A stretch of DNA of 64,000 nt from Fidelibacterota bacterium (GTDB taxonomy: Bacteria; Fidelibacterota; UBA8477; JABMPR01). The translations under genes were made by a program, and so were the position numbers. The notes under the pieces were generated by a model. That model made no database searches and was not told the DNA's origin. It worked only from the letters and a program-made list of their open reading frames with translations. This document shows, piece by piece, positions 1-64,000 of the stretch. Every line of letters starts with the position of its first letter. Positions within the stretch are counted from its first letter, which is position 1. The DNA is taken from NCBI GenBank assembly GCA_018650445.1, contig JABIFX010000160.1, forward strand, positions 37,052-101,051. The letters are read 5' to 3'.

Positions 1-1
1 C

Positions 2-853
2 CTACCAGAAGTTTCAAATGTTATCGAGATCAGTACACCTTATAAATTGGCCTCACGGGAATGGCAGCCGCAGGATACTATCGTGAACGTGGGTGGGGCG
101 CGTATTGGCGGTTCCGGCGTGTCTATTATTGCTGGCCCCTGTTCAATTGAATCCTATGAGCAAACCAAAACGGTGGGTGATGCCGTAAAAGCAGCAGGAG
201 GTCACTTCCTCCGTGGTGGTGCCTTCAAACCACGAACATCCCCCTATTCCTTTCAGGGTTTAGGTGTTGAAGGACTCAAAATTCTGAAACAGGTTGGAAA
301 AGAAGTTGGCTTGCCCACAGTGACTGAAGTGACAGATACAGAAGTATTGGAAATTACAGCACAACATACAGACATGCTCCAGATAGGTACCCGGAACATG
401 CAGAATATTACGCTTATCAAGGCAGCAGCACGTACTGGTTTGCCTATCTTTTTAAAGCGTGGAATGTCAGCAACGGTGAAAGAAACTATTCTGGCTGCTG
501 AATACATTTTGAACGAAGGAAATGAGAAGCTGGTTCTTTGTGAGCGAGGTATCCGCACCTATGTAGATCACACCAGAAATACTCTGGATGTGAGTGCCAT
601 TCCAGCCTTTCAGCGTTTGACCCATTTGCCAGTAGTGGTTGATCCCAGTCATGCTGCTGGAAAACGATCAAAGGTACTACCCCTATCTTTAGCTGGAGTA
701 GCAGCCGGTGCTCAGGGTGTTATGGTTGAAGTTCACCCTAACCCTGAAGTTGCCCTCAGTGATGGACCGCAGCAATTGGTCCCAGCTGATTTCAAAGATC
801 TGGTAGATCGAATCAGACTGGTTGCTGAAGCAGTCGGTAGAAAACTGGACTGA
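2..853 (+). CDS. aroF: 3-deoxy-7-phosphoheptulonate (DAHP) synthase, type I-beta; 5' end lies outside the window
   Basis: IIAGPCSIES, KPRTSPYSFQGLG and LCERGIRT...DPSH are colinear with Thermotoga/Bacillus-type DAHP synthases. The frame stays open upstream of the listed TTG (47) to base 2, reading ...EISTPYKLASREW. That matches the linker following an N-terminal regulatory domain, so the gene is probably truncated by the window edge. Confidence 0.9.
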   Translation, partial: LPEVSNVIEISTPYKLASREWQPQDTIVNVGGARIGGSGVSIIAGPCSIESYEQTKTVGDAVKAAGGHFLRGGAFKPRTSPYSFQGLGVEGLKILKQVGKEVGLPTVTEVTDTEVLEITAQHTDMLQIGTRNMQNITLIKAAARTGLPIFLKRGMSATVKETILAAEYILNEGNEKLVLCERGIRTYVDHTRNTLDVSAIPAFQRLTHLPVVVDPSHAAGKRSKVLPLSLAGVAAGAQGVMVEVHPNPEVALSDGPQQLVPADFKDLVDRIRLVAEAVGRKLD

Positions 854-873
854 TCCCTCGGAAGGAGTCACCC

Positions 874-2133
874 ATGGCTTTGCTTGGTGAAATTAGGCTA
901 CCTGGTGACAAATCAATAAGCCATCGAGCCCTCATGTTCACCGCACTGAGTGATGGTCTTAGTCGCCTTGAAAATCTGAATCCAGGGGCCGATGTCGCCA
1001 CAACTCAACGTGCCCTGATCAACTGTGGAATTCATATCGAAGAAAAGCATGGTGTCGTTCATGTCCAGGGCGGTGGACTACATCCATTCAAACAGCCTGA
1101 ACTGGGACTTGATTGTGGAAACTCGGGGACTACTGCGCGCCTGATGATGGGTCTCTTGGCGGCACACCCCATACATGTTCAGGTCACAGGGGATCAGTCT
1201 CTCAGCAAACGACCCATGGACAGAGTTTTTAGACCTCTCCAGCAAATGGGTGCCAACATCTCAGCCAACAAAAGAAAATATTTACCCCTGATGCTGAGCG
1301 GACGTGACTTGTGGGCTCTGGACTACCAGCTACCATATGCCAGCGCCCAGGTCAAATCGGCCATTCTTTTGGCAGGGTTGCATGCAAAGGGACAAACCAC
1401 GGTCAAATCGCCTGCTTTTAGTCGTGATCATACTGAGCAAATGCTTAAGGCAATGGGTGCACGCATCAAGGTCAAGGGGCGTGAAGTGTCAGTACATCAA
1501 CTGACCAAACCACTCAAACCAATTGATCTGGTGATACCGGGTGACTTTTCGGCTGCGGCCTTTTTTATTGCTGCAGCCCTACTCGTTCCAGATTCAGATT
1601 TGATCCTTCGTGGTGTGGGGATAAATCCAACTAGAACAGCCTTTCTTAAAGCGGTCAAAGATATGGGTGGCAAAGTAACCGTCGCCAATAAAGCAAAGCT
1701 CAGCGGTGAAGCTATTGCTGATATACGAATCCGGGCATCCAAGTTAAAAGGTATTCAAATCTTTCCGGAGCAGATTCCAAATCTGATTGATGAATTGCCC
1801 CTCATTGCACTATTGGCTACACAGGCTGAGGGTGAAACTGTGGTAACGGGTGCAGATGAATTGCGTGTGAAAGAATCAGATCGAATCACTGCGATTGTGA
1901 CTAATCTGAGTGCCTGGGGTGCCAAAATATTTGAGCGACCCGATGGATTCCATGTAGAAGGACCCACACCTCTCAAGGGGGGTAAGGTCAAAACCTATAA
2001 AGATCATCGTATTGCCATGACTCTGGGTATCGCAGGATTGATTAGCAAATTACCGGCAAGTCTGGATGACCCGAATTGTGTAGATATTTCATATCCTGGT
2101 TTCTTCGATGAACTTCGGGGTTTGATAAGTTAA
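874..2133 (+). CDS. aroA: 3-phosphoshikimate 1-carboxyvinyltransferase (EPSP synthase), class II-like
   Basis: LPGDKSISHRALMF, LDCGNSGTTARLMMG, KRPMDRVFRPL and VKESDR motifs. Length 419 aa. Sits in the shikimate operon. Confidence 0.95.
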   Translation: MALLGEIRLPGDKSISHRALMFTALSDGLSRLENLNPGADVATTQRALINCGIHIEEKHGVVHVQGGGLHPFKQPELGLDCGNSGTTARLMMGLLAAHPIHVQVTGDQSLSKRPMDRVFRPLQQMGANISANKRKYLPLMLSGRDLWALDYQLPYASAQVKSAILLAGLHAKGQTTVKSPAFSRDHTEQMLKAMGARIKVKGREVSVHQLTKPLKPIDLVIPGDFSAAAFFIAAALLVPDSDLILRGVGINPTRTAFLKAVKDMGGKVTVANKAKLSGEAIADIRIRASKLKGIQIFPEQIPNLIDELPLIALLATQAEGETVVTGADELRVKESDRITAIVTNLSAWGAKIFERPDGFHVEGPTPLKGGKVKTYKDHRIAMTLGIAGLISKLPASLDDPNCVDISYPGFFDELRGLIS

Positions 2134-2177
2134 TTTTTTTGAATAAGCGTTTTGAACGCACGAATCAGGAGATAAAT

Positions 2178-3044
2178 GTGAAATTAGCTGTTATTGGTGA
2201 CCCTCTCAGACAAAGTGTCAGCGATTTTATGCATGGTTGGATATATGAACAACTTGGCCTGGAGGCAGAGTATAAAAAGATCAAGGTTGTCCAGGGAGAT
2301 CTGGAACGCTGGGTAAATCTTCCATCTGCCAGGAAGCTGGATGGATTTAATGTGACCATCCCCCATAAAGAGGATATTATACCCTTCTTGGATAGCGTGA
2401 ATGATCGCACTGCACCAATTGGTGCAGTCAATTGTGTCAGACGCCATGACGGGAAACTCACTGGATACAATACTGACTGGTACGGCTTTGTGAAATCCCT
2501 GGAAGCCGCAGGTGTGGATCTGGCTGGAAAAAAAGTAGTCGTCCTGGGGAGTGGTGGTGCCGCAAGAGCCATCACCTTTGGATTGGCCAGGGTTGGAGCC
2601 GGGAAAACCACTGTGATTGCACGAGATCCCGATAGGGCAAAAACCCTTATTAAGGACATGAGCAATTCTGCTGAAGGCATGAAATTAGCTGGTTGCTCCT
2701 GGGATGAAAGTGCAGTTGAGCCCATTGAAGACGCCTATTGCCTGGTCAATTGTACTCCCATCGGAATGAAGCCAAAACAGAATGAGAGCCCTCTGGATGG
2801 AGATCTTCTGGAATCCATTGATGTGGTAGTTGACACCATTTTCAATCCTTTGAATACACGCTTACTTTCAGAGGCAATTTTTTCAGACTGTCAAACCGTT
2901 TCTGGTTTGGATATGTATCTCTATCAGGCCATGGCCTCAATTGATGTTTGGTTTGGACCACAGGATTGGAACCAGATCAAGATGAATGAGATGCGCGAAG
3001 CTGTTCACAACAAAATTACCGGTTTTAAGCGGAAATTTGAGTGA
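2178..3044 (+). CDS. aroE: shikimate dehydrogenase
   Basis: NVTIPHK, GAVNCV, NTDWYGF and the GSGGAARA Rossmann motif. The ORF track starts at TTG 2139, but GTG 2178 is preceded by AGGAG about 6 nt upstream and gives the usual MKLAVIG N-terminus. Confidence 0.85.
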   Translation: MKLAVIGDPLRQSVSDFMHGWIYEQLGLEAEYKKIKVVQGDLERWVNLPSARKLDGFNVTIPHKEDIIPFLDSVNDRTAPIGAVNCVRRHDGKLTGYNTDWYGFVKSLEAAGVDLAGKKVVVLGSGGAARAITFGLARVGAGKTTVIARDPDRAKTLIKDMSNSAEGMKLAGCSWDESAVEPIEDAYCLVNCTPIGMKPKQNESPLDGDLLESIDVVVDTIFNPLNTRLLSEAIFSDCQTVSGLDMYLYQAMASIDVWFGPQDWNQIKMNEMREAVHNKITGFKRKFE

Positions 3045-3179
3045 TATTAGGCAAGCGCTGATTCTCAATAACTTTGACTTATAGAAGCCCATCATCCTGC
3101 TTGATAAACCAGAGCTGGACCTTGAACTTGTCGAAAGGTACGACGGATTGAACGGAATCGATAGATTAGGATTAATAAA

Positions 3180-4334
3180 ATGTTACAACATCTAAAATTC
3201 TTAACTGCAGGGGAATCACACGGCAAAGGTCTATCAGGAATTCTTGAAGGTTTTCCTGCCGGAGTGCCACTTTCCGAAAGTTTTATCGCAAGAGACTTAG
3301 CTCGTCGGCAAATGGGGCACGGTCGCGGTGGTCGCATGAGTATCGAGAAGGACCATGCTGAAATAACCAGCGGCTTGCGTCATGGGTATACCTTGGGATC
3401 TCCCATAGCACTCTGGATTCAGAATCAGGATTGGGAAAACTGGAAACAGGATAAAATGTCACACGAAGCACCATCGAATCCTGTTCCCGAGGTAACTCTT
3501 CCCCGTCCAGGCCATGCTGATCTGGCTGGAACCCAAAAATTCGGTTTTAGTGATATTCGCAATGTTCTGGAGCGGTCATCTGCACGTGAAACAGCCATGC
3601 GGGTCGCCCTGGGAGCAGTTTGCCGCGCCTTCTTAAATGAATTGGGTGTTGAGATATTCAGCCATGTTTTACAGATAGGTCCTATCAAAACCACTTCAAA
3701 ACCAGTGCAACTACATAAGGATATGAATAAAATCGCAGATGCCTCAGATGTGAGGTGTTTGGATAAGGAAGCCACCAGTGCAATGATTCAGCATATCGAT
3801 GTGACCCGCAAAGAGGGTGATTCGGTGGGCGGTGTTTTTGAAGTGCTAGCAGCGGGACTTCCGCCTGGTCTAGGTTCTTATACTCATTGGGATCGCAAGC
3901 TGGATGCCCGTCTGGCTGCCGCTATGATGTCAATCAATGCTATGAAATCCGTAAGTATTGGAGATGGGCTGGATGTCAGTGAAGCTACTGGATCTCAGGT
4001 TCATGATGAAATAATTAAAGAAAATGACACTATTGGTAGAGCCACAAATCATGCAGGGGGTATAGAAGGTGGTATGTCAAATGGTGAACTGATTCAGGTT
4101 CAAGTCACCATGAAGCCGATCCCAACCCTGGCAAAACCTTTAAGATCAGTGGATATCAAAACCCATGAACCGGGAATCGCCCATAAGGAGAGAACCGATG
4201 CCTGTGCTGTACCAGCTGCTTCCGTAATTGGTGAAGCCATGATGGCTCTGGTTTTGACTGATGCTATCCTTGAAAAGTTTGGTGGAGACTCGTTAGAGCA
4301 GGTCAAAGCACACATCGCCGCCACAGGAGTGTAG
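3180..4334 (+). CDS. aroC: chorismate synthase
   Basis: LTAGESHGKGL, GRGGRMSIE, RPGHADL, SARETAMRVA and GGIEGGMSNG motifs. 384 aa. Confidence 0.95.
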   Translation: MLQHLKFLTAGESHGKGLSGILEGFPAGVPLSESFIARDLARRQMGHGRGGRMSIEKDHAEITSGLRHGYTLGSPIALWIQNQDWENWKQDKMSHEAPSNPVPEVTLPRPGHADLAGTQKFGFSDIRNVLERSSARETAMRVALGAVCRAFLNELGVEIFSHVLQIGPIKTTSKPVQLHKDMNKIADASDVRCLDKEATSAMIQHIDVTRKEGDSVGGVFEVLAAGLPPGLGSYTHWDRKLDARLAAAMMSINAMKSVSIGDGLDVSEATGSQVHDEIIKENDTIGRATNHAGGIEGGMSNGELIQVQVTMKPIPTLAKPLRSVDIKTHEPGIAHKERTDACAVPAASVIGEAMMALVLTDAILEKFGGDSLEQVKAHIAATGV

Positions 4335-4353
4335 AGTGGTCGGAGGGGATTAA

Positions 4354-4878
4354 ATGATGAGCATTAGTAAAGTATACTTGATTGGCTTGATGGGTGCAGG
4401 TAAAAGTACCGTCGGCCGACTTTTGGCTGATGCACTCAGCTGGCAATTGCTGGATATTGATCAAGAAATTGAAAAATTTGCAGGAAATGACATCCCATCC
4501 ATTTTTGAAGCACAGGGGGAGGATGGATTTCGTGACTATGAAGCTCAGGTTCTCATGGAAACAGCTTCACTGAATGATGCTATCATACCTTGTGGTGGAG
4601 GCATTATTACCAGACCCGAAAACGTGGAGTACCTGAAAGATCATCTAACTATCTGGCTGGATGTATCTCCTGAAGAAGCTGCAGCTCGCTTGGAGCATTC
4701 TGATCATCGTCCCCTGTTAAATGAATGCAAGGATACGATTAAAAAATTGCAGGAAATTTTGGATAATCGCCAAGTTGGCTATGCCGAAGCTGCGTCGCTT
4801 CACATAAATACAGGTCAACGAGCTCCAGATATTATCACCCATGAAATACTTGAGAAACTGGAAAGCTACCATGTCTGA
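4354..4878 (+). CDS. aroK: shikimate kinase
   Basis: Walker A LIGLMGAGKSTVGRLLA, DIDQEIE, GGG lid. 174 aa. GGAGG RBS upstream. Confidence 0.9.
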   Translation: MMSISKVYLIGLMGAGKSTVGRLLADALSWQLLDIDQEIEKFAGNDIPSIFEAQGEDGFRDYEAQVLMETASLNDAIIPCGGGIITRPENVEYLKDHLTIWLDVSPEEAAARLEHSDHRPLLNECKDTIKKLQEILDNRQVGYAEAASLHINTGQRAPDIITHEILEKLESYHV

Positions 4879-5986
4879 TTCATCAACCCTTACAATGACC
4901 CACAAGACTGGAGCCTACGAGATTCGTGTGGGGCAGAATCTGCTGGACTCGGTGGCAGGGCTACTCTCGAGTATTGGTGCCTCGGGACCTATAGGAATAA
5001 TTAGCAATGCTACGGTCAATGAACTCTATGGTGGATCAATTCGTGAGGCCCTTAGCCAGGCTGCCTTTGTAACTCGAACGATCTTGATCCCTGAAGGGGA
5101 GGAATATAAAACCCTGGCCTCGGCAGAACAGGTGATGTCCGCTTTGATTGCCCAGGGCATGGAACGCTCTGGAACCATCCTTACCCTGGGAGGTGGTGTG
5201 GTCACTGATCTGGGTGGTTTTGTCGCCAGCATTCTCTATCGTGGGGTCAAATTGGTCCATATCCCAACAACGTTGCTGTCTATGGTAGATGCCGCTGTAG
5301 GGGGTAAGACAGGCGTCAATCATAGTAGTGGTAAAAACCTGATCGGTAGCTTTTATCAACCTGATTTAGTCGTCATGGATGTGAAAACTCTGGAAACCAT
5401 GCAGCCACGTGATCGTATCTCAGGATACGCAGAAATGTTAAAGATGGGTGTCATTCGAGATACGAGCTATCTTGAGTTCCTCGTTGACCATATGGATGAA
5501 TGTCTGGCGGCTGAGTCCACTGATATCCTCATTCAAGCCATAGCCCGAAGTTGCGAGCTAAAAGCTGAAGTGGTTGAAGCAGATGAGAAGGAAGCGGATT
5601 TACGACGCATTCTGAATTTTGGACATACTCTCGGTCATGCTATTGAATCCACGCTTGGATATGGTGTGGTCAGACATGGTGAAGCTGTCATCCTTGGCAT
5701 GTACGGTGCAGGATGGCTTTCCAATCAGGTCGGTGATTTATCGCTAGAAGATTGGGATAAACTGTCGGCTATGCTGAGAAGAATTCCCCTGGAGTTTCCA
5801 CAAAAGTCTTTAAACCCAGAAGCCATTGAACTGGCAACCCGTCTGGATAAAAAGGTAGCGAACTCACAATTGAACTTTGTATTATTACATCACCTGGGAG
5901 AAGCCTATATGCAGACCGGGATTCCTGCGGTAATGATAAAGTTGGCCGTTGATGCCATCAGAACTGCCTGGGAGGGTAGGGAATGA
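4871..5986 (+). CDS. aroB: 3-dehydroquinate synthase
   Basis: GGGVVTDLGGF, GGKTGVN, NFGHTLGHAIE and HGEAV metal/NAD motifs. ATG 4871 overlaps the aroK stop (ATGTCTGA) and is preferred over the listed 4841. Confidence 0.9.
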   Translation: MSDSSTLTMTHKTGAYEIRVGQNLLDSVAGLLSSIGASGPIGIISNATVNELYGGSIREALSQAAFVTRTILIPEGEEYKTLASAEQVMSALIAQGMERSGTILTLGGGVVTDLGGFVASILYRGVKLVHIPTTLLSMVDAAVGGKTGVNHSSGKNLIGSFYQPDLVVMDVKTLETMQPRDRISGYAEMLKMGVIRDTSYLEFLVDHMDECLAAESTDILIQAIARSCELKAEVVEADEKEADLRRILNFGHTLGHAIESTLGYGVVRHGEAVILGMYGAGWLSNQVGDLSLEDWDKLSAMLRRIPLEFPQKSLNPEAIELATRLDKKVANSQLNFVLLHHLGEAYMQTGIPAVMIKLAVDAIRTAWEGRE

Positions 5987-6567
5987 CTCTGGATTTTAAT
6001 GCTTTCATGCATGCTTTTGTGACCCTGTTGGTCATTATGGATCCCTTTGGCGGATTACCAGTATTTATGACATTGACCAAGGATTACCCCGAAGATCGTG
6101 CAAAACGAAGTGCCCACCGAGCGACCCGTGTGTCACTCATTCTACTCACTATTTTTGTTTTTGTAGGTGAAGGGGTTCTAGATTTTTTTGGAATCACAAT
6201 GTTCTCCTTCCAGGTGGGGGGCGGGCTCATTCTGCTTTCCCTGGGATTATTGTATGTTCTGGGCGTCACTCTGGGTGACGATAAGGATTATTCCAAGGAT
6301 ATCGTCATTCCCATGGCCACACCTTTGATTGCAGGTCCAGGAGCAATTACAGCCATAATTATCCTGGTTTCTAAATATGGATTTTGGGTGCCTCTTTTGG
6401 CCATGTTGCTAAATCTTTTCATTTTTTGGCTGGCCATGTACTATGCACGCTACATCAAAAAATTTCTGGGTGAGCAGGGCTTAGAGATCATGAGTCGTGT
6501 CATGGGACTTTTGCTGGTTGCCCTGGCCATCGAGATGATCAGGTCAGCCTGGATAGAGCTCCTCTGA
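5983..6567 (+). CDS. MarC/UPF0056 family integral membrane protein
   Basis: About 6 hydrophobic segments, an N-terminal ...VIMDPFGGLPVF motif typical of the MarC family, and a 4-nt ATGA overlap with aroB. Confidence 0.7.
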   Translation: MTLDFNAFMHAFVTLLVIMDPFGGLPVFMTLTKDYPEDRAKRSAHRATRVSLILLTIFVFVGEGVLDFFGITMFSFQVGGGLILLSLGLLYVLGVTLGDDKDYSKDIVIPMATPLIAGPGAITAIIILVSKYGFWVPLLAMLLNLFIFWLAMYYARYIKKFLGEQGLEIMSRVMGLLLVALAIEMIRSAWIELL

Positions 6568-6662
6568 TAGCCATTTGCGTAAGCCTTTGATCCACTTATA
6601 TTCTCATCGCTTTTTTAAGACGCGTCTCCCTGAGGCGCTCGAAGGGTACGCGAGAAAATACT

Positions 6663-6736
6663 GGTCGATTGGCTCAGCTGGTTAGAGCGCTCGGTTCACA
6701 TCCGGGAGGTCGTAGGTTCGAGTCCTACATCGACCA
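6663..6736 (+). tRNA. tRNA-Val (anticodon CAC)
   Basis: Hand-folded cloverleaf. Acceptor stem GGTCGAT/ATCGACC, D arm GCTC/GAGC, anticodon stem CTCGG/CCGGG with loop TTCACAT, and T arm GTAGG-TTCGAGT-CCTAC. 74 nt, with no encoded CCA. Confidence 0.85.
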
Positions 6737-6883
6737 CTTCAACATTTCTATAATCACAGATCACACTAATTTCATAAATTTTGGTTTTGGTAATGTAGTG
6801 ACGAAGCAATCGAATGGCTCGTTTGCAAGTATCATTGGATAAATTAGTTCCAAAAGATAATTCCTCAGGTTAGACTGGTATCA

Positions 6884-8038
6884 ATGAATACCGTTCTCCT
6901 ACTGGCAGCAATTCAAGCGTTTTTCCTGGCCATGCTCCTTTTTGGTAAAAAGAAAAAACAGCTATCCGACCTTATTCTGGGTGTTTGGCTCGGCTTGATC
7001 GGGTTGCATTTATCCATCAATTTTGTAAGTGCCTCGGATCATCCATACTTGTTAATGCTCAAAAACATGAATGCAGGTTTTCCATATCTACAGGGTCCCT
7101 TTTTATTCCTGTATGTCCTTACACTGACCAAACAGACTGGCAAATTACGGCGTGTGGATTATATCCATTTTGGTCCATTCCTGCTTTATATAACCTATCA
7201 ACTTATCCGGTTGGTCGGCTATATGAACTCAACTCAAAGTGGATTTATTACCATCTATCTATTTGATCAGCCGGAGTTGTTCAATATCGTTTTATTAGGA
7301 TCTGTGCCTCTCTACGTAATCTGGTCCTACCTTTTATTGAATACTTTTCGTCAAAGGATTTTGAATAATTATTCGACTGTGGATAAAATAAATTTGAACT
7401 GGTTACGCTATCTGATTTACGGAATGGGTATGGTGTGGCTTATTGTTATTCTAGTGTATATAAGTCTGAAAATAGGGGGCGTTGGTGAAAATCATGATGT
7501 GAGACATTTGATATTCATCGCCATCACAATTTTTGTTTACGCCATTGGCTACTTTGGATTGAAACAAACCACCATCTTTTCTGATAGAGAGCACTTAGAT
7601 GGTGAACTAGCCCAGAGTGAGACAGAAGAGAAGCAAACAGATACTATTTCAGATGAAAAAAAATACAAGAAATCCAGTCTTAAAGAACCCGAAGCCAGTA
7701 AGGTATTATCTCAATTACAGGCTTACATGGAGAGTGGTAAGCCCCATTTGAATGATCAACTAACCTTACCAGATGTGGCGACTCAGTTAAAAATCTCAGT
7801 TAATCACTTATCACAGATTATCAATGAACTCTGCCAGCAAAATTTTTTCGATTTTGTCAATAGCTACCGGGTTAAGGAAGTAAAGCAGAAAATGCTGGAT
7901 CCTAAAAACGAGATATACTCACTCCTGTCCATCGCCCACGATTGTGGCTTTGGATCAAAATCCACCTTCAATCGTATCTTTAAAAACCATACTGGTCAAA
8001 CCCCCACCCAGTACAAAAAAACCCTTCGTAATATCTGA
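6884..8038 (+). CDS. membrane-anchored AraC-family transcriptional regulator
   Basis: The N-terminal ~230 aa contain multiple hydrophobic helices. The C-terminal ~100 aa are an AraC-type HTH (LTLPDVATQLKISVNHLSQIIN...IAHDCGFGSKSTFNRIFKNHTGQTPTQYKK). Confidence 0.8.
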   Translation: MNTVLLLAAIQAFFLAMLLFGKKKKQLSDLILGVWLGLIGLHLSINFVSASDHPYLLMLKNMNAGFPYLQGPFLFLYVLTLTKQTGKLRRVDYIHFGPFLLYITYQLIRLVGYMNSTQSGFITIYLFDQPELFNIVLLGSVPLYVIWSYLLLNTFRQRILNNYSTVDKINLNWLRYLIYGMGMVWLIVILVYISLKIGGVGENHDVRHLIFIAITIFVYAIGYFGLKQTTIFSDREHLDGELAQSETEEKQTDTISDEKKYKKSSLKEPEASKVLSQLQAYMESGKPHLNDQLTLPDVATQLKISVNHLSQIINELCQQNFFDFVNSYRVKEVKQKMLDPKNEIYSLLSIAHDCGFGSKSTFNRIFKNHTGQTPTQYKKTLRNI

Positions 8039-8147
8039 TTCTCCTCACAGCTGAGCTTGTGGTCGCATCCTATAGGCTGAGTCGATTCAGGTTCAGTTCT
8101 CAGCTAAACTATGGCTGACACGAACACAAAACCAAAGGAGAATTAAA

Positions 8148-9419
8148 ATGAAACAACTCATGTCTTTAATCCTGGTAATCTTTTCCCTGGCTATGACTGC
8201 GTGCAAAGAGCAACACAGTGAAACGGGTGCGAGTATCCAGGCAACCCTTGATCATTTGAAAATTGCGCTGAATGAGCATGATTTTGAGGAAATTGAACCC
8301 CTGATTGCTGTTGACTTTGCATTTAATGGGTATGATGGAGAAATGGGCCGTATGATTATGAGTCAAATTGTGGCTCAATATCCCCAAAAAACCAGCGCTA
8401 TCAATATCACCGATGTGAAACTTGAGGGGTCAAATTATGTGGTTACTGCGGAATTTGTATCCAGGGATGAAACCGTTCTCAAGGAAGTGATTCTAACCTC
8501 AGATTATAAGATCGAACGTGCCCAAATTGTGGAAATCGCCATGGGGGGACATGAGCCTGCCCAGAAGTCGCATACAATTCCCTTTTATAGCAGTCCAGAG
8601 GATAACATTCCATCCAAAATGGTGGCTGATTTTGAATTGGCTGGCCGGTTGATTACTGTTGAAGCAGAGGTAGAAGGAGTTCGGGGAACCTATATTGTAG
8701 ACTCTGGAGCGGTAACCTTTATGCTTAATTCAAGATATTTCCCTGGTTTGGAAGATCGTGCCAAGCCCATGGATCATGGGGCTCAAGGTGTGAATGGCTC
8801 CCTTGAGGGAATTCGTGTTGTTGATGCTAATAATTTCATCTGGCAGGATACAGAACTGGCATCCATTTCAGCCTTACTCTATGATTTATCCCATTTAGAG
8901 GAAAAGACAGGTGTTGAAATCAAAGGCTTGATCGGAGCTGAATTCCTCAAAAGATATGTAGTAGAGTATGATTATTCAAAACAGGAAATAACCTTGTACT
9001 CTAATGCTTCAAATAGCTTTACTCAAGATGAAATGAGCCATGTCGTTGATATAGAAATGTTGGATAATATGCCCGTATTTGGGATTGAAATTGGAAAGAA
9101 AAAACTGAGGGTTGCTCTGGATTGTGGAGCCGAAGAAGCCATGTTATTCAAAAAGTGGGATGAGCCCCTTAGTCCATATTATAAATATCTTGGGACAACT
9201 GGACTTTCTGGAGCTGATAAAGTCGAGTCCATCAATAAACAGGTCAAGCTAGATGCCTATAAAGTCGGCGATGTTACCTATAAGAAGCAGGACTTCATAT
9301 TTGCAGACTTGACCTATAACCACTCTATTGAAATAGATGGATTGCTAGGCTACGAATTCTTGAGTCAACACAAGACTACAGTGGATTATGAGAAGGGTAA
9401 GATTTATATCTCATCATAA
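8148..9419 (+). CDS. lipoprotein with two retropepsin-like aspartic protease domains
   Basis: Lipobox LAMTAC. Two D-S/C-G-A signatures (YIVDSGAVTF and VALDCGAEEA), each followed by a ...GLIG/GLLG...FL flap-like segment. An NTF2-like module lies at the N-terminus. Confidence 0.6.
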   Translation: MKQLMSLILVIFSLAMTACKEQHSETGASIQATLDHLKIALNEHDFEEIEPLIAVDFAFNGYDGEMGRMIMSQIVAQYPQKTSAINITDVKLEGSNYVVTAEFVSRDETVLKEVILTSDYKIERAQIVEIAMGGHEPAQKSHTIPFYSSPEDNIPSKMVADFELAGRLITVEAEVEGVRGTYIVDSGAVTFMLNSRYFPGLEDRAKPMDHGAQGVNGSLEGIRVVDANNFIWQDTELASISALLYDLSHLEEKTGVEIKGLIGAEFLKRYVVEYDYSKQEITLYSNASNSFTQDEMSHVVDIEMLDNMPVFGIEIGKKKLRVALDCGAEEAMLFKKWDEPLSPYYKYLGTTGLSGADKVESINKQVKLDAYKVGDVTYKKQDFIFADLTYNHSIEIDGLLGYEFLSQHKTTVDYEKGKIYISS

Positions 9420-9473
9420 AATGATCAAGGCGGCTTTTACGAAGTTGATTGAAACAGTTAACCAGCCATATAT

Positions 9474-9503
9474 AAAACAGCCTCCATTCTTGGAGGCTGT
9501 TTT
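9474..9503. terminator. bidirectional rho-independent terminator between convergent genes
   Basis: AAAACAGCCTCCA-TTCT-TGGAGGCTGTTTT: a perfect 9-bp GC-rich stem flanked by an A-run and a T-run. Confidence 0.8.
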
Positions 9504-9551
9504 ATATGCTTGCCCACGTCACTCCGAACGGAGTTGAGGGGATAGAATTGC

Positions 9552-11438
9552 CTACAAAGCTTTTGTCAGAACCTCATTCAGTCGTTTGACAAAATCAGCC
9601 GGATTTTCCAGCTTCATGCCTTCCAGTAAAAGGGCTTGTTCATAAAGCAGCTCGGCCGCGTTGTCGAAATCCTTGGATTTGCGCATGCCCTTCATCTTCT
9701 TCAAGATGGGATGATCCAGGTTGATCTCAAGGATAGGCTTGGCATCAGGCATGCCTGCCTGACCCATGGCGCGCATCATTTCCTGCATCTGGAAGGTGGG
9801 GTCATCTGCATCGGCCACGAGGACTGAAGGGGAATCGGTCAGACGAGAAGAGACCTTCACATCTTTGACCTTATCTCCGAGAACCTTTTTAACCTTTTTG
9901 ATAAAGGGTTTGACTTCCTTTTCGAGGGTCTCGTCATCTGGCTCATCTTCATCCTTCTTAAGCTCATCTCCTGCATTGCTGCGATTGACTGACTTGAAGT
10001 CGTGATCACCATATTTAGCAGCACCGGGTATTATAATTTCATCAATCTCATCATCAGCAATCAAGACTTCAATGTCTTTCTTGGTGTACATTTCAATGAG
10101 GGGTGAACGTCGCAGGGTAGCTTCATTATCACCGGTGATGTAATAGATGCCCTTCTGATCTTCTGGCATGCGACTCACATAATCTTCCAATGTGGTATAG
10201 CCATCTGCTTTGGTTGATTTAAAACGAACCAGTTTTTCAAGCAGCTCACGATTGTCATGATCCTGGTAGTAACCTTCCTTCAGCGGACGGCCAAATTCCT
10301 CGTAAAACTTGATGTATTCCTTGTCTTTTTTGGCAAGGGTCTGGAAAGATTTTAGAAGCTTCTTAACCGACGCTTTGCGAATGTTGTCCAGGATACGGTT
10401 TTGCTGAAGAATCTCACGACTCACATTCAGGGGCAAATCCTCAGAATCAATAATTCCCTTTACGAAGCGTAAATAAGTTGGTAGAAGTTCTTTTTCATCA
10501 TCAGTGATAAACACGCGCTTGACATATAGTTTCACGCCTGGTTTATAATCCGCATAGAAAAGGTCTTGTGGTGCCTTTTCAGGGACGAAGAATAGCGTCG
10601 TGTAATCCATGGCACCCTCTGCTTGTGTGTGGACATGCAAGGCGGGGTCCTGGAAATCATTGCTAAAGGTTTTGTAGAACTCATTGTAGTCTTTTTTCTT
10701 CAGCCCGGATTTTGGTTTTTTCCAGAAGGCGGTGGCATCATTGACCTGTTCAGTCTTTTGCTCTTTGATCTCTTTTTTGTCATCACCTTCTCCATCGAAT
10801 GTACTCTCTTCATAGCTGAGGTAGATTGGGAAAGCGATATGATTTGAATACTTTTTCAAAATCTCTGTAATGGACCAGCGATTTGCATATTCCTTGCCTT
10901 CATCATTGAGATGCAGGGTGATTTCAGTGCCAGGCTCTTTCTTTTCAGTTTTGTCTAATTCAAAACCAGTCTTGCCATCACTGACCCAACGATAGGCGTC
11001 TTTTTCACCTGCCTTGCGGGTAATTACTTCTACCTGGTCAGCCACCATAAAACAGGAGTAAAAGCCAACACCGAACTGTCCAATCAAGTTGGAGTCCTTT
11101 TTGGCATCCCCGGTGAGTTTCCCCAGGAAATTCTTGGTGCCTGAGCGGGCGATGGTTCCGAGGTGTTCAATGAGGTCTTCCTCATTCATACCTATTCCAG
11201 AATCTGAAATAGTAATGGAACGACCATCTGAGGAGTCATTGAAGACAATATCAATTTTTGGATCAAAGGATATTTTCTTGAACTTGTCTTCAGTAAGGGT
11301 CAAATATTTTAATTTATCCAGAGCATCTGATGCATTGGACACGAGTTCACGCAGGAAAATCTCTTTATGTGAATAAAGTGAGTGAATAATTAAGTGAAGT
11401 AACTCATTTACTTCAGTTTGGAATACATGCTTGGTCAT
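9552..11438 (-). CDS. htpG: molecular chaperone HtpG (Hsp90)
   Basis: FQTEVNELLHLIIHSLYSHKEIFLRELVSNASDALDK, GQFGVGFYS and LPLNVSREILQ. 628 aa. Confidence 0.97.
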   Translation of the reverse strand: MTKHVFQTEVNELLHLIIHSLYSHKEIFLRELVSNASDALDKLKYLTLTEDKFKKISFDPKIDIVFNDSSDGRSITISDSGIGMNEEDLIEHLGTIARSGTKNFLGKLTGDAKKDSNLIGQFGVGFYSCFMVADQVEVITRKAGEKDAYRWVSDGKTGFELDKTEKKEPGTEITLHLNDEGKEYANRWSITEILKKYSNHIAFPIYLSYEESTFDGEGDDKKEIKEQKTEQVNDATAFWKKPKSGLKKKDYNEFYKTFSNDFQDPALHVHTQAEGAMDYTTLFFVPEKAPQDLFYADYKPGVKLYVKRVFITDDEKELLPTYLRFVKGIIDSEDLPLNVSREILQQNRILDNIRKASVKKLLKSFQTLAKKDKEYIKFYEEFGRPLKEGYYQDHDNRELLEKLVRFKSTKADGYTTLEDYVSRMPEDQKGIYYITGDNEATLRRSPLIEMYTKKDIEVLIADDEIDEIIIPGAAKYGDHDFKSVNRSNAGDELKKDEDEPDDETLEKEVKPFIKKVKKVLGDKVKDVKVSSRLTDSPSVLVADADDPTFQMQEMMRAMGQAGMPDAKPILEINLDHPILKKMKGMRKSKDFDNAAELLYEQALLLEGMKLENPADFVKRLNEVLTKAL

Positions 11439-11481
11439 TCTAAAAATTTCTCCATAATCATTTATTTTTTAGCGGCGCCAA

Positions 11482-11508
11482 TATAAAGCCGAATAAAAAG
11501 GCTTCAAG
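11482..11508 (-). promoter_or_regulatory. candidate sigma-32-like heat-shock promoter upstream of htpG
   Basis: The minus strand reads CTTGAA-N13-CTTTATAT about 45-70 nt upstream of the htpG ATG. It resembles the CTTGAA / CCCCATnT class only loosely. Confidence 0.25.
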
Positions 11509-11618
11509 ATTGAAATGCGTTTAAATTTTTTACTCTGCTCAGCCTTAATTGGAGGCGAAACGGGCCTGAACGTTACAAGTTGGAACAGTAATAAGCGGTC
11601 AGGTTTACCAATCCTCGA

Positions 11619-12515
11619 TCAGACTTGAAATTTTTGTCCGGTAAGCTCCTCGGAAATCTCCCAAAGCTTGGCTGCAATATCGGCATCATGGGAAAGCCGG
11701 TTGGATGAAACCAATTTGGGGTATCCCCGCCATTCGGCCAGTTTGGAGGGGCCAAAATAATTTCCGGTTTTTGCTGTTGGCTCTGTTGCGGCCATGAGCG
11801 TAGGCAAGGTCCCCATGGATCCGCTTTGAGCAAAAATGCTATTGAAAAATCTTACACCAGCTCCTTTGGCAAGGTTGCTGGCTGTCAGTCCAGGATGGGC
11901 AGCTGTAACCATGACGGTGCCATTGGCAGTTTGAATCTTCCGAGCTAACTCGTAGGTGAAATAGAGATTGGCTATTTTGCTGTCACCATAAGCTTTCCAG
12001 GGAAAATAACGCCGATTATCCCAGGCGAGGTCATCAAAGCTAAGCTTTCCCATTTTGTGGGCATTACTACTGACATTCACAATACGGCTATCAGGTGTTG
12101 ATTTGATAAGATCGTATAGTTGAGCGGTGAGGGCGAAATGTCCGAGGTGGTTGGTGCCAAACTGTGATTCAAAACCATCCACAGTTTTATTGTAGGGCGG
12201 AACCATGATTCCTGCATTATTGATCAGCAAGTCGAGATGCTCGAAATCTGCGTTAAACTGCTCTGCGAAGGATTTAACAGAAGCCAAATCAGCAAGATCT
12301 AAAAGACGGACTTGAAGTTTGGCGTTGGGGAGCTCGGCGAGGATGCTGGCCATCGCAGCATCGCCCTTTGCCTGGCTACGTACTGCCAGAATCACTTCAG
12401 TTCCTTTCTCAGCAAGCGCTTTGGCAGCCTCAAAACCAATTCCACTGTTACTCCCAGTTATTATAGCTATGCGCCCTGACTGGTCAGGAATATTATCAGT
12501 TGTCCATTTTGTCAC
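11619..12515 (-). CDS. short-chain dehydrogenase/reductase (retinol-dehydrogenase-like oxidoreductase)
   Basis: TGSNSGIG cofactor motif, NNAG, and the YGDSK catalytic Y-x3-K. GTG start overlaps the upstream gene by 20 nt. Confidence 0.8.
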   Translation of the reverse strand: MTKWTTDNIPDQSGRIAIITGSNSGIGFEAAKALAEKGTEVILAVRSQAKGDAAMASILAELPNAKLQVRLLDLADLASVKSFAEQFNADFEHLDLLINNAGIMVPPYNKTVDGFESQFGTNHLGHFALTAQLYDLIKSTPDSRIVNVSSNAHKMGKLSFDDLAWDNRRYFPWKAYGDSKIANLYFTYELARKIQTANGTVMVTAAHPGLTASNLAKGAGVRFFNSIFAQSGSMGTLPTLMAATEPTAKTGNYFGPSKLAEWRGYPKLVSSNRLSHDADIAAKLWEISEELTGQKFQV

Positions 12516-13197
12516 GGGATTTCCCTTTATTTAATTGTGTGTTTGCCAGAGCAACGATATCCAGCACTTCCACGTGTCGATTCTCAGCGCCTTCTTTTAC
12601 AACTTGTATCATTGCCAGCCCAATCTCCTCGAGTGAAGAGACATATTTTGGAAAAAGCTTCCTCAGAACGGGTGATATATAATTGAGCACTTTGTAGGCT
12701 GTATAAGTGTTTTTTAGTCCTGGAGTAGGTTGAATATATCCAGGGCGAAACATATATGACTGTTTCAAGGGTAGTTTGAGAAGGTCATTCTCGGTTCTGC
12801 CTTTCACTCTTACCCACATATTGCGACCACTTTCAGTTGAATCAGTACCCAACCCTGAGACATAGCATAATGTCATCTCTGGGTTGAGTTTAGCAAGCGG
12901 CGTGGCCAGAGCCAGAGTCATATCATGGGTGATGGCACTGTACTTCTCCTCGCTAATACCGAGAGAAGTAATCCCCATGCAAAGAAATGCAGCATTGTAT
13001 CCGGAGAGCTTGCTTTCAATTGTGGAGAAGTCCGAAAAATCGCTATGGATAATTTCTGTTAGTTTGGGATGCTCAACACCACAACTACTACGATTGATCA
13101 CCAGGACGGATTCAATATCGGGATGCTTCAGACTCTCATGAAGTACACCTTCGCCAACCATTCCTGTGGAGCCGGTAATTATTGCTTTTATTGACAT
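12496..13197 (-). CDS. NAD(P)H-binding (atypical SDR / NmrA-like) protein
   Basis: N-terminal ITGSTGMVG Rossmann motif. 233 aa. Confidence 0.65.
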   Translation of the reverse strand: MSIKAIITGSTGMVGEGVLHESLKHPDIESVLVINRSSCGVEHPKLTEIIHSDFSDFSTIESKLSGYNAAFLCMGITSLGISEEKYSAITHDMTLALATPLAKLNPEMTLCYVSGLGTDSTESGRNMWVRVKGRTENDLLKLPLKQSYMFRPGYIQPTPGLKNTYTAYKVLNYISPVLRKLFPKYVSSLEEIGLAMIQVVKEGAENRHVEVLDIVALANTQLNKGKSRDKMDN

Positions 13198-13213
13198 GAT
13201 TTCCTCAGATTGC

Positions 13214-14392
13214 TTATGGGGTTTCTAACTGGGGCGTTGACCCGGCTGACGGTTCAGGATTTAATTCAGGGAGATAGGGATCCCACCATTTTTCAGTTTG
13301 CATTCTGCCAGGATACTCAACGACTTGTCCAAAAATGGGTGTTAATAGTCTTACTCCTTTGGCGTCGGCAGCCAGAGTGACCCTTTTCATGGGGTCAAAC
13401 CAATCATGGAACGCGAGATTAAAGGTACCCCAGTGAATGGGCCAGACAAAATGGGCTTTCAGATCGAGAGAGGCTTGAACCGTCTCCTCTGGGAACATGT
13501 GTACATATGTCCACGCCTTGTTATAGGCTCCACATTCCATAAAGGCGATGTCAAAGGGTCCATATTTTTCACCGATAGTTTTAAAGCCATCAAAATAGCC
13601 GGAGTCGCCACTGAAGTAGATATTGTGATCCAGAGTGGTAATTACATAGGAGGCCCACAGGGTTTTGTTGCGATCGGTGAGACCACGTCCTGAAAAGTGC
13701 TGGCTGGGCGTTGAGGTTATGGTAAGCTTGTCATCATATTCGTAAGAATCCCACCAGTCCAATTCGGTAATCTTCTCTCTGGAAACTCCCCATTTCTCAA
13801 GTTGGGCTCCTACACCCAGGGGCACCACAAATCGGGCAACTTCCTTATGAATCATTTTGATTGAGTATTTGTTGAGGTGATCATAATGATTGTGGGAAAT
13901 AACAACCACATCTATGTCTTTCAACTCTGTAGGATCGATTGGGACTTCCTTGTTAAAGCGGGTAGGACCCACGGGTGTGATTTTGGCTTCATAAACAGGA
14001 TCAGTCAGAATGCGATAGCCATCCATATGAATCAGGAGTGAAGAATGTCCAGCATTGGTGACTTTCAAGTAAGAACTATCAGTTGATTCTAAAAGATTCA
14101 GATCAATCTGACTTTGAGGAAGGATGTCTTTTGGAGAACGCTGTTCTTTACCGAATATGTATTTTTTAAACATCCCAAAGGATGGACTCTCATCCCAGGG
14201 AAGTGGATTGGTGAATTTCCCATCCTTATACTGAGGGGAAGCCTGGATTTTATTCAAAGGATTGTCTCCTTGTTCATATTGAGCCGCCGACAAGACGGAG
14301 TTGATGATAAAAACGAAACCAGTGAGGACCAGCATCAGTGCAATTGCGATCTTCCCCAGCCTTTTGATTATGTGTTTTAAACGAATATTCAT
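13214..14392 (-). CDS. MBL-fold metallo-hydrolase (NAPE-PLD-like), membrane-anchored
   Basis: ISHNHYDHL metal motif, downstream SGDSGY and H residues, and one N-terminal TM helix. Confidence 0.7.
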   Translation of the reverse strand: MNIRLKHIIKRLGKIAIALMLVLTGFVFIINSVLSAAQYEQGDNPLNKIQASPQYKDGKFTNPLPWDESPSFGMFKKYIFGKEQRSPKDILPQSQIDLNLLESTDSSYLKVTNAGHSSLLIHMDGYRILTDPVYEAKITPVGPTRFNKEVPIDPTELKDIDVVVISHNHYDHLNKYSIKMIHKEVARFVVPLGVGAQLEKWGVSREKITELDWWDSYEYDDKLTITSTPSQHFSGRGLTDRNKTLWASYVITTLDHNIYFSGDSGYFDGFKTIGEKYGPFDIAFMECGAYNKAWTYVHMFPEETVQASLDLKAHFVWPIHWGTFNLAFHDWFDPMKRVTLAADAKGVRLLTPIFGQVVEYPGRMQTEKWWDPYLPELNPEPSAGSTPQLETP

Positions 14393-14414
14393 TCAGTTAT
14401 CCTGTAAAATTTTT

Positions 14415-14987
14415 TTATAGTTTGATGGCGTCCCAGGCCATGTTCATGGAAAGCTCAATGTTTTCCGGGGTTGCCTTGAAGTCTGGATGCATCCTGGGAT
14501 TAACCAGACTGAATATAGGGAGGTAAAGATGGGCAAAGAGCAGTTCAAAAGGGGCGTCTTTTATGATCTTTTGATCTACACCATACTGGATTAGATCGAA
14601 AAGAGGTTTGAATTGTATCTCGATCTCATCGCGATTAACCAAATCTGCGTAAGGTGAATTCGCGAACTGTTCAGTGAAGTAGAATAACTCTGAATGAGAT
14701 GATATATAGGCATATAGATTGGTACCAGCCTGGAGTAGCGCATCTCTAACTGGTAGGTTAGCATCGAAGTTTTCCATAATGGCTTGCGCTAGACAGGTTT
14801 TAATCTGGATATACGTAGATACCAGAAGATCTTCTTTATTTTTGAAATATATATAGATGGTTGCAGGTGAAACTCCAGCTCGCTTCGCGATTTTTGAAAC
14901 AGAGCTGGATACAAATCCAATCTCATTTACCAGAGCCACAGTGGCTTCGATTACAGCGTCTTGCTTTATTTCGTCTTTTACTCTCAC
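14415..14987 (-). CDS. TetR/AcrR family transcriptional regulator
   Basis: N-terminal HTH (FVSSSVSKIAKRAGVSPATIYIYFKNKEDLL). 190 aa. Confidence 0.85.
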   Translation of the reverse strand: MRVKDEIKQDAVIEATVALVNEIGFVSSSVSKIAKRAGVSPATIYIYFKNKEDLLVSTYIQIKTCLAQAIMENFDANLPVRDALLQAGTNLYAYISSHSELFYFTEQFANSPYADLVNRDEIEIQFKPLFDLIQYGVDQKIIKDAPFELLFAHLYLPIFSLVNPRMHPDFKATPENIELSMNMAWDAIKL

Positions 14988-15030
14988 GCTCTATAATAAA
15001 CGATCATTCATTTAATCACAAACGATATTT

Positions 15031-15459
15031 TTAATTATTTATAAAAAGCTTCTGGTACTGCATATCAATCTTCAGAATATGTTCTTCCCACCATACTCTC
15101 AAAAAGGTAAGAATAGCTTCGTTAACAGTCGTTGAGCCAGCTCTGACCTTGGCTTCAAGCTCTATCACATAATCAAGAAAGATGGCATGCTGGGTTTGCT
15201 GCTCAACCAGGAGAGGTGACTGCTTTTTCTTTAACAGCGCTTCCTCATCACGAAAATGAGTGGTGCTGTAATCATATAAATCATTAATGATGTTAAGGAG
15301 TAGATCCTTTTCTGCATCTGATTCGCTAGCACCTTGCAGTCGATTCATTATTTCAAATAAAGATTTGTGCTGTGAGTCTAAAATAGGTGCCCCAACTGAG
15401 AATGATTGATCCCAAACAAGAGACAATTTGTTTTTATTGCTGTTTGCTTCGATGTTCAT
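15031..15459 (-). CDS. hemerythrin-like metal-binding protein (bacteriohemerythrin)
   Basis: WDQSFSVGAPILDSQHKSLF, HFRDEE and W..HI..D motifs. The internal ATG at 15459 is preferred, because the 33-aa N-terminal extension of the listed ORF has no family counterpart. Confidence 0.8.
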   Translation of the reverse strand: MNIEANSNKNKLSLVWDQSFSVGAPILDSQHKSLFEIMNRLQGASESDAEKDLLLNIINDLYDYSTTHFRDEEALLKKKQSPLLVEQQTQHAIFLDYVIELEAKVRAGSTTVNEAILTFLRVWWEEHILKIDMQYQKLFINN

Positions 15460-15823
15460 GGTGTTCCCATTCCGTGCATCCCTAGGACTGTTGATGGTAC
15501 ATAAAGATATACGACTCAACAGAGAAATCACAGTGCAAAGTATGTACTCATTTGTCACTGGTGAAAGTCCATAAAGTGTAATCAGGGTGACAACGCTTTT
15601 TAATCCACCTGTAAATTGATATCCGAAATGTTTTAAATGTTGGAAGGAAGCCAGGCTTAAATGAACGTATCAGAACGATGAGAGATGTGCACGGTGTGAC
15701 GGGTCACACCTGGGATCCAATTTTCATGGGCACCTTATTCAGTTACTTGAAAAACGAGAAAAAGTTACCTCCCAAACTATGTATTTGGGTTACCTGCCCA
15801 GCAGGAATTAACTGGTAGATATC

Positions 15824-15858
15824 AAAAAAAAGACCACCCTCTTGAGGATGGTCTTTTT
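15824..15858 (-). terminator. rho-independent terminator downstream of the YtfJ-like gene
   Basis: AAAAAAAAGACCACCCTCTTGAGGATGGTCTTTTT: stem AAGACCA/TGGTCTT plus inner pairs, with T-runs on both strands. Confidence 0.75.
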
Positions 15859-15882
15859 ATAACTCTTAGCGCTTGAACTCAC

Positions 15883-16497
15883 CTATTCAGTTGCCTCAGT
15901 CTCTTCCACGACTTCTTCAGCTTCTTCTACTTCTTCTACTTCTTCTACGACTGGAGGAGGAGGATTTCTCAATAATTCAATTTCAGCATTGATCATAGCG
16001 ATCATTTTTTTGATGTCATTATCAGAAACCTGACCATCAACACTAAAGATAACTTTTCCAGTTGGATCAATCACAACCATGTTATTTGAGTCATCTGCCA
16101 AGCCCCATTTTTCACCGACCATATTGTCATTGTCTCTTACATAGACAGTACTGGGATAGTCTTCCTGTTTTCCAGAAAGAATGAGGTTGATAGCAAAATT
16201 TGGTTTCCATGTTGCGGCCATATTTATCAGGGCAACTGAGCCGTAGACATCCTTTGGATAATCTTCAGCCTTTAGAGCTTCTGTGGCGGCATTATTCGTT
16301 TCACTTTCATCAGGATCAGCATGGACAATCACCCAAACTTTTCCGACGAGCTCACTGCTGCTCCAGGCTGTATCGTCGACTCTACCACCATCATCACCGG
16401 AGAGTTCTAAGAGAGGAACATTCTGACCAACAGGGAGACCTGCAAACAAGCCAACGCTTAACAAAACAAATAAAACACTAAACGACACTTTTTTCAT
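15883..16497 (-). CDS. YtfJ/HI0045-family periplasmic protein with acidic C-terminal tail
   Basis: Signal peptide. Colinear with E. coli YtfJ (GQxVP...W.S..LVGKV.V..H.A...N...EA.K...YP.S...D..G). Ends in PPPPVVEEVEEVEEAEEVVEETEATE. Confidence 0.65.
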   Translation of the reverse strand: MKKVSFSVLFVLLSVGLFAGLPVGQNVPLLELSGDDGGRVDDTAWSSSELVGKVWVIVHADPDESETNNAATEALKAEDYPKDVYGSVALINMAATWKPNFAINLILSGKQEDYPSTVYVRDNDNMVGEKWGLADDSNNMVVIDPTGKVIFSVDGQVSDNDIKKMIAMINAEIELLRNPPPPVVEEVEEVEEAEEVVEETEATE

Positions 16498-16700
16498 ACT
16501 GCTTTCCTTTTTATTATGATTGATCTGCGAATTGATCCTCGCAATTATTTGCTTTAAAAACCCACGCCCTGTAATCTTTTTTCACCAATAGAAAAACATT
16601 GATGGAGTAATTCAATAAGACCTTTGTACAATTATTAAAGCGTGCTCATATTTTAGGGATGATTGAAAGCTGTGCAAGTATTATCCAATCAGCTGAGGAC

Positions 16701-16997
16701 TTAAGGGAGAACTTCGACACCCTTCCAAAAGGCGATATGGTCTTTGATGGGTTGAGCAGCATCTGATGGGTCGGGGTAATACCAGGCGGCATCCTGATTA
16801 TCCATTCCGTCTACTTCAATATGGTAATAGCTGGCAGTTCCTTTCCAGTGGCAGACGGTGTGGGTTTGACTATCTCTCAGATAGGCTGGGTCTACAGAGC
16901 TGACGGGGAAATAGTGATTGCCCTCGATGACTATGGTATTGTCACTTTCAGCAATAACTTTATCATTCCAAATAGCTTTCATTTGCTGCTCCTTCAC
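16701..16997 (-). CDS. DUF427 domain protein
   Basis: 98 aa. IAESDNTIVIEGNHYFP...CHWKGTASYY...AAWYYPDP...FWKGVEV is the DUF427 pattern. 4-nt overlap with egtD. Confidence 0.75.
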   Translation of the reverse strand: MKEQQMKAIWNDKVIAESDNTIVIEGNHYFPVSSVDPAYLRDSQTHTVCHWKGTASYYHIEVDGMDNQDAAWYYPDPSDAAQPIKDHIAFWKGVEVLP

Positions 16998-18016
16998 AGG
17001 GTGCGCAATTCAAGCGCAGTATTTTGGGGTTTAAAACAATTCAGGCTGAACCAGCCCTCATTATCCAACCATTGCTGTTCAAGAAAAAAGCCAGAGGCTT
17101 CGGCCAAAGCATTAATTTCACTGTGTGAATACTTATATGAATATTCAGTTAATATCTTCTCATCCTTTTTGAATGAGATCCTTACACCGATATTTTTTAT
17201 TTCAACTTCCTGATCGATATCGCTCACCAGATACATTTCAATGCGTCCTTCTTCTACATTGTAAATGGCCTGGTGGTGGAAATTCTTTCGCTCAAATGTA
17301 CCACCCAATTCGTTGTTGAGGCGATCCAGCAGATTCAGATTAAAATCAGCAGTGACACCTTTGGCATCATCATAGGCAGGTTCCAGAATCTCTGGTCCCT
17401 TGCGGAGGTCAATACCCAATAACAAGCTATCCTGAGCCCCAATATTCTTGTGGACTTCTCTTAAAAATTGGGCCGCCTCAACGCGTGTCAAATTCCCAAT
17501 ACTGGAGCCTAACCACATAATGCAACTGGATGTTGTGCTATTTTTTAAGATATACTCCATACCAAATTCGTAGCGGCCAGCTACGGCTTCCAAGTGAAGC
17601 TGCGGATAGCGCTGGTTAAGGTCGTTTACCGTATCAGTCAGGATTTCAGCTGATACATCAATGGGTGAGTATTGTGTAGTTCCAAAGCGTGCCATAGCAG
17701 CTTCCAGCAATATTCTTGTTTTGGTTGAGTTGCCACTTCCTAATTCCACGAGATGGGTGTTCATGGGTAGTTTTGAGATGATTTCTGCTGCGGATCGCTG
17801 AAGAATTTCAGTCTCTTTGCGCGTGAGGTAATATTCTTCCAACTCACAAATATCTTCAAATATCTGGGATCCACGTTCATCATAGAAATAGACGGAAGAT
17901 AAGCGTTTAGGTGTATTGTTTAATCCTTTGAGCACGTCCTTGGCGAAAGCCATGGTAGGATTTTCAATTTGATCTGCAGGCTTGATAATCTGGGGTGAGT
18001 GGCGCGTTTCAGTCAT
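16994..18016 (-). CDS. egtD: L-histidine N-alpha-methyltransferase (hercynine synthase)
   Basis: YFYDERGSQIFEDICELEEYYLTRKETEIL, LVELGSGNSTKTRILL and WLGSSIGN. 340 aa, EgtD family. Confidence 0.9.
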   Translation of the reverse strand: MTETRHSPQIIKPADQIENPTMAFAKDVLKGLNNTPKRLSSVYFYDERGSQIFEDICELEEYYLTRKETEILQRSAAEIISKLPMNTHLVELGSGNSTKTRILLEAAMARFGTTQYSPIDVSAEILTDTVNDLNQRYPQLHLEAVAGRYEFGMEYILKNSTTSSCIMWLGSSIGNLTRVEAAQFLREVHKNIGAQDSLLLGIDLRKGPEILEPAYDDAKGVTADFNLNLLDRLNNELGGTFERKNFHHQAIYNVEEGRIEMYLVSDIDQEVEIKNIGVRISFKKDEKILTEYSYKYSHSEINALAEASGFFLEQQWLDNEGWFSLNCFKPQNTALELRTL

Positions 18017-19524
18017 GAGTTAGATTCCTGTTTCATTTGTAATCCAGGTGAGAGAAAAGTACGTTCAGCAAAATCAAAGCTCCATTGAACGAGAAGGGCT
18101 AGAACAGCAGCCGGGATAGCACCTTCGAGAATGAGACCGGTATCATCCAGCCTGATGCCAGTGAGTATGGGTTGTCCATATCCTCCAGCGCCAATCAAGG
18201 CACCTAAGGTTGCTGTACCGACATTAATAACAGCTGAAGTTTTTATGCCTGCCAGAATCGAACGAGCAGCCAGGGGGAGTTCGATTAATCTAAGTCGGGC
18301 AGAAGCCGGAAGACCCAGGGCGCGGGCTGATTCCTGTACATCAATGGGAAGCCCAGTCAAGCCACTCAAAGTATTTCGTACAATGGGCAGCAGACTGTAT
18401 AGAAATAATGCTACGAGGGCAGGTGGTCCACCGATGCCCAGCAGGGGAATCATAAATACCAGGAGTGCCAAGGAAGGTATTGTCTGGATAATACCCACAA
18501 TACTGAGAATAACCTGACCCAGGGTGGCATTCCGGGCACCCCAAATACCCAGGGGGATAGCCACCAGAATGGCAGCCCCCAGAGACAGGCAGACCAGAAA
18601 TAAATGTTCTGATGTGGTCCTGATCAATCTGTCCAGTCTTGTTGAGATTTCTATCTTAGAGAGCGTGTTAAATTTGATATTCAAGAAACTCTGAGCCACT
18701 TCAGCTTCACTGCGACCCTCCAACTTGACATCAGAATTCATCTTGATCATCTCAGCTTCAGAAATGATACCACCAAACTGTGTAAGATAGGTGTGAATCT
18801 CAGGGATACGATCTATCAGCTCAGTACGATACAGTATTACGGCTCGGTAATCAGGGAAGTATCTCCTATCATCTTCGAGAACACGCAATTGATAATAGGC
18901 GATTTCTGCATCAGTGGAATAAAGATCAATCAGGTCAATGGAGCCGGCCTCTAAGCCCTTGTATGCCAGATCATGATCTAGACCGCGCACTGCCGTCTGG
19001 GGTAGTTTATAATGATCCCTGAGGCTGGGCCACCCATCTTCGCGATCCATAAATTCATTGGTAAACCCAAATCGGAGCTCAGGATATTGGCGTAAATCGC
19101 TGATTTTTTCCAACGAGAACTTTATAGCTGTAGAAGGTGTAATCCCAAGGGCGTAAGTATTATTAAAACCAAGAGGAGCAGTCATGCTCACCCCGTGCCG
19201 AGCAAGTGCCGCCTTAATATCTGCATCTGAAGAAATATCCTCACCTTGAAGAATCTCATATATAATCGTACCGGTATAATCGGGATAGATATCCAACTCT
19301 CCCTGAACCAGTGCTTTCCAGAGCAAACGAGTGCCACCAAGCTGATCCTTATGAGAGGCAGTTAAGCCTTTGTTCTGGAGGTGTTGGGTAATGACCTCGC
19401 TTAATATCACTGACTCGGTAAATTTCTTAGATCCAATCCTGATTTCTGAAGCTGATTCAGCCTGTAGTGAGGCGATGGCCAGAAAGGATAGGCTCAGGCT
19501 TAGATAAAGAATCAGTTTCTTCAT
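18013..19524 (-). CDS. ABC transporter, fused quaternary-amine substrate-binding domain (N-terminal) and permease (C-terminal), OpuBC/OpuCC/EgtU type
   Basis: Signal peptide. SBD motifs DIYPDYTGT and GFNNTYAL. The C-terminal ~210 aa hold 5-6 TM helices with an EAA-like loop (ESARALGLPASARL). Confidence 0.85.
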   Translation of the reverse strand: MKKLILYLSLSLSFLAIASLQAESASEIRIGSKKFTESVILSEVITQHLQNKGLTASHKDQLGGTRLLWKALVQGELDIYPDYTGTIIYEILQGEDISSDADIKAALARHGVSMTAPLGFNNTYALGITPSTAIKFSLEKISDLRQYPELRFGFTNEFMDREDGWPSLRDHYKLPQTAVRGLDHDLAYKGLEAGSIDLIDLYSTDAEIAYYQLRVLEDDRRYFPDYRAVILYRTELIDRIPEIHTYLTQFGGIISEAEMIKMNSDVKLEGRSEAEVAQSFLNIKFNTLSKIEISTRLDRLIRTTSEHLFLVCLSLGAAILVAIPLGIWGARNATLGQVILSIVGIIQTIPSLALLVFMIPLLGIGGPPALVALFLYSLLPIVRNTLSGLTGLPIDVQESARALGLPASARLRLIELPLAARSILAGIKTSAVINVGTATLGALIGAGGYGQPILTGIRLDDTGLILEGAIPAAVLALLVQWSFDFAERTFLSPGLQMKQESNS

Positions 19525-20273
19525 TTGATCTGATCTTCCAGCTGCTGCCAGGGTTTACGCTGTGCATTGATAAATTGGGTAACAAAAGGATCCGCAGGGT
19601 GTGACGAAAGATTTGAAAGGGTATCATATTGAAGTATATATCCATCCTTCATTATCACAATCAAGTTAGCCAGAGAGGCTGCTTCACCCATATCGTGGGT
19701 CACCAGAACGACGGTTTTCCCGAGTTGACTAAAGATGGTCTTCATCTCCTCCTGCAAACTTACTCTATTTAGTGGGTCCAGGGCTCCCAGGGGTTCATCC
19801 AAAAACAAAATCTGGGGATCCAACATGAGGGCGCGCATAAGGGCAACCCGTTGAACCTGGCCCCCGGAAAGTTCCGAGGGGTAGCGTTTTAACAGGTCTG
19901 TAGAAATATGAGTCAAATCACATAATTCAGCAATGCGTTGCTCTGTTTTTTGGGGATCATGCTGTAAAAAATCTGCCATAAGACGCATATTTTGAACAGC
20001 GGTCATGTGAGGGAAAAGACCCCCATCCTGGAGTACAAATCCCACCTGCTGACGCAATTTTTCAACGTTACCCTTGGATAATTTCTCTTGAAAAAGTGAG
20101 ATATTGCCCTTCTCAGGCCACAATAAGCCGACCATGAGCCTCAGCAATGTTGATTTCCCACAGCCGCTGGGACCAATGAGAACAACGGTTTCCCCTTGAG
20201 GTATTTCTATGGAGAGGTCATGAATGACCTCATGACCGTTAAAGCTTTTACTTATATCCTTTAGTTGAATCAT
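19521..20273 (-). CDS. ABC transporter ATP-binding protein (OpuCA/EgtV-like, no CBS tail)
   Basis: Walker A GPSGCGKST, signature LSGGQVQR and Walker B ILFLDEP. 250 aa. ATGA overlap with the permease gene. Confidence 0.9.
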   Translation of the reverse strand: MIQLKDISKSFNGHEVIHDLSIEIPQGETVVLIGPSGCGKSTLLRLMVGLLWPEKGNISLFQEKLSKGNVEKLRQQVGFVLQDGGLFPHMTAVQNMRLMADFLQHDPQKTEQRIAELCDLTHISTDLLKRYPSELSGGQVQRVALMRALMLDPQILFLDEPLGALDPLNRVSLQEEMKTIFSQLGKTVVLVTHDMGEAASLANLIVIMKDGYILQYDTLSNLSSHPADPFVTQFINAQRKPWQQLEDQIK

Positions 20274-20278
20274 GTGAG

Positions 20279-21133
20279 CTAGCGACTAACTCCTGCGATG
20301 CTTTCAGCGTGTTGAATGGCCTTGTCTAGAAATGTTTCCACCATTGATTTTTGCGCTTCGGGTGTATCCTCCTTAACAATTTGAGCCAGAGTTAAGACCA
20401 TACCGGTCCAACCTTCGGTATGCCATTTTCCAAAAGTCAGGGGCAGATCTATAATTTGATCTTTTGCAGGATAGGGCCAGACATTTACATAATAGTAAGG
20501 GGCAGTATAGCTGGTGTCACCAGGCGACATGCCTATGCCAATAGATTTTTCCTCACCAGGAGTGACCAAAATGGCCATGTCAAAATGGTGGGGCCAGGTC
20601 GCTACACTTCCTGCCCTATCATCTTTTTTAGCAATTGCCTCAAGCTGCAGATAGGCATTGGAATAGGCTGAGGATAATTGGTCAAAGGCTGCCTGATCCG
20701 ATGTGTCAAACGGGATTGACCAACGAGTGGGATAGTCAGGTAATTCAAAATGTCTTTTCATGGTGAAGACAGACTTTGGGAGCCCATGGTCTTCCAGAAA
20801 GAATTGTAAATCGGCAGCAACTTGCTTCAGGAGTGTTCCGTTTAATTTCAATTCTAATAATGATTCATGATTATGAAGTACTTGACAGCTAAGATTCTGA
20901 AGCGTTAGACCGATCTGAAATTTGTGGCCAGGTCCAAAGGGTTGACTTAATAACATGCTGGCCGGGGAATCCCATAGCAGAGACGTATGGCTATCATCAG
21001 CCTTATGTTCTACAAAAGATATTCCTGCAGCAGTCAGGAGTTGGACGGCCTGGTGCAGTTGCCCACGTGCTTCAAATAGTCGATCATCTTTGATCTGTAT
21101 CAGTTGTTTCCAGTTGGTATCTATTATGCTCAC
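20279..21133 (-). CDS. conserved hypothetical protein embedded in the ergothioneine operon
   Basis: 284-aa ORF with no signal peptide and no family motif I can name. Sits 5 nt upstream of the ABC ATPase gene and 46 nt downstream of egtB. Confidence 0.5.
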   Translation of the reverse strand: MSIIDTNWKQLIQIKDDRLFEARGQLHQAVQLLTAAGISFVEHKADDSHTSLLWDSPASMLLSQPFGPGHKFQIGLTLQNLSCQVLHNHESLLELKLNGTLLKQVAADLQFFLEDHGLPKSVFTMKRHFELPDYPTRWSIPFDTSDQAAFDQLSSAYSNAYLQLEAIAKKDDRAGSVATWPHHFDMAILVTPGEEKSIGIGMSPGDTSYTAPYYYVNVWPYPAKDQIIDLPLTFGKWHTEGWTGMVLTLAQIVKEDTPEAQKSMVETFLDKAIQHAESIAGVSR

Positions 21134-21179
21134 AGTAATTCCAATATTTGCAAATGAAGGTACATTGATTTTAGGTCAT

Positions 21180-22460
21180 CTACACATCTCGGGCGAGACG
21201 AACTCCCATGAATTGCCAACGTGAATGGGGATAAAAGAAATTCCGGTAGGTGGATCGCAGGTGGTCGCTGCTGCTGACACACGAACCTCCCCGTAAAACC
21301 ATCTGGCTGGACATAAATTTCCCATTGTATTCGCCCACAGCACCACTGGCAGATTTAAATCCATGGTAGGGAGAGTAGGGGCTGCGAGTCCACTCCCAGA
21401 CATCTCCAAACATCTGACTCAATTGTGATCCTGCAGTAGGTTCTGCTGGTGCAGGATGAAAGAGTTGTGTCTGGACGAAGTTGCCCTCAATCTGGAGACT
21501 CTGTGCGGCATGCTCCCACTCAATCTCACTGGGAAGACGCGCTCCACACCAATTTGCGTAGGCATCAGCTTCATAAAAACTGAGGTGAGTGACAGGGCTG
21601 TCAAGATTTAATGGGACAAGTCCTGATAGTGTAAACTCAAACCATTGATTTTCTTGGTGAATCCAATAGAGGGGGGCAATCCAAGATTCTTGATTGATCA
21701 AGGCCCATCCATCCGATAACCAGAGAGCTGCCTGACTGTATCCACCATCTTTAATAAATGATAGATACTCCCGGTTTGTTACCAACCGGCTACCTAATTC
21801 AAAAGGTTGGAGGAGAACATCATGTCGGGGTGTTTCATTATCAAAACTGAACTCGCTACCAGAGAATCCGTGCTGAATCTGTCCACCCTCAAAAGCCGTC
21901 CAACTAAGCTCTTGATAATTATCAGTGATCTTTGGTTGTTCAATCATCACGTAGGCAGGGTAGATCGGATTTTGAAAAAAGACATGCTTGATATCAGTGA
22001 GCATCAATTCCTGGTGCTGTTGTTCATGGTGAAGTCCTAAAACAAAAACGGATTCAAGGCTGGAGATTTTATGCTCATCCAGGGACTCAAAAAGACGGAT
22101 TATTTCATGGTCAACATGGTGACGATATGTAAATACTTCATCAACAGTAGGACGGCTCAAGTGCCCTCTTTCGGGACGGGGAAATTGCTCTCCAACTGCA
22201 TTGTAATATGAATTGAACAGATAATTATAAAGCTCATTGGGGGTCTCATAGCCACTAAGTTCTGGCTTGAGGATGAAGGTCTCAAAAAACCAGGAAGTAT
22301 GGGCAAGGTGCCAGCGTGTTGGGCTCACATCCGGCATGGATTGAACCACAAAATCTTCCTTTCCCAGTGGCTCACAAAGCTGTTCAGTAAATTTTCGAAC
22401 CGCTGTGTATTTTGCAATAAGTTGTGTTCTTAAATCCTGTATTTCCCCTGAATTGTTCAT
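21180..22460 (-). CDS. egtB: hercynine sulfoxide synthase EgtB (DinB-like N-terminal domain plus FGE-sulfatase-like C-terminal domain)
   Basis: SPTRWHLAHTSWFFETF, HHEQQHQELM, ...EWEHAA..., GDVWEWT and LRGGS. 426 aa. Confidence 0.9.
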   Translation of the reverse strand: MNNSGEIQDLRTQLIAKYTAVRKFTEQLCEPLGKEDFVVQSMPDVSPTRWHLAHTSWFFETFILKPELSGYETPNELYNYLFNSYYNAVGEQFPRPERGHLSRPTVDEVFTYRHHVDHEIIRLFESLDEHKISSLESVFVLGLHHEQQHQELMLTDIKHVFFQNPIYPAYVMIEQPKITDNYQELSWTAFEGGQIQHGFSGSEFSFDNETPRHDVLLQPFELGSRLVTNREYLSFIKDGGYSQAALWLSDGWALINQESWIAPLYWIHQENQWFEFTLSGLVPLNLDSPVTHLSFYEADAYANWCGARLPSEIEWEHAAQSLQIEGNFVQTQLFHPAPAEPTAGSQLSQMFGDVWEWTRSPYSPYHGFKSASGAVGEYNGKFMSSQMVLRGGSCVSSSDHLRSTYRNFFYPHSRWQFMGVRLARDV

Positions 22461-22520
22461 AACTGCTTCAAAGCCTTAAATATTCTTGTTTCTTATTATG
22501 ATTGATTGGTGGTTGAACTT

Positions 22521-22561
22521 AACAAAAGCACCCTGAATTAGTATTAAAAACAGGGTGCTTT
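22521..22561 (-). terminator. rho-independent terminator downstream of yceI-like gene
   Basis: AAAGCACCCTG-N15-CAGGGTGCTTT: an 11-bp stem followed by TTTTGTT on the minus strand. Confidence 0.75.
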
Positions 22562-22597
22562 CGATCTTGCAGAGGAAAAATGCAACAGAAACTACCG

Positions 22598-23134
22598 CTA
22601 GAAACTGACATCCAGGTTCAGATTAACCTTATCTAAAACTTTCATGGGTCCCATCCCAACCAGCGGGAGGTCAAAATCCGTGGGTACAATGAGGAAACTG
22701 CCAGTAGCATTCCATTTTCCTGCTGACTGTTTCAAATCCAACATCAATGTAAAGGGTTTTGTAATTCCATTTACTTGGAGATTTCCAGCCAACGATACAG
22801 CACCATCCTTTAGTTCTGGTAAATTCACATCGGATTTAAAGGTTATGAGAGGATGCTTTTTGCGGTCTAAAACTGACATACGCATATGTGTGTCACGCAT
22901 AGCATTTCCAGTATGAAGATCATTCACAGAGACCTCCACGTTGACTGTCCGATTTCCACTGGTGTCAGCGTCGCTAACTGAAACCGTGAAAATCCGAGCT
23001 TCAACAGGAAAATCATGGGTTCGGGCATGCCCCAAACCTTCAAAGCTACCGTTTGCTTCAGTGATGGTGATATTGGCCCAACTCAACAGTGGGAGAATAG
23101 TGATAGTCATGGCGATCAAATTATTCAATTTCAA
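22598..23134 (-). CDS. YceI-family periplasmic (polyisoprenoid-binding-like) protein
   Basis: Signal peptide. 178 aa. ...HTGNAMRDTHM...L....HP.ITF.S... matches the YceI pattern. Confidence 0.75.
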   Translation of the reverse strand: MKLNNLIAMTITILPLLSWANITITEANGSFEGLGHARTHDFPVEARIFTVSVSDADTSGNRTVNVEVSVNDLHTGNAMRDTHMRMSVLDRKKHPLITFKSDVNLPELKDGAVSLAGNLQVNGITKPFTLMLDLKQSAGKWNATGSFLIVPTDFDLPLVGMGPMKVLDKVNLNLDVSF

Positions 23135-23354
23135 AATTAACTCCTTTCAACGAGTTTTTAATTCTGCTGACAGGGTAACTTTTCTCTGGATACGCTTCTG
23201 TCCTGAAAACGACAAAGCTGATATAAAGCCCGATTTGTTTGACAAGCACACTCACTAATGATATCATGGCGGTATTCCCGCTTGCAGGCCCTAAATTTTC
23301 AGATACATTTTTGCGAGAATCCCAAAATGAATTATTAATGAATAGGGGAAAGTC

Positions 23355-24229
23355 ATGAACAATTTACTTAAGCTATTGATAATAATGCCAATAGCACTGT
23401 TTGTCTTAAGCTGTGAAGAAGAAACACCAGACTATGCGGCTGATATAATCAACACCTATATCCTTGAATCAATAGAATTTATGGGTGAAACCCTGGATTT
23501 TACTGATTTACCACTTGAGGGCGCCATGCTGGTGAAGATCACTCGTGATGAGGCGATTACCTACGAGAACGATGAAGACCACTGTGATGATACTTATAGC
23601 GAAGAATCTGACGAAATTGATGGTGTTACAGAAACAGCCATCCTTTTTGCAGATGGATCGGAGACTGAATATAGCATCATAGGTGGTAAACTCAGATTGG
23701 TTGAGGACGGTGATGTCATCATTCTGGCAGTTTTTATAACGGAACGGTTCCACCTGCATCATGGACGGATCCCTCTCTTTTGACCAATGATACTTACGAA
23801 CCGAATAATGAAACTGCCACAGCTACTTCAATTGCAGCTGGTGGAACCATCCAGAACCATTTTATGGGAGCCTGTGGAGACGAGGATTACTTCATGTTTT
23901 CTGCTACAGCAGGTGTTTCTTACATCATGGAGACCACTTCTCCCCTTGATCAATTCCTGGATCTGACACTCGCTTTATATCAGGGGAATGGTATGCTGGT
24001 GGATTCTGATGATGATGGTGGTACGGATTTCAATCCCAGTCTGTATTGGACCTGCCAGACTTCTGGTGACTACTATTTTGTCATAGAGGGGTTCTGGGAT
24101 GACGATATTGGTAACTATTCAGTATCTGTGATTGAGAGTTCAGCCCTAGTAAAACCGATAGTAGTGCCAGAGATAAAAAGAGCCAGGCCTGAAAAAAAGA
24201 TCAGATTAAGCGAACTCCTTTTTAATTAG
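23355..24229 (+). pseudogene. lipoprotein with C-terminal PPC (pre-peptidase C-terminal) domain, interrupted by a 1-nt frameshift
   Basis: ORFs 23355-23783 and 23780-24229 are together colinear with the intact paralog at 24396-25292. The frame switch maps to the T5 run at 23731-23735. After it, the second frame already reads ...YNGTVPPASMDGSLSLTNDTYEP, against FEYDFPPPAWTDPLFLTNDEYEP in the paralog. Confidence 0.7.
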
Positions 24230-24251
24230 AGCAAGCTCGAATAAATTTTAT

Positions 24252-24287
24252 GAAAGAGGCTGTTCTTTGAGCAGTCTCTTTCTTTTT
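24252..24287 (+). terminator. rho-independent terminator
   Basis: GAAAGAGGCTG-N9-CAGTCTCTTTC: an 11-bp stem with one G-T pair, followed by TTTTTG. Confidence 0.7.
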
Positions 24288-24395
24288 GTGACAGCTATGC
24301 ATTTGAGCCATTGCATATAAAGTTCACAATAGTTATTGCATGTGTTCCTCGGTCAAATAGTTTTTACAAGCTCGCATAATTGAAAGGGATCAGCA

Positions 24396-25292
24396 TTGAA
24401 TCAATGGCTTAACAGGGGATGCTTATTGTTTCTGGGACTCGTCATGGTAGCCTGTGAAGATGCTACCATTGATTATTCATCAGATATTCTAGGTATCTAT
24501 ATTGTTGAAAATACAACCGTTGATGGGATCTATACTGATTATAGCACTTTACCGATTGAAGAAGCCTGGATTATTGATATCACCGCTGACAATTTATTGT
24601 CCTATGTGAATGATGCAAATTTATGTGATTCAACCTTCAGTCTGGACGCCAGGGTCATTGATATGGTAACTGATACATCAATTGTTTTTACAGATAATAC
24701 GTACCTGGATTATAGCAATAATAATGAGCAGCTTACGCTCTATAACGACGACGACGTGATGGTTCTGGCTGGATTTGAATATGATTTTCCTCCCCCAGCA
24801 TGGACAGATCCGCTATTCCTAACGAATGACGAATATGAACCAGACAGCAGCTTGAGTTTGGCCAGCAGAATTTCTGCTGCGGGTGCTTTTCAGACTCACT
24901 ATTCGGCTGTCTGTGATGATGATGATTTTTTTATATTTGATGCTCTGGGGGGTACCGTATATATCATTGAAGCTGAAGCAGCCATAGGGACTGATATTGA
25001 TTTAACATTATCTCTGTATTCTACCGATAGTCTTATAGCCTATAATGATGATCAGGCCTCTACCAATGTTGACCCAAAATTAGTGTGGACCTGTCTGGAC
25101 AGTGGTGACTACTATTTTATAGTAAAAAAGTATTGGGATTATCTAGATCCGGGTAATTCTTTGGATGATGAGAAGGGTGCCTACACTATCAGTGTTGATG
25201 TAACAAAAGGATTGCTGCAGGCATCACCAGAGATAATCAAGCTTCATCGACCGGTTAAAGCGTCTCGTCTTTTCCACAAATTTTTCGACTAG
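24396..25292 (+). CDS. lipoprotein with C-terminal PPC domain (intact paralog)
   Basis: Lipobox LVMVAC. The C-terminal half has YEPD...CDDDDFFIFDA..GTVYIIE...DLTLSLY...DD...W.C..SGDYYFIV, which is PPC-like. TTG start. Confidence 0.65.
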   Translation: MNQWLNRGCLLFLGLVMVACEDATIDYSSDILGIYIVENTTVDGIYTDYSTLPIEEAWIIDITADNLLSYVNDANLCDSTFSLDARVIDMVTDTSIVFTDNTYLDYSNNNEQLTLYNDDDVMVLAGFEYDFPPPAWTDPLFLTNDEYEPDSSLSLASRISAAGAFQTHYSAVCDDDDFFIFDALGGTVYIIEAEAAIGTDIDLTLSLYSTDSLIAYNDDQASTNVDPKLVWTCLDSGDYYFIVKKYWDYLDPGNSLDDEKGAYTISVDVTKGLLQASPEIIKLHRPVKASRLFHKFFD

Positions 25293-25552
25293 ACCCAATC
25301 CTTCTTACTCGCAAGAAAACATCCCTGTCAGTGCATATACTATGCTTTAAGAATACTTGCTAAGCCACCCTTCATCTGTTATCCCCAATTCTTTGTCATT
25401 TTGACAAATAGTCATGCAGATGTTTTAAATTGGTAATTAGCTCCTCTGGTACTTTCACCCCAGATTCTCCTCGTTGGTGGATTTATAATTATGAAAATTC
25501 TATAAAGACGAATCGTGTATTATTGTATCTGGCTACTTGCTGAAGTTGCTAC

Positions 25553-26296
25553 CTAGATAACAACTCCACCATCAACATTTAAAACCGTGCCATTAATATA
25601 CGAGGCTTCATCGGAGGCTAGAAAACAATAGGCATTTGCAATCTCCTCAGCCGTGCCCATTCGCTTCATCGGAACTTTGTCAGCCATCATTTGCAGAACT
25701 TTATCCGGTATTCCAGCTGTCATATCAGTTTGAATAAACCCCGGAGCAACAGCATTCACACGGATACCATCCTTGGCTAATTCACGAGCCCAAACTCGGG
25801 TCATACCAATGACGCCAGCTTTTGAAGCTACGTAATTGGTTTGGCCAAAATTACCATAGTGTGCTACCACTGAGGAGGCACTCAGAATAACTCCAGATCC
25901 CTGCTCCCGCATTACTTTCGCTGCTAGTTGTGTACACAAATAGACACCACGCAGGTTTACCTGGATGACATCATCAAATTGATCCAGCTCCATTTTCTTC
26001 AGAGTGGCATCCCTGAGAATTCCTGCATTGTTTACAAGGATATCCAGCCTATTAAATTTTTCTTTTATATAGCGAAACAATTCTTGAACCGTCTCATATT
26101 CAGCAACATTCACGAAGTGGAATACGGCACTACCTGATTCTTTCTCAATTATTTCCTGAGTCTCCAGAGCAGATGTTTCATCATAGTCGGCTATTACAAC
26201 CTGGGCACCTTCAGCAGCAAACTTGATGGCTGTTGCACGTCCTATTCCACGACCTGCACCAGTAATTACGGCGACTCTGTCCTTCAATCGAAGCAT
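25553..26296 (-). CDS. fabG: 3-oxoacyl-ACP reductase-like SDR
   Basis: TGAGRGIG, NNAG, the YVASK catalytic motif and INGTVLNVDGG. 247 aa. The symbol is family-level only. Confidence 0.75.
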   Translation of the reverse strand: MLRLKDRVAVITGAGRGIGRATAIKFAAEGAQVVIADYDETSALETQEIIEKESGSAVFHFVNVAEYETVQELFRYIKEKFNRLDILVNNAGILRDATLKKMELDQFDDVIQVNLRGVYLCTQLAAKVMREQGSGVILSASSVVAHYGNFGQTNYVASKAGVIGMTRVWARELAKDGIRVNAVAPGFIQTDMTAGIPDKVLQMMADKVPMKRMGTAEEIANAYCFLASDEASYINGTVLNVDGGVVI

Positions 26297-26338
26297 ATTT
26301 TCTTATCCCTTATGCTTTAGTGGATTATTTTCAGTAGA

Positions 26339-26374
26339 GAAAAAGAGAGCTTCCGATCTGGAAGCTCTCTTTTT
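26339..26374 (-). terminator. rho-independent terminator (symmetric)
   Basis: AAAAAGAGAGCTTCC-GATCT-GGAAGCTCTCTTTTT. Confidence 0.8.
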
Positions 26375-26388
26375 GCGAGCCTTACTGT

Positions 26389-26928
26389 TTATTGCTTAAT
26401 CAATGTCCCTGGATCAGTCATAAAGGCTGTTGGTCTGGGAACGGAATAAGCTAATGAACCATACTGGATCATCAGTTGGTCGGCATCAGCGTTCAAGCTG
26501 ATGATACCGGGTTGCATAGGCTGCAAAGCGGCATTGGTTGTGAAGAACAATTCTAGATCACTTGCTGTACACGTAAGATCTATCCAGATGGGATCCTGAG
26601 AATCGTCAATGGTATAGGTACCGCTGTAATGGATAGTTCCATCACCGTCCCCACCGTAGTCAACCAGATCGAAAGGGTTGGCACCTTCTACAGCATAAGT
26701 TAAGTCTGCGTTCAATGTTAACTGATAAGTAGTCCAGCCAGCTCCAGCCAGCGAACCGCTTGAACCAGTGGTGTTACCCAGGTCGCCTGTGGTGGCATTT
26801 GCAACCCAAACGCCCACGAGTTGTTCGGCTACTGTCAGCTCTTCATCGTCATCATCTTCGCAGCCAATGAATGTGAAGACGCTCATTGCCAACAACACAA
26901 CGAATAAGAGGTAAAGTGTTTTTCGCAT
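26389..26928 (-). CDS. hypothetical lipoprotein
   Basis: Lipobox FIGCEDDDD. 179 aa with no recognisable catalytic motif. Confidence 0.5.
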   Translation of the reverse strand: MRKTLYLLFVVLLAMSVFTFIGCEDDDDEELTVAEQLVGVWVANATTGDLGNTTGSSGSLAGAGWTTYQLTLNADLTYAVEGANPFDLVDYGGDGDGTIHYSGTYTIDDSQDPIWIDLTCTASDLELFFTTNAALQPMQPGIISLNADADQLMIQYGSLAYSVPRPTAFMTDPGTLIKQ

Positions 26929-26946
26929 GTCTTTCTCCTTGTTTGG

Positions 26947-27816
26947 TTATTGTTTATCTATGTAATGCGAGAGGGTGTCGTACACCGACTCGGCTGTTCC
27001 TAGATTGATATGGTTAAGACTACTGAACTGAATATTGTCTGCTCCATCAAGAATGGGGCTGTTCCGCAAATCGTTGACATTGTTGTCATTCATCAACGCG
27101 TTGGACGGGAAGAAGACATCTAGATCAGTACCGGAATATATAGTTATCCACTGGAGGGTTTCACTGTGCGGGGTCTCATCGTCCTCATTAAGCCACTGCA
27201 AAAAATCCGCCTCGGGATGTCCGAGTTCGCCACACAATCCAGATTGCTGGTTGGGACCGCAAAAGTTCACACCATGATTTGCTCCTGCAATACCCACAAA
27301 ATTCTCAACCTGATCATAATCGTCACTGTACTTTAACCAGGTCCGGGATATGGTCACACCCAGTGAATGGGCAATGATATTTACTTTTTCAGATTGTGTA
27401 TAGGCAAGAACCTCAGAAACGAATTGATCGATTTCTTCCCAGTTCCCTTCATTAGTATTGAATAAGTCCTCAGAAACCACTGCACCCAGATAGCCTACCG
27501 CCCATAGTTCATTCCAGGTGTAACCATCTTCAGCAAAGTAAGTGGCCATGGGGATCCAATTATCCGCAGTGTGCCCATTTCCATGCACGAAGACGATAGG
27601 TGTATGTGTTACTTCGCCCCAACCACCGCCCCAACCAGTAACGGGATCTCCAGAGTCGGCGTCCATGGGAATAGTAAAATCATCGGGGAATGACTCAGGA
27701 AGAAGGGCCCGGTCAGTTATTTTGTCGGTCTCAGGATCTGTGCAGCCCATGATCATGAACATAAGAAAAATTAGGCTAGGGCGCATAGTATTTGATATCA
27801 TCCGCATAGTATTCAT
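26947..27816 (-). CDS. secreted lipase/esterase (lipase class 2-like alpha/beta hydrolase), lipoprotein
   Basis: FVHGNGHTADNW and nucleophile elbow IIAHSLGV, then GIAGANHG, colinear with Bacillus LipA-type lipases. IMGC lipobox. The true start may be an internal Met (27807 or 27786). Confidence 0.7.
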   Translation of the reverse strand: MNTMRMISNTMRPSLIFLMFMIMGCTDPETDKITDRALLPESFPDDFTIPMDADSGDPVTGWGGGWGEVTHTPIVFVHGNGHTADNWIPMATYFAEDGYTWNELWAVGYLGAVVSEDLFNTNEGNWEEIDQFVSEVLAYTQSEKVNIIAHSLGVTISRTWLKYSDDYDQVENFVGIAGANHGVNFCGPNQQSGLCGELGHPEADFLQWLNEDDETPHSETLQWITIYSGTDLDVFFPSNALMNDNNVNDLRNSPILDGADNIQFSSLNHINLGTAESVYDTLSHYIDKQ

Positions 27817-29086
27817 CTACCAGGAAAGCTCCAAACCATAGCCCTGGGATTGATTCTTCAGTTCCGGTCCAGTCCGGGATAGTATAGCTGTAATCCCAAT
27901 TGCCAGTGGGCTCAGCGCCACTGAATATTTCGGTACGCATGGTCCCATCGAAGACCTCCAGCACCAGATTGAACCATTGATCGTAAGTTATCGCAGGCAT
28001 GGCTCCCCAGGCTGGGATGGATGCTTCAGGTGCAAGTGCTGCACCAAACCATGCAGATACCCGGTTACGTCCCGGTCCATATACCAGATAATAAGGACTG
28101 GCAGCGCCTGAGTAGTACTGTGTGAAAATCACCAGAGATTCAGCAGTAGTGCTGGCTACTGGATCGTCCATACCCTTTATCCGCATTTGAATTCTAAAAT
28201 TTGAATTTGTAAGCATGCCGTCACCAGTAGGCCACCCATATTCTGAATCATAGGTCGTGCCCCCATAGGTCATTATCAGGAGTTGTCGATTGGTGAAATA
28301 GGCATTACTAGGTTCTTTGAGACGTAATACAGGATTTCCATTATCATCCACAATAGCGGGTCGGCCAGTTGGAGGACCAGCCGCCGAAGTGTCAGACTCC
28401 AATTCTTTATTGATCTGCCAAATCATTCCATTATTTCCCGTGAAATAATAGTCTCCAATCGTAGTCGTATCCACCGAGCTAAAATCCTCTGTGAAGGCTA
28501 TATCCCAAATGTATATCCGAATGGGATCACTCTCCAGGTTTCCCTGCATAGCACGCACAGTTGTTTCTCCCTTGGATACGCCAGTCAATTCACCACTAGC
28601 AGCAGCCAACAACAATGATTCGTCGGCTGAGATCCAATTTGAGATGCCCAGCCCAGGGATGGTGGTCCCCAGAGCATCTATAATAGTACCAGCTAACGTG
28701 ATCGACTGTCCAACTACGACTGCTTCTGAAGAATAGTCGAGTTCAATCTGGTCTGGATCGCCGGCTACATGAAGGACTGCATCATTACTTTCAACACCTT
28801 CAGCCTGGGCAGTTATCACGACACCTTGTGCCATGGCCAAACCCGTAGCCAGACCATTATCATCGACTTGAACGGCGGTCGGATCAGATGAATACCAGGT
28901 GAATTCAACACCAGTAACCGGATCGAGATCAATATTTAAGGCTTCTCCGGCAAACTGTACGGTCTGACCAACAGCTATCACTGATTGGAGAGGTGTCACT
29001 GCAATGACATCAATTGCTACTACCTCTTCAGCGTCCTCTTCACAAGAGAGTAGCAGGATAAGCGAAAGTAGAATAATTTTTTTCAA
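27776..29086 (-). CDS. lipoprotein with tandem bacterial Ig-like (Big_2) domains and an uncharacterised C-terminal domain
   Basis: Lipobox LLLSCEED. Two Big_2-like repeats of ~80 aa (VTPL...VGQTVQF...; ...VGQSITLAG...). Confidence 0.55.
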   Translation of the reverse strand: MKKIILLSLILLLSCEEDAEEVVAIDVIAVTPLQSVIAVGQTVQFAGEALNIDLDPVTGVEFTWYSSDPTAVQVDDNGLATGLAMAQGVVITAQAEGVESNDAVLHVAGDPDQIELDYSSEAVVVGQSITLAGTIIDALGTTIPGLGISNWISADESLLLAAASGELTGVSKGETTVRAMQGNLESDPIRIYIWDIAFTEDFSSVDTTTIGDYYFTGNNGMIWQINKELESDTSAAGPPTGRPAIVDDNGNPVLRLKEPSNAYFTNRQLLIMTYGGTTYDSEYGWPTGDGMLTNSNFRIQMRIKGMDDPVASTTAESLVIFTQYYSGAASPYYLVYGPGRNRVSAWFGAALAPEASIPAWGAMPAITYDQWFNLVLEVFDGTMRTEIFSGAEPTGNWDYSYTIPDWTGTEESIPGLWFGAFLVDEYYADDIKYYAP

Positions 29087-29097
29087 TTAAGACCTCC

Positions 29098-30087
29098 TTA
29101 GGGTAGCGCGTATCGCATTGAGTAGGATAGAATACCTGAAAAATCCTGCATTGCTGAATATGCGAAATCGATGAATATATTTTTTGCCATTATTCCACAT
29201 CCCAATGACCATGATTCTTGCTCATAGTTTAACCCATATCCACTTCTGATTTTGAGATGATTTCCATATTTATATTCGGCTCCAATATGCAATCGCGGAC
29301 TGTAGTCTGAAGGGTGATTGGCTTCAAAAGCCAACAGTAGCGAGTGGGAGCCGGAATGCCAGACTGAACCAGCTGTACCCAGACTGAATGATACTGGCAA
29401 ACCTACTTCTCCATAAGAAAGTTCAACTTCCTCTTTGAGATTACCTTTCACGCGAGTGTCCAAGAAAGTGCCATCAAATACCAGGTCGGGTCCAAAATTG
29501 CGTAATACCATATAGAAGCGGAGGTCACGATAACCGACCCAATAGAAAGAACCTATATCTATAGCCATTCCCTGGGTATAAAGATCAGCCACAGATTCTC
29601 GAATGTATTTAACTGTTCCACCAAGAGCAAACCGATCGGAGAATGCCCTGGAGATAGATAATCCTAAAGCCAGATCCTGGTAGCGGAAGCTTTCACCTGT
29701 ACCCCTCGGTTGTAAAGTGGTTGTTTCCGTCATGGGAGCAGTCGTGACCAGGCGCTGGCTAATTCCTACACCAAGCCCTCCAAGCGGGAAGCTCACAGCC
29801 GCAGCCTGGTGGTGAATATCAATTAGCCAACTCGAATAACTTATAAATGTCTCAGTGGATTCCTCCCAACCTAGCAAAGCTGGATTCCAGAATGTCGCAG
29901 AGGCTCCCTGTTCCATGCCTGAATAAGCTTTGCCCATACCTTGTGCCACAGCGCCAGCAGGGAGATTAAGGAACAATGCACCTGAAGTTCCTACCTTATT
30001 GAAACTGGATTGAGCGTAGAGAAATGATGAACAGCAAATAAGGATCGCCAGCTTCCTGATCAGGTTAATTTCAAATTTGAGTATCAT
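29098..30087 (-). CDS. PorV/PorQ-family outer-membrane beta-barrel protein
   Basis: Signal peptide. GAVAQGMGKAYSGMEQGASATFWNPALLG is the family signature, followed by alternating beta-strand pattern. 4-nt overlap with the upstream cargo gene. Confidence 0.6.
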   Translation of the reverse strand: MILKFEINLIRKLAILICCSSFLYAQSSFNKVGTSGALFLNLPAGAVAQGMGKAYSGMEQGASATFWNPALLGWEESTETFISYSSWLIDIHHQAAAVSFPLGGLGVGISQRLVTTAPMTETTTLQPRGTGESFRYQDLALGLSISRAFSDRFALGGTVKYIRESVADLYTQGMAIDIGSFYWVGYRDLRFYMVLRNFGPDLVFDGTFLDTRVKGNLKEEVELSYGEVGLPVSFSLGTAGSVWHSGSHSLLLAFEANHPSDYSPRLHIGAEYKYGNHLKIRSGYGLNYEQESWSLGCGIMAKNIFIDFAYSAMQDFSGILSYSMRYALP

Positions 30088-31721
30088 CGCTCACCCTTAA
30101 TCACGACAAATTTTCCGTTCGATTCATCGCCTTGAGGTGTGACTACCCGAAACAAATACAACCCACTGGCAACTGACTGCCGATTCAATGATAGCAGGTC
30201 CCAGTCTGCCCACCCAGAGCCTATATGATCTATTCTGGCAACCAGATCACCGGCAAAGCTATGAATGTAAATTGTGCACTCAGCAGGTAATTGGGTGAAA
30301 TAGATGCGATTCTCATAGTCAAGTGATTCCCAGTTGGCACCACCTCGATATGGATTGGGAACCACTATCACCTCGTCTATTTTTGTGACCGCTTTTCCTA
30401 CAGGCCGGACAGCATCCAGAGTGCGGTTGAGTCGGCCCCATTTCCCACTTTCATTTCCAGATTGGTCAATGCTGGTTATGGAATAGTATAGAGGAAATCC
30501 CGATCTCCCAATATCAACATATGTGGTATTGCTGGTATCAACCAACACTTCCCAGGGACCGATGGGAGAGACGTCACTTTTGTAAAGACGATAGGATTTG
30601 AAATCTAAAGCTTGGGCAGCCGAATTATTCCAATTTAGTTCCACCACGCGACTAGAGACATTGATATCCTCTATTTCAGGTGCAGCTGGAGGACTTTCAG
30701 ATTCTGGGATCGTAAAACCATTCGCGGCCAGGGAGCGAATAGATTCAAGGTTCTGCAGAGATTCCTCAAGACCTTCACCATATATGACAGCCATTACAAA
30801 TTCCATGGATGCGCCAGCTTGTAGTTCAAAAGAACCAACGGCGTTCACAATACTCCAGGGACCCGGGCTACCGGTTGCCGTAGTAATACCGCTTTTGATT
30901 TTCCGGATCATATCCTGCCGACCTGTTATGGGATTGACCATTTGGTAATAATGTGCTGTGGTCCAACTCTGAGAAAGATCCAGCCCTGACCCCAAGTCGG
31001 TTCCCAACAAAACCTGTCCGCACAGATAGGGTGATAATCCATCATCGCCATCATCATCATACATGTATGTGAAACCAGTAGCGCTGTGATATGCAGCATA
31101 ATCATCAAGATCCTTGTAACTGATCCCACTGGCACCTGCATCTACAGGCAAGTGTGAACCATAATATAGATCTGTTAAATCACTGCTGCCTGTATTAGTA
31201 AAGCGGTGGGAAATAACTACCATGTCATCATAATCTGGATGATTGTACGCACGGATTCTGCTAGTGACCTCTACGGAGAGTGATCCCAGCGCAAATTGCC
31301 CAAAATTTGATGTTGCTGTTAAATTTAGTTGGTTAACTCCATCACCCTCATCCTGCCATGATTCAAAAAGACCATCCGCATTCTGCCAGCTATAATCGAG
31401 TTCATTTCCCAAGGTACCACCATATAGCACAAGAGTATCAGGTCCGTTAACACATGAGAAGAAATTTGATTGCTCAAGGATGTAGAAATCTTGTGCACCA
31501 CCAGGGTATTCAAAAGCTCCCATATAACCATAATTAGTGATTGTTGGACCAATCCAAAGCTTGCCAACTTCAATCCTGCCTTCGCTGGCTGCCCTGACAT
31601 CCTGTATCATAATCGATGACAGACCTGATAGGACCATTATGTACACTAAAACATGACACAGACTTGCAGAGATCCTGTTCTCGAATCGAAAATAAAACTT
31701 ATGCTGTTGCCTAGAAATCAA
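30084..31721 (-). CDS. secreted protein of unknown function with T9SS/FlgD-Ig-like C-terminal domain
   Basis: The C-terminus VVPNPYRGG...TIYIHSFAGDLVARI...ASGLYLFRVV...GKFVVIK resembles T9SS sorting domains. The start is uncertain (31721 overlaps the TBDR stop; alternative Met at 31637). Confidence 0.55.
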   Translation of the reverse strand: MISRQQHKFYFRFENRISASLCHVLVYIMVLSGLSSIMIQDVRAASEGRIEVGKLWIGPTITNYGYMGAFEYPGGAQDFYILEQSNFFSCVNGPDTLVLYGGTLGNELDYSWQNADGLFESWQDEGDGVNQLNLTATSNFGQFALGSLSVEVTSRIRAYNHPDYDDMVVISHRFTNTGSSDLTDLYYGSHLPVDAGASGISYKDLDDYAAYHSATGFTYMYDDDGDDGLSPYLCGQVLLGTDLGSGLDLSQSWTTAHYYQMVNPITGRQDMIRKIKSGITTATGSPGPWSIVNAVGSFELQAGASMEFVMAVIYGEGLEESLQNLESIRSLAANGFTIPESESPPAAPEIEDINVSSRVVELNWNNSAAQALDFKSYRLYKSDVSPIGPWEVLVDTSNTTYVDIGRSGFPLYYSITSIDQSGNESGKWGRLNRTLDAVRPVGKAVTKIDEVIVVPNPYRGGANWESLDYENRIYFTQLPAECTIYIHSFAGDLVARIDHIGSGWADWDLLSLNRQSVASGLYLFRVVTPQGDESNGKFVVIKGER

Positions 31722-34491
31722 TATTCATCCCCATTCTGATCTCCCGATGAGGACCAAAAACAAAGGGGTCGTCCAGTGGTCCCTGGTATTCCTCGGGGTA
31801 ATCCAGCAGGTGATTGACAACTGGAATCCTACGATTTTCGCCATTATCAAAATTCATAATATTCACATTGTCAAATAAGTTCATGATAAAGATATATACA
31901 TTCATATTTACAGGACCCACGCTAAACACTTTATTGGCTTTCAGATCGGTAGTCGTAGTGGCTGGCAAACGTTGGTTGTTTTCAACTGGCAAAAGTGATT
32001 CCTGATAGCCAGTGTATGGATAACCAGAGCCATAATTATATGTTAATGTGATTCCAGAGTGGTCCCTGAATCGATAATCCAGGTTGGCGGCGAAAGTATG
32101 CCGTTGATCCCAGTTCAGATAGAATTGCTGAACGGGTTCCAGCTGCCCGCGACTGAATTGCCTTAAGAATCCATCATGATAATCCGAAGTCTTGCCTCTG
32201 GCTATCATAAAGGAATATGATAAAATCGCACTCAGCCCCCCGGTGGGTGCCGGTCTTTTTACCAACGAAAACTCCAACCCTTTTACAGTTCCCCAGGCCA
32301 CACTATTGTTCATGTAAAGGGTCGGTAAACGGATCACCGACTCATCAGCTTCAGCAATTTCCAGGAAATCGGGATCATTCAGACTGTTGATTACTGTTGT
32401 TTCAACAAGATTGGATATGTCCTTGTAAAAAGCAGTCATATCGAAAACAAAATCTCCTGGCAGCACCTGTTTTAAACCGATCTCGTACGAAATGGTTTTT
32501 TCTGGATTCAGATCTGGATTGCCATACAGGGCCAGAATGTCATAGGAGTAGTTATAATTGCGGTATAAGAGATACCAATCCGGTATTTGATAGAAGTATC
32601 CATAGGTAAAATGGAATACACTTTTGTCAGTGATAGGATGTGAAACTCCTATTCTGGGACTAAAGAAATGTTTTACCTGTGCTTTCTTCCAGGGTGCATC
32701 AGGATTCGGTGTGGGAATATCCCCATCGGGTCCCAGCCAGTATTCACCATCTGTCAAATCGGGACCAATATTTCCCGGATCCAGATAGGGACGGTAGGGG
32801 TCAGAAGGCAATGATGCATCGGGATCAAAAACTTCATATCGTAAACCTGCATTCATTATAAAACCTTCAAACTCGATTTTATCCTGCAAGAAAATGGCAC
32901 CCAACTTGGGTTGAATCGAGGGTAAGCGCATATCAGATTCATCGATCCCGTGGGCAAAGGTGAAGGGGAAACCACGGTATGCTAGCACGGCTTGGTAGAA
33001 TAGATCCCATATATTCAACTCAGTGCCCCACTTAAATTCATGAAATTTATTAAGCTGATAGGTCATATTCCATTTCAGCAGTAGATTTTTTAGATCCTCC
33101 TCCCGGAAGAGGTTGTTGTCACCATCAATAATGAATAATGTTGAGTCCTTATAAACAAAACCAATATCAATTGCCTCAGGATTATCAACATCCACATTTT
33201 TTATATTCCATTGTTCATTTTTTGTGATATCCCACCATTTTCCTGATTGGGCAGCTCTGTAGTAAGTCCGGCCAGCACCAAATGTCAGGTTGTGGAATAA
33301 TTTGTTTGTCAGAGGCTGGTTCAGTACCACAGAAAACTGATCAACATTGCTGATCCTGTGCTGAAAGGTCTCCGGGATAAACTTCCTGCGGACATCAAAA
33401 AGATCATATTCTCGTTCTGTACGTCCCACACTCATGGTGAGGCTGGCATTATTAAATATTTGCCAACGTATCTTTCCATTAAGCACCAATTCAGAGTAAT
33501 TGTCATGGGTGTTTTCACGATTAAGTATGCCGTTTTCAGCGCCGGTGTACTGGACACTTGTATTGAAGGTTCCACCCTGGCTGAGTGGTAGTGGACCACC
33601 CAGATTAAATCGATAACGCCGATGACCAGTTGAGTAATTGTAGTTTGTTTGATCCTGATAATATTCATCCCCGTAGAGCAAATACGTATCTGAGCGTTTT
33701 CGCTCCAGCAATAGTTCTGGAATTGGACGACCCTCATCAACATTCAGCTCCGATTCAACATCAAAGGAGAATTCATAATGATCTGGATTGCCGACCTTGG
33801 TGTGGATCTCAACTACTCCCGAAAGCGCATTTCCATATTCAGCATTAAAGCCACCGCTCTGAATGGCAATTTCAGAGAGGGATCGATTATTGAGGGCCAA
33901 TACAGACATTCCGGAGAAAGCTGTTCCATAATTCGGTTCTTGGAGAGTTACTCCATCAACCTGGAATTTGACTTCGCCAGCCCTGCCACCCCGCAGGTGA
34001 AATCCTTTGGCGTCTCGAGTGAATCCGGGATTCATGGCCAGAATTCCCTTGTAGTCATCTACTGGTAAAGATTCAATCTGTTCTGCATTGACGAAATGAG
34101 AGGAATAAGTAATATCTTTTTGGATCAGAGGTTTGGAGGCATATATCGTCACCTCTTTGCCTTCCAGTGCCTCAGAAGCCAGAGTTATATCCATGCGAGT
34201 GGTCAGTCCGTGAGCCACTTCTATATTGTAAACTACTGTAGATGTGTAGCCTATCATCATGACTTTCATCTCGTAAATACCAGCAGGAAGATTTATGATA
34301 ATGAAATCTCCATTAACATCTGCAGCGGCTCCGTAGTTTGTGCCTACGAGAATCACGTTCGCACCCACTAATGGTTGATTTGTCTCAAATTCCGCAATCT
34401 GCCCCATGATTTTGCCAGCTTGTTGAGCGAAGGAGCTACTTAACAGCAGCAATGAAAGGCTAATCTGGGCAATCAGGCGAATCATTCCCAC
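31711..34491 (-). CDS. TonB-dependent receptor with N-terminal carboxypeptidase-regulatory-like domain
   Basis: Signal peptide, CarbopepD_reg-like segment (VGANVILVGTNYGAAADVNGDFIIINLPAGIYEMKV), plug, long beta-barrel and a terminal ...NIDF aromatic residue. 926 aa. Confidence 0.85.
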   Translation of the reverse strand: MGMIRLIAQISLSLLLLSSSFAQQAGKIMGQIAEFETNQPLVGANVILVGTNYGAAADVNGDFIIINLPAGIYEMKVMMIGYTSTVVYNIEVAHGLTTRMDITLASEALEGKEVTIYASKPLIQKDITYSSHFVNAEQIESLPVDDYKGILAMNPGFTRDAKGFHLRGGRAGEVKFQVDGVTLQEPNYGTAFSGMSVLALNNRSLSEIAIQSGGFNAEYGNALSGVVEIHTKVGNPDHYEFSFDVESELNVDEGRPIPELLLERKRSDTYLLYGDEYYQDQTNYNYSTGHRRYRFNLGGPLPLSQGGTFNTSVQYTGAENGILNRENTHDNYSELVLNGKIRWQIFNNASLTMSVGRTEREYDLFDVRRKFIPETFQHRISNVDQFSVVLNQPLTNKLFHNLTFGAGRTYYRAAQSGKWWDITKNEQWNIKNVDVDNPEAIDIGFVYKDSTLFIIDGDNNLFREEDLKNLLLKWNMTYQLNKFHEFKWGTELNIWDLFYQAVLAYRGFPFTFAHGIDESDMRLPSIQPKLGAIFLQDKIEFEGFIMNAGLRYEVFDPDASLPSDPYRPYLDPGNIGPDLTDGEYWLGPDGDIPTPNPDAPWKKAQVKHFFSPRIGVSHPITDKSVFHFTYGYFYQIPDWYLLYRNYNYSYDILALYGNPDLNPEKTISYEIGLKQVLPGDFVFDMTAFYKDISNLVETTVINSLNDPDFLEIAEADESVIRLPTLYMNNSVAWGTVKGLEFSLVKRPAPTGGLSAILSYSFMIARGKTSDYHDGFLRQFSRGQLEPVQQFYLNWDQRHTFAANLDYRFRDHSGITLTYNYGSGYPYTGYQESLLPVENNQRLPATTTTDLKANKVFSVGPVNMNVYIFIMNLFDNVNIMNFDNGENRRIPVVNHLLDYPEEYQGPLDDPFVFGPHREIRMGMNIDF

Positions 34492-34535
34492 ATGCCCAGA
34501 GATGTCGATTGATTCGTATTATCCATAAATATTGC

Positions 34536-36044
34536 TTATCCCTGCTCAGTAGCGAGGTGGTTGGTTTTGAACAATCGTATGAGGTAATATAATCCCATCA
34601 CCAGGAGCCCAACGATGATTCCGTAAGCGGAAGTGAGCCCAGGATTGATATAGTCCGCAGTGGTTAGTATACTGAATTCGCCATACCTGAAAACTATATG
34701 AGTCATGATTGATAAGAGGGAAGCCGCCAGAATCCATTGCTTATTCATAGCCTTGGAGAACATACCGAATAGAAGTGGGATGAAGGTGGCGTTGAAAAGT
34801 GCATAAACCCAGGTTTGAGCAAATACTGCCACAGAGAATTCCTTGAAATAATGCTGGAGTAAACTGAGCACCAGAGTGAGACCCGCCAAACCTATCATGC
34901 TGAATCTTCCAACCCTCAAAGCCTGACTTAAGCGTTGCTCTGAACTCTTATCCTTCAAATGTTTCCGGGCCAAAACCAGGTAAAGATCATTTGCGATAAT
35001 AGCTGATAGGGCTACCAATATTCCATCCAAAGTGGACATGGCTGCTGCTAGAATAGCGATTGAGATAAATACGCCTATGACAGGTGAAAATGATTGTAGG
35101 ATATAGATGGAAGCCACCTGGTCCACATTTGCCATATACTGCGGACCGAATTTTACCCGAGCGAAAAGGCCAACCAGGAGCACCAACGAGAAAATAAATC
35201 CCATGAGGACAGCAATAGTGAGGTACTTGTTCACATCACGCTTATCCTTCACATATACAGCTTTGATCAGAAAATGGGGTTGGACAGCCAGGGCAAATCC
35301 CACGATGAAATTTGCCAGGAAAACTTCAAAGAAATTTCGAAAAAAGAGACTCTGAGGATTGATAATCTCAGTCAATACTGGATTCTCGGCGCTGAGGGCG
35401 TTGAACAAGCCTGCCTTAAAATAAGGAATACCTGAAATCACCAGAACGATAGCCACAGTAAACATGATTCCACCCTGTATCGTATTGGTATAGGCATGGG
35501 CAAAGGTTCCACCAAAACTGGTATAGGTAAATACAAATAGGATCACAAAAAGGAGGGTGATCTCAAAATGATAATCTGGAAATATATTATGAATTCCGAG
35601 AGTGAAATCGATGAGCATGGCCGAACCATAAGAAATGAGAACCACCATCGCAATGAGCAGAAGATTGACCAGGGCAAAGAATACTGTAAAACGCTGATCC
35701 TGGAACCGCTCGCCAATCCACTGGGGTACTGTTAAGGATTGTGAACGCCAGCCAGCTTTTCGAAAGCCCTTGGACAGGATGATGATTCCAGAGAATAATC
35801 CTAGTCCTGCCGCCACACCGTAACCCATAATTGCAGATAGACCAAATGCATAGACGATACCTGGATTAATTATAAATGTGGCCGTGCTGGTCATACTGGC
35901 TGCTAGCGCAAAGGCTACAATCCAGGGATTCATCTTTCTGTCACCTACAGCATAACTGCTTAGTGACTGTGTTTTTTTATTACCCAAATAGGCCAGATAA
36001 ATGGTCACAAATATATAGATCAGAAATATAATCCATTTGATCAT
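34536..36044 (-). CDS. sodium:solute symporter family transporter
   Basis: About 13 hydrophobic helices. 502 aa. SSF-like pattern (GDRKMNPW..., ...AAAMSTLDG...). Confidence 0.75.
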   Translation of the reverse strand: MIKWIIFLIYIFVTIYLAYLGNKKTQSLSSYAVGDRKMNPWIVAFALAASMTSTATFIINPGIVYAFGLSAIMGYGVAAGLGLFSGIIILSKGFRKAGWRSQSLTVPQWIGERFQDQRFTVFFALVNLLLIAMVVLISYGSAMLIDFTLGIHNIFPDYHFEITLLFVILFVFTYTSFGGTFAHAYTNTIQGGIMFTVAIVLVISGIPYFKAGLFNALSAENPVLTEIINPQSLFFRNFFEVFLANFIVGFALAVQPHFLIKAVYVKDKRDVNKYLTIAVLMGFIFSLVLLVGLFARVKFGPQYMANVDQVASIYILQSFSPVIGVFISIAILAAAMSTLDGILVALSAIIANDLYLVLARKHLKDKSSEQRLSQALRVGRFSMIGLAGLTLVLSLLQHYFKEFSVAVFAQTWVYALFNATFIPLLFGMFSKAMNKQWILAASLLSIMTHIVFRYGEFSILTTADYINPGLTSAYGIIVGLLVMGLYYLIRLFKTNHLATEQG

Positions 36045-36059
36045 AGTAAAATCCTCACG

Positions 36060-37046
36060 TCACCAGTTTAGCGCAATAGCACCCATGGCATACCCACCAC
36101 CGGAACCCACCAGTAGGACAAGGTCTCCATCCTTAATTCGTTTCGACCTGGCAACCTCATCAAGAGCCATAGGAATGCAGGCAGATCCGGTATAGCCAAA
36201 GTGATCCATAATAGTATGGGTTTTTTCCCAGGGGAGGCCTAGCTCATCCATCACTTCTCGGATGGTGTTGATGTTGATTTGGGTAAAAAGAACGAAATCA
36301 ATATCTGATAAAGTTTTGCCAATCCGGTTTAGGATATCCTTAATCAGAATGGGCCAATGTGTGGCATTAGTGTCCTCAGGAAATTTTTTCACGAAACGCA
36401 CGAGATGTTCGCCGCGCTCTATTCGTTCCGGAGTAATTGGATTTAGAGCTCCTCCAGCATAGATGCCCATAAAATCGTGATAGCTACCATCCGCAATGAG
36501 CTTGGAGGCCAGAAATCCTGGTTGATCTCCAGCTTGCATCACCACTGCTCCAGCCCCATCAGCAAAAATGGTGGCCGTGTATCTATCGTGAAAATCAAGA
36601 AAGCGAGTCATTCCATAAGTAGCCACCACCAGGATATGTTCGTATTGGTCATCACTGCTAATGTATTTTGCCGCGATATCTACACCGGTGACAAAGGCGG
36701 CGCAGGCACAATTTACATCAAACGTTCCAGCGTTCTTGGCTCCCAGGAGATGTTGGACTTTCGAGCAGGTTGCCGGCGAAATAGTCTCAGGTGTATCAGT
36801 GGCGACGATGAGGAGATCAAGATCCTGGGCTTGGCAACCTGCTTTCTCCAGGGCAGCCTGAGCAGCTTGAACAGCCATGGTCGCTGGACTTTCATCTTCA
36901 GCCATTATCCTGCGTTCAAGAATATTTAGTTTTCCCCCTACAAATTCCTCAATGTCTTCCTCCAGGATTGTCGAAAACTCGGCATTCTTCATAATCCGTT
37001 CAGGGGCATAGAGACCCGTCCCGATGATCCGGGCATGGCGTTTCAT
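36060..37046 (-). CDS. KASIII (FabH)-like enzyme with non-canonical active site
   Basis: Colinear with E. coli FabH over its full length. Cys115 is retained (FDVNCACAAF). FabH PHQAN is FTQIN here (Thr255, codon 36282-36284), and HGNTSAAS is FGYTGSAC here (Tyr285, codon 36192-36194). Confidence 0.8.
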   Translation of the reverse strand: MKRHARIIGTGLYAPERIMKNAEFSTILEEDIEEFVGGKLNILERRIMAEDESPATMAVQAAQAALEKAGCQAQDLDLLIVATDTPETISPATCSKVQHLLGAKNAGTFDVNCACAAFVTGVDIAAKYISSDDQYEHILVVATYGMTRFLDFHDRYTATIFADGAGAVVMQAGDQPGFLASKLIADGSYHDFMGIYAGGALNPITPERIERGEHLVRFVKKFPEDTNATHWPILIKDILNRIGKTLSDIDFVLFTQININTIREVMDELGLPWEKTHTIMDHFGYTGSACIPMALDEVARSKRIKDGDLVLLVGSGGGYAMGAIALNW

Positions 37047-37984
37047 AGTGTTTCCTTTACAAATGCTTCAACGAGACGGTGGAATTCAATAGGGTGTTCC
37101 AGCATTGGGAAATGACCACAACCATCTATTGTTTTTAGTGTAGCACCAGGGATGAATTTTTGCGCTTCATCGGCAACTTTCAAGGGAATCAAGGGATCTT
37201 CTTTCCCCCACAACAGCAAGGTAGGAAGCTGGTGTGCTCCAATTCGATCACGTACATTGGTTTTCAACATCAATTCCATGGCCTGCACCATCGCATGCGC
37301 ATACAGCCGGTACTCTTCACCACCTTCTGTCAACAAGGCTAATCTGCGCAAGGCATAGGTTTCCATTTCCGGGCTCCAGGTCACACTGGTGTTGTGATAG
37401 TTCTGCATGGCCTTTTTTATACTGGTTTTAAGAATGGTTTCTATGGTAAATGCGCTCCGCATAGCCGTAGTCATGAATGAATTGAATTTCTGAATACCTG
37501 CCGGGCTAACCAGAACCATGGAATTGACCCGTTCCGGGCGGGCAGATGCATAGACCATGCTTACATAGCCGCCATAGCTATGACCAATGAGATTGGCTGA
37601 CTTTATATCAACTTTATCAAAGAGGGAATCGAGGAGGTCCACCAGGAACTCTTCTGAAAACATGATTTCGGGTTTATCAGATTTACCAAAACCCGGATAA
37701 TCAAGAGCGATGACCCGGTTACCCGAGACAAAAAGCGGATAAACTGGATCAAAGTTTAATAAATCGGAAGCCTGCCCATGGAGGAAAACTAGGGGTGGAC
37801 CACTTCCTGAATCGATATACACTATGTTATGACCCCTGAAATTGAATGATTGTTCTTCGAATGGATACTTCATCTGATTAAATGCTAACCCTTCTAATTT
37901 TACTTCAGTGCTTTCAGCAGAATCCGAATTACACTGAGATATCAGCAGACCCGCTATCACAATAAAAACAGCTCTGAAACCCAT
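37043..37984 (-). CDS. alpha/beta hydrolase, secreted or membrane-anchored
   Basis: HG oxyanion motif (FLHGQ), nucleophile elbow GHSYGG and C-terminal GCGHFP. ATG 37984 forms a TAATG overlap with the regulator stop and is preferred over TTG 37999. Confidence 0.75.
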   Translation of the reverse strand: MGFRAVFIVIAGLLISQCNSDSAESTEVKLEGLAFNQMKYPFEEQSFNFRGHNIVYIDSGSGPPLVFLHGQASDLLNFDPVYPLFVSGNRVIALDYPGFGKSDKPEIMFSEEFLVDLLDSLFDKVDIKSANLIGHSYGGYVSMVYASARPERVNSMVLVSPAGIQKFNSFMTTAMRSAFTIETILKTSIKKAMQNYHNTSVTWSPEMETYALRRLALLTEGGEEYRLYAHAMVQAMELMLKTNVRDRIGAHQLPTLLLWGKEDPLIPLKVADEAQKFIPGATLKTIDGCGHFPMLEHPIEFHRLVEAFVKETL

Positions 37985-38439
37985 TATACTGCCTCCCAAT
38001 CATCGATAAATTCTTTGAACAGTCTATGGAGACGGGAATGGAATTCAAACATGCGTTGGAAACGTCGTTGGACTATTGGATCGAGCTCCTTGTTCTCCAG
38101 ATATGTTTTCGAAATATTTTGATTCTCTCCAATTAGAGCAAGATTTCGACGGGCTGTCATAGATATTGGGTGATCCGTGATCTCATAATAGACCTTCCGG
38201 TCCCGAGGTTTTTGAATGCTTCGCACCAGTCCGAATTCCTTTAATTGACGTGTTTCCACGCTCACGGGACCTTTGCTGGCCTGTAGAGATTCAACGATTG
38301 AGTCCAGTGATAGTGGCTCAGGGCTTGAAATCAACAAGCCTACAATTCGACCCCGAATCCGAGGTTGACCAAAGGCTGCATAAGCATCGCCGAATGCGTT
38401 CAGAAGTTGATCTCGTGATTTTGATAAGATGCTATTCAT
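37984..38439 (-). CDS. GbsR/MarR-family winged-helix transcriptional regulator
   Basis: GQPRIRGRIVGLLISSPEPLSLDSIVESLQASKGPVSVETRQLKEFGLV. 151 aa. Confidence 0.7.
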   Translation of the reverse strand: MNSILSKSRDQLLNAFGDAYAAFGQPRIRGRIVGLLISSPEPLSLDSIVESLQASKGPVSVETRQLKEFGLVRSIQKPRDRKVYYEITDHPISMTARRNLALIGENQNISKTYLENKELDPIVQRRFQRMFEFHSRLHRLFKEFIDDWEAV

Positions 38440-38443
38440 ATTA

Positions 38444-40213
38444 TTATCCTACTGTTTCCGATATCGCATCCGTATGGACAATATATAGGTCGTCAAGCTG
38501 ACTGCGAAATTGTTCGATGGCAGCTTTGCGGCGAAGCTTTAAAGCTGCAGTCAATAATCCGTTTGCAGGTGAAAAATGTTGATCACTTATATGGAAATAT
38601 TTGATCGTCTCAAATGAAGGCAGTGTATTATTGACCTGATCAACAGCTTTTTGAATCAGTTTGATCACTTCAGGTCGATTGACAATGCTTTTCCACTTGG
38701 CGGTGTCAGGGTCAAGAGCTTGGAATTTTTGGCGGATGAAATTTTCATTTAGCGTGATCAAGGCTACCAAGTATTTCTTCGCATCGCCATAAATGACTAT
38801 GTGCTCTATTTCGGGGTGATCGGTGAACTTTCTCTCGATATTCTGCGGGGCAATATTTTTCCCACCACTAGTGACGATGATATCCTTTTTACGATCAATT
38901 ATCTTCAGGAAGCGATCATCAATCCAGATGCCAAGATCTCCAGTCTGGAACCAGCCATCAGGAGTGAAGCAGGCTTTGGTTGCCTCTGGATCTTTGTAGT
39001 ATCCGCTAAAAATATTTGCACCTTTAGCCAGTATTTCACCATCTGTGGCAAGTTTTAATTGGACAGAAGGAAAGCGTTTGCCAACAGAATCAAAACGATA
39101 GTCGTCCTTATGGTTCATGGTTAAAGTGGGGGAGCATTCGCTGAGACCGTAGCCCTCAGTGATCCACATACCGGATTCCAGAAAAAATTCTTTGATCTCA
39201 GTTTTTAACCCAGCGCCCCCGGACAATAGAAAGTGTAAATTTCCACCTGTCAGCTCAATCAGTTTCTCAATTTGTTCATCTTTATCATTGCTACAGTTGA
39301 TGGCATTAAGAAACAGTTTTTCATAATAAGCCGGGACACTCATGAAGATGTCGGGTTTTAAAACTGTTAATAGTTCCAGAATATTGATGGGATTGGCCAG
39401 ATAACTTTCAAAACCAAATAGATTTCCAAGGCCTATGGCCCCCCAGCCATAGATATGAGAGTTGGGTAACCAATGAATATCAAGGACATCTTCGGGGATG
39501 AGTGAGCCATTGACCGTTAACCAGTCGCTGGTTGAGGTTGCCAGGTTTCGATGCGATAGCGGTACACCCTTTGGATCACCAGTGGTTCCCGAGGTATAAA
39601 TCATATAAGCAATGTCATCAAATTGCGGAATTCTTGCCAGATCCTCAATCAATCCGGGAGTGCTGTTAGTATGCGTTGCTCCTGCTTGTGAGAGTTCTTC
39701 AAAGCAATAAATTGGCAAGCTTGTCACACAATCTTTGGGGTCGCCCTGAAGCAGAATCAGCTGTCGTAACTTTGTGGATTCCAATCCAGCGGCTATAAGT
39801 CGATTCGCCATATCGACTGAATCGAGGATCAGAAGCTGCATATCTGAATGATTAATCATAAATAGAGACTGTTCGATGGTATTCCCGGCATAAATGGGAA
39901 CGAAAATTGCGGTCGAAGTCATGACCCCCAACGCAGAATAAATCCATTCGAGGGAGTTAGCAGCCAGAATGCCTATTTTATCGGGATAGCTGTAGCCCTG
40001 ACCGTGTAAAAATGTAGCCACCCCGGACACCTTGCGTCTATATGTATCCCATGTAATGGCTTCCCAACCGTGTTCGGTAGGGTTTCGCCAGCGGACTTTG
40101 TCTGACCATTGCTCAGCAGCTTGCATGAACAACTGGATTGAGGTTTGACCTTCAACCGCAGGTAAATATTGCATATATTTGAATATAAGGTACGTTTGAA
40201 AAATACAAAACAT
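38444..40213 (-). CDS. long-chain acyl-CoA ligase (AMP-forming)
   Basis: AMP-binding motif YTSGTTGDPKGV, plus GYGLSE, TGDLG and SGGKNI. The start may be the internal Met (MQYL...). Confidence 0.85.
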   Translation of the reverse strand: MFCIFQTYLIFKYMQYLPAVEGQTSIQLFMQAAEQWSDKVRWRNPTEHGWEAITWDTYRRKVSGVATFLHGQGYSYPDKIGILAANSLEWIYSALGVMTSTAIFVPIYAGNTIEQSLFMINHSDMQLLILDSVDMANRLIAAGLESTKLRQLILLQGDPKDCVTSLPIYCFEELSQAGATHTNSTPGLIEDLARIPQFDDIAYMIYTSGTTGDPKGVPLSHRNLATSTSDWLTVNGSLIPEDVLDIHWLPNSHIYGWGAIGLGNLFGFESYLANPINILELLTVLKPDIFMSVPAYYEKLFLNAINCSNDKDEQIEKLIELTGGNLHFLLSGGAGLKTEIKEFFLESGMWITEGYGLSECSPTLTMNHKDDYRFDSVGKRFPSVQLKLATDGEILAKGANIFSGYYKDPEATKACFTPDGWFQTGDLGIWIDDRFLKIIDRKKDIIVTSGGKNIAPQNIERKFTDHPEIEHIVIYGDAKKYLVALITLNENFIRQKFQALDPDTAKWKSIVNRPEVIKLIQKAVDQVNNTLPSFETIKYFHISDQHFSPANGLLTAALKLRRKAAIEQFRSQLDDLYIVHTDAISETVG

Positions 40214-40274
40214 TTATTTTTTACAGATATAGCATTCATGAAATACATTGGGTTTTCAAGAAGAAGAAGTCGAG

Positions 40275-40847
40275 TTATTTAGTATCAGATATTACTGAAT
40301 CAGCAGAAGTTTTATCTTTATTTGCTGACGGCCAGGGTCGCTGGCTTTCAGCTGCGATCCAGGCATGCACCCAGTCGGGCAATTCACCGCTCCAATGTTC
40401 ATTTGGAAATTCCTGCATGACTTCTGCAGCAGGAATCAAACCATTTTTTGATACAACACCAGCTTTAATAAGTGCTGAGGAGCAGATCGTTTCTCCCAGA
40501 CACATCTTCTGCATAAAATAGAACCAGCGTCCATCATGACCGATGACTTCGCTGTGCAATTGAAACTTTTTCCACAGGGTTATTCTACGACGGTAGCGAA
40601 TGCTGGAACCGCCCACAGCAAAGCCCCATTTCTTTTCTGAGATGAGCTTCATCAATCCGCCCCGAACTCCAAGATCATAACGCCCCAGGTCCATCAGGGT
40701 CAATTGCCGGCCGTTGTTAACCTCTCCATAGTGATCGATATCAAAGATTCCTGCACGGAGATTGAGAGTGCTGCTATCACCAAACTTCAGTGAGCTACGG
40801 TATTTGGCCGAGAGTATGGTTTTTATGGTTCTGAGATAGGGATACAT
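40275..40847 (-). CDS. hotdog-fold acyl-CoA thioesterase-like protein
   Basis: 190 aa. The ...DID.YGEVNNGR.LTLMDLGR... pattern resembles 4HBT_2-type thioesterases. Confidence 0.55.
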   Translation of the reverse strand: MYPYLRTIKTILSAKYRSSLKFGDSSTLNLRAGIFDIDHYGEVNNGRQLTLMDLGRYDLGVRGGLMKLISEKKWGFAVGGSSIRYRRRITLWKKFQLHSEVIGHDGRWFYFMQKMCLGETICSSALIKAGVVSKNGLIPAAEVMQEFPNEHWSGELPDWVHAWIAAESQRPWPSANKDKTSADSVISDTK

Positions 40848-40999
40848 GAAAGCTTCCTTTGTGAGAATTCCAGTTACTCAGACATGCTAATTCCTGGAAA
40901 CTGCTTCTCAAGAAATAAATAGGATCAATATTGATAAATTAGCTGAGATGATAAATCGAAAAGGAGCTTTTGAAGCATAAAAGTAGGAATCATCTATGC

Positions 41000-41500
41000 C
41001 TAAATCATTGCCAGCAGCTTATTCTTTTGCTTCTTGTACTCTTTTTCTGTGAGGAGTTGTCTGGTGAGCATCTGGTGCAAAGCTTCGATTTGCCCAATCA
41101 CCTCTTCAGTAGTGGCTTCCTGGGCATCTGGATTCATGGACATGCCAATCCGATTGAGGAGTGTCTTTTTGGCTCTTTCATAGTCTTTTTCACTTATCAC
41201 ACCGCGTGACATCATACGATTCAAGACAACAATATCTTCGGTCACAATTTCGGCTGTGATGGTAACCAGATTAGTTGGATAGGTGGTCGTCGATTGGGTG
41301 GTGACCATGACAGGTCTATAAGAATAGCGATAATATCCATATGCTGAATAGTAATTGTTGTAGCGATGGGGATAATAGGAATGATGATAGTTTCTGATAG
41401 GTCTGTGATGATGTCTTCTTGAACGGGGTCCCGCCTGGACAGTGACTGAAAAGATAAGTAAAAGGATTATAAGTTTACTAAATTTCATTTTGCACCTCAT
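41000..41500 (-). CDS. secreted protein with His/Tyr-rich low-complexity region and two SHOCT-like motifs
   Basis: Signal peptide (the MKFSKLIILLLIFSVTVQA start is probably Met5). RSRRHHHRPIRNYHHSYYPHRYNNYYSAYGYYRYSY, then GVISEKDYERAKKTLL and LLTEKEYKKQKNKLL. Confidence 0.6.
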   Translation of the reverse strand: MRCKMKFSKLIILLLIFSVTVQAGPRSRRHHHRPIRNYHHSYYPHRYNNYYSAYGYYRYSYRPVMVTTQSTTTYPTNLVTITAEIVTEDIVVLNRMMSRGVISEKDYERAKKTLLNRIGMSMNPDAQEATTEEVIGQIEALHQMLTRQLLTEKEYKKQKNKLLAMI

Positions 41501-41538
41501 TCTATTTAATCCCTTTGACCTTATAAGTTCCTGATTGG

Positions 41539-42348
41539 TTAATTTGGACCAAGCTCGAGACTGCTTTGGTAAGCTCGACGGGCAATATGAGCCCCCCCTA
41601 GAGCACCCACAGTTTGCGGGTTTTCAGGAATATTCAAAGTCAACCCCAACTTCTCCTCCAACAGCACAACCAGACCCCTATTATGAGCAACGCCTCCTGT
41701 CAGGGTCACTTCGCCTTCAATGCCAATACTGGCAACCATACTCCAGATTCGATTCACAATGGAACGTTGTAGACCGTGGACGATATGTTCACGTGGGGTA
41801 TGTTTGGCCAGGAGAGAAATGACTTCGCTCTCAGCAAATACGGTACAGGTACTGCTGATAGGAGCTGACTCTCCCTCGATATTCAAGGGGCTGCTCAATT
41901 CATCCAGGTCTAGTTCCAGACGATTGGCCATGACCTCAAGAAAGCGACCTGTCCCAGCGGCACATTTATCATTCATGGTAAAATCTAGCATACGACCATG
42001 TGAGTCGATTTGGATCACTTTGCTGTCCTGACCACCTATGTCTATCACCGTTCCCGTCTTGGGAAAGAGTTGATGAGCCCCGACCCCATGGCAACTGATC
42101 TCAGTCGTTTTTCCCGTGGCAAAAGCCACTGAAGCACGCCCATAACCCGTAGCAGTGATTGCTGTGATGACCTCCCTTGAGAGATCCGCCAGCTTTATAG
42201 CGGAGTCAAAAGCCACCTCAGCTGCTTCAGACCCATTTACGCCAGTGGGGATTACAGTTTCAGACAGGAGTTTTCCTGAATGGTCAATAATGGATACATC
42301 GGTGCTGAGAGAGCCTACATCCACACCGGCAAAATAGAGATCAGCCAT
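41539..42348 (-). CDS. BcrA/BadF/HgdC-type ATPase (activase of 2-hydroxyacyl-CoA dehydratase-like enzymes)
   Basis: GVDVGSLSTD, IDIGGQDSK and KCAAGTGRFLE. ATG 42348 overlaps the upstream stop (ATGGCTGA) and is preferred over the listed 42423. Confidence 0.85.
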   Translation of the reverse strand: MADLYFAGVDVGSLSTDVSIIDHSGKLLSETVIPTGVNGSEAAEVAFDSAIKLADLSREVITAITATGYGRASVAFATGKTTEISCHGVGAHQLFPKTGTVIDIGGQDSKVIQIDSHGRMLDFTMNDKCAAGTGRFLEVMANRLELDLDELSSPLNIEGESAPISSTCTVFAESEVISLLAKHTPREHIVHGLQRSIVNRIWSMVASIGIEGEVTLTGGVAHNRGLVVLLEEKLGLTLNIPENPQTVGALGGAHIARRAYQSSLELGPN

Positions 42349-43663
42349 GTTTTGATCCTTCCAGGGTTTCACAAAAAGCTTCAAGTCGAGTATGGATTTG
42401 CTGCTCTGACCAGACCCGTTCATCGGCTATGTCCGCATCCAGAATAACGGCAGGTAGATCAAGATCAGTAGTGATGGCTTTGCGTAGATCAAATTGGCCT
42501 ACAGAATAAGGTTTACAGCTTCGGGTTGAATGCATGACCATCCCATCCACTGAGTAAGTCTTGATCATCTTTTTCATCAGCTCAAGCCGATGTTTCAGGT
42601 TGTTGTTGAGGATGATCTGACCATAGGTTTTGGCCATCGAGTTCCAGGGATCTTTCACATTGAGATAACCTGTAGTTTCAGCCCAGGCATTGGTATAAGT
42701 AGCCGTCACAAAGTTCATTTTTCTTTCAGCAAAAAAAGTAGCTAAAAACCGAACTTTGTACCAGATGGCAATATTGTCCCAGATTAAGCGGTATCGTTCA
42801 TCACTTATTGCACCAATCCCCTGTGTAACACGAGTGTCGACCTCTTCCATCAAAATATGGTAGTAATCTTGTGCCACAGGTAAGCCGCGTAGGGAAACAA
42901 TGGGAGCAAGATGACCAAATGCATCAAAGATGGTCATGGGCGCAGGTTGAGCTTTCATAGCATCCAGGATAGCACCCCATGTCCGGGATGTTTCCATGGA
43001 GCGCTTGAGGATGTTCTCAAATACATCTAGATAAAAGACCCGTCCTGAAACCCGCTCGAGGATGGGAATCATATCTTGTAATTGCTGAGCCATATAATTG
43101 ATATCGGCTTCAGTCTGCTCAGTAGTAACAAAGGGTGCGTCAAAGTGAATCAAGGGAATATTCAGTTCATGGGCAATGGCTTTATACCAGTATAGGACGG
43201 TTTGACAGATATTGTTTGAACAAAACAGCAGATCTGGCTTGGGAAGCTTCCCAGCTGGTGTTTTCCCCGACAGCATGTGTCCCAGATCGATACGGGCATA
43301 GGAGCATAGATCCTGACTAAATCCACTCCCTTCAGCGATACTGCAGTAATCAGCACCCTGTTTTTTGGCTCCAACCAGGGCTGAGTGATTCTCCGGATAG
43401 ATAGTATAGAAATCAAAAGCGCGCAGGAGTTCCACGGGAGCACCACTGGTGACCCAGGCTACCTTATTTACACCCCGAGCATATCTGGAGAGGAAATAAT
43501 GACGACTGAGAATTTCTTTTAGGCGCTTATTGGAATCCAGGGGCGGTCCAAATGCTTCCGGAATAGGACGGGGTTTCCGTCTTTTGAAATCCTGAAGCGC
43601 CATGAGAGCGGGAGCTCCATAATCTTTCATGATTTTATATTTTATTTCTGCTCTGATACTCAT
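42341..43663 (-). CDS. 2-hydroxyacyl-CoA dehydratase family subunit (HgdA/BcrC-like)
   Basis: VAWVTSGAPVELLRAFDFYTIYPENHSA..., DLCSYAR and other conserved Cys. 440 aa. Confidence 0.75.
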   Translation of the reverse strand: MSIRAEIKYKIMKDYGAPALMALQDFKRRKPRPIPEAFGPPLDSNKRLKEILSRHYFLSRYARGVNKVAWVTSGAPVELLRAFDFYTIYPENHSALVGAKKQGADYCSIAEGSGFSQDLCSYARIDLGHMLSGKTPAGKLPKPDLLFCSNNICQTVLYWYKAIAHELNIPLIHFDAPFVTTEQTEADINYMAQQLQDMIPILERVSGRVFYLDVFENILKRSMETSRTWGAILDAMKAQPAPMTIFDAFGHLAPIVSLRGLPVAQDYYHILMEEVDTRVTQGIGAISDERYRLIWDNIAIWYKVRFLATFFAERKMNFVTATYTNAWAETTGYLNVKDPWNSMAKTYGQIILNNNLKHRLELMKKMIKTYSVDGMVMHSTRSCKPYSVGQFDLRKAITTDLDLPAVILDADIADERVWSEQQIHTRLEAFCETLEGSKHG

Positions 43664-44760
43664 GGCGAAACCATTTCAAATAGAAGTTCAGTAAACGCTT
43701 CAATACGTGTTTTGTCTTGTCCTGAGATGTGGTTCTCTAATTCTGTTTCCAGAGTTAAAACAGGATAATTTTTTCCCCGAAGGGTTTTCACCAGAAGACG
43801 ATGATCGAATAACTCAGGTTCACAGAATTTCACAATATCAAAGAGTATTCCTTGAGCCTGACTTGCATTCATATGTTTACTTAGATGGTGCAAGCGTTCA
43901 TCCAGATCACCCCCACGCGTGGAGCAAGGTGGTAAGATGAAGAATCGATCAGTTAAGTAATCCAGTGGTGACACAGGAGCATCCATAGGAAACTTGGGAA
44001 TGCGTCGACTACCGGCTAGTAAGTCATCTGCTACGATGCTTACCCCCAATTCATCGAGAAACTCCAGTATCTCTGGAGTGGGTGGCAGGATGCCTGACAC
44101 CATCATTCGGGCTCTTGGAGATTCACCTGGTTGATCCAGAATATCTACCTGCTCAAGCAGGCTCAAATAATCAGTGGGGAGCAGGTACTCCTGAGCTCGC
44201 ATGAGCTTGAAATACTCTGCATTATTCAAAGACAGGTGATCTGTCATACGGGCTTGTTGGATTGCCATTAGATGTGAGTCTATTTTATGGCTCAATACAC
44301 AGGCAGCCAGGAATTTATCCGGAGCTAAAGGTCCATAGACTGCTTCCATGGATAATTGGAAATTTTGGAGGATATCCCGGTAATATCTGGTTGTTGTATT
44401 GTTAAAACTGCCCTTTGGATTGTAAAAGGTGTAAACAGGGAGGGACACACCGATGAGATCCTTGACCTGAGTCCCCAGGTTTTGCAGAGAATCACAAGTA
44501 TGGGGGAAGAGATATCCCGCATTGATGATATCAGGCTCCTTGAGGATAAACTCCAGACTTCTTTTTACGATGGGGCAAATGGTGGTCTGCAGATGTGCAT
44601 TGGCGTGGAGAATTTCTCCGGGTGGATCCCAGATTTCAGCAGCATGAATATCGAAAGCCCAGAGTAGCTCTCTTGGATAGAGCGCAGGCAACACTCCCAT
44701 GATCTTTTGACCGGAATTAGCCAGTGCCTTTAGATATTCTTTTCGATTCGGGATCATCAT
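43660..44760 (-). CDS. 2-hydroxyacyl-CoA dehydratase family subunit (HgdB/BadD-like)
   Basis: GVLPALYPRELLWAFDIHAAEIW, TICPIV and PHTCDSLQN. 366 aa. 4-nt overlap with the partner subunit. Confidence 0.75.
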   Translation of the reverse strand: MMIPNRKEYLKALANSGQKIMGVLPALYPRELLWAFDIHAAEIWDPPGEILHANAHLQTTICPIVKRSLEFILKEPDIINAGYLFPHTCDSLQNLGTQVKDLIGVSLPVYTFYNPKGSFNNTTTRYYRDILQNFQLSMEAVYGPLAPDKFLAACVLSHKIDSHLMAIQQARMTDHLSLNNAEYFKLMRAQEYLLPTDYLSLLEQVDILDQPGESPRARMMVSGILPPTPEILEFLDELGVSIVADDLLAGSRRIPKFPMDAPVSPLDYLTDRFFILPPCSTRGGDLDERLHHLSKHMNASQAQGILFDIVKFCEPELFDHRLLVKTLRGKNYPVLTLETELENHISGQDKTRIEAFTELLFEMVSP

Positions 44761-44905
44761 TTATTATAACTCAATCAAAATAGCTGTCAACTTTAGTTGG
44801 TAAATGTTAGATGTATTAGTTCACACCTTAAAACCGTTTAAACGGTATGTCAAAATAGATGTCCCTCTGTACTACCTGACTGAAGTCAGGTGCTGCAGAT
44901 GAAAC

Positions 44906-46291
44906 TTATTTTCTGAACTTTCGGACAAAACCTTCTACCTCGGGTACGCCACCTTGATAAACAAGATAACCATTATATGGTTCTCGCTCAGTCATATCAT
45001 CATTAATCGGCCTAAGCATTATCGCTTTGATTTTATCAGGATCATCTGTTTGTCCGAGCGCCCAGCCCAACTTAACCCAGGCCACCTCAGGCAGCATATT
45101 TCCCAGGGGGGTCACGCCCAGAGCCATCATATCACGACCGGTATCATAGACAAACATGTGAGCATAACCCCAGATTGTCTGGAGGGTCATAAAGACAGAA
45201 ACACCCTTGTCTCGTGCTCTTTCCAGGGCTGGATACAGCTCCTTGTTGACATGACCAAGACCGGTTCCTACAATAACAATTCCCCGATATCCTGCATCAA
45301 CCAGTGAATCGACAATGTCAGGCTTCATGTGGGGATAGTAGTAGAGCATGGTGACGTTCTCGTTGAAGGTGGGAATAATTTTTACCTCCTTGTCCTTGCG
45401 GCGATGTTTGTATTCCGTTTTGATAATCCTGAGACCATCACGAGTCACCGTCGCAGCTGGAGTATCACCAATGGTGCGGAAGGTTGACCTGTAAGAACTA
45501 TGCATTTTCCTAACACGAGTTCCGCGATGTAGAAAACCGTATTCATCAGAAGTGGGACCAAACATGCATACCAGCGTCTCTGCGATATCACCATGCCCGG
45601 CAGCATATGAGGCATGGATCAAATTCAGAGCTGCGTCTGAAGAGGGTCGATCGGAGGAGCGCTGTGATCCTACAAGAATGATGGGGATGGGCGAATCCTG
45701 AACCATAAAGGAAAGGGCAGCTGCCGTATGATGCAAGGTGTCTGTCCCATGGCCGATCACAATACCATCTGTACCGTTGGCAATTTCCTTACCAATACTT
45801 TCTGCCAGGATCTTGTATTGATCAGGACCCATATTTTCGCTAAAAACAGCAAATAGTTTTTCTGTATCGATGTTACAAATATCAGCCAACTCAGGAACCG
45901 CACCATACAACTCACCAGGAGAAAAGGCGGGGATAACTGCCCCCGTTCGATAATCCAGACGGGACGCAATAGTTCCACCGGTACCAAATAGTTTCACATT
46001 TGGTTTATCATCTGAATAAGGGAAAGCTTTTTCGGGAATTTTGTAATTGGCTTTTTGATACCCTGTTTCAACCATTTTTTTAATAGTCACAATATCAATA
46101 CCAATATTATAACCGGTTTGAATCTTCAAGACGATATGCTGATCATCATCATTTTCTGAGCGGGGGAGAACTGTGCCATCAAAGGTGCCCCTGGTTGTGT
46201 GGATTTCAGCCTGACCCCAGACTCTCACGCTGAATTTCTTCAGTGTAGCGAGAGCAGCACCCCTGTAGCCTTGAAAGATGTCATCACTCAT
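44906..46291 (-). CDS. gatD: archaeal-type Glu-tRNA(Gln) amidotransferase subunit D (asparaginase-like)
   Basis: A ~90-aa N-terminal domain followed by an asparaginase fold with GTGGTIASRLDYRTGAV, GHGTDTLHHTAAALSF, VGSQRSSDRPSSDA, HRGTRVRKMHSS, GTGLGHV and VYDTGRDM...LPEVAWVKLGWALGQTDD. Colinear with methanogen GatD. Confidence 0.85.
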   Translation of the reverse strand: MSDDIFQGYRGAALATLKKFSVRVWGQAEIHTTRGTFDGTVLPRSENDDDQHIVLKIQTGYNIGIDIVTIKKMVETGYQKANYKIPEKAFPYSDDKPNVKLFGTGGTIASRLDYRTGAVIPAFSPGELYGAVPELADICNIDTEKLFAVFSENMGPDQYKILAESIGKEIANGTDGIVIGHGTDTLHHTAAALSFMVQDSPIPIILVGSQRSSDRPSSDAALNLIHASYAAGHGDIAETLVCMFGPTSDEYGFLHRGTRVRKMHSSYRSTFRTIGDTPAATVTRDGLRIIKTEYKHRRKDKEVKIIPTFNENVTMLYYYPHMKPDIVDSLVDAGYRGIVIVGTGLGHVNKELYPALERARDKGVSVFMTLQTIWGYAHMFVYDTGRDMMALGVTPLGNMLPEVAWVKLGWALGQTDDPDKIKAIMLRPINDDMTEREPYNGYLVYQGGVPEVEGFVRKFRK

Positions 46292-48296
46292 TCTCTTGTC
46301 CCTCTTGAAATGACTGGTTCTCTTCTTTTAATTTCTGCTCAATTTCAGCATGCAACTCAGATAATGCCACATTCCCGATGGCCTGATGATGTATCTGACC
46401 CATGAGCCAGTTGATGTCGTCACCCGGCTCAGGTTTGGAAGTGTTCGCTTGGTATTTTTCGTAAAGGAATGCTATGGAAGCAGTGATTTCAGTCATGTCG
46501 CGTTGCCTGAAATGGATACTGGTGAGAACGGAGCTAAACTGCATATCTGGGAACTCGTATATCACAGGCATCATATATTTGGCAATACCTGGCTCCAGTT
46601 TCTTCTCCTTGATATAGCGAAACAGCTCATAGATCTTTTCATAGAAGAAGTTTTTATGTAACTCACATTTACCCTCAATGTTTTTGAAAGTATGTCCCAG
46701 GAAAGAACCAATAAACTTATGAGTATAGCCATGATCCTTACAAATATTTTCGATAAGGGGAATCATGTTTTTACTCAGGAGGTACTTCCAGGTGTCTTCA
46801 GGGATGCCCCACTTTTTCATCTGTGCATAGCGATCTGCAATATCCAGAGGTAAATCTTTCCCAAGACTCTCGATAAACTCAACTGTTAGTGGGATAGGTG
46901 CAGAATCTGTGTCGGGGTACATACGATCACTTCCAGGGAGAACTCTTTCAAAAATAGTGGTACCATCTGAAAATGATTTCCGCGTTTCTTCAGGGACCCC
47001 TTCAAAAGCCATTCTGACTCTCTCTTCCACAGTTTCCAGGGCAGTTGGGATATCCTCTGCTGGTCCCCAGAGAATGATCTGAGCATCGTTTTTCTTGGCC
47101 CCCAGCCACTTGGATATTTTGCCTAACTCCTTATCGCTCAGGAGGGGGTCAAAACTTTCAGAATGAGTCATGTTGGTTCGTTCAATACAGGCAATCACCT
47201 TCAGGCGATGACCTATCTCATGGGCAAAATTGTGCCCGGGCTGCATGAAGTGAGAAAGAATCCCCCGGAACTTGGGGAGATTTATGGCGATGACTTTCAT
47301 TCTCCGGTTCAGCTTTTCTCTGAGGGGCGTTGCCAGTAGCTCTGGCATGGATAAATCGATTTCCTTATGGCTCATTTTCCATTTGTTGAGCTGAATACTA
47401 CGTTCATGAATGATCTTTTTAATATGTAGAAGTGCCCACTGTCGGAATGCTTCATTATGCGAGAGTTCAGGGATCCATTTGTTGTGGGCGACACCTTTTA
47501 TTTCAACCCGGCTACCACCAGCACAACTCACATTAACATCTTCGCGACCAGCTCCCATCCCAGTACGCACTTTGCCAGTGCTGCGATTCAAAAATCGTAT
47601 GTATTCTGCAGCTTCTGCCAGTTCATCTGGCGTGGTCATATCAGGGTGAGTTACGGTTTCGATGAGAGGCATGCCAAGCCGATCAGTTTTGTAAATTCGC
47701 TCATGCCCAATATCAGATATTTCACGACAGGAATCCTCTTCAATACTGAGTTGAATCAGACGTACTTTCTTGTTTTTAAGTTGAATCTCACCCTCAACAC
47801 CAAGAATGGCTGTCCTTTGGAAACCGGTTGGGATACTACCATCCAGGTATTGTTTGCGGGTGATGTGAACTTCACCGACGATATTCAACTTGGAGAGCAG
47901 TGATATTTTAATAGCAATCTCCAAGGCTTCCGGATCAATGTGAAAAGGGGGAGTATCATCGACTTCGTAGGTGCAGGCGTTCTGATTATTGAGTCGATAG
48001 GTGATGTTTTTACGCGTCTTGAATTCCATGAGGGCCGTACCATCATATTCACCCAGCTCGCTCAATGTGGGACGCATATGACGGATGACTTCAGCGTCAA
48101 ATTCATCATCAGAATGATAGATACCTGCCGGGCAACGACAAAACAGTTTGCTTTTAGTTTTTAGCTGCTGATGGACTTCCAGTCCTGATTTGAAGCCAAT
48201 CCTTTTATAATCTTTAGCACTGGCTTTATGGCGCTCCACATAACCGATAGCTTTGCGGGTCGTCTTGTAATTTTTGTATGCTTCAGCTTGTTTCAT
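46284..48296 (-). CDS. gatE: archaeal-type Glu-tRNA(Gln) amidotransferase subunit E
   Basis: GLEVHQQLKTKSKLFCRCP cradle start. A GatE-specific insertion ends in GVPEETRKSFSDGTTIFERVLPGSDRMYPDTDSAPIP. A C-terminal helical tail reads INWLMGQI. About 670 aa, against about 480 for GatB. ATG 48296 is preferred to TTG 48305. ATGAGTGA overlap with gatD. Confidence 0.85.
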   Translation of the reverse strand: MKQAEAYKNYKTTRKAIGYVERHKASAKDYKRIGFKSGLEVHQQLKTKSKLFCRCPAGIYHSDDEFDAEVIRHMRPTLSELGEYDGTALMEFKTRKNITYRLNNQNACTYEVDDTPPFHIDPEALEIAIKISLLSKLNIVGEVHITRKQYLDGSIPTGFQRTAILGVEGEIQLKNKKVRLIQLSIEEDSCREISDIGHERIYKTDRLGMPLIETVTHPDMTTPDELAEAAEYIRFLNRSTGKVRTGMGAGREDVNVSCAGGSRVEIKGVAHNKWIPELSHNEAFRQWALLHIKKIIHERSIQLNKWKMSHKEIDLSMPELLATPLREKLNRRMKVIAINLPKFRGILSHFMQPGHNFAHEIGHRLKVIACIERTNMTHSESFDPLLSDKELGKISKWLGAKKNDAQIILWGPAEDIPTALETVEERVRMAFEGVPEETRKSFSDGTTIFERVLPGSDRMYPDTDSAPIPLTVEFIESLGKDLPLDIADRYAQMKKWGIPEDTWKYLLSKNMIPLIENICKDHGYTHKFIGSFLGHTFKNIEGKCELHKNFFYEKIYELFRYIKEKKLEPGIAKYMMPVIYEFPDMQFSSVLTSIHFRQRDMTEITASIAFLYEKYQANTSKPEPGDDINWLMGQIHHQAIGNVALSELHAEIEQKLKEENQSFQEGQENE

Positions 48297-48531
48297 CTTC
48301 ACCAATTATTTCATTACAGAACTCAACAAGGAGTGTTATTAATATTGTATCAATCAAAGCATGGATAATGCCAGTCGGTCACTTTATAAGAATTGAAACA
48401 AGATAAGGTATCAGAGCATAAGTGCAATTTGAGTTATGGTAATTGAGATTAACCGATGCATCCAATTCTATTAGGTCTATCTTATTTAGCGTTAACAGTA
48501 ACAATTAATCAATAATAATTGAGAAACCCAA

Positions 48532-51500
48532 ATGACCGATCTAGAGCATACTGAATCGCCATCAAACTATAACCTCAGATTTATCAGTCTCATCATATTA
48601 ACGCTTTTTTTGTGCTCTGGAATGACCGGTTTATTATACGAAGTCATCTGGTCCAGGATGATTGTCAAAGTAATTGGAGCCGCTCCCTTTGCCATCAGTA
48701 TTGTGCTCACCGTCTTCATGGGAGGCTTGGGATTGGGGAGTTACCTGGCAGGAAGATATATTGACCGGATTCAAAAATCCTCACAACTTCTCCAATTATA
48801 TGGTCTGCTGGAAATAGGTATAGGACTTTATGCCTTCATCCTTCCAGGCGTAATTGGAGCAAGTCAGTCATTTTTTAGCACCATCTACAATCAATCTTCA
48901 GGTCACTTACTATTATTCAACACCTTTATCATGCTGGGAGCTTTTGTCCTCTTCATAATCCCCGTGACCCTCATGGGCGCCACCCTGCCAATTCTAATTC
49001 GATTTTATGTGGCGAATCTTGGTCATCTCGGTGCCCGGGTTGGTCGGTTATATGCCATCAATACAATTGGAGCTGCGCTTGGCTCCGTTTTGAGTGGCTT
49101 CTTTTTAATCAAATTGTGGGGAGTTGACGGTACACTAAGATTTGCAGTTGTTATGAACTTTCTGATTGGGGGGATCTCATTTTTTGTAGCCAATCAGATT
49201 GCCAAACGATCAATTTTGAGTGAGAATGATACCGTAGATACAGAACAGGTCGCTGGTGTTTCTGAAATAGATAGCGGTATTCATTATTCCCACTCACATC
49301 AGGTAGCCGCCCTCATAATTTTCGCCGTGTCAGGTTTTGCCGCCATGGCCTATGAAGTGATCTGGACCAGATTGCTGGGTCTAATTATTGGGCCAACGAC
49401 TTATTCATTCACGATTGTACTTACTACCTTCATTGTGGGTCTAGCTCTGGGAGCGATGTTCTTTGGATGGTTAGCTGACCGAAGCAAGCATCCTTTCCGA
49501 CTCCTTCTCATTACCCAGGTGAGTGCAGCCATTCTTGCTCTCATCGTGAGTCAATTCCTGGGGAACAGTCAACTTTTCTTCGCCAAGCTGATCTATAGTT
49601 TCAAAGATGATTTCATTATGCTCTCGATTGCCAAAGCCATGCTACTGTTTCTTGTGTTGCTGGGACCTACCATTGCATTGGGGGCTACGTTTCCACTGGT
49701 AGGTAAGATCTACACCAGCTCTATAAAACAGTTGGGGAAATCTATTGGATTTGCATATGCAATTAACACGATTGGGGCATTACTGGGATCCTTTTCGGCC
49801 GGTTTTATTCTGATCCCCCTGCTCGGGAAAGAGACCAGCCTGAGTCTGGTAATAGGCATCCAGCTTGTTACCGTGCTCATTGTTGTTGGATTTCTTAACC
49901 CGGAGAAGGCTAAATTAAGAAATAGACTTTTTGTTGGAATCTGTTTCCTGGGATTGCTGCTCACGCTTTTACTCCCAAACTGGGATAGACAACAACTGGC
50001 GACAGGCAAATACTATCGATTCAGCAATCTTGCTGACTTGTTTGATAGAACAAGCTGGTGGGATATTCTGGTTAAACATCCCCGGGAATTTCTACCAAAT
50101 TCCAGCGGAACAGAGGTCGTGTTTTATGGGGATGGTGTTGGTGGATTTACCACCGTGGAGAAAGACATCGATCCCTTTGGCAAAACGCAATACATTCTGT
50201 ATAACAGCGGTAAAGCGGATGCGTCAACTGAGTCAGATATGGCAACACAAACTCTTTTAACTCATTTGCCTTTATTGTTTCACCCTGAACCAAAAAGTAT
50301 GATGATTCTAGGTCTAGCCAGTGGGGTCACCGCAGGGGAAGCCCTATACTATGATCTTGATCAACTGGATATTCTTGAAATCAGTGAACAGGTAGTCGAA
50401 GCCAGTCATTTCTTTAGCGAATCAAATAGTGATGTTCTCTCGCACCCCACAACCAATGTGATTATTCAAGACGGTCGTGCCCATCTCGAATTGAGTGATC
50501 AATCATATGATGTTATTACATCGGAACCATCAAATCCATGGATGGCCGGTTTGGCGAATTTATTTACCGAAGAGTTTTTCAAATTGGTTAAAAACAGATT
50601 GAACTGGGATGGAGTTTTTGTTCAGTGGTTACCATCCTATCAGATGGATTGGACGACTTTTTCAATGGTGGGGAGAACTTTTGCAAAGGTCTTTCCAAAT
50701 AGCCTGTTGATGAAATCGACTATTGGGGGCAATGACTATTTATTGCTTGGGTTTAAGGGTCTTGAGCAGCTATCCCTTAAAAATGCCATCAAAAATTTGC
50801 CGCAGCTTCAAAAATCACCAAATCTGATTGTGGAAGATCCCCGGTTATTGTACCGCCTTATTGTGAGTGACAATCTACCGGCACTTTTTGGGTCAGGTCC
50901 AGGACATTCTGATAATTACCCCGTTCTCGAATTTCTGGCACCCCAACGCATGCATCTGGTTGAAGATACTGTAGAGAAAACGCTTGCTGCAAGACGAACA
51001 CTTAGCGATGAGATTATTGATGTCATGCGAGAGATCCTGGATGTTGAAGGACAGATTAATTTCGCACGTTTTGTGCTTTCGGTATATTCGCCGTTCCTGG
51101 AGATGGTCGATCTCTCAAAAGCAACAGAGGAACAGGAGGCTCAATACATTGAGATGTTGCTGGATTATAGCAAAAACAATATTATTGAATCTTACGAAAT
51201 ATTTGAGGAAGCGGCACTTAAGGATACCGCCCTTCAAATACAAATAGAGGTACTCAAGGAGAAATTACCTGAGCTTCCCAATCGGTTAAACTCCAGTATC
51301 TTACTAGCAAACGCTTATGCCCAACAGGGTGATTTTAATGAAGCCATCAAATATTGTCAGCTTGTCGTCGAATTAGGCGACGATCCCATAGAAGCGAACC
51401 TCAATTTGGGGTTGTTCTGTATGAATGCAAATCGCAATGAAGAAGCTATCATCGCATATGAAGAAGTGTTAAACCTGGAGCCTCAAAACAGTCAAGCCCA

Positions 51501-52245
51501 CAATAACTTAGGGACACTTTTCGAGCAGGCCGGCCAGCTAAAACGTGCACAATCTTTTTATGAAAAAGCCATTCAAATCGATCCAGACCTGGCCATGTCT
51601 CACTTCAACCTGGCTCGTCTATATGTTGGGGATGGTAGACTGGATTCTGCCCTGATGTCTTATCAGAAAACAATTCAATTGGATCCGGAATACGTACCGG
51701 CCTATTATCGAATTAGCCAGCTTTATCAGATGACAGGAGATATTGACAAGGCTATTGCAACTCTGGAAAAGCTTATCAAAATTCGACCTGATTTACAAGA
51801 AGCCCAGTTTGAATTAAAGAGACTTGCCATGCCGAAGGATCAACCAAAAGTTTCGGTTCAGATGCCTCCACGTACCGCAGAATCAGATAAAAGTACCGAT
51901 CCAAGATACTACTATAATCAGGCTATCATGCTGATCCAGAAGGAGAAATATAAAGAAGCGATTGTAGATTTTGAGAAGGCGATTTCCCTGAAGCCAGATT
52001 ACTTGAATGCGCTTATTGGTCTGGGAGCCATGTATCAGAATCTACGCGACTACCAGGCAGCCATCAAAACTTACAATAAAGCGCTGGCTATTGATCCAAA
52101 TCATAGCGGAACCCACAATAACATGGCTATTAATTATTATTCGATCCGACAATATAAACTGGCTATTGAGCATATAGATAAGGCCCAAACATTGGGTTAT
52201 AAAGTGCAGCAGGCCTTTTTAGATGAATTGTCACAATATCGATAG
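48532..52245 (+). CDS. fused polytopic membrane domain / spermidine-synthase-like domain / TPR-repeat protein
   Basis: About 14 TM helices in two blocks. A spermidine-synthase-like core (ILGLASGVTAGE, DVITSEPSNPWMAG). At least 8 TPR units at the C-terminus (AYYRISQLYQMTGDIDKAI...). Confidence 0.8.
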   Translation: MTDLEHTESPSNYNLRFISLIILTLFLCSGMTGLLYEVIWSRMIVKVIGAAPFAISIVLTVFMGGLGLGSYLAGRYIDRIQKSSQLLQLYGLLEIGIGLYAFILPGVIGASQSFFSTIYNQSSGHLLLFNTFIMLGAFVLFIIPVTLMGATLPILIRFYVANLGHLGARVGRLYAINTIGAALGSVLSGFFLIKLWGVDGTLRFAVVMNFLIGGISFFVANQIAKRSILSENDTVDTEQVAGVSEIDSGIHYSHSHQVAALIIFAVSGFAAMAYEVIWTRLLGLIIGPTTYSFTIVLTTFIVGLALGAMFFGWLADRSKHPFRLLLITQVSAAILALIVSQFLGNSQLFFAKLIYSFKDDFIMLSIAKAMLLFLVLLGPTIALGATFPLVGKIYTSSIKQLGKSIGFAYAINTIGALLGSFSAGFILIPLLGKETSLSLVIGIQLVTVLIVVGFLNPEKAKLRNRLFVGICFLGLLLTLLLPNWDRQQLATGKYYRFSNLADLFDRTSWWDILVKHPREFLPNSSGTEVVFYGDGVGGFTTVEKDIDPFGKTQYILYNSGKADASTESDMATQTLLTHLPLLFHPEPKSMMILGLASGVTAGEALYYDLDQLDILEISEQVVEASHFFSESNSDVLSHPTTNVIIQDGRAHLELSDQSYDVITSEPSNPWMAGLANLFTEEFFKLVKNRLNWDGVFVQWLPSYQMDWTTFSMVGRTFAKVFPNSLLMKSTIGGNDYLLLGFKGLEQLSLKNAIKNLPQLQKSPNLIVEDPRLLYRLIVSDNLPALFGSGPGHSDNYPVLEFLAPQRMHLVEDTVEKTLAARRTLSDEIIDVMREILDVEGQINFARFVLSVYSPFLEMVDLSKATEEQEAQYIEMLLDYSKNNIIESYEIFEEAALKDTALQIQIEVLKEKLPELPNRLNSSILLANAYAQQGDFNEAIKYCQLVVELGDDPIEANLNLGLFCMNANRNEEAIIAYEEVLNLEPQNSQAHNNLGTLFEQAGQLKRAQSFYEKAIQIDPDLAMSHFNLARLYVGDGRLDSALMSYQKTIQLDPEYVPAYYRISQLYQMTGDIDKAIATLEKLIKIRPDLQEAQFELKRLAMPKDQPKVSVQMPPRTAESDKSTDPRYYYNQAIMLIQKEKYKEAIVDFEKAISLKPDYLNALIGLGAMYQNLRDYQAAIKTYNKALAIDPNHSGTHNNMAINYYSIRQYKLAIEHIDKAQTLGYKVQQAFLDELSQYR

Positions 52246-52531
52246 ATTGTAACAACTTTTTTCAATCCTTAACAATTCTCCTTGCTATCGAAAGGATATC
52301 GCTGGTCAGAATTCGTTTGCGATATTAAATCAGCTCGACAGGTTCATCCTGAAAATAGTCATATAAATCAATTGCTTGGTATTCCGTGTTGGTCAACTGG
52401 AAGTGGGGGAAGGCATCGCCAACACCAGGCGATTTAATTGAAATATCCTCATCAGGAAATGTATTCTACGCGACAGTTCTCACAAGAAGTGGGTTCTAGC
52501 TTGATACTGCAAAAAGTATAAATATTTAGTA

Positions 52532-54121
52532 TTACGAATTTAGATAAACAAATTTACCGGCATAAACTCTATTGCCGGATTTTACTGAAATGATCATGAG
52601 CTGACTTGCCAGACCCAGACGGGAGGGGATGGATATTTTAATGATTCGTCTGGATTCCTGAGTCATGCTCAGAGCCGCAACTTCCCTTCCCTGAATATCA
52701 TAGAGAATGGCCAGTTCGGGCAGCGCAGAGACTGGATCTGAGAGTATCATGCGGATCTCTCCAGCTTGTCCTGGATTTGGGTAAACCAGACAATGCTTAG
52801 AGTTATCAGCTTTCCACTTGGGAAAAAGACTTGTTAGATCAGGGATACCCCAGCCATATGAATTGTCGGGACTAGATGCCTGATCCCCATGGTTCTGAAA
52901 AATAGAAATAACTGAATCAGGGGATAGGTGCGGCTGGGCTTGGAGCAGCAGGGCCGCCAGTCCTGCAATTTGCGGAGCCGAAAAGGAAGTTCCATTTCCT
53001 CTAATATACCCATTCGTTCCAGAAGCCATGTAGACCAGACTACCCTGAGCAACTACATTGGGTTTGATGCGCCCATCATAGGTTGGTCCACGACCGGAAA
53101 AATTTGAGATTTCTTGCTGGGAATTAACAGAGCCAACTGACAATACATGGGGACTGTCAGAAGGTGGCCAGATGCTACTGGCAGCGGAGCCTTCATTCCC
53201 GGCTGAATTCACAACCAGAATACCCCGTGCAGCAGCAATATTGGCTGCCCGGGCACTAATGGTGGTCTGTCCATCCAAAGCTGATATTGGATAATCCTCA
53301 TTGGGGTCATCAAAACCCTGAAAGTAACTTAGGGAGCTGTTAATGATATCTACACCCAGTGAATCAGCCCATTCCATAGCCGCCACCCAATTGTCCTCCT
53401 CAGCCCGTGATTCACTGTATGTATCCTCGGTTCGAGCAAGGAGATAGCTGGCTTTATAGGCAGGACCGATTAACTCTCCGGGATAATGGCCACCCAGGGC
53501 ACTGAGGACATTGATTCCGTGTCCATCTCCTGGTCCTGAGGCATCGACCTCCTGATCGATAAAATCATATTGGGCTTCAACATCAATTCCCTCGAAAGCG
53601 GGATGATCGGTGAGGAATCCCGTATCAAATACACCGATAAGAACACCGGACCCATCATAGCCTAGATCGTGGATCTGGGGAATATTCAACATCTCGTTTT
53701 GACCAGCAGATGCTCCATAGGACAGGGCAGATCCTCGTGGAAGTGAAGTGGTCTGAAAAGTTTCTTCATCTCTTTCGGCAGGAGAACGACGGACGGGAGC
53801 GGTTGATTTTACAAAAGTAAAGTTTTCTAGTGCTGAGAGCTGAACATCATTTTCAATGCTCACACTCACTGCATTGAGGAATCGTGAGGCGTGTCTGATT
53901 CGATACCCTGCAGCTCGTAATTGTGCCAGTTGAGATTCTGAGACAGCCATATTTCCTGAAGCATTTGGTGAGCCACGTTGCCGAAGTCTCTCGATTGCAC
54001 GCGGGGTCAATTGCACCGGTGTGGAGCTGGGGTCGGACTCAAGAAAAACCCACAGAGGTGTTTCACCAGCACTTAATGTACTGACGATGAAAAAGAGTAG
54101 AATGAAGCGTTTGAACAACAT
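52532..54121 (-). CDS. S8 (subtilisin-like) serine protease with T9SS-type C-terminal domain
   Basis: Triad contexts GVFDTGF, DGHGINV and GNGTSFSAPQ. The C-terminus reads CLVYPNPGQ...YDIQGREV...GKFVYLNS. Confidence 0.85.
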   Translation of the reverse strand: MLFKRFILLFFIVSTLSAGETPLWVFLESDPSSTPVQLTPRAIERLRQRGSPNASGNMAVSESQLAQLRAAGYRIRHASRFLNAVSVSIENDVQLSALENFTFVKSTAPVRRSPAERDEETFQTTSLPRGSALSYGASAGQNEMLNIPQIHDLGYDGSGVLIGVFDTGFLTDHPAFEGIDVEAQYDFIDQEVDASGPGDGHGINVLSALGGHYPGELIGPAYKASYLLARTEDTYSESRAEEDNWVAAMEWADSLGVDIINSSLSYFQGFDDPNEDYPISALDGQTTISARAANIAAARGILVVNSAGNEGSAASSIWPPSDSPHVLSVGSVNSQQEISNFSGRGPTYDGRIKPNVVAQGSLVYMASGTNGYIRGNGTSFSAPQIAGLAALLLQAQPHLSPDSVISIFQNHGDQASSPDNSYGWGIPDLTSLFPKWKADNSKHCLVYPNPGQAGEIRMILSDPVSALPELAILYDIQGREVAALSMTQESRRIIKISIPSRLGLASQLMIISVKSGNRVYAGKFVYLNS

Positions 54122-54493
54122 GGCCTAAAACTACAAGAAGATAGAGGTTTAAGAACATATCTTTTGTTTTAATGGAAAATCGAAACTCTTGGAAAAAATG
54201 GTCCTGGCCTGTATTCACTTATTCAGTTGTATTGTTGGAGAAGCAATATGTTGTCTCCAATATCCGACATTACTCAGAACTGAGCAATATTTAATTAACA
54301 AATAAGGTTGCCAGACCTGTGTTGATCGTGTACATAAAGACAGTATAAACAATAGCATGTGAAATATCACTGCTGCTGGCACGACCTTTGACATAAATTA
54401 CAGAAATAATAAGAAGATCGATTTACCATATTAAATTGATTTGCTGGAACCGAGCTATTATAATTTGAGGAAATATTGTCGAGGAGCTTTGCC

Positions 54494-57400
54494 ATGAACA
54501 ATACCATATGTAAAACCATATTTCTGTTGATGATTCCAGCTATTCTTTTTTCTGAGAATATCTATAATCCAGCCACGTCAAAACTCTCTTTTAATCTCCA
54601 AAAAGTGGTTGAAGAGCAAAGCTCAAGGGAATTTCAGTTCTCTGAAGCATCTCCCTTAAAAGCCAGGACAGTAAAAGGTCCTTCCCAGGAAGTCTTATAT
54701 CCTGTCACTATTCGAAGCACGGATATTGAGGCGATCAAAGTTGCCGGTATAAGAACCAATTCTGATTATCCCGGTTTTTCGACGGCTCGAGTCACCAAGG
54801 ACCAACTGTTATTATTATCTGAGTTGGATGCAGTAACTAGTGTTTTTCAGGGGGATTTGCTTTATGCTCTGAATGATCTGGCAGTAAGCCACTCCGGAGC
54901 CGGTTTAGTCCATGATGCCTATTTGGGCAGCACAGCCTATGATGGTACCGATGTGATTGTCCTGGTAATCGATACAGGTATTGACTGGTCTCACTTGGAT
55001 TTCCGTGATCCAGACACCCCCACGACTAGTCGTATACTAAGGATTTGGGATCAGACCATAGATTCGACCAGCACCAGTGATTATTCACCCGCAAGACGAG
55101 ACGTGAGTAACTTTCCTGGGCTGACCTACGGAGTTGAATATTTGCAGACGGACATCAATGATGAAATAGATGGTAGCGCTGCAGGATTTGTTCGTACTGA
55201 AGACTCAAATGGCCATGGAACAGAAGTAGCCAGTGGGGCTGTCGGAAATGGTGCGTCACTTTCCAGTAAAAAATACAAAGGTATGGCACCTGATGCAGAT
55301 ATTGTAGTTGTGAGGGCTGGCCAGAGTGCAAGTTTTGAAGATGCGAAGGTCAAAGACGCCCTGACTTATGCCCAAAAGATTGCATCTTATTATTCAAAGC
55401 CCGTCGTGGTGAATTTAAGCCTGGGAAGCCAGAGCAATGCCCATGATGGTACCAGTACGCTTGATGCGGCAGTTAACACTTTTACTTCTTCTGGTAATGG
55501 CAGAGTTGCGGTGATTGCAGCTGGAAACGCGGGCAACGAATTGATACATAAAACTGGTACCATCAATCCATCGTCGATGGGGAGCATTGTTGTAAATGTA
55601 CCATCGTTTTATCCAATCAATGGAAAGGGTAATGATGCCTTTTTTATGGAGGTCTGGTTGAGCCATGGAGGAGATGCTACATTTACGATGGTTACCCCCG
55701 GTCTCCAAGGTGTTCAACGTACCGCTGGCCAGGACCCGGAAGGAGCTTCAGCTGCTACAAGTGGTGCGGTTCAGATGAATAACATCATCGATTCAGATCA
55801 TACTAACGGAGATCGGATGAGCGAAATTGTTGTCTTTGATTATGTGACTGCTGGTGGAGATACAGTCCAAGTAGCTGAAGGCAATTGGACATTGCAAATA
55901 ACCAACAATTCAGACGCTACTTTCACCTATCATGCCTGGATGTACCAAAGTACGATGGGAGCAACATTGACAGGGGGTGATCATAATTCCACAATTGCAT
56001 CTCCAGGAACAGCCAGCTCAGCCATTACCGTTGGAGCATATACAGCCAGATGGCGCTGGAATAAATCTTCTGGTGCCGTTAGCTCTTTTGGGTCCCCTGA
56101 CGAATCTGATGATTATTCTTATTTTAGTAGCGTTGGACCCACGCGAGAGGGAGACGTGCGAAAACCAGATATTATGACCCCAGGTCAAGGAGTCATAACT
56201 ACTACTTCTACTGACTATACACCATATGCTCAATACGAAATTATTGCCGACAAATATCATGTCGAACAAGGCACCAGTGTGGCTGCAGGATCAGTTTCCG
56301 GAGCAGTAGCCTTGCTTCTCGATTATAATTCTTCCCTGTCTGCTGCAGATGTGAAGACCCTGCTAAGAGAGAATGCTGATAGTGATACTTACACAGGTAC
56401 TGTGCCCAATGATGAATGGGGCTATGGAAAATTGAATATTTTCGAATCCTTGGCTAAAGAGATCAATACTTCCACCACTATTCACCATGATGTTTACATT
56501 TATGACTCTTGGAATACCCTGGGTGCTACTTCATTCGCTGACACCTATAAGGAAGCAGTAAGGTTCACCCCCACTACTCAAGGAGATGTATCAGGAGCAT
56601 TCTTTCATACCCACACAGCAGTGGGATCCAGTGGATCAATTTCATTTGAAATCTGGTCAGATTATCAAGGAGGTCCGAGTGTTAAGCAAGGTTCCACAGT
56701 AACACTTAGTGTAACCGATATTGGCAAATATTCCTGGAATTATGTATCTTTGGTAGACGCGGGAGTTCGCGTTCAAGCATCGACAGACTATCATCTTGTC
56801 ATCGACAATACTTCAGGTGCACCTTTCTCATTATTAAAAGAAACAACCTCTGAAATTGATTTGAGATCCACCGGGTGGCATGGGGGGCCAACATGGGGGG
56901 CGTTTGACGAATTTGATTGGTTGATAAGACCCGTAGTGGCCACCAACGAGGCAGATACGGATTACTCACTTCCGGTTGAGCTGGCTTTTTTCAACGCAGG
57001 CGCTTATAAGGGTCAAATGGTTCTTAAGTGGGCCACCGAAAGTGAAACTGAGAATCTGGGCTTTCAGATTGACCGTCGCAAGAGCGGTACTGAGGACTGG
57101 AAACTCATTGCCGATCATACCAAGAACCCCAAACTTGAGGGACAAGGCAACTCAACCTCCAGGACGGACTATATCTATTATGACAAAACTGCCAAACCTG
57201 GTGTTAGCTATGACTATCGCCTCACTGATATCCCCTATACTGATACCTATACACCCAGTTCAATTGTTCTGGAAGATATCAAGTTTCGGATAGAAAAGTT
57301 CGCCCTCCATAAGAATTTCCCCAACCCCTTTAATCCTGCCACAACCATTGGCTATGAGTTGGCAAAGAACTCAGCTGTTCAGATTAAAATTGTGGATGTG

Positions 57401-57571
57401 ACGGGTCGAGAAATTCAGTCATGGAACCATGAATCCAAAGAAGCAGGTTATCATGAAATGATCTGGGCCGGTGTGAATCAATCTGGTAAACCGGTGAGTG
57501 CCGGACTCTATCTGCTCAGCGTGCAAGCGGGGAATCAATTCCAGACGAGAAAGCTATTGCTGCTCAAGTAA
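54494..57571 (+). CDS. large S8 serine protease with T9SS C-terminal sorting domain
   Basis: VIDTGIDWSH, NGHGTEVASG and EQGTSVAAG. The C-terminus reads LHKNFPNPFNPATTIGYEL...VDVTGREI...SAGLYLLSVQAGNQFQTRKLLLLK. ATG 54494 has a GAGGAG RBS 7 nt upstream, whereas the listed ORF starts at TTG 54476. Confidence 0.85.
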   Translation: MNNTICKTIFLLMIPAILFSENIYNPATSKLSFNLQKVVEEQSSREFQFSEASPLKARTVKGPSQEVLYPVTIRSTDIEAIKVAGIRTNSDYPGFSTARVTKDQLLLLSELDAVTSVFQGDLLYALNDLAVSHSGAGLVHDAYLGSTAYDGTDVIVLVIDTGIDWSHLDFRDPDTPTTSRILRIWDQTIDSTSTSDYSPARRDVSNFPGLTYGVEYLQTDINDEIDGSAAGFVRTEDSNGHGTEVASGAVGNGASLSSKKYKGMAPDADIVVVRAGQSASFEDAKVKDALTYAQKIASYYSKPVVVNLSLGSQSNAHDGTSTLDAAVNTFTSSGNGRVAVIAAGNAGNELIHKTGTINPSSMGSIVVNVPSFYPINGKGNDAFFMEVWLSHGGDATFTMVTPGLQGVQRTAGQDPEGASAATSGAVQMNNIIDSDHTNGDRMSEIVVFDYVTAGGDTVQVAEGNWTLQITNNSDATFTYHAWMYQSTMGATLTGGDHNSTIASPGTASSAITVGAYTARWRWNKSSGAVSSFGSPDESDDYSYFSSVGPTREGDVRKPDIMTPGQGVITTTSTDYTPYAQYEIIADKYHVEQGTSVAAGSVSGAVALLLDYNSSLSAADVKTLLRENADSDTYTGTVPNDEWGYGKLNIFESLAKEINTSTTIHHDVYIYDSWNTLGATSFADTYKEAVRFTPTTQGDVSGAFFHTHTAVGSSGSISFEIWSDYQGGPSVKQGSTVTLSVTDIGKYSWNYVSLVDAGVRVQASTDYHLVIDNTSGAPFSLLKETTSEIDLRSTGWHGGPTWGAFDEFDWLIRPVVATNEADTDYSLPVELAFFNAGAYKGQMVLKWATESETENLGFQIDRRKSGTEDWKLIADHTKNPKLEGQGNSTSRTDYIYYDKTAKPGVSYDYRLTDIPYTDTYTPSSIVLEDIKFRIEKFALHKNFPNPFNPATTIGYELAKNSAVQIKIVDVTGREIQSWNHESKEAGYHEMIWAGVNQSGKPVSAGLYLLSVQAGNQFQTRKLLLLK

Positions 57572-57594
57572 GCAGAGTTTAGTTCAAAGAATAG

Positions 57595-57638
57595 ACCTTC
57601 ACGTCCTTCGACAAGCTCAGGAAGACGTGAAGGTTTTG
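57595..57638 (+). terminator. rho-independent terminator between convergent genes
   Basis: ACCTTCACGTC...GACGTGAAGGT: an 11-bp stem followed by TTTTG. Confidence 0.75.
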
Positions 57639-57661
57639 TATACTAAATGATAAATTGATTA

Positions 57662-59044
57662 TTAAGTAAGCGGCTTGAGACGTGCCGTGAAGTGGCGTAA
57701 CACCTGGGCCTGGTATTCAATCTCATAGCCCCCAATGTTTTCCCTGTCCTCATACAACTCGATAATATTTTCTGCTACATATTGCATCTGACTGTTGGTG
57801 TAAACCCGACGCGGAATTGCCAGTCGGACCAGTTCCAGATGAGGATAGATTGTTTCACCTGACTCAGGGTCATCATGGGCAAACATGAGACTGCCAATTT
57901 CTACAGCCCGAATACCAGCATGGGTATAAAGTGAAACTGTGAGAGCAATTCCAGGGAACTGAGATTGAGGGATATGCGGTAAAAAGTTTTTCGCATCAAG
58001 ATAGACGGCGTGACCACCAGTGGGTCTCAAGATGGGTACACCCGCATCAATCAGACGATCACCTAATTCCTCCACCTGTGAAATTCTATAAGCCAGATAA
58101 TCCTCCTGAAGGACTTCTTCCAGTCCTCTGGCAATGGCCTCCAGATCACGTCCGGCCAGACCACCATAGGTTGGAAAACCCTCTATCAGGATCAGGCGAT
58201 TGGTGATTTGCTGGGCCAATTCATCATCATTGGTGGCAAAAAATCCACCCATGTTCACCAGCGCATCTTTCTTGGCACTCATGGTACAGCCATCGGCATA
58301 GGAGAACATCTCATTAGCGATTTCCAGGATGCTCTTATCCTGATAACCGGCTTCCCGGGTCTTGATGAAATAGGCATTCTCGGCAAAACGACAGGCATCG
58401 ATATAAAAGGGAATGTTGTGTTTCTTGAGTAACTCAGCAGTTCCTCTGATATTGGCCATGGAGACAGGTTGTCCACCACCAGAATTATTGGTGATGGTTA
58501 GCATGCCAATGGGAATTTTCTCAGGACCTACGTCAGCAATGAGTTTTGCCAGTTTATCCAGGTCAATATTGCCTTTGAAATCAGCTATGGCCTGGGTGTC
58601 TTTGGCAATATCAATCACCAGATCCACCGCTTTCCCGCCATTGTACTCAACGTTAGCGCGGGTGGTATCAAAATGATTGTTGTTGGGAATAACCAGACCC
58701 TTACGGTCTTTGAGAATAGTGGAAAATAAGAGATTTTCAGCCACACGACCCTGGTGAGTTGGGATGACGTGCTTGAAGCCAAAGATCTTGTTGATCATCG
58801 CTTCAAAATGGAAATAATTTTTACTTCCTGCGTAGGATTCATCACCCTTCATCATACCAGCCCATTGATTGTCACTCATGGCGCTGGTGCCGCTATCTGT
58901 CAATAAATCGATGTAAATTTTATCGGCGGGAATATTGAAGACATTATAGCCAGCATCCTGTATAACAGCCAAGCGCTCCCAATCCGTGGTTCGGGCAATA
59001 GCCTCAACAGTTTTTATTCTAAATGGTTCTGGTGGGTACTTCAT
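57662..59044 (-). CDS. beta-eliminating lyase (tyrosine phenol-lyase / tryptophanase family), PLP-dependent
   Basis: PEPFRIKTVE, IYIDLLTDSGTSAMSDNQWAGMMKGDESYAGSKNYFHFE, IPTHQGRVAENLLF and the SAKKD PLP-lysine context. 460 aa. The N-terminal block is closer to TPL than to E. coli TnaA. Confidence 0.85.
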   Translation of the reverse strand: MKYPPEPFRIKTVEAIARTTDWERLAVIQDAGYNVFNIPADKIYIDLLTDSGTSAMSDNQWAGMMKGDESYAGSKNYFHFEAMINKIFGFKHVIPTHQGRVAENLLFSTILKDRKGLVIPNNNHFDTTRANVEYNGGKAVDLVIDIAKDTQAIADFKGNIDLDKLAKLIADVGPEKIPIGMLTITNNSGGGQPVSMANIRGTAELLKKHNIPFYIDACRFAENAYFIKTREAGYQDKSILEIANEMFSYADGCTMSAKKDALVNMGGFFATNDDELAQQITNRLILIEGFPTYGGLAGRDLEAIARGLEEVLQEDYLAYRISQVEELGDRLIDAGVPILRPTGGHAVYLDAKNFLPHIPQSQFPGIALTVSLYTHAGIRAVEIGSLMFAHDDPESGETIYPHLELVRLAIPRRVYTNSQMQYVAENIIELYEDRENIGGYEIEYQAQVLRHFTARLKPLT

Positions 59045-59078
59045 AGTCTATTCCCTTTAATTGATAAACACAATTCGT

Positions 59079-59792
59079 CTATAATCTAAAATGTATTGGT
59101 AATATGATTTGAAAGGTGACAGGTCGCTCATCGTATTTGGCAGCCACCCAGTTACTTGCATTGATTGCTTTCAAGGCAGCTTCATCCAGGTCAGGATAAC
59201 TGGATTTCAACAATTGAACATCCTGGAGTGTCCCATCTGCCTCAATTATAATTGAAAACCAGCTCACTCCAGTGCGATTCATTTCCCGAGCCATTTCAGG
59301 ATACTCCAGAATCTGATAAAGTCTCTTGTAACCACCCACAGGCTCTACTCCAGAATCAAGCAGTTTATATTCTCTATCCTGGAACTCAGCAGGATATTCT
59401 GGGTAGGCTTTCTGCCATTCCCCAAAGCGTGCAGAATACTTTTCGGATAACTTTTGATCAGCCTCTATTTTTGCCAAGGCCTCTGGATAAATCCAGGCTG
59501 AACTATCACTGATTTCCAGTTGATTGTATACCTCAATCAGAAAGGGATAGGCCTCGGGGTAAAGGATGCGTTGATCGGCCTTTATAACCCTCTCAAGGTC
59601 ATTTCTGGCCTGGACCAGCTTATCTTTTTGTTTGTAACGAACCACTCTGGCAGCTCTAAAAAAATAATAACTCTCGTCTGCATTTTCTGGCTCAGGAATA
59701 TCAATGCCTTCAAGTGGGTTCTGGGGTGATATACAATGGCTGATTAATATGCTCATTGCAAAAACTACAATCAGTTGTGATCTGAATTTCAT
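59079..59792 (-). CDS. TonB C-terminal-domain protein with lipoprotein-like signal
   Basis: The C-terminal ~80 aa (YPEMAREMNRTGVSWFSIIIEADGTLQDVQLLKSS...LDEAALKAI....W.AAKYDERPV) are TonB_C-like. ATG 59792 (MKFRSQLIVVFAMSILISHC, AGGAA RBS) is preferred to 59930, which would overlap the upstream gene. Confidence 0.65.
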   Translation of the reverse strand: MKFRSQLIVVFAMSILISHCISPQNPLEGIDIPEPENADESYYFFRAARVVRYKQKDKLVQARNDLERVIKADQRILYPEAYPFLIEVYNQLEISDSSAWIYPEALAKIEADQKLSEKYSARFGEWQKAYPEYPAEFQDREYKLLDSGVEPVGGYKRLYQILEYPEMAREMNRTGVSWFSIIIEADGTLQDVQLLKSSYPDLDEAALKAINASNWVAAKYDERPVTFQIILPIHFRL

Positions 59793-59799
59793 GATGTTC

Positions 59800-60669
59800 C
59801 TATCCTTTCTTAAGCTGAGTTTTGAAAAATTCATCAACGCGTTCCCAGAAACCTGCTTCATGATGACAATCTGAATGTCCCCGTCCTGAAATAGGCCAGT
59901 ATTCACATTGCCCTGTCCGTGCTGCTGCATTCATCTTCTCTCCTTGAGAGGGCAGCACCACATCATCATTTTCACCATGGATGACCAGAAACGAAGCCTC
60001 TGCTTTGGCGATATTATTTACAGGCGCAAAGTGTTCGTATTTTACACCAATTTTCATTTCGATCTGCTTTAAGATAAGCCACCAGAGAAAGGCGGGTATA
60101 TGATGCTTCTTAAATTCATGCTGCATGACATCAACGGGGTGGGCTGGTGCTCCCACCGTTACCACTGCTTTGATAGCCGGTTCAATGGCGGCAGCATAGG
60201 TTGAGCCAGCACCTCCAATTGATAGACCGATAACACCTATTCTGTCAGGATCAATATCACGAGAGAGGGAGTATTGCGTGGCCGCTTTGACATCTCGGCC
60301 AAATTTGTACATAGAGGCATGATCATCTTTGTCACTGGACCCATGATGTCGTGCGTCAAAAGCCAGGAGATTGTAATTGAGTGGTTGAAGGTGCTGAATA
60401 TAGCGCAGCATCCGTCCCAGGTTGCGACTCCATCCATGGACCAGGATGAGTGTTGGCGCTTGTTTGGCATCTTTTTCAGCAGGTATCCACCATCCATACA
60501 GCGATTTATTGTTGTCCGTTGGGAAACGAACCTCTTCAAACCCAACACCTAGTTTTTCTGGTGTATCATCGTGTTTATTTGGTTTGAGGGCATACATTTT
60601 TAAAGTGAAAAATCGTGTGAGTAGGAGGACTGAAATAAGGACGAGTAGGAGGATAGTCGAAGTAGTCAT
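59800..60669 (-). CDS. alpha/beta hydrolase (S33/S9-like), N-terminal membrane anchor
   Basis: LVHGW, nucleophile elbow GLSIGG, and C-terminal HGENDD...GHSD. 289 aa. Confidence 0.75.
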   Translation of the reverse strand: MTTSTILLLVLISVLLLTRFFTLKMYALKPNKHDDTPEKLGVGFEEVRFPTDNNKSLYGWWIPAEKDAKQAPTLILVHGWSRNLGRMLRYIQHLQPLNYNLLAFDARHHGSSDKDDHASMYKFGRDVKAATQYSLSRDIDPDRIGVIGLSIGGAGSTYAAAIEPAIKAVVTVGAPAHPVDVMQHEFKKHHIPAFLWWLILKQIEMKIGVKYEHFAPVNNIAKAEASFLVIHGENDDVVLPSQGEKMNAAARTGQCEYWPISGRGHSDCHHEAGFWERVDEFFKTQLKKG

Positions 60670-60979
60670 AAGGCTCTCAAACTAAAGTAGTTCCCACTGA
60701 AATGCTAGTTTAGCCTTCGTTAAAAAGGCGGAAAGCACACACGAATCTGGTGTATCACCTTCCCTTGCGAACTCTGTCCTCATTCGAAAATCAATACCAA
60801 ATATGGGAAGGCTTTGAACTTAAGTATCATTCCGTTTAATCGGTTACTTGATCTAAAGGTTTGTATTAACTTAATTTACTCGAATATCCATTCTGAATTA
60901 ATCCCAGTTCTAGAGGAATCCAAAATGCTGATATGCGAATTTTATTACCAAATAAGGGGATCCTTTTAAGGAGGCTACA

Positions 60980-62722
60980 ATGATAGTAAACAGAAAATCC
61001 ACCCTAATAGCTCCCGCTATTTTCATCATGGCAATGATGTTCATGTTGACACCAAGCGATCTTATGGGATCCAGACACCATGGACATGGAGAAGATGAAT
61101 ATGATTTGTCTGTTACCGCCCTCATGGGACCTGAGGACACAGAATTAGTGGTATTCATTTCAAGCAGTGATTCCATAAACTATCCCGTTCCAGAAGAGTT
61201 GGAAAAATTTAAAGTAAAAATAGAACGGAGGAGACGTGGTCATGGACCTGGACATGGACCCGGACATGGACCCGGACACCATCATGGCCATCTTATTAAT
61301 GAGCGGCATGTGGAATTGGTGGATAACCAGATTGTACGATCTCTGACAGAGATTCCACTGCATGCCAGACTCAAGGTCGAAACCGAATTTCGTCTTGGCC
61401 GGCATAAAGTGAAATTGAAAAGACATGTAGAAGTGACGCTACGCCCAGATCTAATCATTGAGGATGTTGGCTATCCCATGACTGTTTTTATTGATCAACC
61501 CTTCAATATTCACGCGAACCTTCAGGAAATCCTTGGAGATAATAGTGCGACTGCTGATGTAACTCTTTATACCGACAGTTTGACTATGACAACACCAGAT
61601 GTATTTATTGCACCCAACATGCCAACTACTGTGGTTTTCACAGGTCTTAGTTATAGCACACCCCAGACCATCCCATTTACTATAGATATCTCTAATGCCA
61701 GTCCTGGTGAATACGATATGACCAATAATAGTTACTCATTTGATATTGAGGTAATCCCCCCACCAACACCAGTAGCAACTAATTATTCCATGGAATATCG
61801 TAATTGGAATAACCGCTATCATGTATCTGGCACTGATATCTGTGAGGTCGTGGAGGAGCGTGAACTTGCAGGTGACCAAGATGAGTTTAATCTGGATGGG
61901 TGGTCCTTTGAAGCCATGCCAGGTGGCAATCTTGATGTCTCCTTGAGAATTTACGCTGATGGAGTTTCAGCATATGTATTAGATATTGAAGGTATGACAC
62001 CCTATGAGAGCGTAGGTGGAATTGAATATTATGATTATTGTGATGAAGCGACAGGAATATTTATCACCTATGAGAGCAACCCTGGCATTGATGCCTATTT
62101 CAATATCAATAAATACTCAGGAAAAAAGATTATTGTACACCGCCTCAATGGTTCAATCACCATGAGTAGCATTACAGACTCAGGTCTTCACATGGATGCC
62201 CAGACCAGCATTCAGACCTCGGTGCTTTTTGATGATGGATTCTCCCTCATTGGTGGGTCGGCCAGCACGACTCTTCAAGGTCCCTATTTGATCGAGGATG
62301 AAAGTTCATACCCAATATACAATACTGAATGTGGTGTTGATGGAATCCGATATTCAACTATGACTGTGGAATACATTTTTGGTTATAATTCTGGGATGAT
62401 GGATCCCACATTCCTTCCCAGACGTAATCTGCCTGATGTGACAGAATTGCTTCTACCAGCATCTTTTTACCTGGAAGAAAATTATCCTAATCCCTTTAAC
62501 CCAACAACGGCCATCTCTTTTGGATTACCTGAAGAGAGCGCGGTTAGCCTGAAACTATATGATATCAGTGGACGTGAGGTTTTAAGACTCGCCGAGGGAC
62601 ACTTTTCGGCTGGGAAACATGAACTATATCTGGATGCCAGCGAGCTGAGTAGCGGGTCCTATTTCTATAGTCTTGAGGCAGGTTCTTATAAAGAGGTCAA
62701 AAGGATGCTATTGCTCAAATAG
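60980..62722 (+). CDS. secreted His-rich protein with T9SS C-terminal sorting domain
   Basis: AAGGAGG RBS and a signal peptide. GSRHHGHGED and RRRRGHGPGHGPGHGPGHHHGH. The C-terminus reads LEENYPNPFNPTTAISFGLPEESAVSLKLYDISGREV...SGSYFYSLEAGSYKEVKRMLLLK. Confidence 0.75.
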   Translation: MIVNRKSTLIAPAIFIMAMMFMLTPSDLMGSRHHGHGEDEYDLSVTALMGPEDTELVVFISSSDSINYPVPEELEKFKVKIERRRRGHGPGHGPGHGPGHHHGHLINERHVELVDNQIVRSLTEIPLHARLKVETEFRLGRHKVKLKRHVEVTLRPDLIIEDVGYPMTVFIDQPFNIHANLQEILGDNSATADVTLYTDSLTMTTPDVFIAPNMPTTVVFTGLSYSTPQTIPFTIDISNASPGEYDMTNNSYSFDIEVIPPPTPVATNYSMEYRNWNNRYHVSGTDICEVVEERELAGDQDEFNLDGWSFEAMPGGNLDVSLRIYADGVSAYVLDIEGMTPYESVGGIEYYDYCDEATGIFITYESNPGIDAYFNINKYSGKKIIVHRLNGSITMSSITDSGLHMDAQTSIQTSVLFDDGFSLIGGSASTTLQGPYLIEDESSYPIYNTECGVDGIRYSTMTVEYIFGYNSGMMDPTFLPRRNLPDVTELLLPASFYLEENYPNPFNPTTAISFGLPEESAVSLKLYDISGREVLRLAEGHFSAGKHELYLDASELSSGSYFYSLEAGSYKEVKRMLLLK

Positions 62723-62747
62723 AGTATTAGGCACTTAGCAACATTAT

Positions 62748-62779
62748 AAGCCCCGACTTTGGTTGGGGCTTTTCATTTT
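62748..62779 (+). terminator. rho-independent terminator
   Basis: AAGCCCCGAC-TTTG-GTTGGGGCTT followed by TTCATTTT. Confidence 0.7.
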
Positions 62780-62836
62780 ACCATCATGTCCTGAAAAAAG
62801 ATGTGTTTTATCTGGAAACAAAAATCATTTTAAGGC

Positions 62837-63754
62837 ATGTATTACAAGGTCATGAACTTGATTAACACCAAATCTATACTTTGTCTATTACTGCTGGTCA
62901 GTGTGGCTATTGCAGAAACACCCTCTCACCAATTATTAACCTATCCCTTCAGCAATCGCTCAGCCGCCATGGGTGGGAGCCGAGCTGTGGATGCGTCAGG
63001 GAATCTTGATGTTCAGGGTAATCCAGCCAGTGCAAGTTTCATTCAAGGTTTACAGGGACAAGTCGGTTTTGTGAACCATCTTGTGGGCATTAAGGGCTTT
63101 GCAGCAGCTGGTGTGCTGCCCCTGGAGCGACACCGCATTGCCGCTGAACTGGTCTATTTTGACTATGGACTGTTTGACAGAACTGATATTGTTGGTACCA
63201 ATCAGGGTACTTTTGGATATCATGAATTGGCTGCAACACTGGGATACGCCTTCAAGTTTTCTGAAGGAATTCGCCTGGGAGGACGTGTCGGACGGTTCAC
63301 GAGGGTCGCTGATGCAAGTACATCTGGTGAGTTTTATTATGATCTCGGGGGTGTATACCACAATCAAGAGGATTCTCTAACCGTGGGTATCTACCTGGCC
63401 TCTGTTGCCCTGGGTGAGAGTGATGAAGCATTTCCGACCCAATTGCACATAGGCAGCTCTAAGATTCTCTCGCATTTACCTCTGAGACTCAATTTGGAGG
63501 GGATCTATGGATTCAATGAACAAGTCAGGTTTGCCCTGGGGGGTGAAATATTGATTCACCCGAATTTCCGGATTCGTCTCGGCATGAACTCCAATCGATT
63601 TGATCTCCAAACCGGTGTGACAGAATCCGATTTTATCGCAGGGGCTTCGGGAGGATTTGCCATTGACTGGCAGGGAATGCTCATTGAGTCTGCTACCCAG
63701 AGTTTTGGTGCAGCTGGATGGATCAGCCAGATATCCATTGCCTATCGACTCTAA
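62837..63754 (+). CDS. PorV/PorQ-family outer-membrane beta-barrel protein (second copy)
   Basis: Signal peptide. NRSAAMGGSRAVDASGNLDVQGNPASASF signature and beta-strand periodicity. 305 aa. Confidence 0.55.
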   Translation: MYYKVMNLINTKSILCLLLLVSVAIAETPSHQLLTYPFSNRSAAMGGSRAVDASGNLDVQGNPASASFIQGLQGQVGFVNHLVGIKGFAAAGVLPLERHRIAAELVYFDYGLFDRTDIVGTNQGTFGYHELAATLGYAFKFSEGIRLGGRVGRFTRVADASTSGEFYYDLGGVYHNQEDSLTVGIYLASVALGESDEAFPTQLHIGSSKILSHLPLRLNLEGIYGFNEQVRFALGGEILIHPNFRIRLGMNSNRFDLQTGVTESDFIAGASGGFAIDWQGMLIESATQSFGAAGWISQISIAYRL

Positions 63755-64000
63755 TTAAACACTCCTACTTTTAGTTTAACTCACCATTCAAGAACCCATT
63801 CGTGCTTAATTTTGATATAGATCGAAATTTTATTGAGCTTTGTCGGTCACAAGTATCAGTTCAAAAAAGACAACATTTTTCAGAGAATCATGATTATACT
63901 ACTTATCTAATCAAAATCTGAGTGTGTGGTGGGTCACCTGCTTGGAGGAATTAGAGGGTTAGTTTAGAGAAATTTAGTTAGCTATGACTTACTTGCGAAG

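Follow-up and report, generated by a model that had tools for sequence, protein, structure and literature searches.

Within the 64,000-nucleotide stretch of DNA analyzed here (the window), which derives from a marine Marinimicrobia-like bacterium, the genes of a predicted ABC importer lie inside an ergothioneine (ET) biosynthesis operon, and members of the same transporter family sit next to ET genes in at least 10 phyla. The latter distribution suggests that ET producers re-import ET or its precursor hercynine. We put the chances at about even that the transporter is a salvage importer whose ligand would be a histidine betaine, that is hercynine and/or ET. Among the observations counted in favor of this reading were the gene identities, the importer hallmarks, the presence of RNA in situ and the retention of the whole block in a relative. 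The data show who the genes are, that the transporter is built as an importer, that the block is expressed and that synteny extends across phyla, whereas the ligand and the salvage role are inferred.

Operon structure and biosynthetic enzymes

Analysis of open reading frames and protein families placed six co-oriented genes on the minus strand at 16701-22460, in the order egtB (21180-22460), a DUF5996-like gene (20279-21133), an ABC ATPase (19521-20273), a substrate-binding domain (SBD)-permease fusion (18013-19524), egtD (16994-18016) and a DUF427 gene (16701-16997). Successive genes are separated by 46 and 5 nt and then joined by three 4-nt overlaps, exactly as the original prediction from the sequence had it; such overlaps, a sign of translational coupling, occur on both sides of the transporter. 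The 284-aa DUF5996-like and 98-aa DUF427 reading frames both begin with GTG. Marine metatranscriptomes contain RNA contigs of sequence identical to the window, which together cover each of the six genes and run across two junctions, the gap between egtB and the 284-aa gene and the overlap of the ATPase and permease genes. Nothing stands out in the GC content here, and composition is thus no argument for or against insertion.

Two minus-strand genes flank the operon. Downstream lies a YtfJ-family gene (15883..16497; PF09695) with the highest RNA contig depth in the block and, on its 3' side, the strongest terminator-like hairpin (15827-15858); the transcription unit may end with it. Upstream lies a YceI-family gene (22598..23134; PF04264). 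Conservation of both flanking genes is restricted to close relatives, the former being 79% identical in loci L001-L003 and the latter 71% in L001-L002 and 69% in L003.

The identities proposed for the two biosynthetic enzymes were borne out by scores above the curated cut-offs. EgtB (426 aa, with DinB_2 and FGE-sulfatase domains) scored 573 bits against TIGR03440 (cut-off 360), and its best solved match was the Chloracidobacterium thermophilum enzyme (6qki/6o6l/8qf6, E 2.5e-148) vs. 1e-38 for the type I enzyme MthEgtB (4x8b). In the alignment it also retains the Tyr-Tyr catalytic pair (NSYY). By sequence it is therefore classed as a type II, cysteine-type (Chloracidobacterium-type) hercynine sulfoxide synthase rather than type I, with cysteine as predicted thiol donor, in agreement with the cysteine-using route expected beforehand. 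EgtD (340 aa), the histidine N-alpha-trimethyltransferase or hercynine synthase, scored 363 bits against TIGR03438 (equivalog cut-off 291) and 367 bits against Methyltransf_33, and matched the solved EgtD structures 7scf/4pim over aa 21-326 (E 4e-57 to 5e-54). No EgtA-like or EgtE-like gene was found in the 64-kb window, as had been claimed. In the pathway we propose, EgtD would trimethylate histidine to hercynine, type II EgtB would join hercynine and cysteine using O2, and the C-S lyase step would be encoded elsewhere, the importer genes being co-transcribed with those of the two enzymes.

Transporter architecture and substrate-binding pocket

The 250-aa ATPase (ABC_tran, 127 bits) consists of a nucleotide-binding domain alone, in which Walker A, LSGGQ and Walker B were found and a C-terminal regulatory or CBS domain was absent; the ProV, PhnT and PotA profiles (length 325-378) align to it over the first ~235 positions only. 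Osmoregulated OpuA/ProV-type ATPases carry CBS domains at the C-terminus. The 503-aa fusion, delimited by Pfam, hydropathy and the EAA motif, combines a signal peptide (aa 1-23, 19456..19524; hydrophobic stretch at aa 2-23, MKKLILYLSLSLSFLAIASLQAE), an SBD (aa 27-281, 18682..19446; Pfam OpuAC over the same residues) that aligns to SpEgtUC, LmBilEB and AfProX, and a MetI-like transmembrane domain (TMD) of five helices (aa ~303-487, 18064..18618; Pfam BPD_transp_1 at aa 322-485) with matches to MetI and OpuA TMDs and the EAA coupling motif ESARALG at aa 398, all on the minus strand. The SBD thus precedes the TMD. All hallmarks of a type I (binding-protein-dependent) ABC importer are present, namely an extracytoplasmic SBD, a BPD_transp_1 TMD bearing the EAA motif, and the Walker A/B and LSGGQ sequences of an ABC ATPase, and the pair is assigned to that class by sequence. 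After export via its signal peptide, the SBD would stay tethered to the N-terminus of the permease, capture its ligand outside the cell and deliver it inward, with the minimal ATPase powering import.

This architecture (signal peptide, extracytoplasmic SBD, EAA coupling motif, MetI-like TMD) makes it very unlikely that the transporter instead exports the ET made by the operon, and we know of no exporter built on an SBD-dependent type I importer plan. What speaks for export is that some producers secrete ET and no exporter is known (PMC12689799).

Among solved SBDs, the closest to that of the window were LmBilEB (E 1.8e-47) and SpEgtUC (~1e-44), both proven ET binders, which we counted in favor of salvage; AfProX followed at 1e-32 and OpuCC/OpuBC at 1e-22 to 1e-27. 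An OpuC-like transporter, as first described, is not what these values indicate, and we rejected an OpuC/OpuB-type label, given also that the SBD is fused and the ATPase is a nucleotide-binding domain alone. The motifs DIYPDYTGT and GFNNTYAL reported for the SBD are present in the translation. By alignment, its pocket comprises a cage of Y83/Y124/Y202/Y226 with N122, a carboxylate clamp of K33/T86/R161, and E157/D163; across 85 family members each of these residues reaches a conservation of 96% or more, apart from N122, for which D is the alternative, and F35, F120 and H184 are invariant and specific to the family. The trimethylammonium cage and carboxylate clamp together suggest that the SBD captures a carboxylate-bearing betaine.

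The comparison of this cage with EgtU, suggested at the outset and made here by alignment, came out divided. The EgtU-type cage (F293, Y341, Y419, Y443, N339) and the clamp K242/T296/R379 with E375/D381 are recognizable in the window SBD, which keeps equivalents of SpEgtUC K242, T275, T296, N339, Y341, E375, R379, D381, Y419 and Y443; the conserved equivalents were counted toward salvage. Absent are G244, which leaves room for a water chain around the thioimidazole and is replaced by F35 in 100% of the 85 members, as in AfProX; the F293 and Y337 Y-to-F switch, replaced by Y83 and F120 in the AfProX arrangement; and the CH---S hydrogen-bonding thione contacts I243/T274, position 34 being variable (K/S/A/N/T/L/Q/D/P/G) and position 64 G. 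In SpEgtUC, ET affinity falls 10- to 1000-fold with each of the G244F, F293Y and I243 substitutions (PMC9732360, PMC12922746), and T274G is silent (PMC12922746). The label "EgtUV-type" therefore holds as resemblance, EgtU and BilEB being the closest solved SBDs, and not as membership, the ET-specificity determinants being replaced by AfProX residues and the domain order reversed. HpEgtU nevertheless transports ET despite missing the SpEgtU determinants (PMC9732360, PMC12922746), a point likewise entered for salvage. So was the invariant H184, which aligns with SpEgtUC P401 / Hp I451, a position beside the ET thione that faces the ligand side chain (PMC12922746).

With G244->F, F293->Y, Y337->F and a variable I243 position, the pocket is AfProX-like. 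The features of an AfProX-type site (four-Tyr cage, Lys/Thr/Arg carboxylate contacts, F at the Sp G244 and Y337 equivalents) are all found, and the pocket equals AfProX at every comparable ligand-contact position (K-x-F, GGT, YxxT, four-Tyr cage, F at the Y337 position), where direct alignment covers the N-terminal 67 residues of AfProX and its other residues are taken from statements in PMC9732360. In the main rival reading, somewhat less probable than salvage, the transporter would be an AfProX-type importer of small betaines (glycine betaine, proline betaine), placed in egt operons only for stress co-regulation or for methyl sparing or supply in the three SAM-dependent methylations, with no transport of hercynine or ET. 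The N-terminal lobe taken alone ranks OsmF and AfProX above EgtUC, neither G244 nor the F293/Y337 switch of EgtU is present (PMC9732360), and such betaines are available to a marine organism. Over the whole SBD, however, similarity to the ET binders exceeds that to AfProX, a family-specific invariant His lies where, in EgtU, the side chain of the ligand is faced, and the ATPase lacks a C-terminal regulatory domain, an absence also listed for salvage; nor is there a known reason tying glycine-betaine uptake specifically to ET genes. E157, R161, K33 and T86 are common to AfProX and so do not discriminate between ligands. Against the salvage reading itself we counted the AfProX-matching pocket, the ET-affinity cost of the equivalent SpEgtUC substitutions and the variable I243 position.

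Linkage to ergothioneine genes across phyla

A relative with a 71% identical transporter retains the entire block. A one-genome-per-species sample comprised 80 transporter-family loci, and in 23 of them, from at least 10 phyla and with varied gene orders, the transporter is no more than a few kb from EgtD. Both observations put the arrangement far beyond coincidence: in a genome of ~4 Mb, a given gene would be expected by chance inside a +/-10 kb span at roughly 0.5% of loci. Linked species include the culturable Pseudoxanthomonas wuyuanensis (L079). Conversely, among 80 environmental egtD loci, ~9 include the transporter; both proportions were counted for salvage. The arrangement, which the original prediction considered unusual, is thus a widespread conserved module and not an oddity of one genome. 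A chance or recent insertion of the transporter pair into egtBD, devoid of functional link, had been envisaged should the egtBD loci of relatives never carry the transporter; relatives do carry it. That reading is contradicted by the synteny and, given also the several independent gene orders, the 4-nt overlaps on both sides of the transporter and the RNA contigs across junctions, we regard it as the least probable of all. The literature open to our searches yielded no account of this linkage.

The sulfur-insertion partners near the transporter are diverse (type II EgtB, distant EgtB-like enzymes, an EgtA(GCS2)-containing cluster and an anaerobic MES-type synthase), and all act on hercynine. 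Neighbor clustering recovered EgtD, EgtB, MES, DUF427 and DUF5996 as the only recurrent neighbors. Both the hercynine-acting partners and the lack of other recurrent neighbors were counted for salvage, and the recurrence of EgtD, EgtB and MES in at least 10 phyla, soil and freshwater lineages included, weighs against small-betaine import. On the other side, egt genes are missing from the immediate neighborhood, to which this figure refers, at ~70% of family loci; this was counted against salvage, and that most loci do not adjoin egt genes was counted for small-betaine import.

The 284-aa protein, initially listed as unknown, is probably a divergent DUF5996-family protein; it has no signal peptide and recurs with the transporter. 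It scores 15.2 bits against DUF5996 (PF19459), under the 25-bit Pfam gathering score, and its homologs score higher (L001 24.5, L056 39.9 and L057 168.7 bits); a profile built from the window family matches L057 at 79.6 bits. All of its 937 homologs are annotated "hypothetical," the motifs DDSHT, WPHHFD and PGD are invariant in the family, and its AF2 model (pLDDT 94) had no fold match in the PDB. The 98-aa DUF427 protein (PF04248, 116 bits; 3djm, E 1.9e-6) recurs in clusters that combine egt genes and transporter (L001, L019, L034, L058 with two copies, L082, L151).

DUF5996-like genes adjoin the transporter even in two loci that lack egt genes (L056, L090), which would fit an enzyme acting on an imported compound. 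Aromatic-cage SBDs of the OpuC/ProX type often accept sulfonium and other onium ligands. Both points favor import of another onium compound feeding the pathway or a stress response. Examples would be DMSP, supplying reduced sulfur or methyl groups, compounds resembling carnitine, or an oxidised derivative of ET for DUF5996 or DUF427 to process. We think this improbable, since the fully conserved K33/T86/R161 clamp argues for an alpha-carboxylate betaine, and the family is frequent in lineages from soil, a habitat poor in DMSP.

Oxidation of ET with loss of its sulfur gives hercynine, whose synthesis costs three SAM. If the transporter is a salvage importer, it would recover leaked ET and may also recover hercynine, which could then be re-sulfurised by EgtB or, in other lineages, by MES. 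More tentatively, and at somewhat less than even odds, the SBD-N/permease-C family may be a second, structurally distinct bacterial family of histidine-betaine (hercynine and/or ET) transporters, with an AfProX-like cage plus F35 and H184. It would belong to a portable "ergothioneine module" that unites EgtD and the importer with DUF427, DUF5996 and a sulfur-insertion enzyme, whichever of three chemistries the latter uses, and that recycles oxidised or leaked ET as hercynine. Were this so, DUF5996 and/or DUF427 would be missing enzymes of ET synthesis or recycling.

Comparison with known systems

The ET-specific ABC importers EgtU/EgtUV/BilE (S. pneumoniae SPD_1642-1643, L. monocytogenes BilEB, H. 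pylori EgtUV) share with the window system an OpuAC-fold SBD fused to a permease and a two-gene plan of ATPase plus fusion. Also common to both are the clamp K242/T296/R379, E375/D381, T275, N339 and, of the four aromatic residues in the cage, three. The window fusion differs in the pocket substitutions described above, including P401 to an invariant His, and in carrying a signal peptide on an N-terminal SBD. Its domain order is, as anticipated, the reverse of EgtU, which has an N-terminal TMD and C-terminal SBD (PMC12922746). Whereas EgtU was described in non-producers (PMC9732360), the window family is found in ET producers inside biosynthetic clusters. Bacillus OpuF is likewise an SBD-TMD fusion of the OpuAC superfamily, with the TMD first, and groups with EgtU (PMC9732360). 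OpuC and OpuB of B. subtilis belong to the same superfamily, their binding proteins being much more distant. Archaeoglobus fulgidus ProX, a glycine betaine/proline betaine binder (1sw1/1sw2), shares the four-Tyr cage pattern and near-identical N-lobe contact motifs (IGSKxF, LGGT, YxEYTGT), and has F at the positions equivalent to G244 and Y337 (PMC9732360). It is, however, a free binding protein, less similar overall than EgtU/BilEB, and no link to ET genes is reported for it.

A producer salvage importer for ET or hercynine has not been described in the searchable literature. The concept itself has precedents in TeaABC (ectoine) and GgtABCD (glucosylglycerol), of the TRAP and CUT1 families, respectively, through which producers re-import their own leaked solute by a system linked or co-regulated with its biosynthesis. 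The window transporter would be alike in this salvage concept; it differs in transporter family and would differ in solute.

Operon architecture, expression and enzymes

The six minus-strand genes of the egt block lie exactly where the original prediction had placed them, in the order egtB (21180-22460, 426 aa), a 284-aa protein (20279-21133), an ABC ATPase (19521-20273, 250 aa), a substrate-binding domain (SBD)-permease fusion (18013-19524, 503 aa), egtD (16994-18016, 340 aa) and a DUF427 protein (16701-16997, 98 aa, matching DUF427), and their spacing is likewise as claimed: two gaps (46 nt and 5 nt) and then three overlaps of 4 nt each. EgtB and EgtD scored 573 bits against TIGR03440 (cut-off 360) and 363 bits against TIGR03438 (cut-off 291), respectively, and GC content over the block was unremarkable. 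Marine metatranscriptome contigs identical to the window covered parts of all six genes, at low depth and with DNA carry-over possible; one RNA contig (21036-21207) bridges the gap downstream of egtB and another (19401-19551) the ATPase/fusion overlap. The operon, expressed and translationally coupled, joins a type II EgtB and EgtD with a complete type I ABC importer. A sigma-70 promoter scan of the block gave only background-level scores and was uninformative.

Downstream of the DUF427 gene, a YtfJ-family gene (15883-16497, minus strand), kept in close relatives only (79% identity), had the greatest metatranscriptome contig depth in the block, and is followed by the strongest minus-strand terminator-like hairpin (15827-15858, 14-bp stem). 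Upstream and on the opposite strand (23355-25292, plus strand) are paralogous acidic secreted/lipoprotein-like ORFs of 142, 149, and 298 aa with common repeated motifs such as "...DGDYYF...", and RNA contigs of about 93% identity map at 23329-23500. Farther away are shikimate-pathway genes at the left of the window (EPSP synthase, chorismate synthase and 3-dehydroquinate synthase; 874-5986, plus strand) and a pair of 2-hydroxyglutaryl-CoA-dehydratase D-component (HGD-D) genes (42341-44760, minus strand); HGD-D and BcrAD_BadFG genes also occur upstream of the egt block of a relative (locus L001).

The nearest solved structures to the window EgtB are those of Chloracidobacterium thermophilum EgtB (6qki/6o6l/8qf6; E 2.5e-148); the alignment runs from one end to the other and keeps the NSYY tyrosine pair. 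The type I mycobacterial enzyme reaches only 1e-38, and SenA, OvsA, OvoA and EgtB-IV rank below it. These alignments identify the enzyme as a predicted type II EgtB, in support of the cysteine-using route proposed originally. EgtD matches solved histidine N-alpha-methyltransferases along its full length. As had been claimed for egtA and egtE, no GCS2 (EgtA-like) or class-V PLP (EgtE-like) gene was detectable within the 64-kb window, nor was any gene resembling the metallopterin-dependent ergothioneine synthase (MES). The sole PLP lyase found there is a Beta_elim_lyase of the PLP-dependent tryptophanase/tyrosine phenol-lyase family (57662-59044, minus strand; 460 aa, 269.5 bits). No other candidate for the C-S beta-lyase acting on hercynyl-cysteine sulfoxide lies in the 64 kb, and the assignment is speculative because some 35 kb separate this gene from the operon.

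In the fusion protein, a hydrophobic signal sequence occupies aa 2-23 and is followed by the SBD (OpuAC, aa 27-281), in which the predicted DIYPDYTGT and GFNNTYAL motifs were confirmed, and a MetI-like hydrophobic core (BPD_transp_1, aa 322-485) with an EAA-type coupling motif, ESARALG, at aa 398. Walker A, LSGGQ and Walker B motifs are all present in the ATPase, which is just 250 aa long; because the ProV, PotA and PhnT profiles align to it over their first ~235 positions only, it lacks a C-terminal regulatory domain. Such an architecture marks a binding-protein-dependent type I importer and makes export very unlikely.

Recurrence of the importer family at ergothioneine loci

The closest named homolog came from Candidatus Marinimicrobia, and the sequencing runs containing the window locus are seawater metagenomes. 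A relative with a 71% identical transporter keeps the full block, as YceI-(SDR)-EgtB-DUF5996-like-ATPase-fusion-EgtD-DUF427-YtfJ, contrary to the possibility raised with the original prediction that relatives never carry the transporter at egtBD. A one-genome-per-species collection yielded at least 597 matches to the fusion family (53-64% identity, many phyla), and 80 of these loci were retrieved; 23 of the 80 have EgtD within a few kb of the transporter. Far from being unusual for a producer, as first thought, the pairing recurs over many phyla, and we reject insertion by chance or by a mobile element on the strength of this recurrence and of the synteny in the relative. Linked lineages include Dadabacteria, Planctomycetota (Scalindua, Phycisphaerae, Planctomycetales), Thermodesulfobacteriota, Binatia, Myxococcota, Acidobacteriota, Bacteroidota, Latescibacterota, and Alpha-, Gamma- and "delta"-proteobacteria, in gene orders such as ATPase-fusion-EgtB-EgtD, EgtB-EgtD-(DUF427)-x-ATPase-fusion and EgtD-ATPase-fusion as well as divergent arrangements. 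Seen from egtD, the transporter was present at about 9 of 80 environmental loci, and at 2 of the ~17 egtD loci flanked by 3 kb or more on each side. Within the family, linked members group together to a modest degree, with unlinked orthologs scattered among them; a linked and an unlinked Pseudoxanthomonas transporter (L079, from the culturable P. wuyuanensis CGMCC 1.10978, and L071) are 81% identical. Glaciecola also has a linked locus.

The sulfur-insertion partners of linked transporters are diverse. They include close type II EgtB (44-58% identity) and distant DinB_2 plus FGE-sulfatase proteins resembling sulfoxide synthases (26-28% identity to the window EgtB), which adjoin EgtD and the transporter (L012, L013:9978-11288, L067:6064-7383, L073:5971-7227). 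All of these sulfur-insertion enzymes, and those of the other linked loci, use hercynine, so that the common denominator of the linkage is hercynine/ergothioneine metabolism rather than a single chemistry. Proteins combining Molybdopterin, Molydop_binding and Aminotran_5 domains, the architecture of MES (PMC9516567), were found in Scalindua, a delta-proteobacterium and metagenome contigs (1106-1135 aa for full-length copies; L004:10665-14072, L010:13112-16478, L058:4333-7653, L091:1280-4672, L094:1870-5184). Their genes directly follow EgtD in Scalindua and other anaerobes, and the transporter family adjoins in four of the five (L004, L010, L058 and L094). The importer family is thus linked to ergothioneine biosynthesis across phyla and across chemistries. 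On a 5.5-Mb contig, L089:914-6781 (minus strand) reads EgtB-EgtD-GCS2 (an EgtA-like glutamate-cysteine ligase)-ATPase-SBD-permease; its gene content shows the transporter linked also to a putative gamma-glutamylcysteine (type I-style) route.

All-against-all clustering of neighbors in the retrieved loci yielded only two recurrent families besides the egt and MES genes, DUF427 and DUF5996, and no ergothioneine-catabolic or other recurrent neighbor in the unlinked loci. DUF427 recurs in egt-transporter clusters of several phyla with both aerobic EgtB-type and anaerobic MES-type sulfur insertion (the window, L019:7803-8354, L034:1860-2354, two copies at L058:3659-4144 and 8744-9127, L082 at ~8864, and L151:8980-9285). 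In Dadabacteria and Thermodesulfobacteriota clusters (L008, L019:8453-9217, L034), EgtD/DUF427 and the ATPase are separated by a gene for a 254-aa DUF6596 plus TPR protein.

Against DUF5996, the 284-aa window protein scores only 15 bits and its relatives 24.5 to 168.7 bits. Bona fide DUF5996 is retrieved by a profile built from the family of the window protein, which is best read as a divergent member. Such genes stand beside the ATPase and SBD-permease both with egt genes (the window, L001, L046:6198-7082, L089:7001-7870, and the Bacteroidota cluster L057, where a bona fide DUF5996 at 4148-4993 starts the order DUF5996-EgtB-EgtD-ATPase-fusion) and without them (L056:4506-5564, L090:7001-7819). 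A PDB sequence search with the 284-aa protein gave no match, nor did its confident AF2 model (pLDDT 94, pTM 0.91) match the PDB in Foldseek at E ≤ 0.001, the best being partial Atg10- or chaperone-like alpha/beta matches with query TM <0.3. The DDSHT, WPHHFD and PGD motifs, invariant in the family, suggest an active or metal-binding site, and may point to an enzyme whose substrate is the compound carried by the transporter. We flag both uncharacterized families as candidates for ergothioneine-related functions.

Binding pocket, ligand and comparison with known importers

Among solved structures, the whole window SBD is closest to Listeria monocytogenes BilEB (4z7e, E 1.8e-47) and then to Streptococcus pneumoniae EgtUC (SpEgtUC; 7txk and mutants, E ~1e-44), followed by 8dp6 (E 1e-34), which we take to be HpEgtU, AfProX, the Archaeoglobus fulgidus glycine betaine/proline betaine binding protein (E 1e-32), and OpuCC/OpuBC (E 1e-22 to 1e-27). 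By these scores its closest two solved relatives are proven ergothioneine binders. The original "OpuC/EgtUV-type" label therefore holds in part: EgtU/BilEB are nearest, the OpuC-like assignment is rejected on its weaker E-values, and so is full EgtU membership, four defining features being absent.

We mapped published contact residues (PMC9732360; PMC12922746) onto the window SBD, and the alignment numbering cross-checks. Contacts kept, with SpEgtUC equivalents in parentheses, are K33 (K242), T65 (T275), T86 (T296), N122 (N339), Y124 (Y341), E157 (E375), R161 (R379), D163 (D381), Y202 (Y419) and Y226 (Y443). The aromatic cage of EgtU is thus matched at Y124, Y202 and Y226, but the published ergothioneine-specificity determinants are changed (G244 to F35, F293 to Y83, Y337 to F120). 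Substitutions G244F, F293Y and I243P/A lower the ergothioneine affinity of SpEgtUC 10- to 1000-fold (PMC9732360; PMC12922746); the I243 position is K in the window and freely variable over the family, and T274 to G64 is a change silent in SpEgtUC. H184 (in LDHDLAY), almost invariant in the transporter family, aligns to SpEgtUC P401/Hp I451, a residue placed beside the thione sulfur (PMC12922746). Across 85 family members, egt-linked or not, the pocket does not vary, and no signature in it tells the two groups apart. The family as a whole can be recognized by S-K-x-F, Y-P-[DE]-Y-T-G-T, G-F-N-x-T-Y and L-D-H-D.

At the changed determinants the window residues are those of AfProX, whose N-lobe motifs IGSKPFNEQ, LGGT and YVEYTGT align with IGSKKFTES, LGGT and YPDYTGT, and for an N-terminal fragment of the SBD, OsmF and AfProX rank above EgtUC. 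HpEgtU, from a sub-cluster without the conserved determinants, nevertheless transports ergothioneine efficiently (Ka ~5e5 M-1; PMC9732360; PMC12922746). Taken together, the pocket chemistry argues for a small alpha-carboxylate betaine, with histidine betaines still compatible. It would suit a small-betaine importer co-regulated with the ergothioneine pathway, a rather unlikely reading when the very specific synteny and the greater overall similarity to ergothioneine binders are weighed with it. On balance, and with about even confidence, we favor an importer salvaging hercynine and/or ergothioneine. Hercynine would be an attractive ligand, since it is the substrate common to EgtB and MES, a product of ergothioneine oxidation (and called a marker of it; PMC12922746), and would need none of the thione contacts missing from the window SBD.

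The components of the window system belong to known superfamilies, and it was in non-producers that EgtU-type importers were described (PMC9732360). No neighboring transporter is mentioned in the MES paper (PMC9516567). The searchable literature, incomplete in coverage, gave nothing relevant on a transporter in native egt clusters, ergothioneine in Marinimicrobia or hercynine salvage; to our knowledge, descriptions of bacterial ergothioneine transport are confined to non-producers (EgtU/EgtUV). Each ergothioneine molecule costs three SAM and one cysteine. A conserved importer in both aerobic EgtB and anaerobic MES clusters predicts that ergothioneine/hercynine salvage is a general part of ergothioneine physiology, and the window SBD is a defined, easily expressed domain for testing this prediction. 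If it binds hercynine, it would be a ready basis for building hercynine biosensors and a target in the improvement of ergothioneine fermentation strains. The published EgtU "specificity determinants" are insufficient by themselves for annotating ergothioneine transporters, and the suspected inversion of domain order was borne out: EgtU is described with an N-terminal transmembrane domain and a C-terminal SBD (PMC12922746), whereas the window fusion has its SBD first.

Follow-up and report, generated by a model that had tools for sequence, protein, structure and literature searches.

The locus considered here raises the question of what reaction might be catalyzed by a KASIII-fold protein that keeps the nucleophilic Cys of FabH but lacks the His and Asn that accompany it in the canonical enzymes. 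The window, i.e. the whole stretch of 64,000 nucleotides that was analyzed, comes from a Fidelibacterota bacterium, and the genes relevant to the question are the following:

40275..40847, minus strand: hotdog-fold protein (Pfam 4HBT_2) of 190 aa, the first gene of the run
38444..40213, minus strand: AMP-forming acyl-CoA ligase of the fatty-acid type, 589 aa (Pfam/NCBIfam AMP-binding and AMP-binding_C_3)
37984..38439, minus strand: small winged-helix regulator (ArsR/GbsR-like), 151 aa, assigned from weak NCBIfam matches
37043..37999, minus strand: exported alpha/beta hydrolase with a lipoprotein-type signal and a GHSYGG nucleophile elbow (Pfam)
36060..37046, minus strand: KASIII-fold enzyme of the Asp-Cys-Thr-Tyr clade described below (P0001), 328 aa (Pfam ACP_syn_III and ACP_syn_III_C)
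34536..36044, minus strand: sodium:solute symporter (Pfam SSF), 502 aa, starting 15 nt past the stop of the KASIII gene
31711..34491, minus strand: TonB-dependent receptor with a CarboxypepD_reg N-terminal domain (Pfam)
26947..27816, minus strand: hydrolase lipoprotein of the Lipase_2 family (Pfam Lipase_2, E 4.5e-25)
25553..26296, minus strand: FabG/PhaB-like short-chain dehydrogenase (SDR), 247 aa (Pfam, and NCBIfam of its orthologues)

The KASIII-fold gene is intact, its translation being uninterrupted over the 328 aa. HMMER alignments with four solved FabHs (B. subtilis 8vd9, Y. pestis 4ylt, N. meningitidis 4ryb and E. coli 1ebl; E 1e-54 to 2e-50) place fTqin of the query against pHqan of FabH, gYtgsac against gNtsaas and ncaCaaf against aaaCagf. 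MAFFT alignment with E. coli FabH from NC_000913 gave the same register, in which C112 corresponds to C115, H244 to T255 and N274 to Y285. The initial annotation had reported these three correspondences, and both methods reproduce them; neither recovers a shifted register in which His or Asn would reappear, and the codon coordinates given there for Thr255 and Tyr285 are likewise correct. The codons of the four residues on which the argument turns are:

36795..36797, minus strand: Asp84 (GAT), invariant in 136/136 clade members
36702-36704, minus strand: Cys115 (TGC), the nucleophile, equivalent to E. coli FabH Cys112 (alignments and codon lookup)
36282-36284, minus strand: Thr255 (ACC), at the position of FabH His244 (alignments and codon lookup)
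36192-36194, minus strand: Tyr285 (TAT), at the position of FabH Asn274 (alignments and codon lookup)

The overall fold of the protein is that of FabH. Its two Pfam domains are matched with E-values of 4e-23 and 3e-27, the AF2 model has a pLDDT of 93.8, and comparison of this model with FabHs returned a Foldseek TM of 0.92 and a VIA Z of 45.5, with FabH and BioZ as the best folds; Z-scores for FabH, BioZ and PqsD (43.8-45.5) exceed those for CerJ and ChlB3 (32), and a search of the ESM Atlas yielded generic KASIII clusters only. With FabH (E. coli 1ebl/1hn9, A. aeolicus 2ebd, B. subtilis FabHA 8vd9) it shares, besides fold and length, 31-34% identity, the nucleophilic Cys and an oxyanion loop rich in Gly; the aromatic residue that stacks on CoA and Asn247 are likewise retained. 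It differs from FabH not only at His244 and Asn274: Ser takes the place of both Phe304 and Phe87 and Asp that of Thr81, neither Arg36 nor Arg249 is retained, and a K-K-F-P-x-D-T-N-x-x-x-W-P motif is present in the clade instead of the Gly209/Phe213/Lys214 segment. One could nevertheless suppose that this is a functional condensing enzyme of the FabH type, with Thr and Tyr, which can still donate hydrogen bonds, doing the work of His and Asn, given the full-length match to FabH models and an NCBIfam PRK09352 score of 250.4, barely above the cut-off of 249. We consider this very improbable: the TIGR00747 fabH model scores 230.4, under its cut-off of 292.1, the protein lacks the ACP-docking residues, Phe304 and the M-x-G-x-x-x-F-K segment have been substituted or deleted, and the His244Ala and Asn274Ala mutants of FabH lose decarboxylation. 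Moreover, the gene lies outside any fab cluster, and the same genome encodes a canonical fabH beside fabD at a distance from it. The protein is not the FabH of its host cell, and the database name "FabH" is wrong.

Among 254 aligned relatives, the Cys/Thr/Tyr combination was found in 136 and Cys/His/Asn in 105. The former characterizes 136/136 members of the clade and the latter 105/105 neighboring FabHs, and the minimal clade that contains every one of the 136 Cys/Thr/Tyr sequences, which takes in 9 further tips (mostly fragments, chimeras or near-variants), has a support of 1.0. Fixation of these residues in 136 relatives that form a clade implies that they reflect neither chance nor sequencing error. 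Judged by its sequences, this clade is a monophyletic, uncharacterized branch of the KASIII fold with the signature Asp84-Cys115-Thr255-Tyr285 together with Ser90, His277, Cys290 and Ser315. The window protein falls inside it, with D84, S90, C115, T255, Y285, G287, C290 and S315 all present, and its relatives are 54-88% identical to it. The clade spans at least nine bacterial phyla, and many of its members are labeled as ketoacyl-ACP synthase III or 3-oxoacyl-ACP synthase III in the source databases; a literature search recovered no paper on a Cys-Thr-Tyr KASIII.

The conservation pattern of the clade points to a rebuilt pocket. Its specific invariant residues are D84, S90, M146, N227, W231, G287, C290 and S315, and it retains G316-G318, N258 (E. 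coli N247), an aromatic residue at W32 and Lys/Arg at R151, so that the Gly-rich backbone oxyanion loop and the CoA-holding residues of FabH are preserved. Nearly all of the thiolase superfamily has His/Asn (or His/His). The role of His244 and Asn274 in FabH concerns the enolate derived from malonyl, and acylation of the Cys requires Cys112 and the backbone oxyanion hole alone (PMC10054515). As both enolate-stabilizing residues are replaced throughout a deep clade, a normal decarboxylating KASIII is not expected, and this claim of the initial annotation gains further backing from the true fabH-fabD pair elsewhere in the genome. Retention of the Cys nucleophile and of the Gly-rich oxyanion loop makes an acyl-Cys intermediate, which had also been put forward there, the natural reading of the sequence.

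Position 84 offers a further clue, being Asp in every one of the 136 clade members and Ser, Thr, Val or Ile in canonical FabHs. Both MAFFT and phmmer align it with the catalytic Glu of the HMG-CoA/ACP synthases, the residue changed in the Glu-to-Ala mutant of PDB 4yxt. In these synthases (S. aureus MvaS 1xpl, PksG 4yxq) the acidic residue likewise lies 31-32 residues ahead of the Cys, in a C-T-E-S or G-S-E-S motif as against A-T-D-T in the window protein, and it deprotonates acyl-Cys. They have the fold of the same superfamily (Z about 32). However, they keep His and Asn, the sequence likeness is marginal (E 1e-9), and they are far more distant than FabH; none of the NCBIfam models for HMG-CoA synthase reaches its cut-off (43-76 bits, against 244-360), and their His is Thr in the window protein.

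The identity of the acyl carrier is suggested by the loss of two arginines, the ACP-docking residues of E. coli FabH: the Arg249 position is Asn260 in the window protein, Ser/Asn in the clade and Arg in 85/105 FabHs, and the Arg36 position is Lys39 in the window protein, Val/Asn in the clade and Arg in 76/105 FabHs. Ser90 stands for Phe87, which in E. coli FabH shuts off the acyl pocket (compare the pocket of M. tuberculosis FabH). The acyl-pocket positions are much less variable in the clade than in FabHs, which suggests, as far as sequences can tell, that its members share one common acyl group. The replacement of Phe87, together with a fatty-acid-type ligase, a lipase and importers at the locus, would fit an acyl-CoA:ACP transacylase that channels scavenged fatty acids into lipid synthesis. 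We set this reading aside as highly unlikely because the docking arginines are lost in the clade; further, no ACP, plsX or fab gene was found among the recurrent ORF families of 86 related loci.

In these related loci, an acyl-CoA ligase is encoded on the same strand in 74/79 and in all 32 full-length ones. Among these 32, an alpha/beta hydrolase is present in 26, a FabG/PhaB-like SDR or a PhaJ-like MaoC (R)-hydratase in 25, an SSF or MFS importer in 16, and a TonB receptor of the same kind also in 16; an ArsR/GbsR-like regulator family recurs in 8 related loci, and a canonical thiolase was found in none of the 86. By family assignment, the SDR and MaoC partners both act on (R)-3-hydroxyacyl-CoA. 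In the window, the stop of the alpha/beta hydrolase overlaps the start of the KASIII gene (ATGA). The closest solved structures of this hydrolase are BphD-type hydrolases and esterases, its N-terminus is hydrophobic and ends in Cys, and it groups with the signal-bearing ABH2 type of the other loci. The more distant SDR is 59% identical to one inside the operon of a relative (L008), and probably functions in the same pathway as the KASIII-fold enzyme. For the hotdog protein no solved relative was found by sequence, and a promoter/terminator scan of 25000-41600 returned sites no commoner than in shuffled sequence.

Taking residues and neighbors together, our leading proposal, which we hold at somewhat less than even confidence, is that the protein forms an acyl-Cys without decarboxylation, uses CoA esters as part of an operon for the scavenging of esters/acids, and performs Claisen-type C-C chemistry. 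The exported esterases and the TonB receptor would process an ester-linked substrate, the symporter would take up the released acid and the ligase would turn it into a CoA thioester, from which the acyl group could be loaded onto Cys115. A non-decarboxylative Claisen-type step might then cleave or form a C-C bond, interconverting acyl-CoA and 3-oxoacyl-CoA, with Asp84 as a general acid/base like the Glu of HMG-CoA synthase and the hydroxyls of Thr255 and Tyr285 forming an enolate hole in place of His/Asn; the FabG/PhaB-like reductase and hotdog enzymes would handle the 3-oxo/3-hydroxyacyl-CoA side. Such C-C chemistry better explains why an Asp stands where HMG-CoA synthase has its base, and why the loci lack thiolases. 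However, we know of no precedent in the thiolase superfamily for Thr/Tyr as an enolate hole, and all C-C-forming members known to us, including HMG-CoA synthase and OleA, keep His (and Asn/His). Also counting against it, the SDR and MaoC partners are frequent rather than universal, and the hotdog protein of the window belongs to another family (4HBT_2).

Claisen-type chemistry is ranked as most likely, with plain acyl transfer as a close rival that we regard as possible if doubtful. Here Cys115 would be loaded by acyl-CoA and the acyl group passed to an O, N or S nucleophile, with no carbanion chemistry; in a catabolic form, CoA could thiolyze the internal ester of a CoA-activated oligo-hydroxyalkanoate, or of a comparable ester, so that the energy of the ester bond would be conserved. 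The independence of Cys acylation from His244 and Asn274 in FabH (see above) is in keeping with this, as is the action of the SDR and MaoC partners on (R)-3-hydroxyacyl-CoA, and the hydroxyl that leaves or attacks could be assisted by Asp84, Tyr285 or His277. PhaZ1 provides a precedent for the cleavage of PHB ester bonds by CoA thiolysis (PMC3430594). Exported esterases also accord with it, as do the Lipase_2 hydrolase, with its weak likeness to PhaZ7-type PHA depolymerases, and the hydrolases with weak PHA-depolymerase likeness in related loci. Yet all PHA-family scores fall far below their cut-offs (e_nPHAscl gives the Lipase_2 protein 81 bits against 450), so that PHB/PHA was rejected as a proven substrate and stays a lead only. 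The esterifying KASIII-fold proteins CerJ (3s3l), ChlB3 (7eqi) and DpsC resemble the window protein in fold, in altered triads and in acyl transfer without decarboxylation, but CerJ and ChlB3 are structurally farther from it (Z 32 versus 45 for FabH); the three, which sit in polyketide clusters, retain His, usually as Cys/Ser-His-Asp. The window protein has no His at this position, and no PKS or ACP is among the recurrent ORF families named by Pfam in the 86 loci. Of the proposal in the initial annotation, the part on a non-decarboxylating acyl-Cys enzyme is supported; acyl transfer is not the sole candidate for its chemistry and perhaps not the best, in view of Asp84, the reductases and hydratases without thiolase in the loci and the closer similarity to FabH, BioZ and PqsD. 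The accompanying suggestion that the symporter brings in the acceptor was not supported: with an exported esterase, a TonB receptor and a Lipase_2 lipoprotein at the locus, it more likely imports the acid for the ligase.

A thioesterase or otherwise hydrolytic or non-catalytic partner, in which an Asp-activated water would hydrolyze acyl-Cys or the protein would merely escort the ligase, appears improbable. The Glu of HMG-CoA synthase also serves a hydrolysis step. In OleA, hydrolysis of the acyl-enzyme is a side reaction (PMC8180931). But it would be futile to hydrolyze a CoA ester freshly made with ATP by the adjoining ligase, the conservation of roughly twelve residues without change in the pocket suggests an exacting catalytic site, and a hotdog thioesterase-like gene is already present at the locus.

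Among the known systems compared is OleA, a KASIII-like fold (Z 37) that employs acyl-Cys and a carboxylate base without decarboxylation, and whose partners are, as at the present locus, members of the ligase, alpha/beta hydrolase and dehydrogenase superfamilies. OleA catalyzes the head-to-head non-decarboxylative Claisen condensation of two acyl-CoAs with His285 and Asn315, its base being Glu117 of an E-P motif from the partner subunit (PMC8180931). The window protein differs in having Thr/Tyr for His/Asn and Ser90-Pro91 at the E-P site (the equivalence to Glu117 being by motif mapping rather than direct alignment), the sequence match is limited to residues 36-141 (E 1e-15), and the matches of the ligase and the hydrolase included no Ole-type family. 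An Ole-like beta-lactone/olefin module, with the thiolase-fold enzyme, ligase, alpha/beta hydrolase and dehydrogenase as OleABCD, was rejected as no Ole family appeared in the NCBIfam/PDB matches; besides, the SDR is FabG/PhaB-like, the OleA base position is Ser, and importers and repressors point to catabolism. BioZ (Z 45.5) and PqsD (Z 43.8), among the best structural matches, function in biotin and quinolone synthesis respectively, and use CoA esters from a pathway ligase; they keep Cys-His-Asn and decarboxylate a malonyl unit. Thiolases (Cys-His-Cys, EC 2.3.1.9/16) are a possible functional analogue, with acyl-Cys and non-decarboxylative Claisen/retro-Claisen chemistry on CoA esters, though they belong to another superfamily branch (Z 22-24), have other catalytic residues, and no Pfam Thiolase match was found in the window protein. 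The genome has two canonical thiolases, along with 3-hydroxyacyl-CoA dehydrogenases and six matches to acyl-CoA dehydrogenases; a role as stand-in for a missing thiolase was rejected on these grounds, and with two ordinary thiolases there is no evident need for a further activity of this kind, which counts against C-C chemistry as well.

More broadly, we tentatively raise the prospect of a new catalytic solution in the thiolase superfamily, in which Asp/Cys and a Thr/Tyr hydroxyl pair might carry out a reverse-polarity non-decarboxylative Claisen/retro-Claisen reaction, or CoA thiolysis of ester bonds in CoA-activated oligo-hydroxy acids, as the core scavenging step for ester-linked organic acids; such a reaction would be a new one for the fold. 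If a deep and strictly conserved clade manages without His/Asn and places an Asp where HMG-CoA synthase has its base, it would reveal a novel means by which the fold conducts carbanion chemistry or dispenses with it. The operon, with its exported esterases, TonB receptor, importer, ligase and KASIII-fold enzyme, points to an unrecognized use of ester-linked acid in soil and ocean; if true, such a scavenging pathway would be spread over at least nine bacterial phyla, including the abundant marine SAR406. The FabH mislabel makes metabolic models built from genomes overstate the capacity for fatty-acid synthesis in SAR406, Acidobacteriota, Chloroflexota, Bdellovibrionota and other groups. Cultured carriers of the clade include Pyrinomonas methylaliphatogenes K22 and Cesiribacter andamanensis AMV16, and rare ABH-KAS and SDR-KAS fusion proteins also exist.

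P0001, the KASIII-fold protein translated from an unbroken reading frame at 36060-37046 (minus strand), is 328 aa long and contains both KASIII Pfam domains. HMMER aligned it end to end with solved FabHs (E-values 1e-54 to 2e-50), pairing Cys115 with the catalytic Cys, fTqin with pHqan and gYtgsac with gNtsaas. A second, independent alignment with E. coli FabH (sequence from NC_000913) gave the identical register, in which C112, H244 and N274 correspond to C115, T255 and Y285. Both thus bear out the initial annotation, in which the catalytic Cys was kept and the His and Asn of the triad were replaced by Thr255 and Tyr285; the codons of the latter two lie exactly where it had placed them, and the register shift that it had named as a possible refutation is not seen, as profile alignment leaves Thr and Tyr in place with no His or Asn.

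This replacement is a trait of a whole family, not a lesion of one gene. A search of 5.8 billion proteins recovered thousands of relatives, the closest 120 showing 54-88% identity at lengths of 310-347 aa, and N112, C115, T255, Q256, N258, H277, Y285, T286, G287 and C290 were invariant in a cross-phylum alignment of 30 sequences. Pooling this first set with what HMMER recovered in an exhaustive scan of 1.84 billion cluster representatives yielded a residue table that splits cleanly into 136 Cys/Thr/Tyr and 105 Cys/His/Asn sequences, the changeover lying near 220 bits. The smallest clade with all 136 Cys/Thr/Tyr sequences in a FastTree phylogeny had a support of 1.0, its remaining nine tips being for the most part fragments, chimeras or near-variants. 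The trait was seen in, among other groups, Acidobacteriota, Chloroflexota, Bdellovibrionota, Gemmatimonadota, Bacteroidota, Calditrichota, Myxococcota, Chloroherpetonaceae and Marinimicrobia/Fidelibacterota, and two of its carriers are cultured, Pyrinomonas methylaliphatogenes K22 and Cesiribacter andamanensis AMV16. A literature search found no paper on this family. Full-length fusions to an alpha/beta hydrolase (ABH) or a short-chain dehydrogenase (SDR) are rare: P0271 (624 aa, from the contig of locus L062) and P0273 (594 aa) are single-copy ABH-KASIII and SDR-KASIII proteins with full-length domains, which could be genuine or reflect stop codons lost in metagenome assemblies.

The genome itself encodes four KASIII-family genes. 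One combines the Cys/His/Asn triad with a FabD-like gene as its downstream neighbour, which marks it as the true FabH; P0001 is not the housekeeping enzyme. Another canonical Cys/His/Asn paralogue occurs twice, in near-identical copies that lie on different contigs, each immediately upstream of a gene for an acyl-CoA dehydrogenase; the duplicate may represent strain heterogeneity or assembly duplication (loci L088, L089):

G000:C243:6229-9501, locus with a KASIII paralogue copy
C115:1136-4331, locus with a KASIII paralogue copy

The AF2 model of P0001, a confident one (pLDDT 93.8), is closest in fold to genuine FabHs, BioZ and PqsD (TM 0.92; Z 45.5-43.8), whereas OleA (Z 37), ChlB3 and CerJ (Z 32) and the thiolases (Z 22-24) are progressively more distant. 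A search for solved members of the clade returned none, the best PDB identity being 34%, to Cys/His/Asn enzymes. In E. coli FabH numbering, the clade retains the nucleophilic Cys and the Gly305-Gly307 loop, the backbone of which forms the acyl-transfer oxyanion hole in FabH, together with an aromatic residue at Trp32 and mostly Lys/Arg at Arg151, positions that touch CoA in FabH. Arg249 and Arg36, the ACP-docking residues of FabH, are lost. Asn247 is also retained, and its CoA contact is supported by a source that likewise covers Arg36 (PMC10054515). Essentially all members show the changes His244 to Thr, Asn274 to Tyr, Ser276 to Gly, Ser279 to Cys, Phe304 to Ser, Phe87 to Ser, Thr81 to Asp, Leu142 to Met, Val266 to His and Gly186 to His, and the region of Gly209/Phe213/Lys214 is rebuilt as a conserved K-K-F-P-x-D-T-N-x-x-x-W-P motif. 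Variation at the pocket positions is much lower than in FabHs, suggesting a single acyl group common to the clade.

Because those superfamily members that do not decarboxylate require a base, we examined the invariant Asp84. MAFFT and phmmer aligned it (A-T-D-T) with the catalytic Glu (G-S-E-S, C-T-E-S) of two enzymes encoded in genomes of the dataset, a bona fide HMG-CoA synthase of the archaeal type and a PksG-like HMG-ACP synthase, and PDB entry 4yxt is a Glu-to-Ala mutant of precisely this Glu. However, HMG-CoA synthases still have the His and Asn, both of which the clade lacks. OleA takes its base, Glu117, from an E-P motif of the partner subunit (PMC8180931). In FabH the equivalent of this motif is Phe87-Pro88 and in P0001 it is Ser90-Pro91, so that by this motif mapping P0001 does not use an OleA-type base.

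In the window, P0001 belongs to a tight co-directional run that encodes, in this order, a hotdog (4HBT_2) protein, an acyl-CoA ligase of the fatty-acid type, a small regulator, an ABH, P0001 itself and an SSF symporter. Beyond the symporter come a TonB receptor, a T9SS-type cargo/PorV-like pair, a Big_2 protein and a Lipase_2 hydrolase. Coordinates in this region are:

40275-40847, minus, hotdog protein (190 aa) heading the run
37043-37999, minus, ABH, its stop overlapping the KASIII start (ATGA)
36060-37046, minus, P0001
26947-27816, minus, Lipase_2 protein
25553-26296, minus, FabG/PhaB-like SDR at the downstream end of the TonB/lipase block, past a 92-nt gap

The SDR is 59% identical to one within the operon of the relative L008, and hence the functional locus may span 25553-40847. 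The hydrophobic N-terminus of the ABH ends in Cys, and the protein clusters with the signal-bearing type of other loci, by which it is probably extracytoplasmic. It has a TTG start, with an in-frame ATG five codons on, ahead of the lipoprotein-like signal (a hydrophobic stretch leading to L-I-S-Q-C). Related loci have either an exported or a cytoplasmic PcaD-like ABH directly upstream of the KASIII gene, the window only the former. The hotdog protein is not of the MaoC family seen in most other loci, and a sequence search for a solved relative found none.

Clustering of all ORFs from 86 related loci recovered a same-strand ligase in 74 of 79 loci and in all 32 full-length ones; four of the five others break off at most about 1.5 kb past the 3' end of the KASIII gene, and L079 has no ligase within 10 kb. 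The full-length loci further contain an ABH (26/32), an SDR or MaoC hydratase (25/32), a TonB receptor (16/32), an MFS or SSF importer (16/32) and a TetR regulator (15/32). The ligases are of two types (about 510 and about 590 aa), and the KASIII therefore probably uses what the ligase makes and not a dedicated protein partner. The FabG/PhaB-like SDRs and PhaJ-like MaoC proteins are both predicted to act on (R)-3-hydroxyacyl thioesters. Among the recurrent ORF families of the 86 loci that were named by Pfam, there was no ACP, fab or PKS gene, and none of the loci has a canonical thiolase within 10 kb of the KASIII gene.

The P0001 clade is a distinct KASIII-fold family, unable to use the FabH decarboxylation machinery, with the ACP-docking residues gone, the CoA contacts kept and a genetic tie to a ligase in uptake operons. 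We propose that exported esterases would free an ester-linked acid, which would be imported and ligated to CoA, whereupon P0001 would form an acyl-Cys115 intermediate. The initial annotation had likewise suggested an acyl-Cys without decarboxylative condensation; the missing His and Asn agree with its second half, and the acyl-Cys is still a prediction. It had guessed plain acyl transfer as the outcome, which could include CoA thiolysis of ester-CoA substrates, for which PhaZ1 provides a precedent (PMC3430594); this stays a close rival, if a somewhat unlikely one. Instead, non-decarboxylative Claisen-type C-C chemistry is tentatively favoured, given the carboxylate of Asp84 where HMG-CoA synthase has its base, two remaining hydrogen-bond donors at the enolate site, partner enzymes that would handle 3-oxo/3-hydroxyacyl-CoA, and the missing thiolase. 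A PHA-derived substrate is just a lead, as all PHA-related scores fall far under their cut-offs.

Among NCBIfam models, the Lipase_2 protein scores best with that of the extracellular PHA depolymerase PhaZ7, reaching 81 bits where the cut-off is 450, a faint hint at such a likeness. Six Chloroflexota loci (L001, L015, L017, L034, L037, L059) encode, next to the Asp-Cys-Thr-Tyr gene, a second non-canonical KASIII type, absent from the window, which keeps the Cys, has Val/Leu/Ser at His244, His at Asn274 and Asp at the Cys290 position, and is often accompanied by its own ligase copy.

Follow-up and report, generated by a model that had tools for sequence, protein, structure and literature searches.

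A 64,000-nt stretch of DNA (the window) from a marine bacterium of the Neomarinimicrobiota (now Fidelibacterota; SAR406/Marinimicrobia) carries two genes, gatE and gatD, which probably encode a functional GatDE-type tRNA-dependent amidotransferase of a bacterial clade that most likely arose by one old transfer from archaea. The two products are members of the GatE and GatD families and keep their active sites and fold, the host is bacterial, related pairs are widely spread among bacteria and both genes are under purifying selection. GatDE has been held in reviews to be confined to archaea; the pair described here belongs to a large bacterial GatDE clade that extends over many phyla.

Gene pair and subunit identity

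Both open reading frames described in the sequence-only reading are present on the minus strand (Table 1), and all the motifs quoted there were found in the translations (GTGGTIAS, GHGTDT, VGSQRSSDRPSSDA, LPEVAWVKLGWALGQTDD, GLEVHQQL...LFCRCP and GVPEETRK...RMYPDTD), the motif and family match of both frames lying far beyond chance. The gatE frame reaches a TTG at 48305 (46284..48305, 673 aa), and its true start is likely the downstream ATG; the resulting 670-aa product equals database protein P0001 in length and sequence. The stop/start overlap of the two genes was likewise read in the sequence, with ...GAG AAT GAG TGA running over ATG AGT GAT GAC, and at group A loci the gatE-gatD gap has a median of -1 nt. 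No convincing minus-strand sigma-70-type site was detected between gatE and the divergent gene upstream. The spacer behind gatD holds the sigma-70-type consensus TTGACA-16-TATAAT at 44790-44763 (12/12 matches) ahead of the HGD-D genes, suggesting that the latter form a separate transcription unit.

Table 1. Features of the gatE-gatD locus (positions in the window)
Feature	Position	Strand	Description
gatE	46284..48296	minus	670 aa from ATG at 48296; putative tRNA-dependent kinase/transamidase subunit
gatD	44906..46291	minus	461 aa; putative asparaginase-type glutaminase subunit
gatE stop / gatD start overlap ATGAGTGA	46284..46291	minus	read directly; translational coupling
AspRS-like insertion domain, GatE-specific	47001..47402	minus	about aa 299-432
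GatE C-terminal helical and tail region	46290..46883	minus	about aa 472-669; diverges from YqeY-like tail
Intergenic region, gatE / divergent 1237-aa gene	48297..48531	no strand	presumed gatED promoter region
Downstream boundary of gatD	44761..44905	minus	145-nt spacer with short hairpin and sigma-70-type consensus, then HGD-D genes

The competing identity would be that of a standard type I asparaginase adjoining a bacterial GatB, and GatD does score above the type I subfamily threshold (TIGR00519, 360.7 vs 260.5 bits), because it belongs to the type I asparaginase superfamily. However, GatD scored much higher on the GatD equivalogs TIGR02153 (483.4 bits, cut-off 324) and NF003217 (482.9 bits, cut-off 310), and it carries a GatD_N domain (PF18195, aa 30-70, 44 bits vs threshold 25.7) ahead of the asparaginase N (aa 98-291) and C (aa 312-425) domains. 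Its match to archaeal 2D6F_A, aligned from residue 8, reached 381 bits, against at most 126 for plain asparaginases. With its gene coupled to gatE as well, GatD is more than a plain asparaginase, as had been claimed. Catalytic sites of GatD were matched to those of the Mth enzyme by alignment position. T107, T183, D184 and K262 are invariant among 122 bacterial GatD, in line with the scheme of a Thr nucleophile and a Thr-Asp-Lys triad (PMC2330236).

GatE passed both of its own curated NCBI profiles, TIGR00134 with 400.1 bits (cut-off 319.55) and NF003107 with 467.4 bits (cut-off 456), the margin over the latter equivalog cut-off being small (11 bits), whereas every GatB model failed, none exceeding 126.5 bits where the cut-offs are 315 or higher (best model, 126.5 vs 338). 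The cradle domain was recovered by PF02934 (E 1.4e-45), the best PDB matches were by a wide margin the archaeal GatE chains 2D6F_C and 1ZQ1_C, and H42, E186 and E213, corresponding to the Mg2+ ligands His15, Glu157 and Glu184 of Mth GatE (PMC2330236), are invariant among 151 bacterial GatE.

GatE also contains an insertion domain that is absent from GatB. Pfam GatB_N, a 277-position model, covers aa 40-479 with a break of roughly 160 aa; a weak GAD match falls at aa 329-416, and structure searches of the insertion gave faint AspRS fold matches. The insertion region measures 143-149 aa in all bacterial GatE, compared with 136 in M. thermautotrophicus. In the AF2 model of GatE (pLDDT 90.4) it forms an alpha/beta domain with pLDDT >90 and lies inside the superposition on 1ZQ1_C/2D6F (TMt 0.82-0.83, rmsd 4.1-4.6 A, vs about 8-10 A for GatB). 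Foldseek matched the model to 1ZQ1_C with E 2.2e-46 and TMt 0.83, a result stronger than that for GatB by at least 20 orders of magnitude in E-value. The modelled fold thus bears out the proposed GatE architecture, insertion included, and the asparaginase-GatB identity was rejected as having virtually no chance of being right.

The C-terminal region of GatE is all-helical, confidently modelled and of archaeal-like length, but Pfam found no GatB_Yqey/YqeY match in it, whereas archaeal GatE does match. The tail motif MG.VM...RG[KR]..G, common to GatB, archaeal GatE and most bacterial GatE, becomes W.MGQ.H.QA.GN in the subclade of the window.

Bacterial host, distribution and origin

The bacterial character that the sequence-only reading gave to the neighbourhood holds for the genes of HtpG, of a TonB-dependent receptor bearing a CarboxypepD_reg domain, of a protein with a C-terminal T9SS sorting domain and of an EgtB-like product. 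The unbroken codon and GC style that it described by eye was also recovered numerically, with GC of 0.461/0.443 for the two genes (window 0.451 +/- 0.024) and GC3 of 0.429/0.455 (window 0.429 +/- 0.030). The order gatE-gatD-hgdB-hgdA is kept in 12 independent MAG loci, ten of them labelled Neomarinimicrobiota and 11 with the activase gene. The pair is strongly conserved and under purifying selection, with dN/dS of 0.015-0.065 overall (0.036-0.065 for gatE, 0.015-0.025 for gatD). Synteny, native codon usage and these dN/dS values together show that the pair is no chimera and did not arrive recently. Of the three conditions that the sequence-only reading set for a refutation, none was borne out, synteny in the 12 MAGs serving in place of read mapping. 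That an archaeal contig was mis-joined, that the bacterial bin is contaminated or that the pair was acquired very recently, a suspicion prompted by the archaeal-only description in reviews and for which we found no supporting data, can hence be dismissed with near certainty: the same gene order recurs with bacterial flanks in the MAGs above, relatives lie on bacterial chromosomes that are complete and on contigs of Mb scale, and the closest relatives are bacterial, the archaeal enzymes being only 30-38% identical.

Counted at species level, at least about 300 bacterial genomes encode a gatE-gatD operon, complete chromosomes among them; they are labelled, among others, as Bacteroidales, Ignavibacteria, Aminicenantes, Cloacimonetes, Phycisphaerae and Myxococcota. 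Among 160 related bacterial loci, gatD is present in 142 and no GatB paralog was found at any, and the divergences of GatD and GatE are correlated (r = 0.91). The earlier statement that GatDE is regarded as an archaeal signature is accurate, since reviews to 2022 describe it as archaea-only or as an 'archaeal signature protein', and we found no paper describing bacterial GatDE in the literature, in which the reviews considered run to 2022. The description 'restricted to Archaea' nevertheless fails with the host of the window and the other genomes being bacterial. Membership of GatE and GatD stands all the same, because the archaeal restriction is a distribution statement of reviews and not a biochemical criterion.

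In neighbour-joining trees on corrected p-distances (not maximum likelihood), bacterial GatE formed one clade, with bootstrap support of 99.5% in the unrooted tree and of 95% when GatB served as the root. In the GatB-rooted tree this clade nests inside archaeal GatE, which is paraphyletic (9%), and Asgard GatE takes the sister position with only 26% support. The nesting favours one old archaea-to-bacteria transfer, which is the most likely origin of the bacterial clade, its direction and age being inferred. The subclade of the window has its other members mainly in Bacteroidales, suggesting a further transfer within the FCB group. Of the origins proposed earlier, a lineage-wide feature of this phylum and a transfer from archaea thus merge into one story, although the scope had been drawn too narrowly, with many phyla concerned.

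The remaining proposal was that a GatDE-like pair had been repurposed for another amidation. In one form of it the amidation would be non-translational, the pair working for example with the genes that follow it, which are 2-hydroxyacyl-CoA-dehydratase-like, CoA-ligase and thioesterase genes. The conserved gatE-gatD-hgdB-hgdA-activase order in Neomarinimicrobiota-type relatives and the divergent tail motif would agree with it, but gatE and gatD alone are shared among the 160 bacterial loci and the HGD genes are lineage-specific, the spacer with its perfect promoter consensus parts gatD from these genes, and strong purifying selection preserves both the kinase ligands and the complete tRNA-handling layout of cradle, insertion and helical tail. 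We therefore consider this form of repurposing highly improbable.

tRNA context and proposed function

The function of the pair would most likely be the amidation of Glu-tRNA(Gln). If the pair works as its archaeal homologue does, GatD would hydrolyse glutamine or asparagine by means of its Thr nucleophile and Thr-Asp-Lys triad, a glutaminase activity that in the GatD family depends on bound Glu-tRNA(Gln), and the ammonia would pass to GatE through an internal tunnel of a presumed GatDE complex. Genomic support for such a complex comes from the gene overlap, the presence of gatD at 142 of 160 loci and the correlated divergence of the two subunits (r = 0.91). GatE would bind the acceptor end of Glu-tRNA(Gln), its predicted substrate, phosphorylate the gamma-carboxyl of the glutamate with ATP and Mg2+ held by H42, E186 and E213, and amidate the phosphorylated glutamate to give Gln-tRNA(Gln). 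The two genes are inherited as a coupled two-gene operon. An ORF cluster lies directly upstream of gatE at five loci from several phyla, and its tested member (L084) is a glutamine synthetase; at a sixth locus a Pfam-annotated glutamine synthetase lies between gatD and gatE. This neighbourhood fits a glutamine-dependent amidation role.

In archaeal tRNA(Gln) the base pair read by GatDE is A1-U72. The tRNA(Gln) of bacteria carries U1-A72 instead, and it is this pair that bacterial GatCAB reads; recognition by bacterial GatDE must consequently have changed. In the GatE family a YqeY-like tail binds the tRNA D-loop, and the conserved motif of the tail is the one rewritten in the subclade of the window. 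Genuine GlnRS co-occurs with GatDE in three bacteria (at L140 and L107 on the same contig, and in MAG CAYVBQ01), so that Gln-tRNA(Gln) does not depend there on GatDE alone. Taken together, GlnRS co-occurrence and the rewritten motif make a changed substrate specificity possible. A search of 2.1 Mb of related loci yielded no tRNA-Gln gene, and a tRNA-Asn with U1-A72 is present at one GatDE-bearing locus (L028).

In bacterial GatDE as a whole, or at least in this subclade, the specificity of the same chemistry might accordingly have shifted to Asp-tRNA(Asn) or widened to accept it beside Glu-tRNA(Gln), with GatDE taking over the job of GatCAB or providing tRNA-dependent Asn/Gln synthesis beside GlnRS. 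GatCAB picks out tRNA(Asn) by elements similar to the U1-A72 of tRNA(Gln), and a GatDE re-tuned to U1-A72 could therefore accept both; moreover, GatCAB is known to be retained by bacteria that possess GlnRS as well as AsnRS (PMC4206432). Against this, the insertion domain, modelled to clash with ND-AspRS, is fully retained, the active-site residues are unchanged, and the GlnRS-bearing members belong to group A outside the subclade of the window rather than to its own lineage. We judge such a shift unlikely. In a tentative form of the proposal, bacterial GatDE, notably in the Bacteroidales/Neomarinimicrobiota subclade, might be tuned to U1-A72 and act on Asp-tRNA(Asn) alone or together with Glu-tRNA(Gln), replacing GatCAB or running beside GlnRS as a nitrogen-status-linked route to amide amino acids; the link to nitrogen status would be suggested by the glnA-gatE-gatD clusters.

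A bacterial GatDE clade bears on several wider questions. It has been proposed that archaea never gained GlnRS because GatDE co-evolved with their unusual tRNA(Gln). A large bacterial clade would mean that the enzyme can work, or can be re-tuned to work, with bacterial tRNAs, and the natural coexistence of GatDE and GlnRS offers a test bed for this barrier hypothesis. A further question is whether GatDE was already present in LUCA or originated within archaea; the nesting of the bacterial clade inside archaeal diversity favours transfer. For MAGs of the FCB group, Planctomycetota, Acidobacteriota and Myxococcota, annotation and metabolic reconstruction by GatCAB and GlnRS only may misjudge the synthesis of Gln-tRNA and possibly Asn-tRNA, and 'archaeal marker' filters may wrongly call GatDE-bearing bacterial contigs contamination.

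Comparison with known amidotransferases and asparaginases

Archaeal GatDE (Methanothermobacter thermautotrophicus 2D6F; Pyrococcus abyssi 1ZQ1) has the same two subunits in the same domain order as the window pair: GatD_N followed by asparaginase N and C in GatD, and cradle, AspRS-like insertion and helical tail in GatE. Both active sites are conserved, with Thr/Thr-Asp-Lys in GatD and His/Glu/Glu as the Mg ligands in GatE; sequence identity is only 44% (GatD) and 34% (GatE). Unlike the archaeal enzyme, the window pair belongs to a bacterial host and its genes are joined in an overlapping operon. The window GatE, but not archaeal GatE, has about 28 extra N-terminal residues with helices modelled at aa 3-16 and 27-33; it also differs in the YqeY-type tail, which escapes Pfam, and in the replaced RG[KR] motif. 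The host tRNA(Gln) is expected from established knowledge to carry U1-A72, as opposed to A1-U72 in archaea, and some bacterial GatDE members coexist with GlnRS, whereas archaea are reported to be without it.

Bacterial GatCAB, the enzyme normally expected in bacteria, acts on mischarged tRNA by the same three chemical steps, and GatB and GatE are paralogs with the cradle domain and C-terminal tail in common. Its glutaminase is, however, an amidase-type GatA with GatC, whereas the window pair uses an asparaginase-type GatD and no GatC. Type I L-asparaginase (AnsA family) shares catalytic fold and residues with GatD, but is without GatD_N, while GatD is set apart by its scores on the GatD equivalogs and by its constant pairing and co-evolution with GatE.

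Identity of the gatE-gatD pair

The sequence-only reading had taken two overlapping minus-strand genes for an archaeal-type GatD/GatE pair in a bacterial locus, and all the motifs that it quoted were found in the translations of the two ORFs. Translation of gatE most likely begins at the ATG at 48296. The product then has 670 aa, as does a database protein of 100% identity. The gatE stop and the gatD start both lie within ATGAGTGA (46284-46291), where GAG AAT GAG TGA of gatE is read over ATG AGT GAT GAC of gatD.

The 461-aa protein scored 483 bits on both GatD equivalog HMMs (cut-offs 324 and 310), and the 670-aa protein scored 467 bits on NF003107 (cut-off 456) and 400 bits on TIGR00134 (cut-off 319.6), against no more than 126.5 bits on any GatB model (cut-offs of 315 or higher). 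Pfam analysis revealed GatD_N and both asparaginase domains in GatD; in GatE a long insertion, itself giving a weak GAD-domain match, splits the GatB/E catalytic domain. Among solved structures, the M. thermautotrophicus (2D6F) and P. abyssi (1ZQ1) GatD and GatE matched best, with scores far above those of plain asparaginases and GatB chains. The Thr nucleophile and Thr-Asp-Lys triad of GatD (T107, T183, D184 and K262) are invariant among 122 bacterial GatD sequences, as are the Mg2+ ligands of GatE (H42, E186 and E213) among 151 bacterial GatE sequences; in archaeal GatE, mutation of a Mg2+ ligand abolishes kinase and transamidase activity (PMC2330236).

An AlphaFold2 model of GatE built from a 66-sequence alignment (pLDDT 90.4, pTM 0.86) superseded an earlier prediction from a shallow alignment (pLDDT 69, cradle domain poor). 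It matched 1ZQ1_C (E 2.2e-46, target TM 0.83, rmsd 4.1 A) and 2D6F, with GatB chains far behind (best E 7e-24, rmsd ~8-10 A). The insertion region is likewise present, spanning 143-149 aa in every bacterial member. An asparaginase paired with a GatB, the identity that would have overturned the initial assignment, is ruled out by the HMM cut-offs, the domain content and the fold match of the model. The observation is confirmed and its interpretation supported: we hold it nearly certain that the two genes give a bacterium a genuine and functional GatDE, and the pair is filed as a bacterial member of the GatDE family.

Bacterial context and distribution of gatED

The closest GatE relatives (76-93% identity) belong to MAGs of Candidatus Neomarinimicrobiota, a phylum of the FCB group now named Fidelibacterota at NCBI. 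The order gatE-gatD-hgdB-hgdA, in which the last two are the HGD-D family genes, is common to 12 independent MAG loci (10 labelled Neomarinimicrobiota), the activase gene being retained in 11; the HGD-D pair accompanies gatD in these 12 Neomarinimicrobiota-type relatives and not elsewhere. The divergent 1237-aa gene is also present in eight of the closest relatives, with 64-88% protein identity in the closest MAGs.

Features of the window around gatE and gatD
Feature	Position	Strand	Remarks
gatE ORF	46284..48305	minus	673 aa counted from TTG
gatD ORF	44906..46291	minus	461 aa
Two HGD-D family genes	43660-44760, 42341-43663	minus	directly downstream of gatD
Sigma-70 consensus, perfect (TTGACA, 16 nt, TATAAT)	44763-44790	minus	spacer between gatD and first HGD-D gene
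BcrAD/BadFG-type activase	41539-42423	minus	after HGD-D genes
SHOCT-domain protein, thioesterase, AMP-binding ligase, alpha/beta hydrolase, KAS III-like enzyme	region 36060-44760	minus	after activase
1237-aa protein	48532-52245	plus	divergent from gatE; MFS-like membrane region, spermidine-synthase-like domain, long TPR array
Two S8 subtilases (one with C-terminal FlgD-Ig-like domain) and T9SS C-terminal sorting-domain protein	52532-54121 (-), 54476-57571 (+), 60980-62722 (+)		

The HGD-D pair and activase look like a 2-hydroxyacyl-CoA dehydratase or a benzoyl-CoA-reductase-like system. A functional link between this system and gatED was judged unlikely, the neighbourhood being lineage-specific and a consensus promoter standing in the spacer. 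The subtilases and T9SS protein point to a secreted-protease locus beside the region.

The bacterial character ascribed to the neighbourhood was borne out by the typing of HtpG, a TonB-dependent receptor with a CarboxypepD_reg domain, a T9SS sorting-domain protein and an EgtB-like protein elsewhere in the window. The impression that codon and GC style does not break from the flanks also held, as both genes fall inside the spread of the window in GC, GC3 and codon usage. Comparison with five orthologs gave dN/dS values of 0.036-0.065 for gatE and 0.015-0.025 for gatD. A chimeric or contaminant contig is ruled out by the synteny in 12 MAG loci, by relatives on complete bacterial chromosomes and by the native codon usage; chimera, contamination and recent arrival can all be set aside. 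None of the three outcomes named as refuting the initial reading was seen, as far as these could be checked.

GatE proteins of 58-73% identity, with gatD nearly always directly downstream, were found in many Bacteroidales, Marinilabiliales and Rikenellaceae MAGs, two complete chromosomes among them, and also in MAGs with the labels Aminicenantes and Chlorobiota. When cluster representatives were searched exhaustively, an additional tier appeared (~40-53% identity), bridging the gap from the window's clade to the canonical archaeal enzymes (30-38%). When one genome per GTDB species was scanned with two motifs specific to this tier, at least about 300 genomes matched. The best 80 loci all carried bacterial labels (Fermentibacteria, Aegiribacteria, Krumholzibacteriota, Cloacimonetes, Calditrichota, Aminicenantes, another Acidobacteriota MAG, Ignavibacteria, Melioribacteraceae, Kapaibacterium, Chlorobiota, Rhodothermaceae, other Bacteroidota, Phycisphaerae, other Planctomycetota and Myxococcota), and complete chromosomes and contigs >1 Mb were among them. 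GatDE is not peculiar to Neomarinimicrobiota/Fidelibacterota.

The only genes common to the 160 bacterial loci are gatE and gatD, the latter present in 142 with a median gatE-gatD gap of -1 nt. Pairwise identities of GatD and GatE correlate with r = 0.91, indicating that the pair moves as a unit. On two complete Bacteroidales chromosomes (L049, OY764079.1; L052, OY781965.2) gatE stands alone at 9977-11956, with no gatD within 10 kb; gatD presumably lies elsewhere, or was lost. In L049 a CNNM/CorC-family gene and a SurA-like PPIase gene lie 3' of the lone gatE, matched in size and position by ORFs of L052, and IS transposases lie upstream.

Origin of the bacterial GatE clade

In an unrooted neighbour-joining tree of 87 GatE sequences, 99.5% bootstrap supported the separation of the bacterial clade (group A) from an archaeal group that holds 2D6F and 1ZQ1 along with proteins under the labels Asgard, Bathyarchaeia and Thermoprotei. 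When the tree was rooted with three GatB sequences over 416 shared columns, group A was monophyletic in 95% of replicates and the archaeal sequences in only 9%, which places the root within archaea with the bacterial clade nested. Long-branch attraction would draw a fast-evolving bacterial clade toward the outgroup, and the placement of group A is the opposite of this expectation. Its sister in the neighbour-joining tree, with only 26% support, is a clade in which Heimdallarchaeota and other Asgard archaea make up most of the named members. On these distance trees, we read the history as a single old transfer from archaea to bacteria and a long stay there since.

Several FCB phyla group together within group A, a pattern consistent with vertical descent. 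For deep group A representatives, cluster records gave four organism names, three of them bacterial or unassigned 'bacterium' labels and the fourth 'Deltaproteobacteria bacterium'. The window's subclade, a long branch with 100% bootstrap in the neighbour-joining tree, is a mixture of Bacteroidales, Neomarinimicrobiota and some other labels, Neomarinimicrobiota being sister to a Bacteroidales sequence (78%), which is consistent with later transfer between members of the FCB group. Another Neomarinimicrobiota MAG (L095, JAOZSR010000084.1, 6001-7890) carries a second GatE type, which groups with Cloacimonetes/Calditrichota apart from the window's subclade; the phylum thus has two lineages of GatDE.

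One GatE inside the bacterial clade comes from a 5.16 Mb chromosome, CP070751.1 (L161, 3717581-3739518), labelled 'Thermoplasmata archaeon', and groups with the representative P0132 (98.5% bootstrap). Such a size is unusual for Thermoplasmata, so the label may be wrong, or the gene may have been transferred back to an archaeon.

Function, tRNA recognition and comparison with archaeal GatDE

By the mechanism described for archaeal GatDE, GatD would free ammonia from Gln or Asn, and GatE would phosphorylate and then amidate the glutamate on tRNA(Gln) (PMC2330236, PMC9499178). This mechanism is argued for by the conserved active sites, the two-subunit tunnel-coupled architecture and the strong purifying selection. 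The chemistry is probably the known one, and we favour, with reasonable confidence, Glu-tRNA(Gln) amidation as the job of the window's GatDE.

At six loci of group A, gatED is linked to a glutamine synthetase gene: five (L084, L086, L087, L115 and L158, from several phyla) share one ORF cluster immediately upstream of gatE and in the same orientation, of which the tested member, in L084 (3581-4957), is a type I GlnA, and in L161 a Pfam-annotated glutamine synthetase gene (8239-9753) lies between gatD and gatE. This linkage fits a glutamine-consuming amidation. A separate upstream-ORF cluster in five loci (L081, L082, L085, L093 and L112) gave, for its tested member L082, an NtrC-family sigma-54 regulator; together these neighbours hint that GatDE is tied to nitrogen status.

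Archaea have GatDE because they lack GlnRS. A genuine GlnRS gene is found on the same contig as gatED in one Bacteroidota and one Myxococcota MAG (TIGR00440 716-743 bits, cut-off 426), and a Melioribacter MAG holds both genes. Such co-occurrence leaves room for a shift to Asp-tRNA(Asn) or a dual specificity, which we regard as a real, if unlikely, alternative. So does tRNA recognition, which must have changed, as archaeal GatDE reads A1-U72 and bacterial tRNA(Gln) has U1-A72 (PMC2330236). The tail motif MG.VM...RG[KR]..[DN]G is common to GatB and most archaeal GatE, and its RG[RK] core is kept in most of group A; the window's subclade has W.MGQ.H.QA.GN in place of the motif, and the YqeY tail is no longer detected by Pfam, which likewise leaves room for that alternative. 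Amidation of Glu-tRNA(Gln) remains the favoured reading.

No tRNA-Gln, GluRS or GatB turned up in the vicinity of gatED across 161 related loci (2.1 Mb). The search gave only two other tRNAs, a tRNA-Glu(CUC) in L102 and, in L028, a tRNA-Asn with U1-A72. The former (5760-5834, plus strand), 166 nt upstream of gatE, is of ordinary bacterial type (G1-C72, large D-loop), and the adjacency looks coincidental. Neomarinimicrobiota GlnRS exists (L241, P0402) with few relatives, and GatDE-bearing Neomarinimicrobiota assemblies were absent among the matches listed for GlnRS probes from L140 and L241. GlnRS genes ~63-70% identical to a bacterial GlnRS are filed under Thermoplasmata, Methanosarcinales and Thorarchaeota MAGs (L311, JAGGSL010000109.1; P0432; P0500); GlnRS is reported absent from archaea (PMC9499178), and these records could be binning contamination or real transfers.

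No description of bacterial GatDE was found in the full-text literature searched, in which most subscription journals are missing. The sequences themselves are not new to public annotation, where these bacterial proteins already go by the names GatD and GatE; the bacterial clade and its implications appear undescribed. Reviews of 2008, 2021 and 2022 (including PMC2330236 and PMC9499178) present GatDE as an archaeal signature protein found in archaea only. The distribution reported here contradicts that standard statement, and the bacterial enzymes provide cases in which the working of GatDE with bacterial tRNAs, and alongside GlnRS, can be put to the test.
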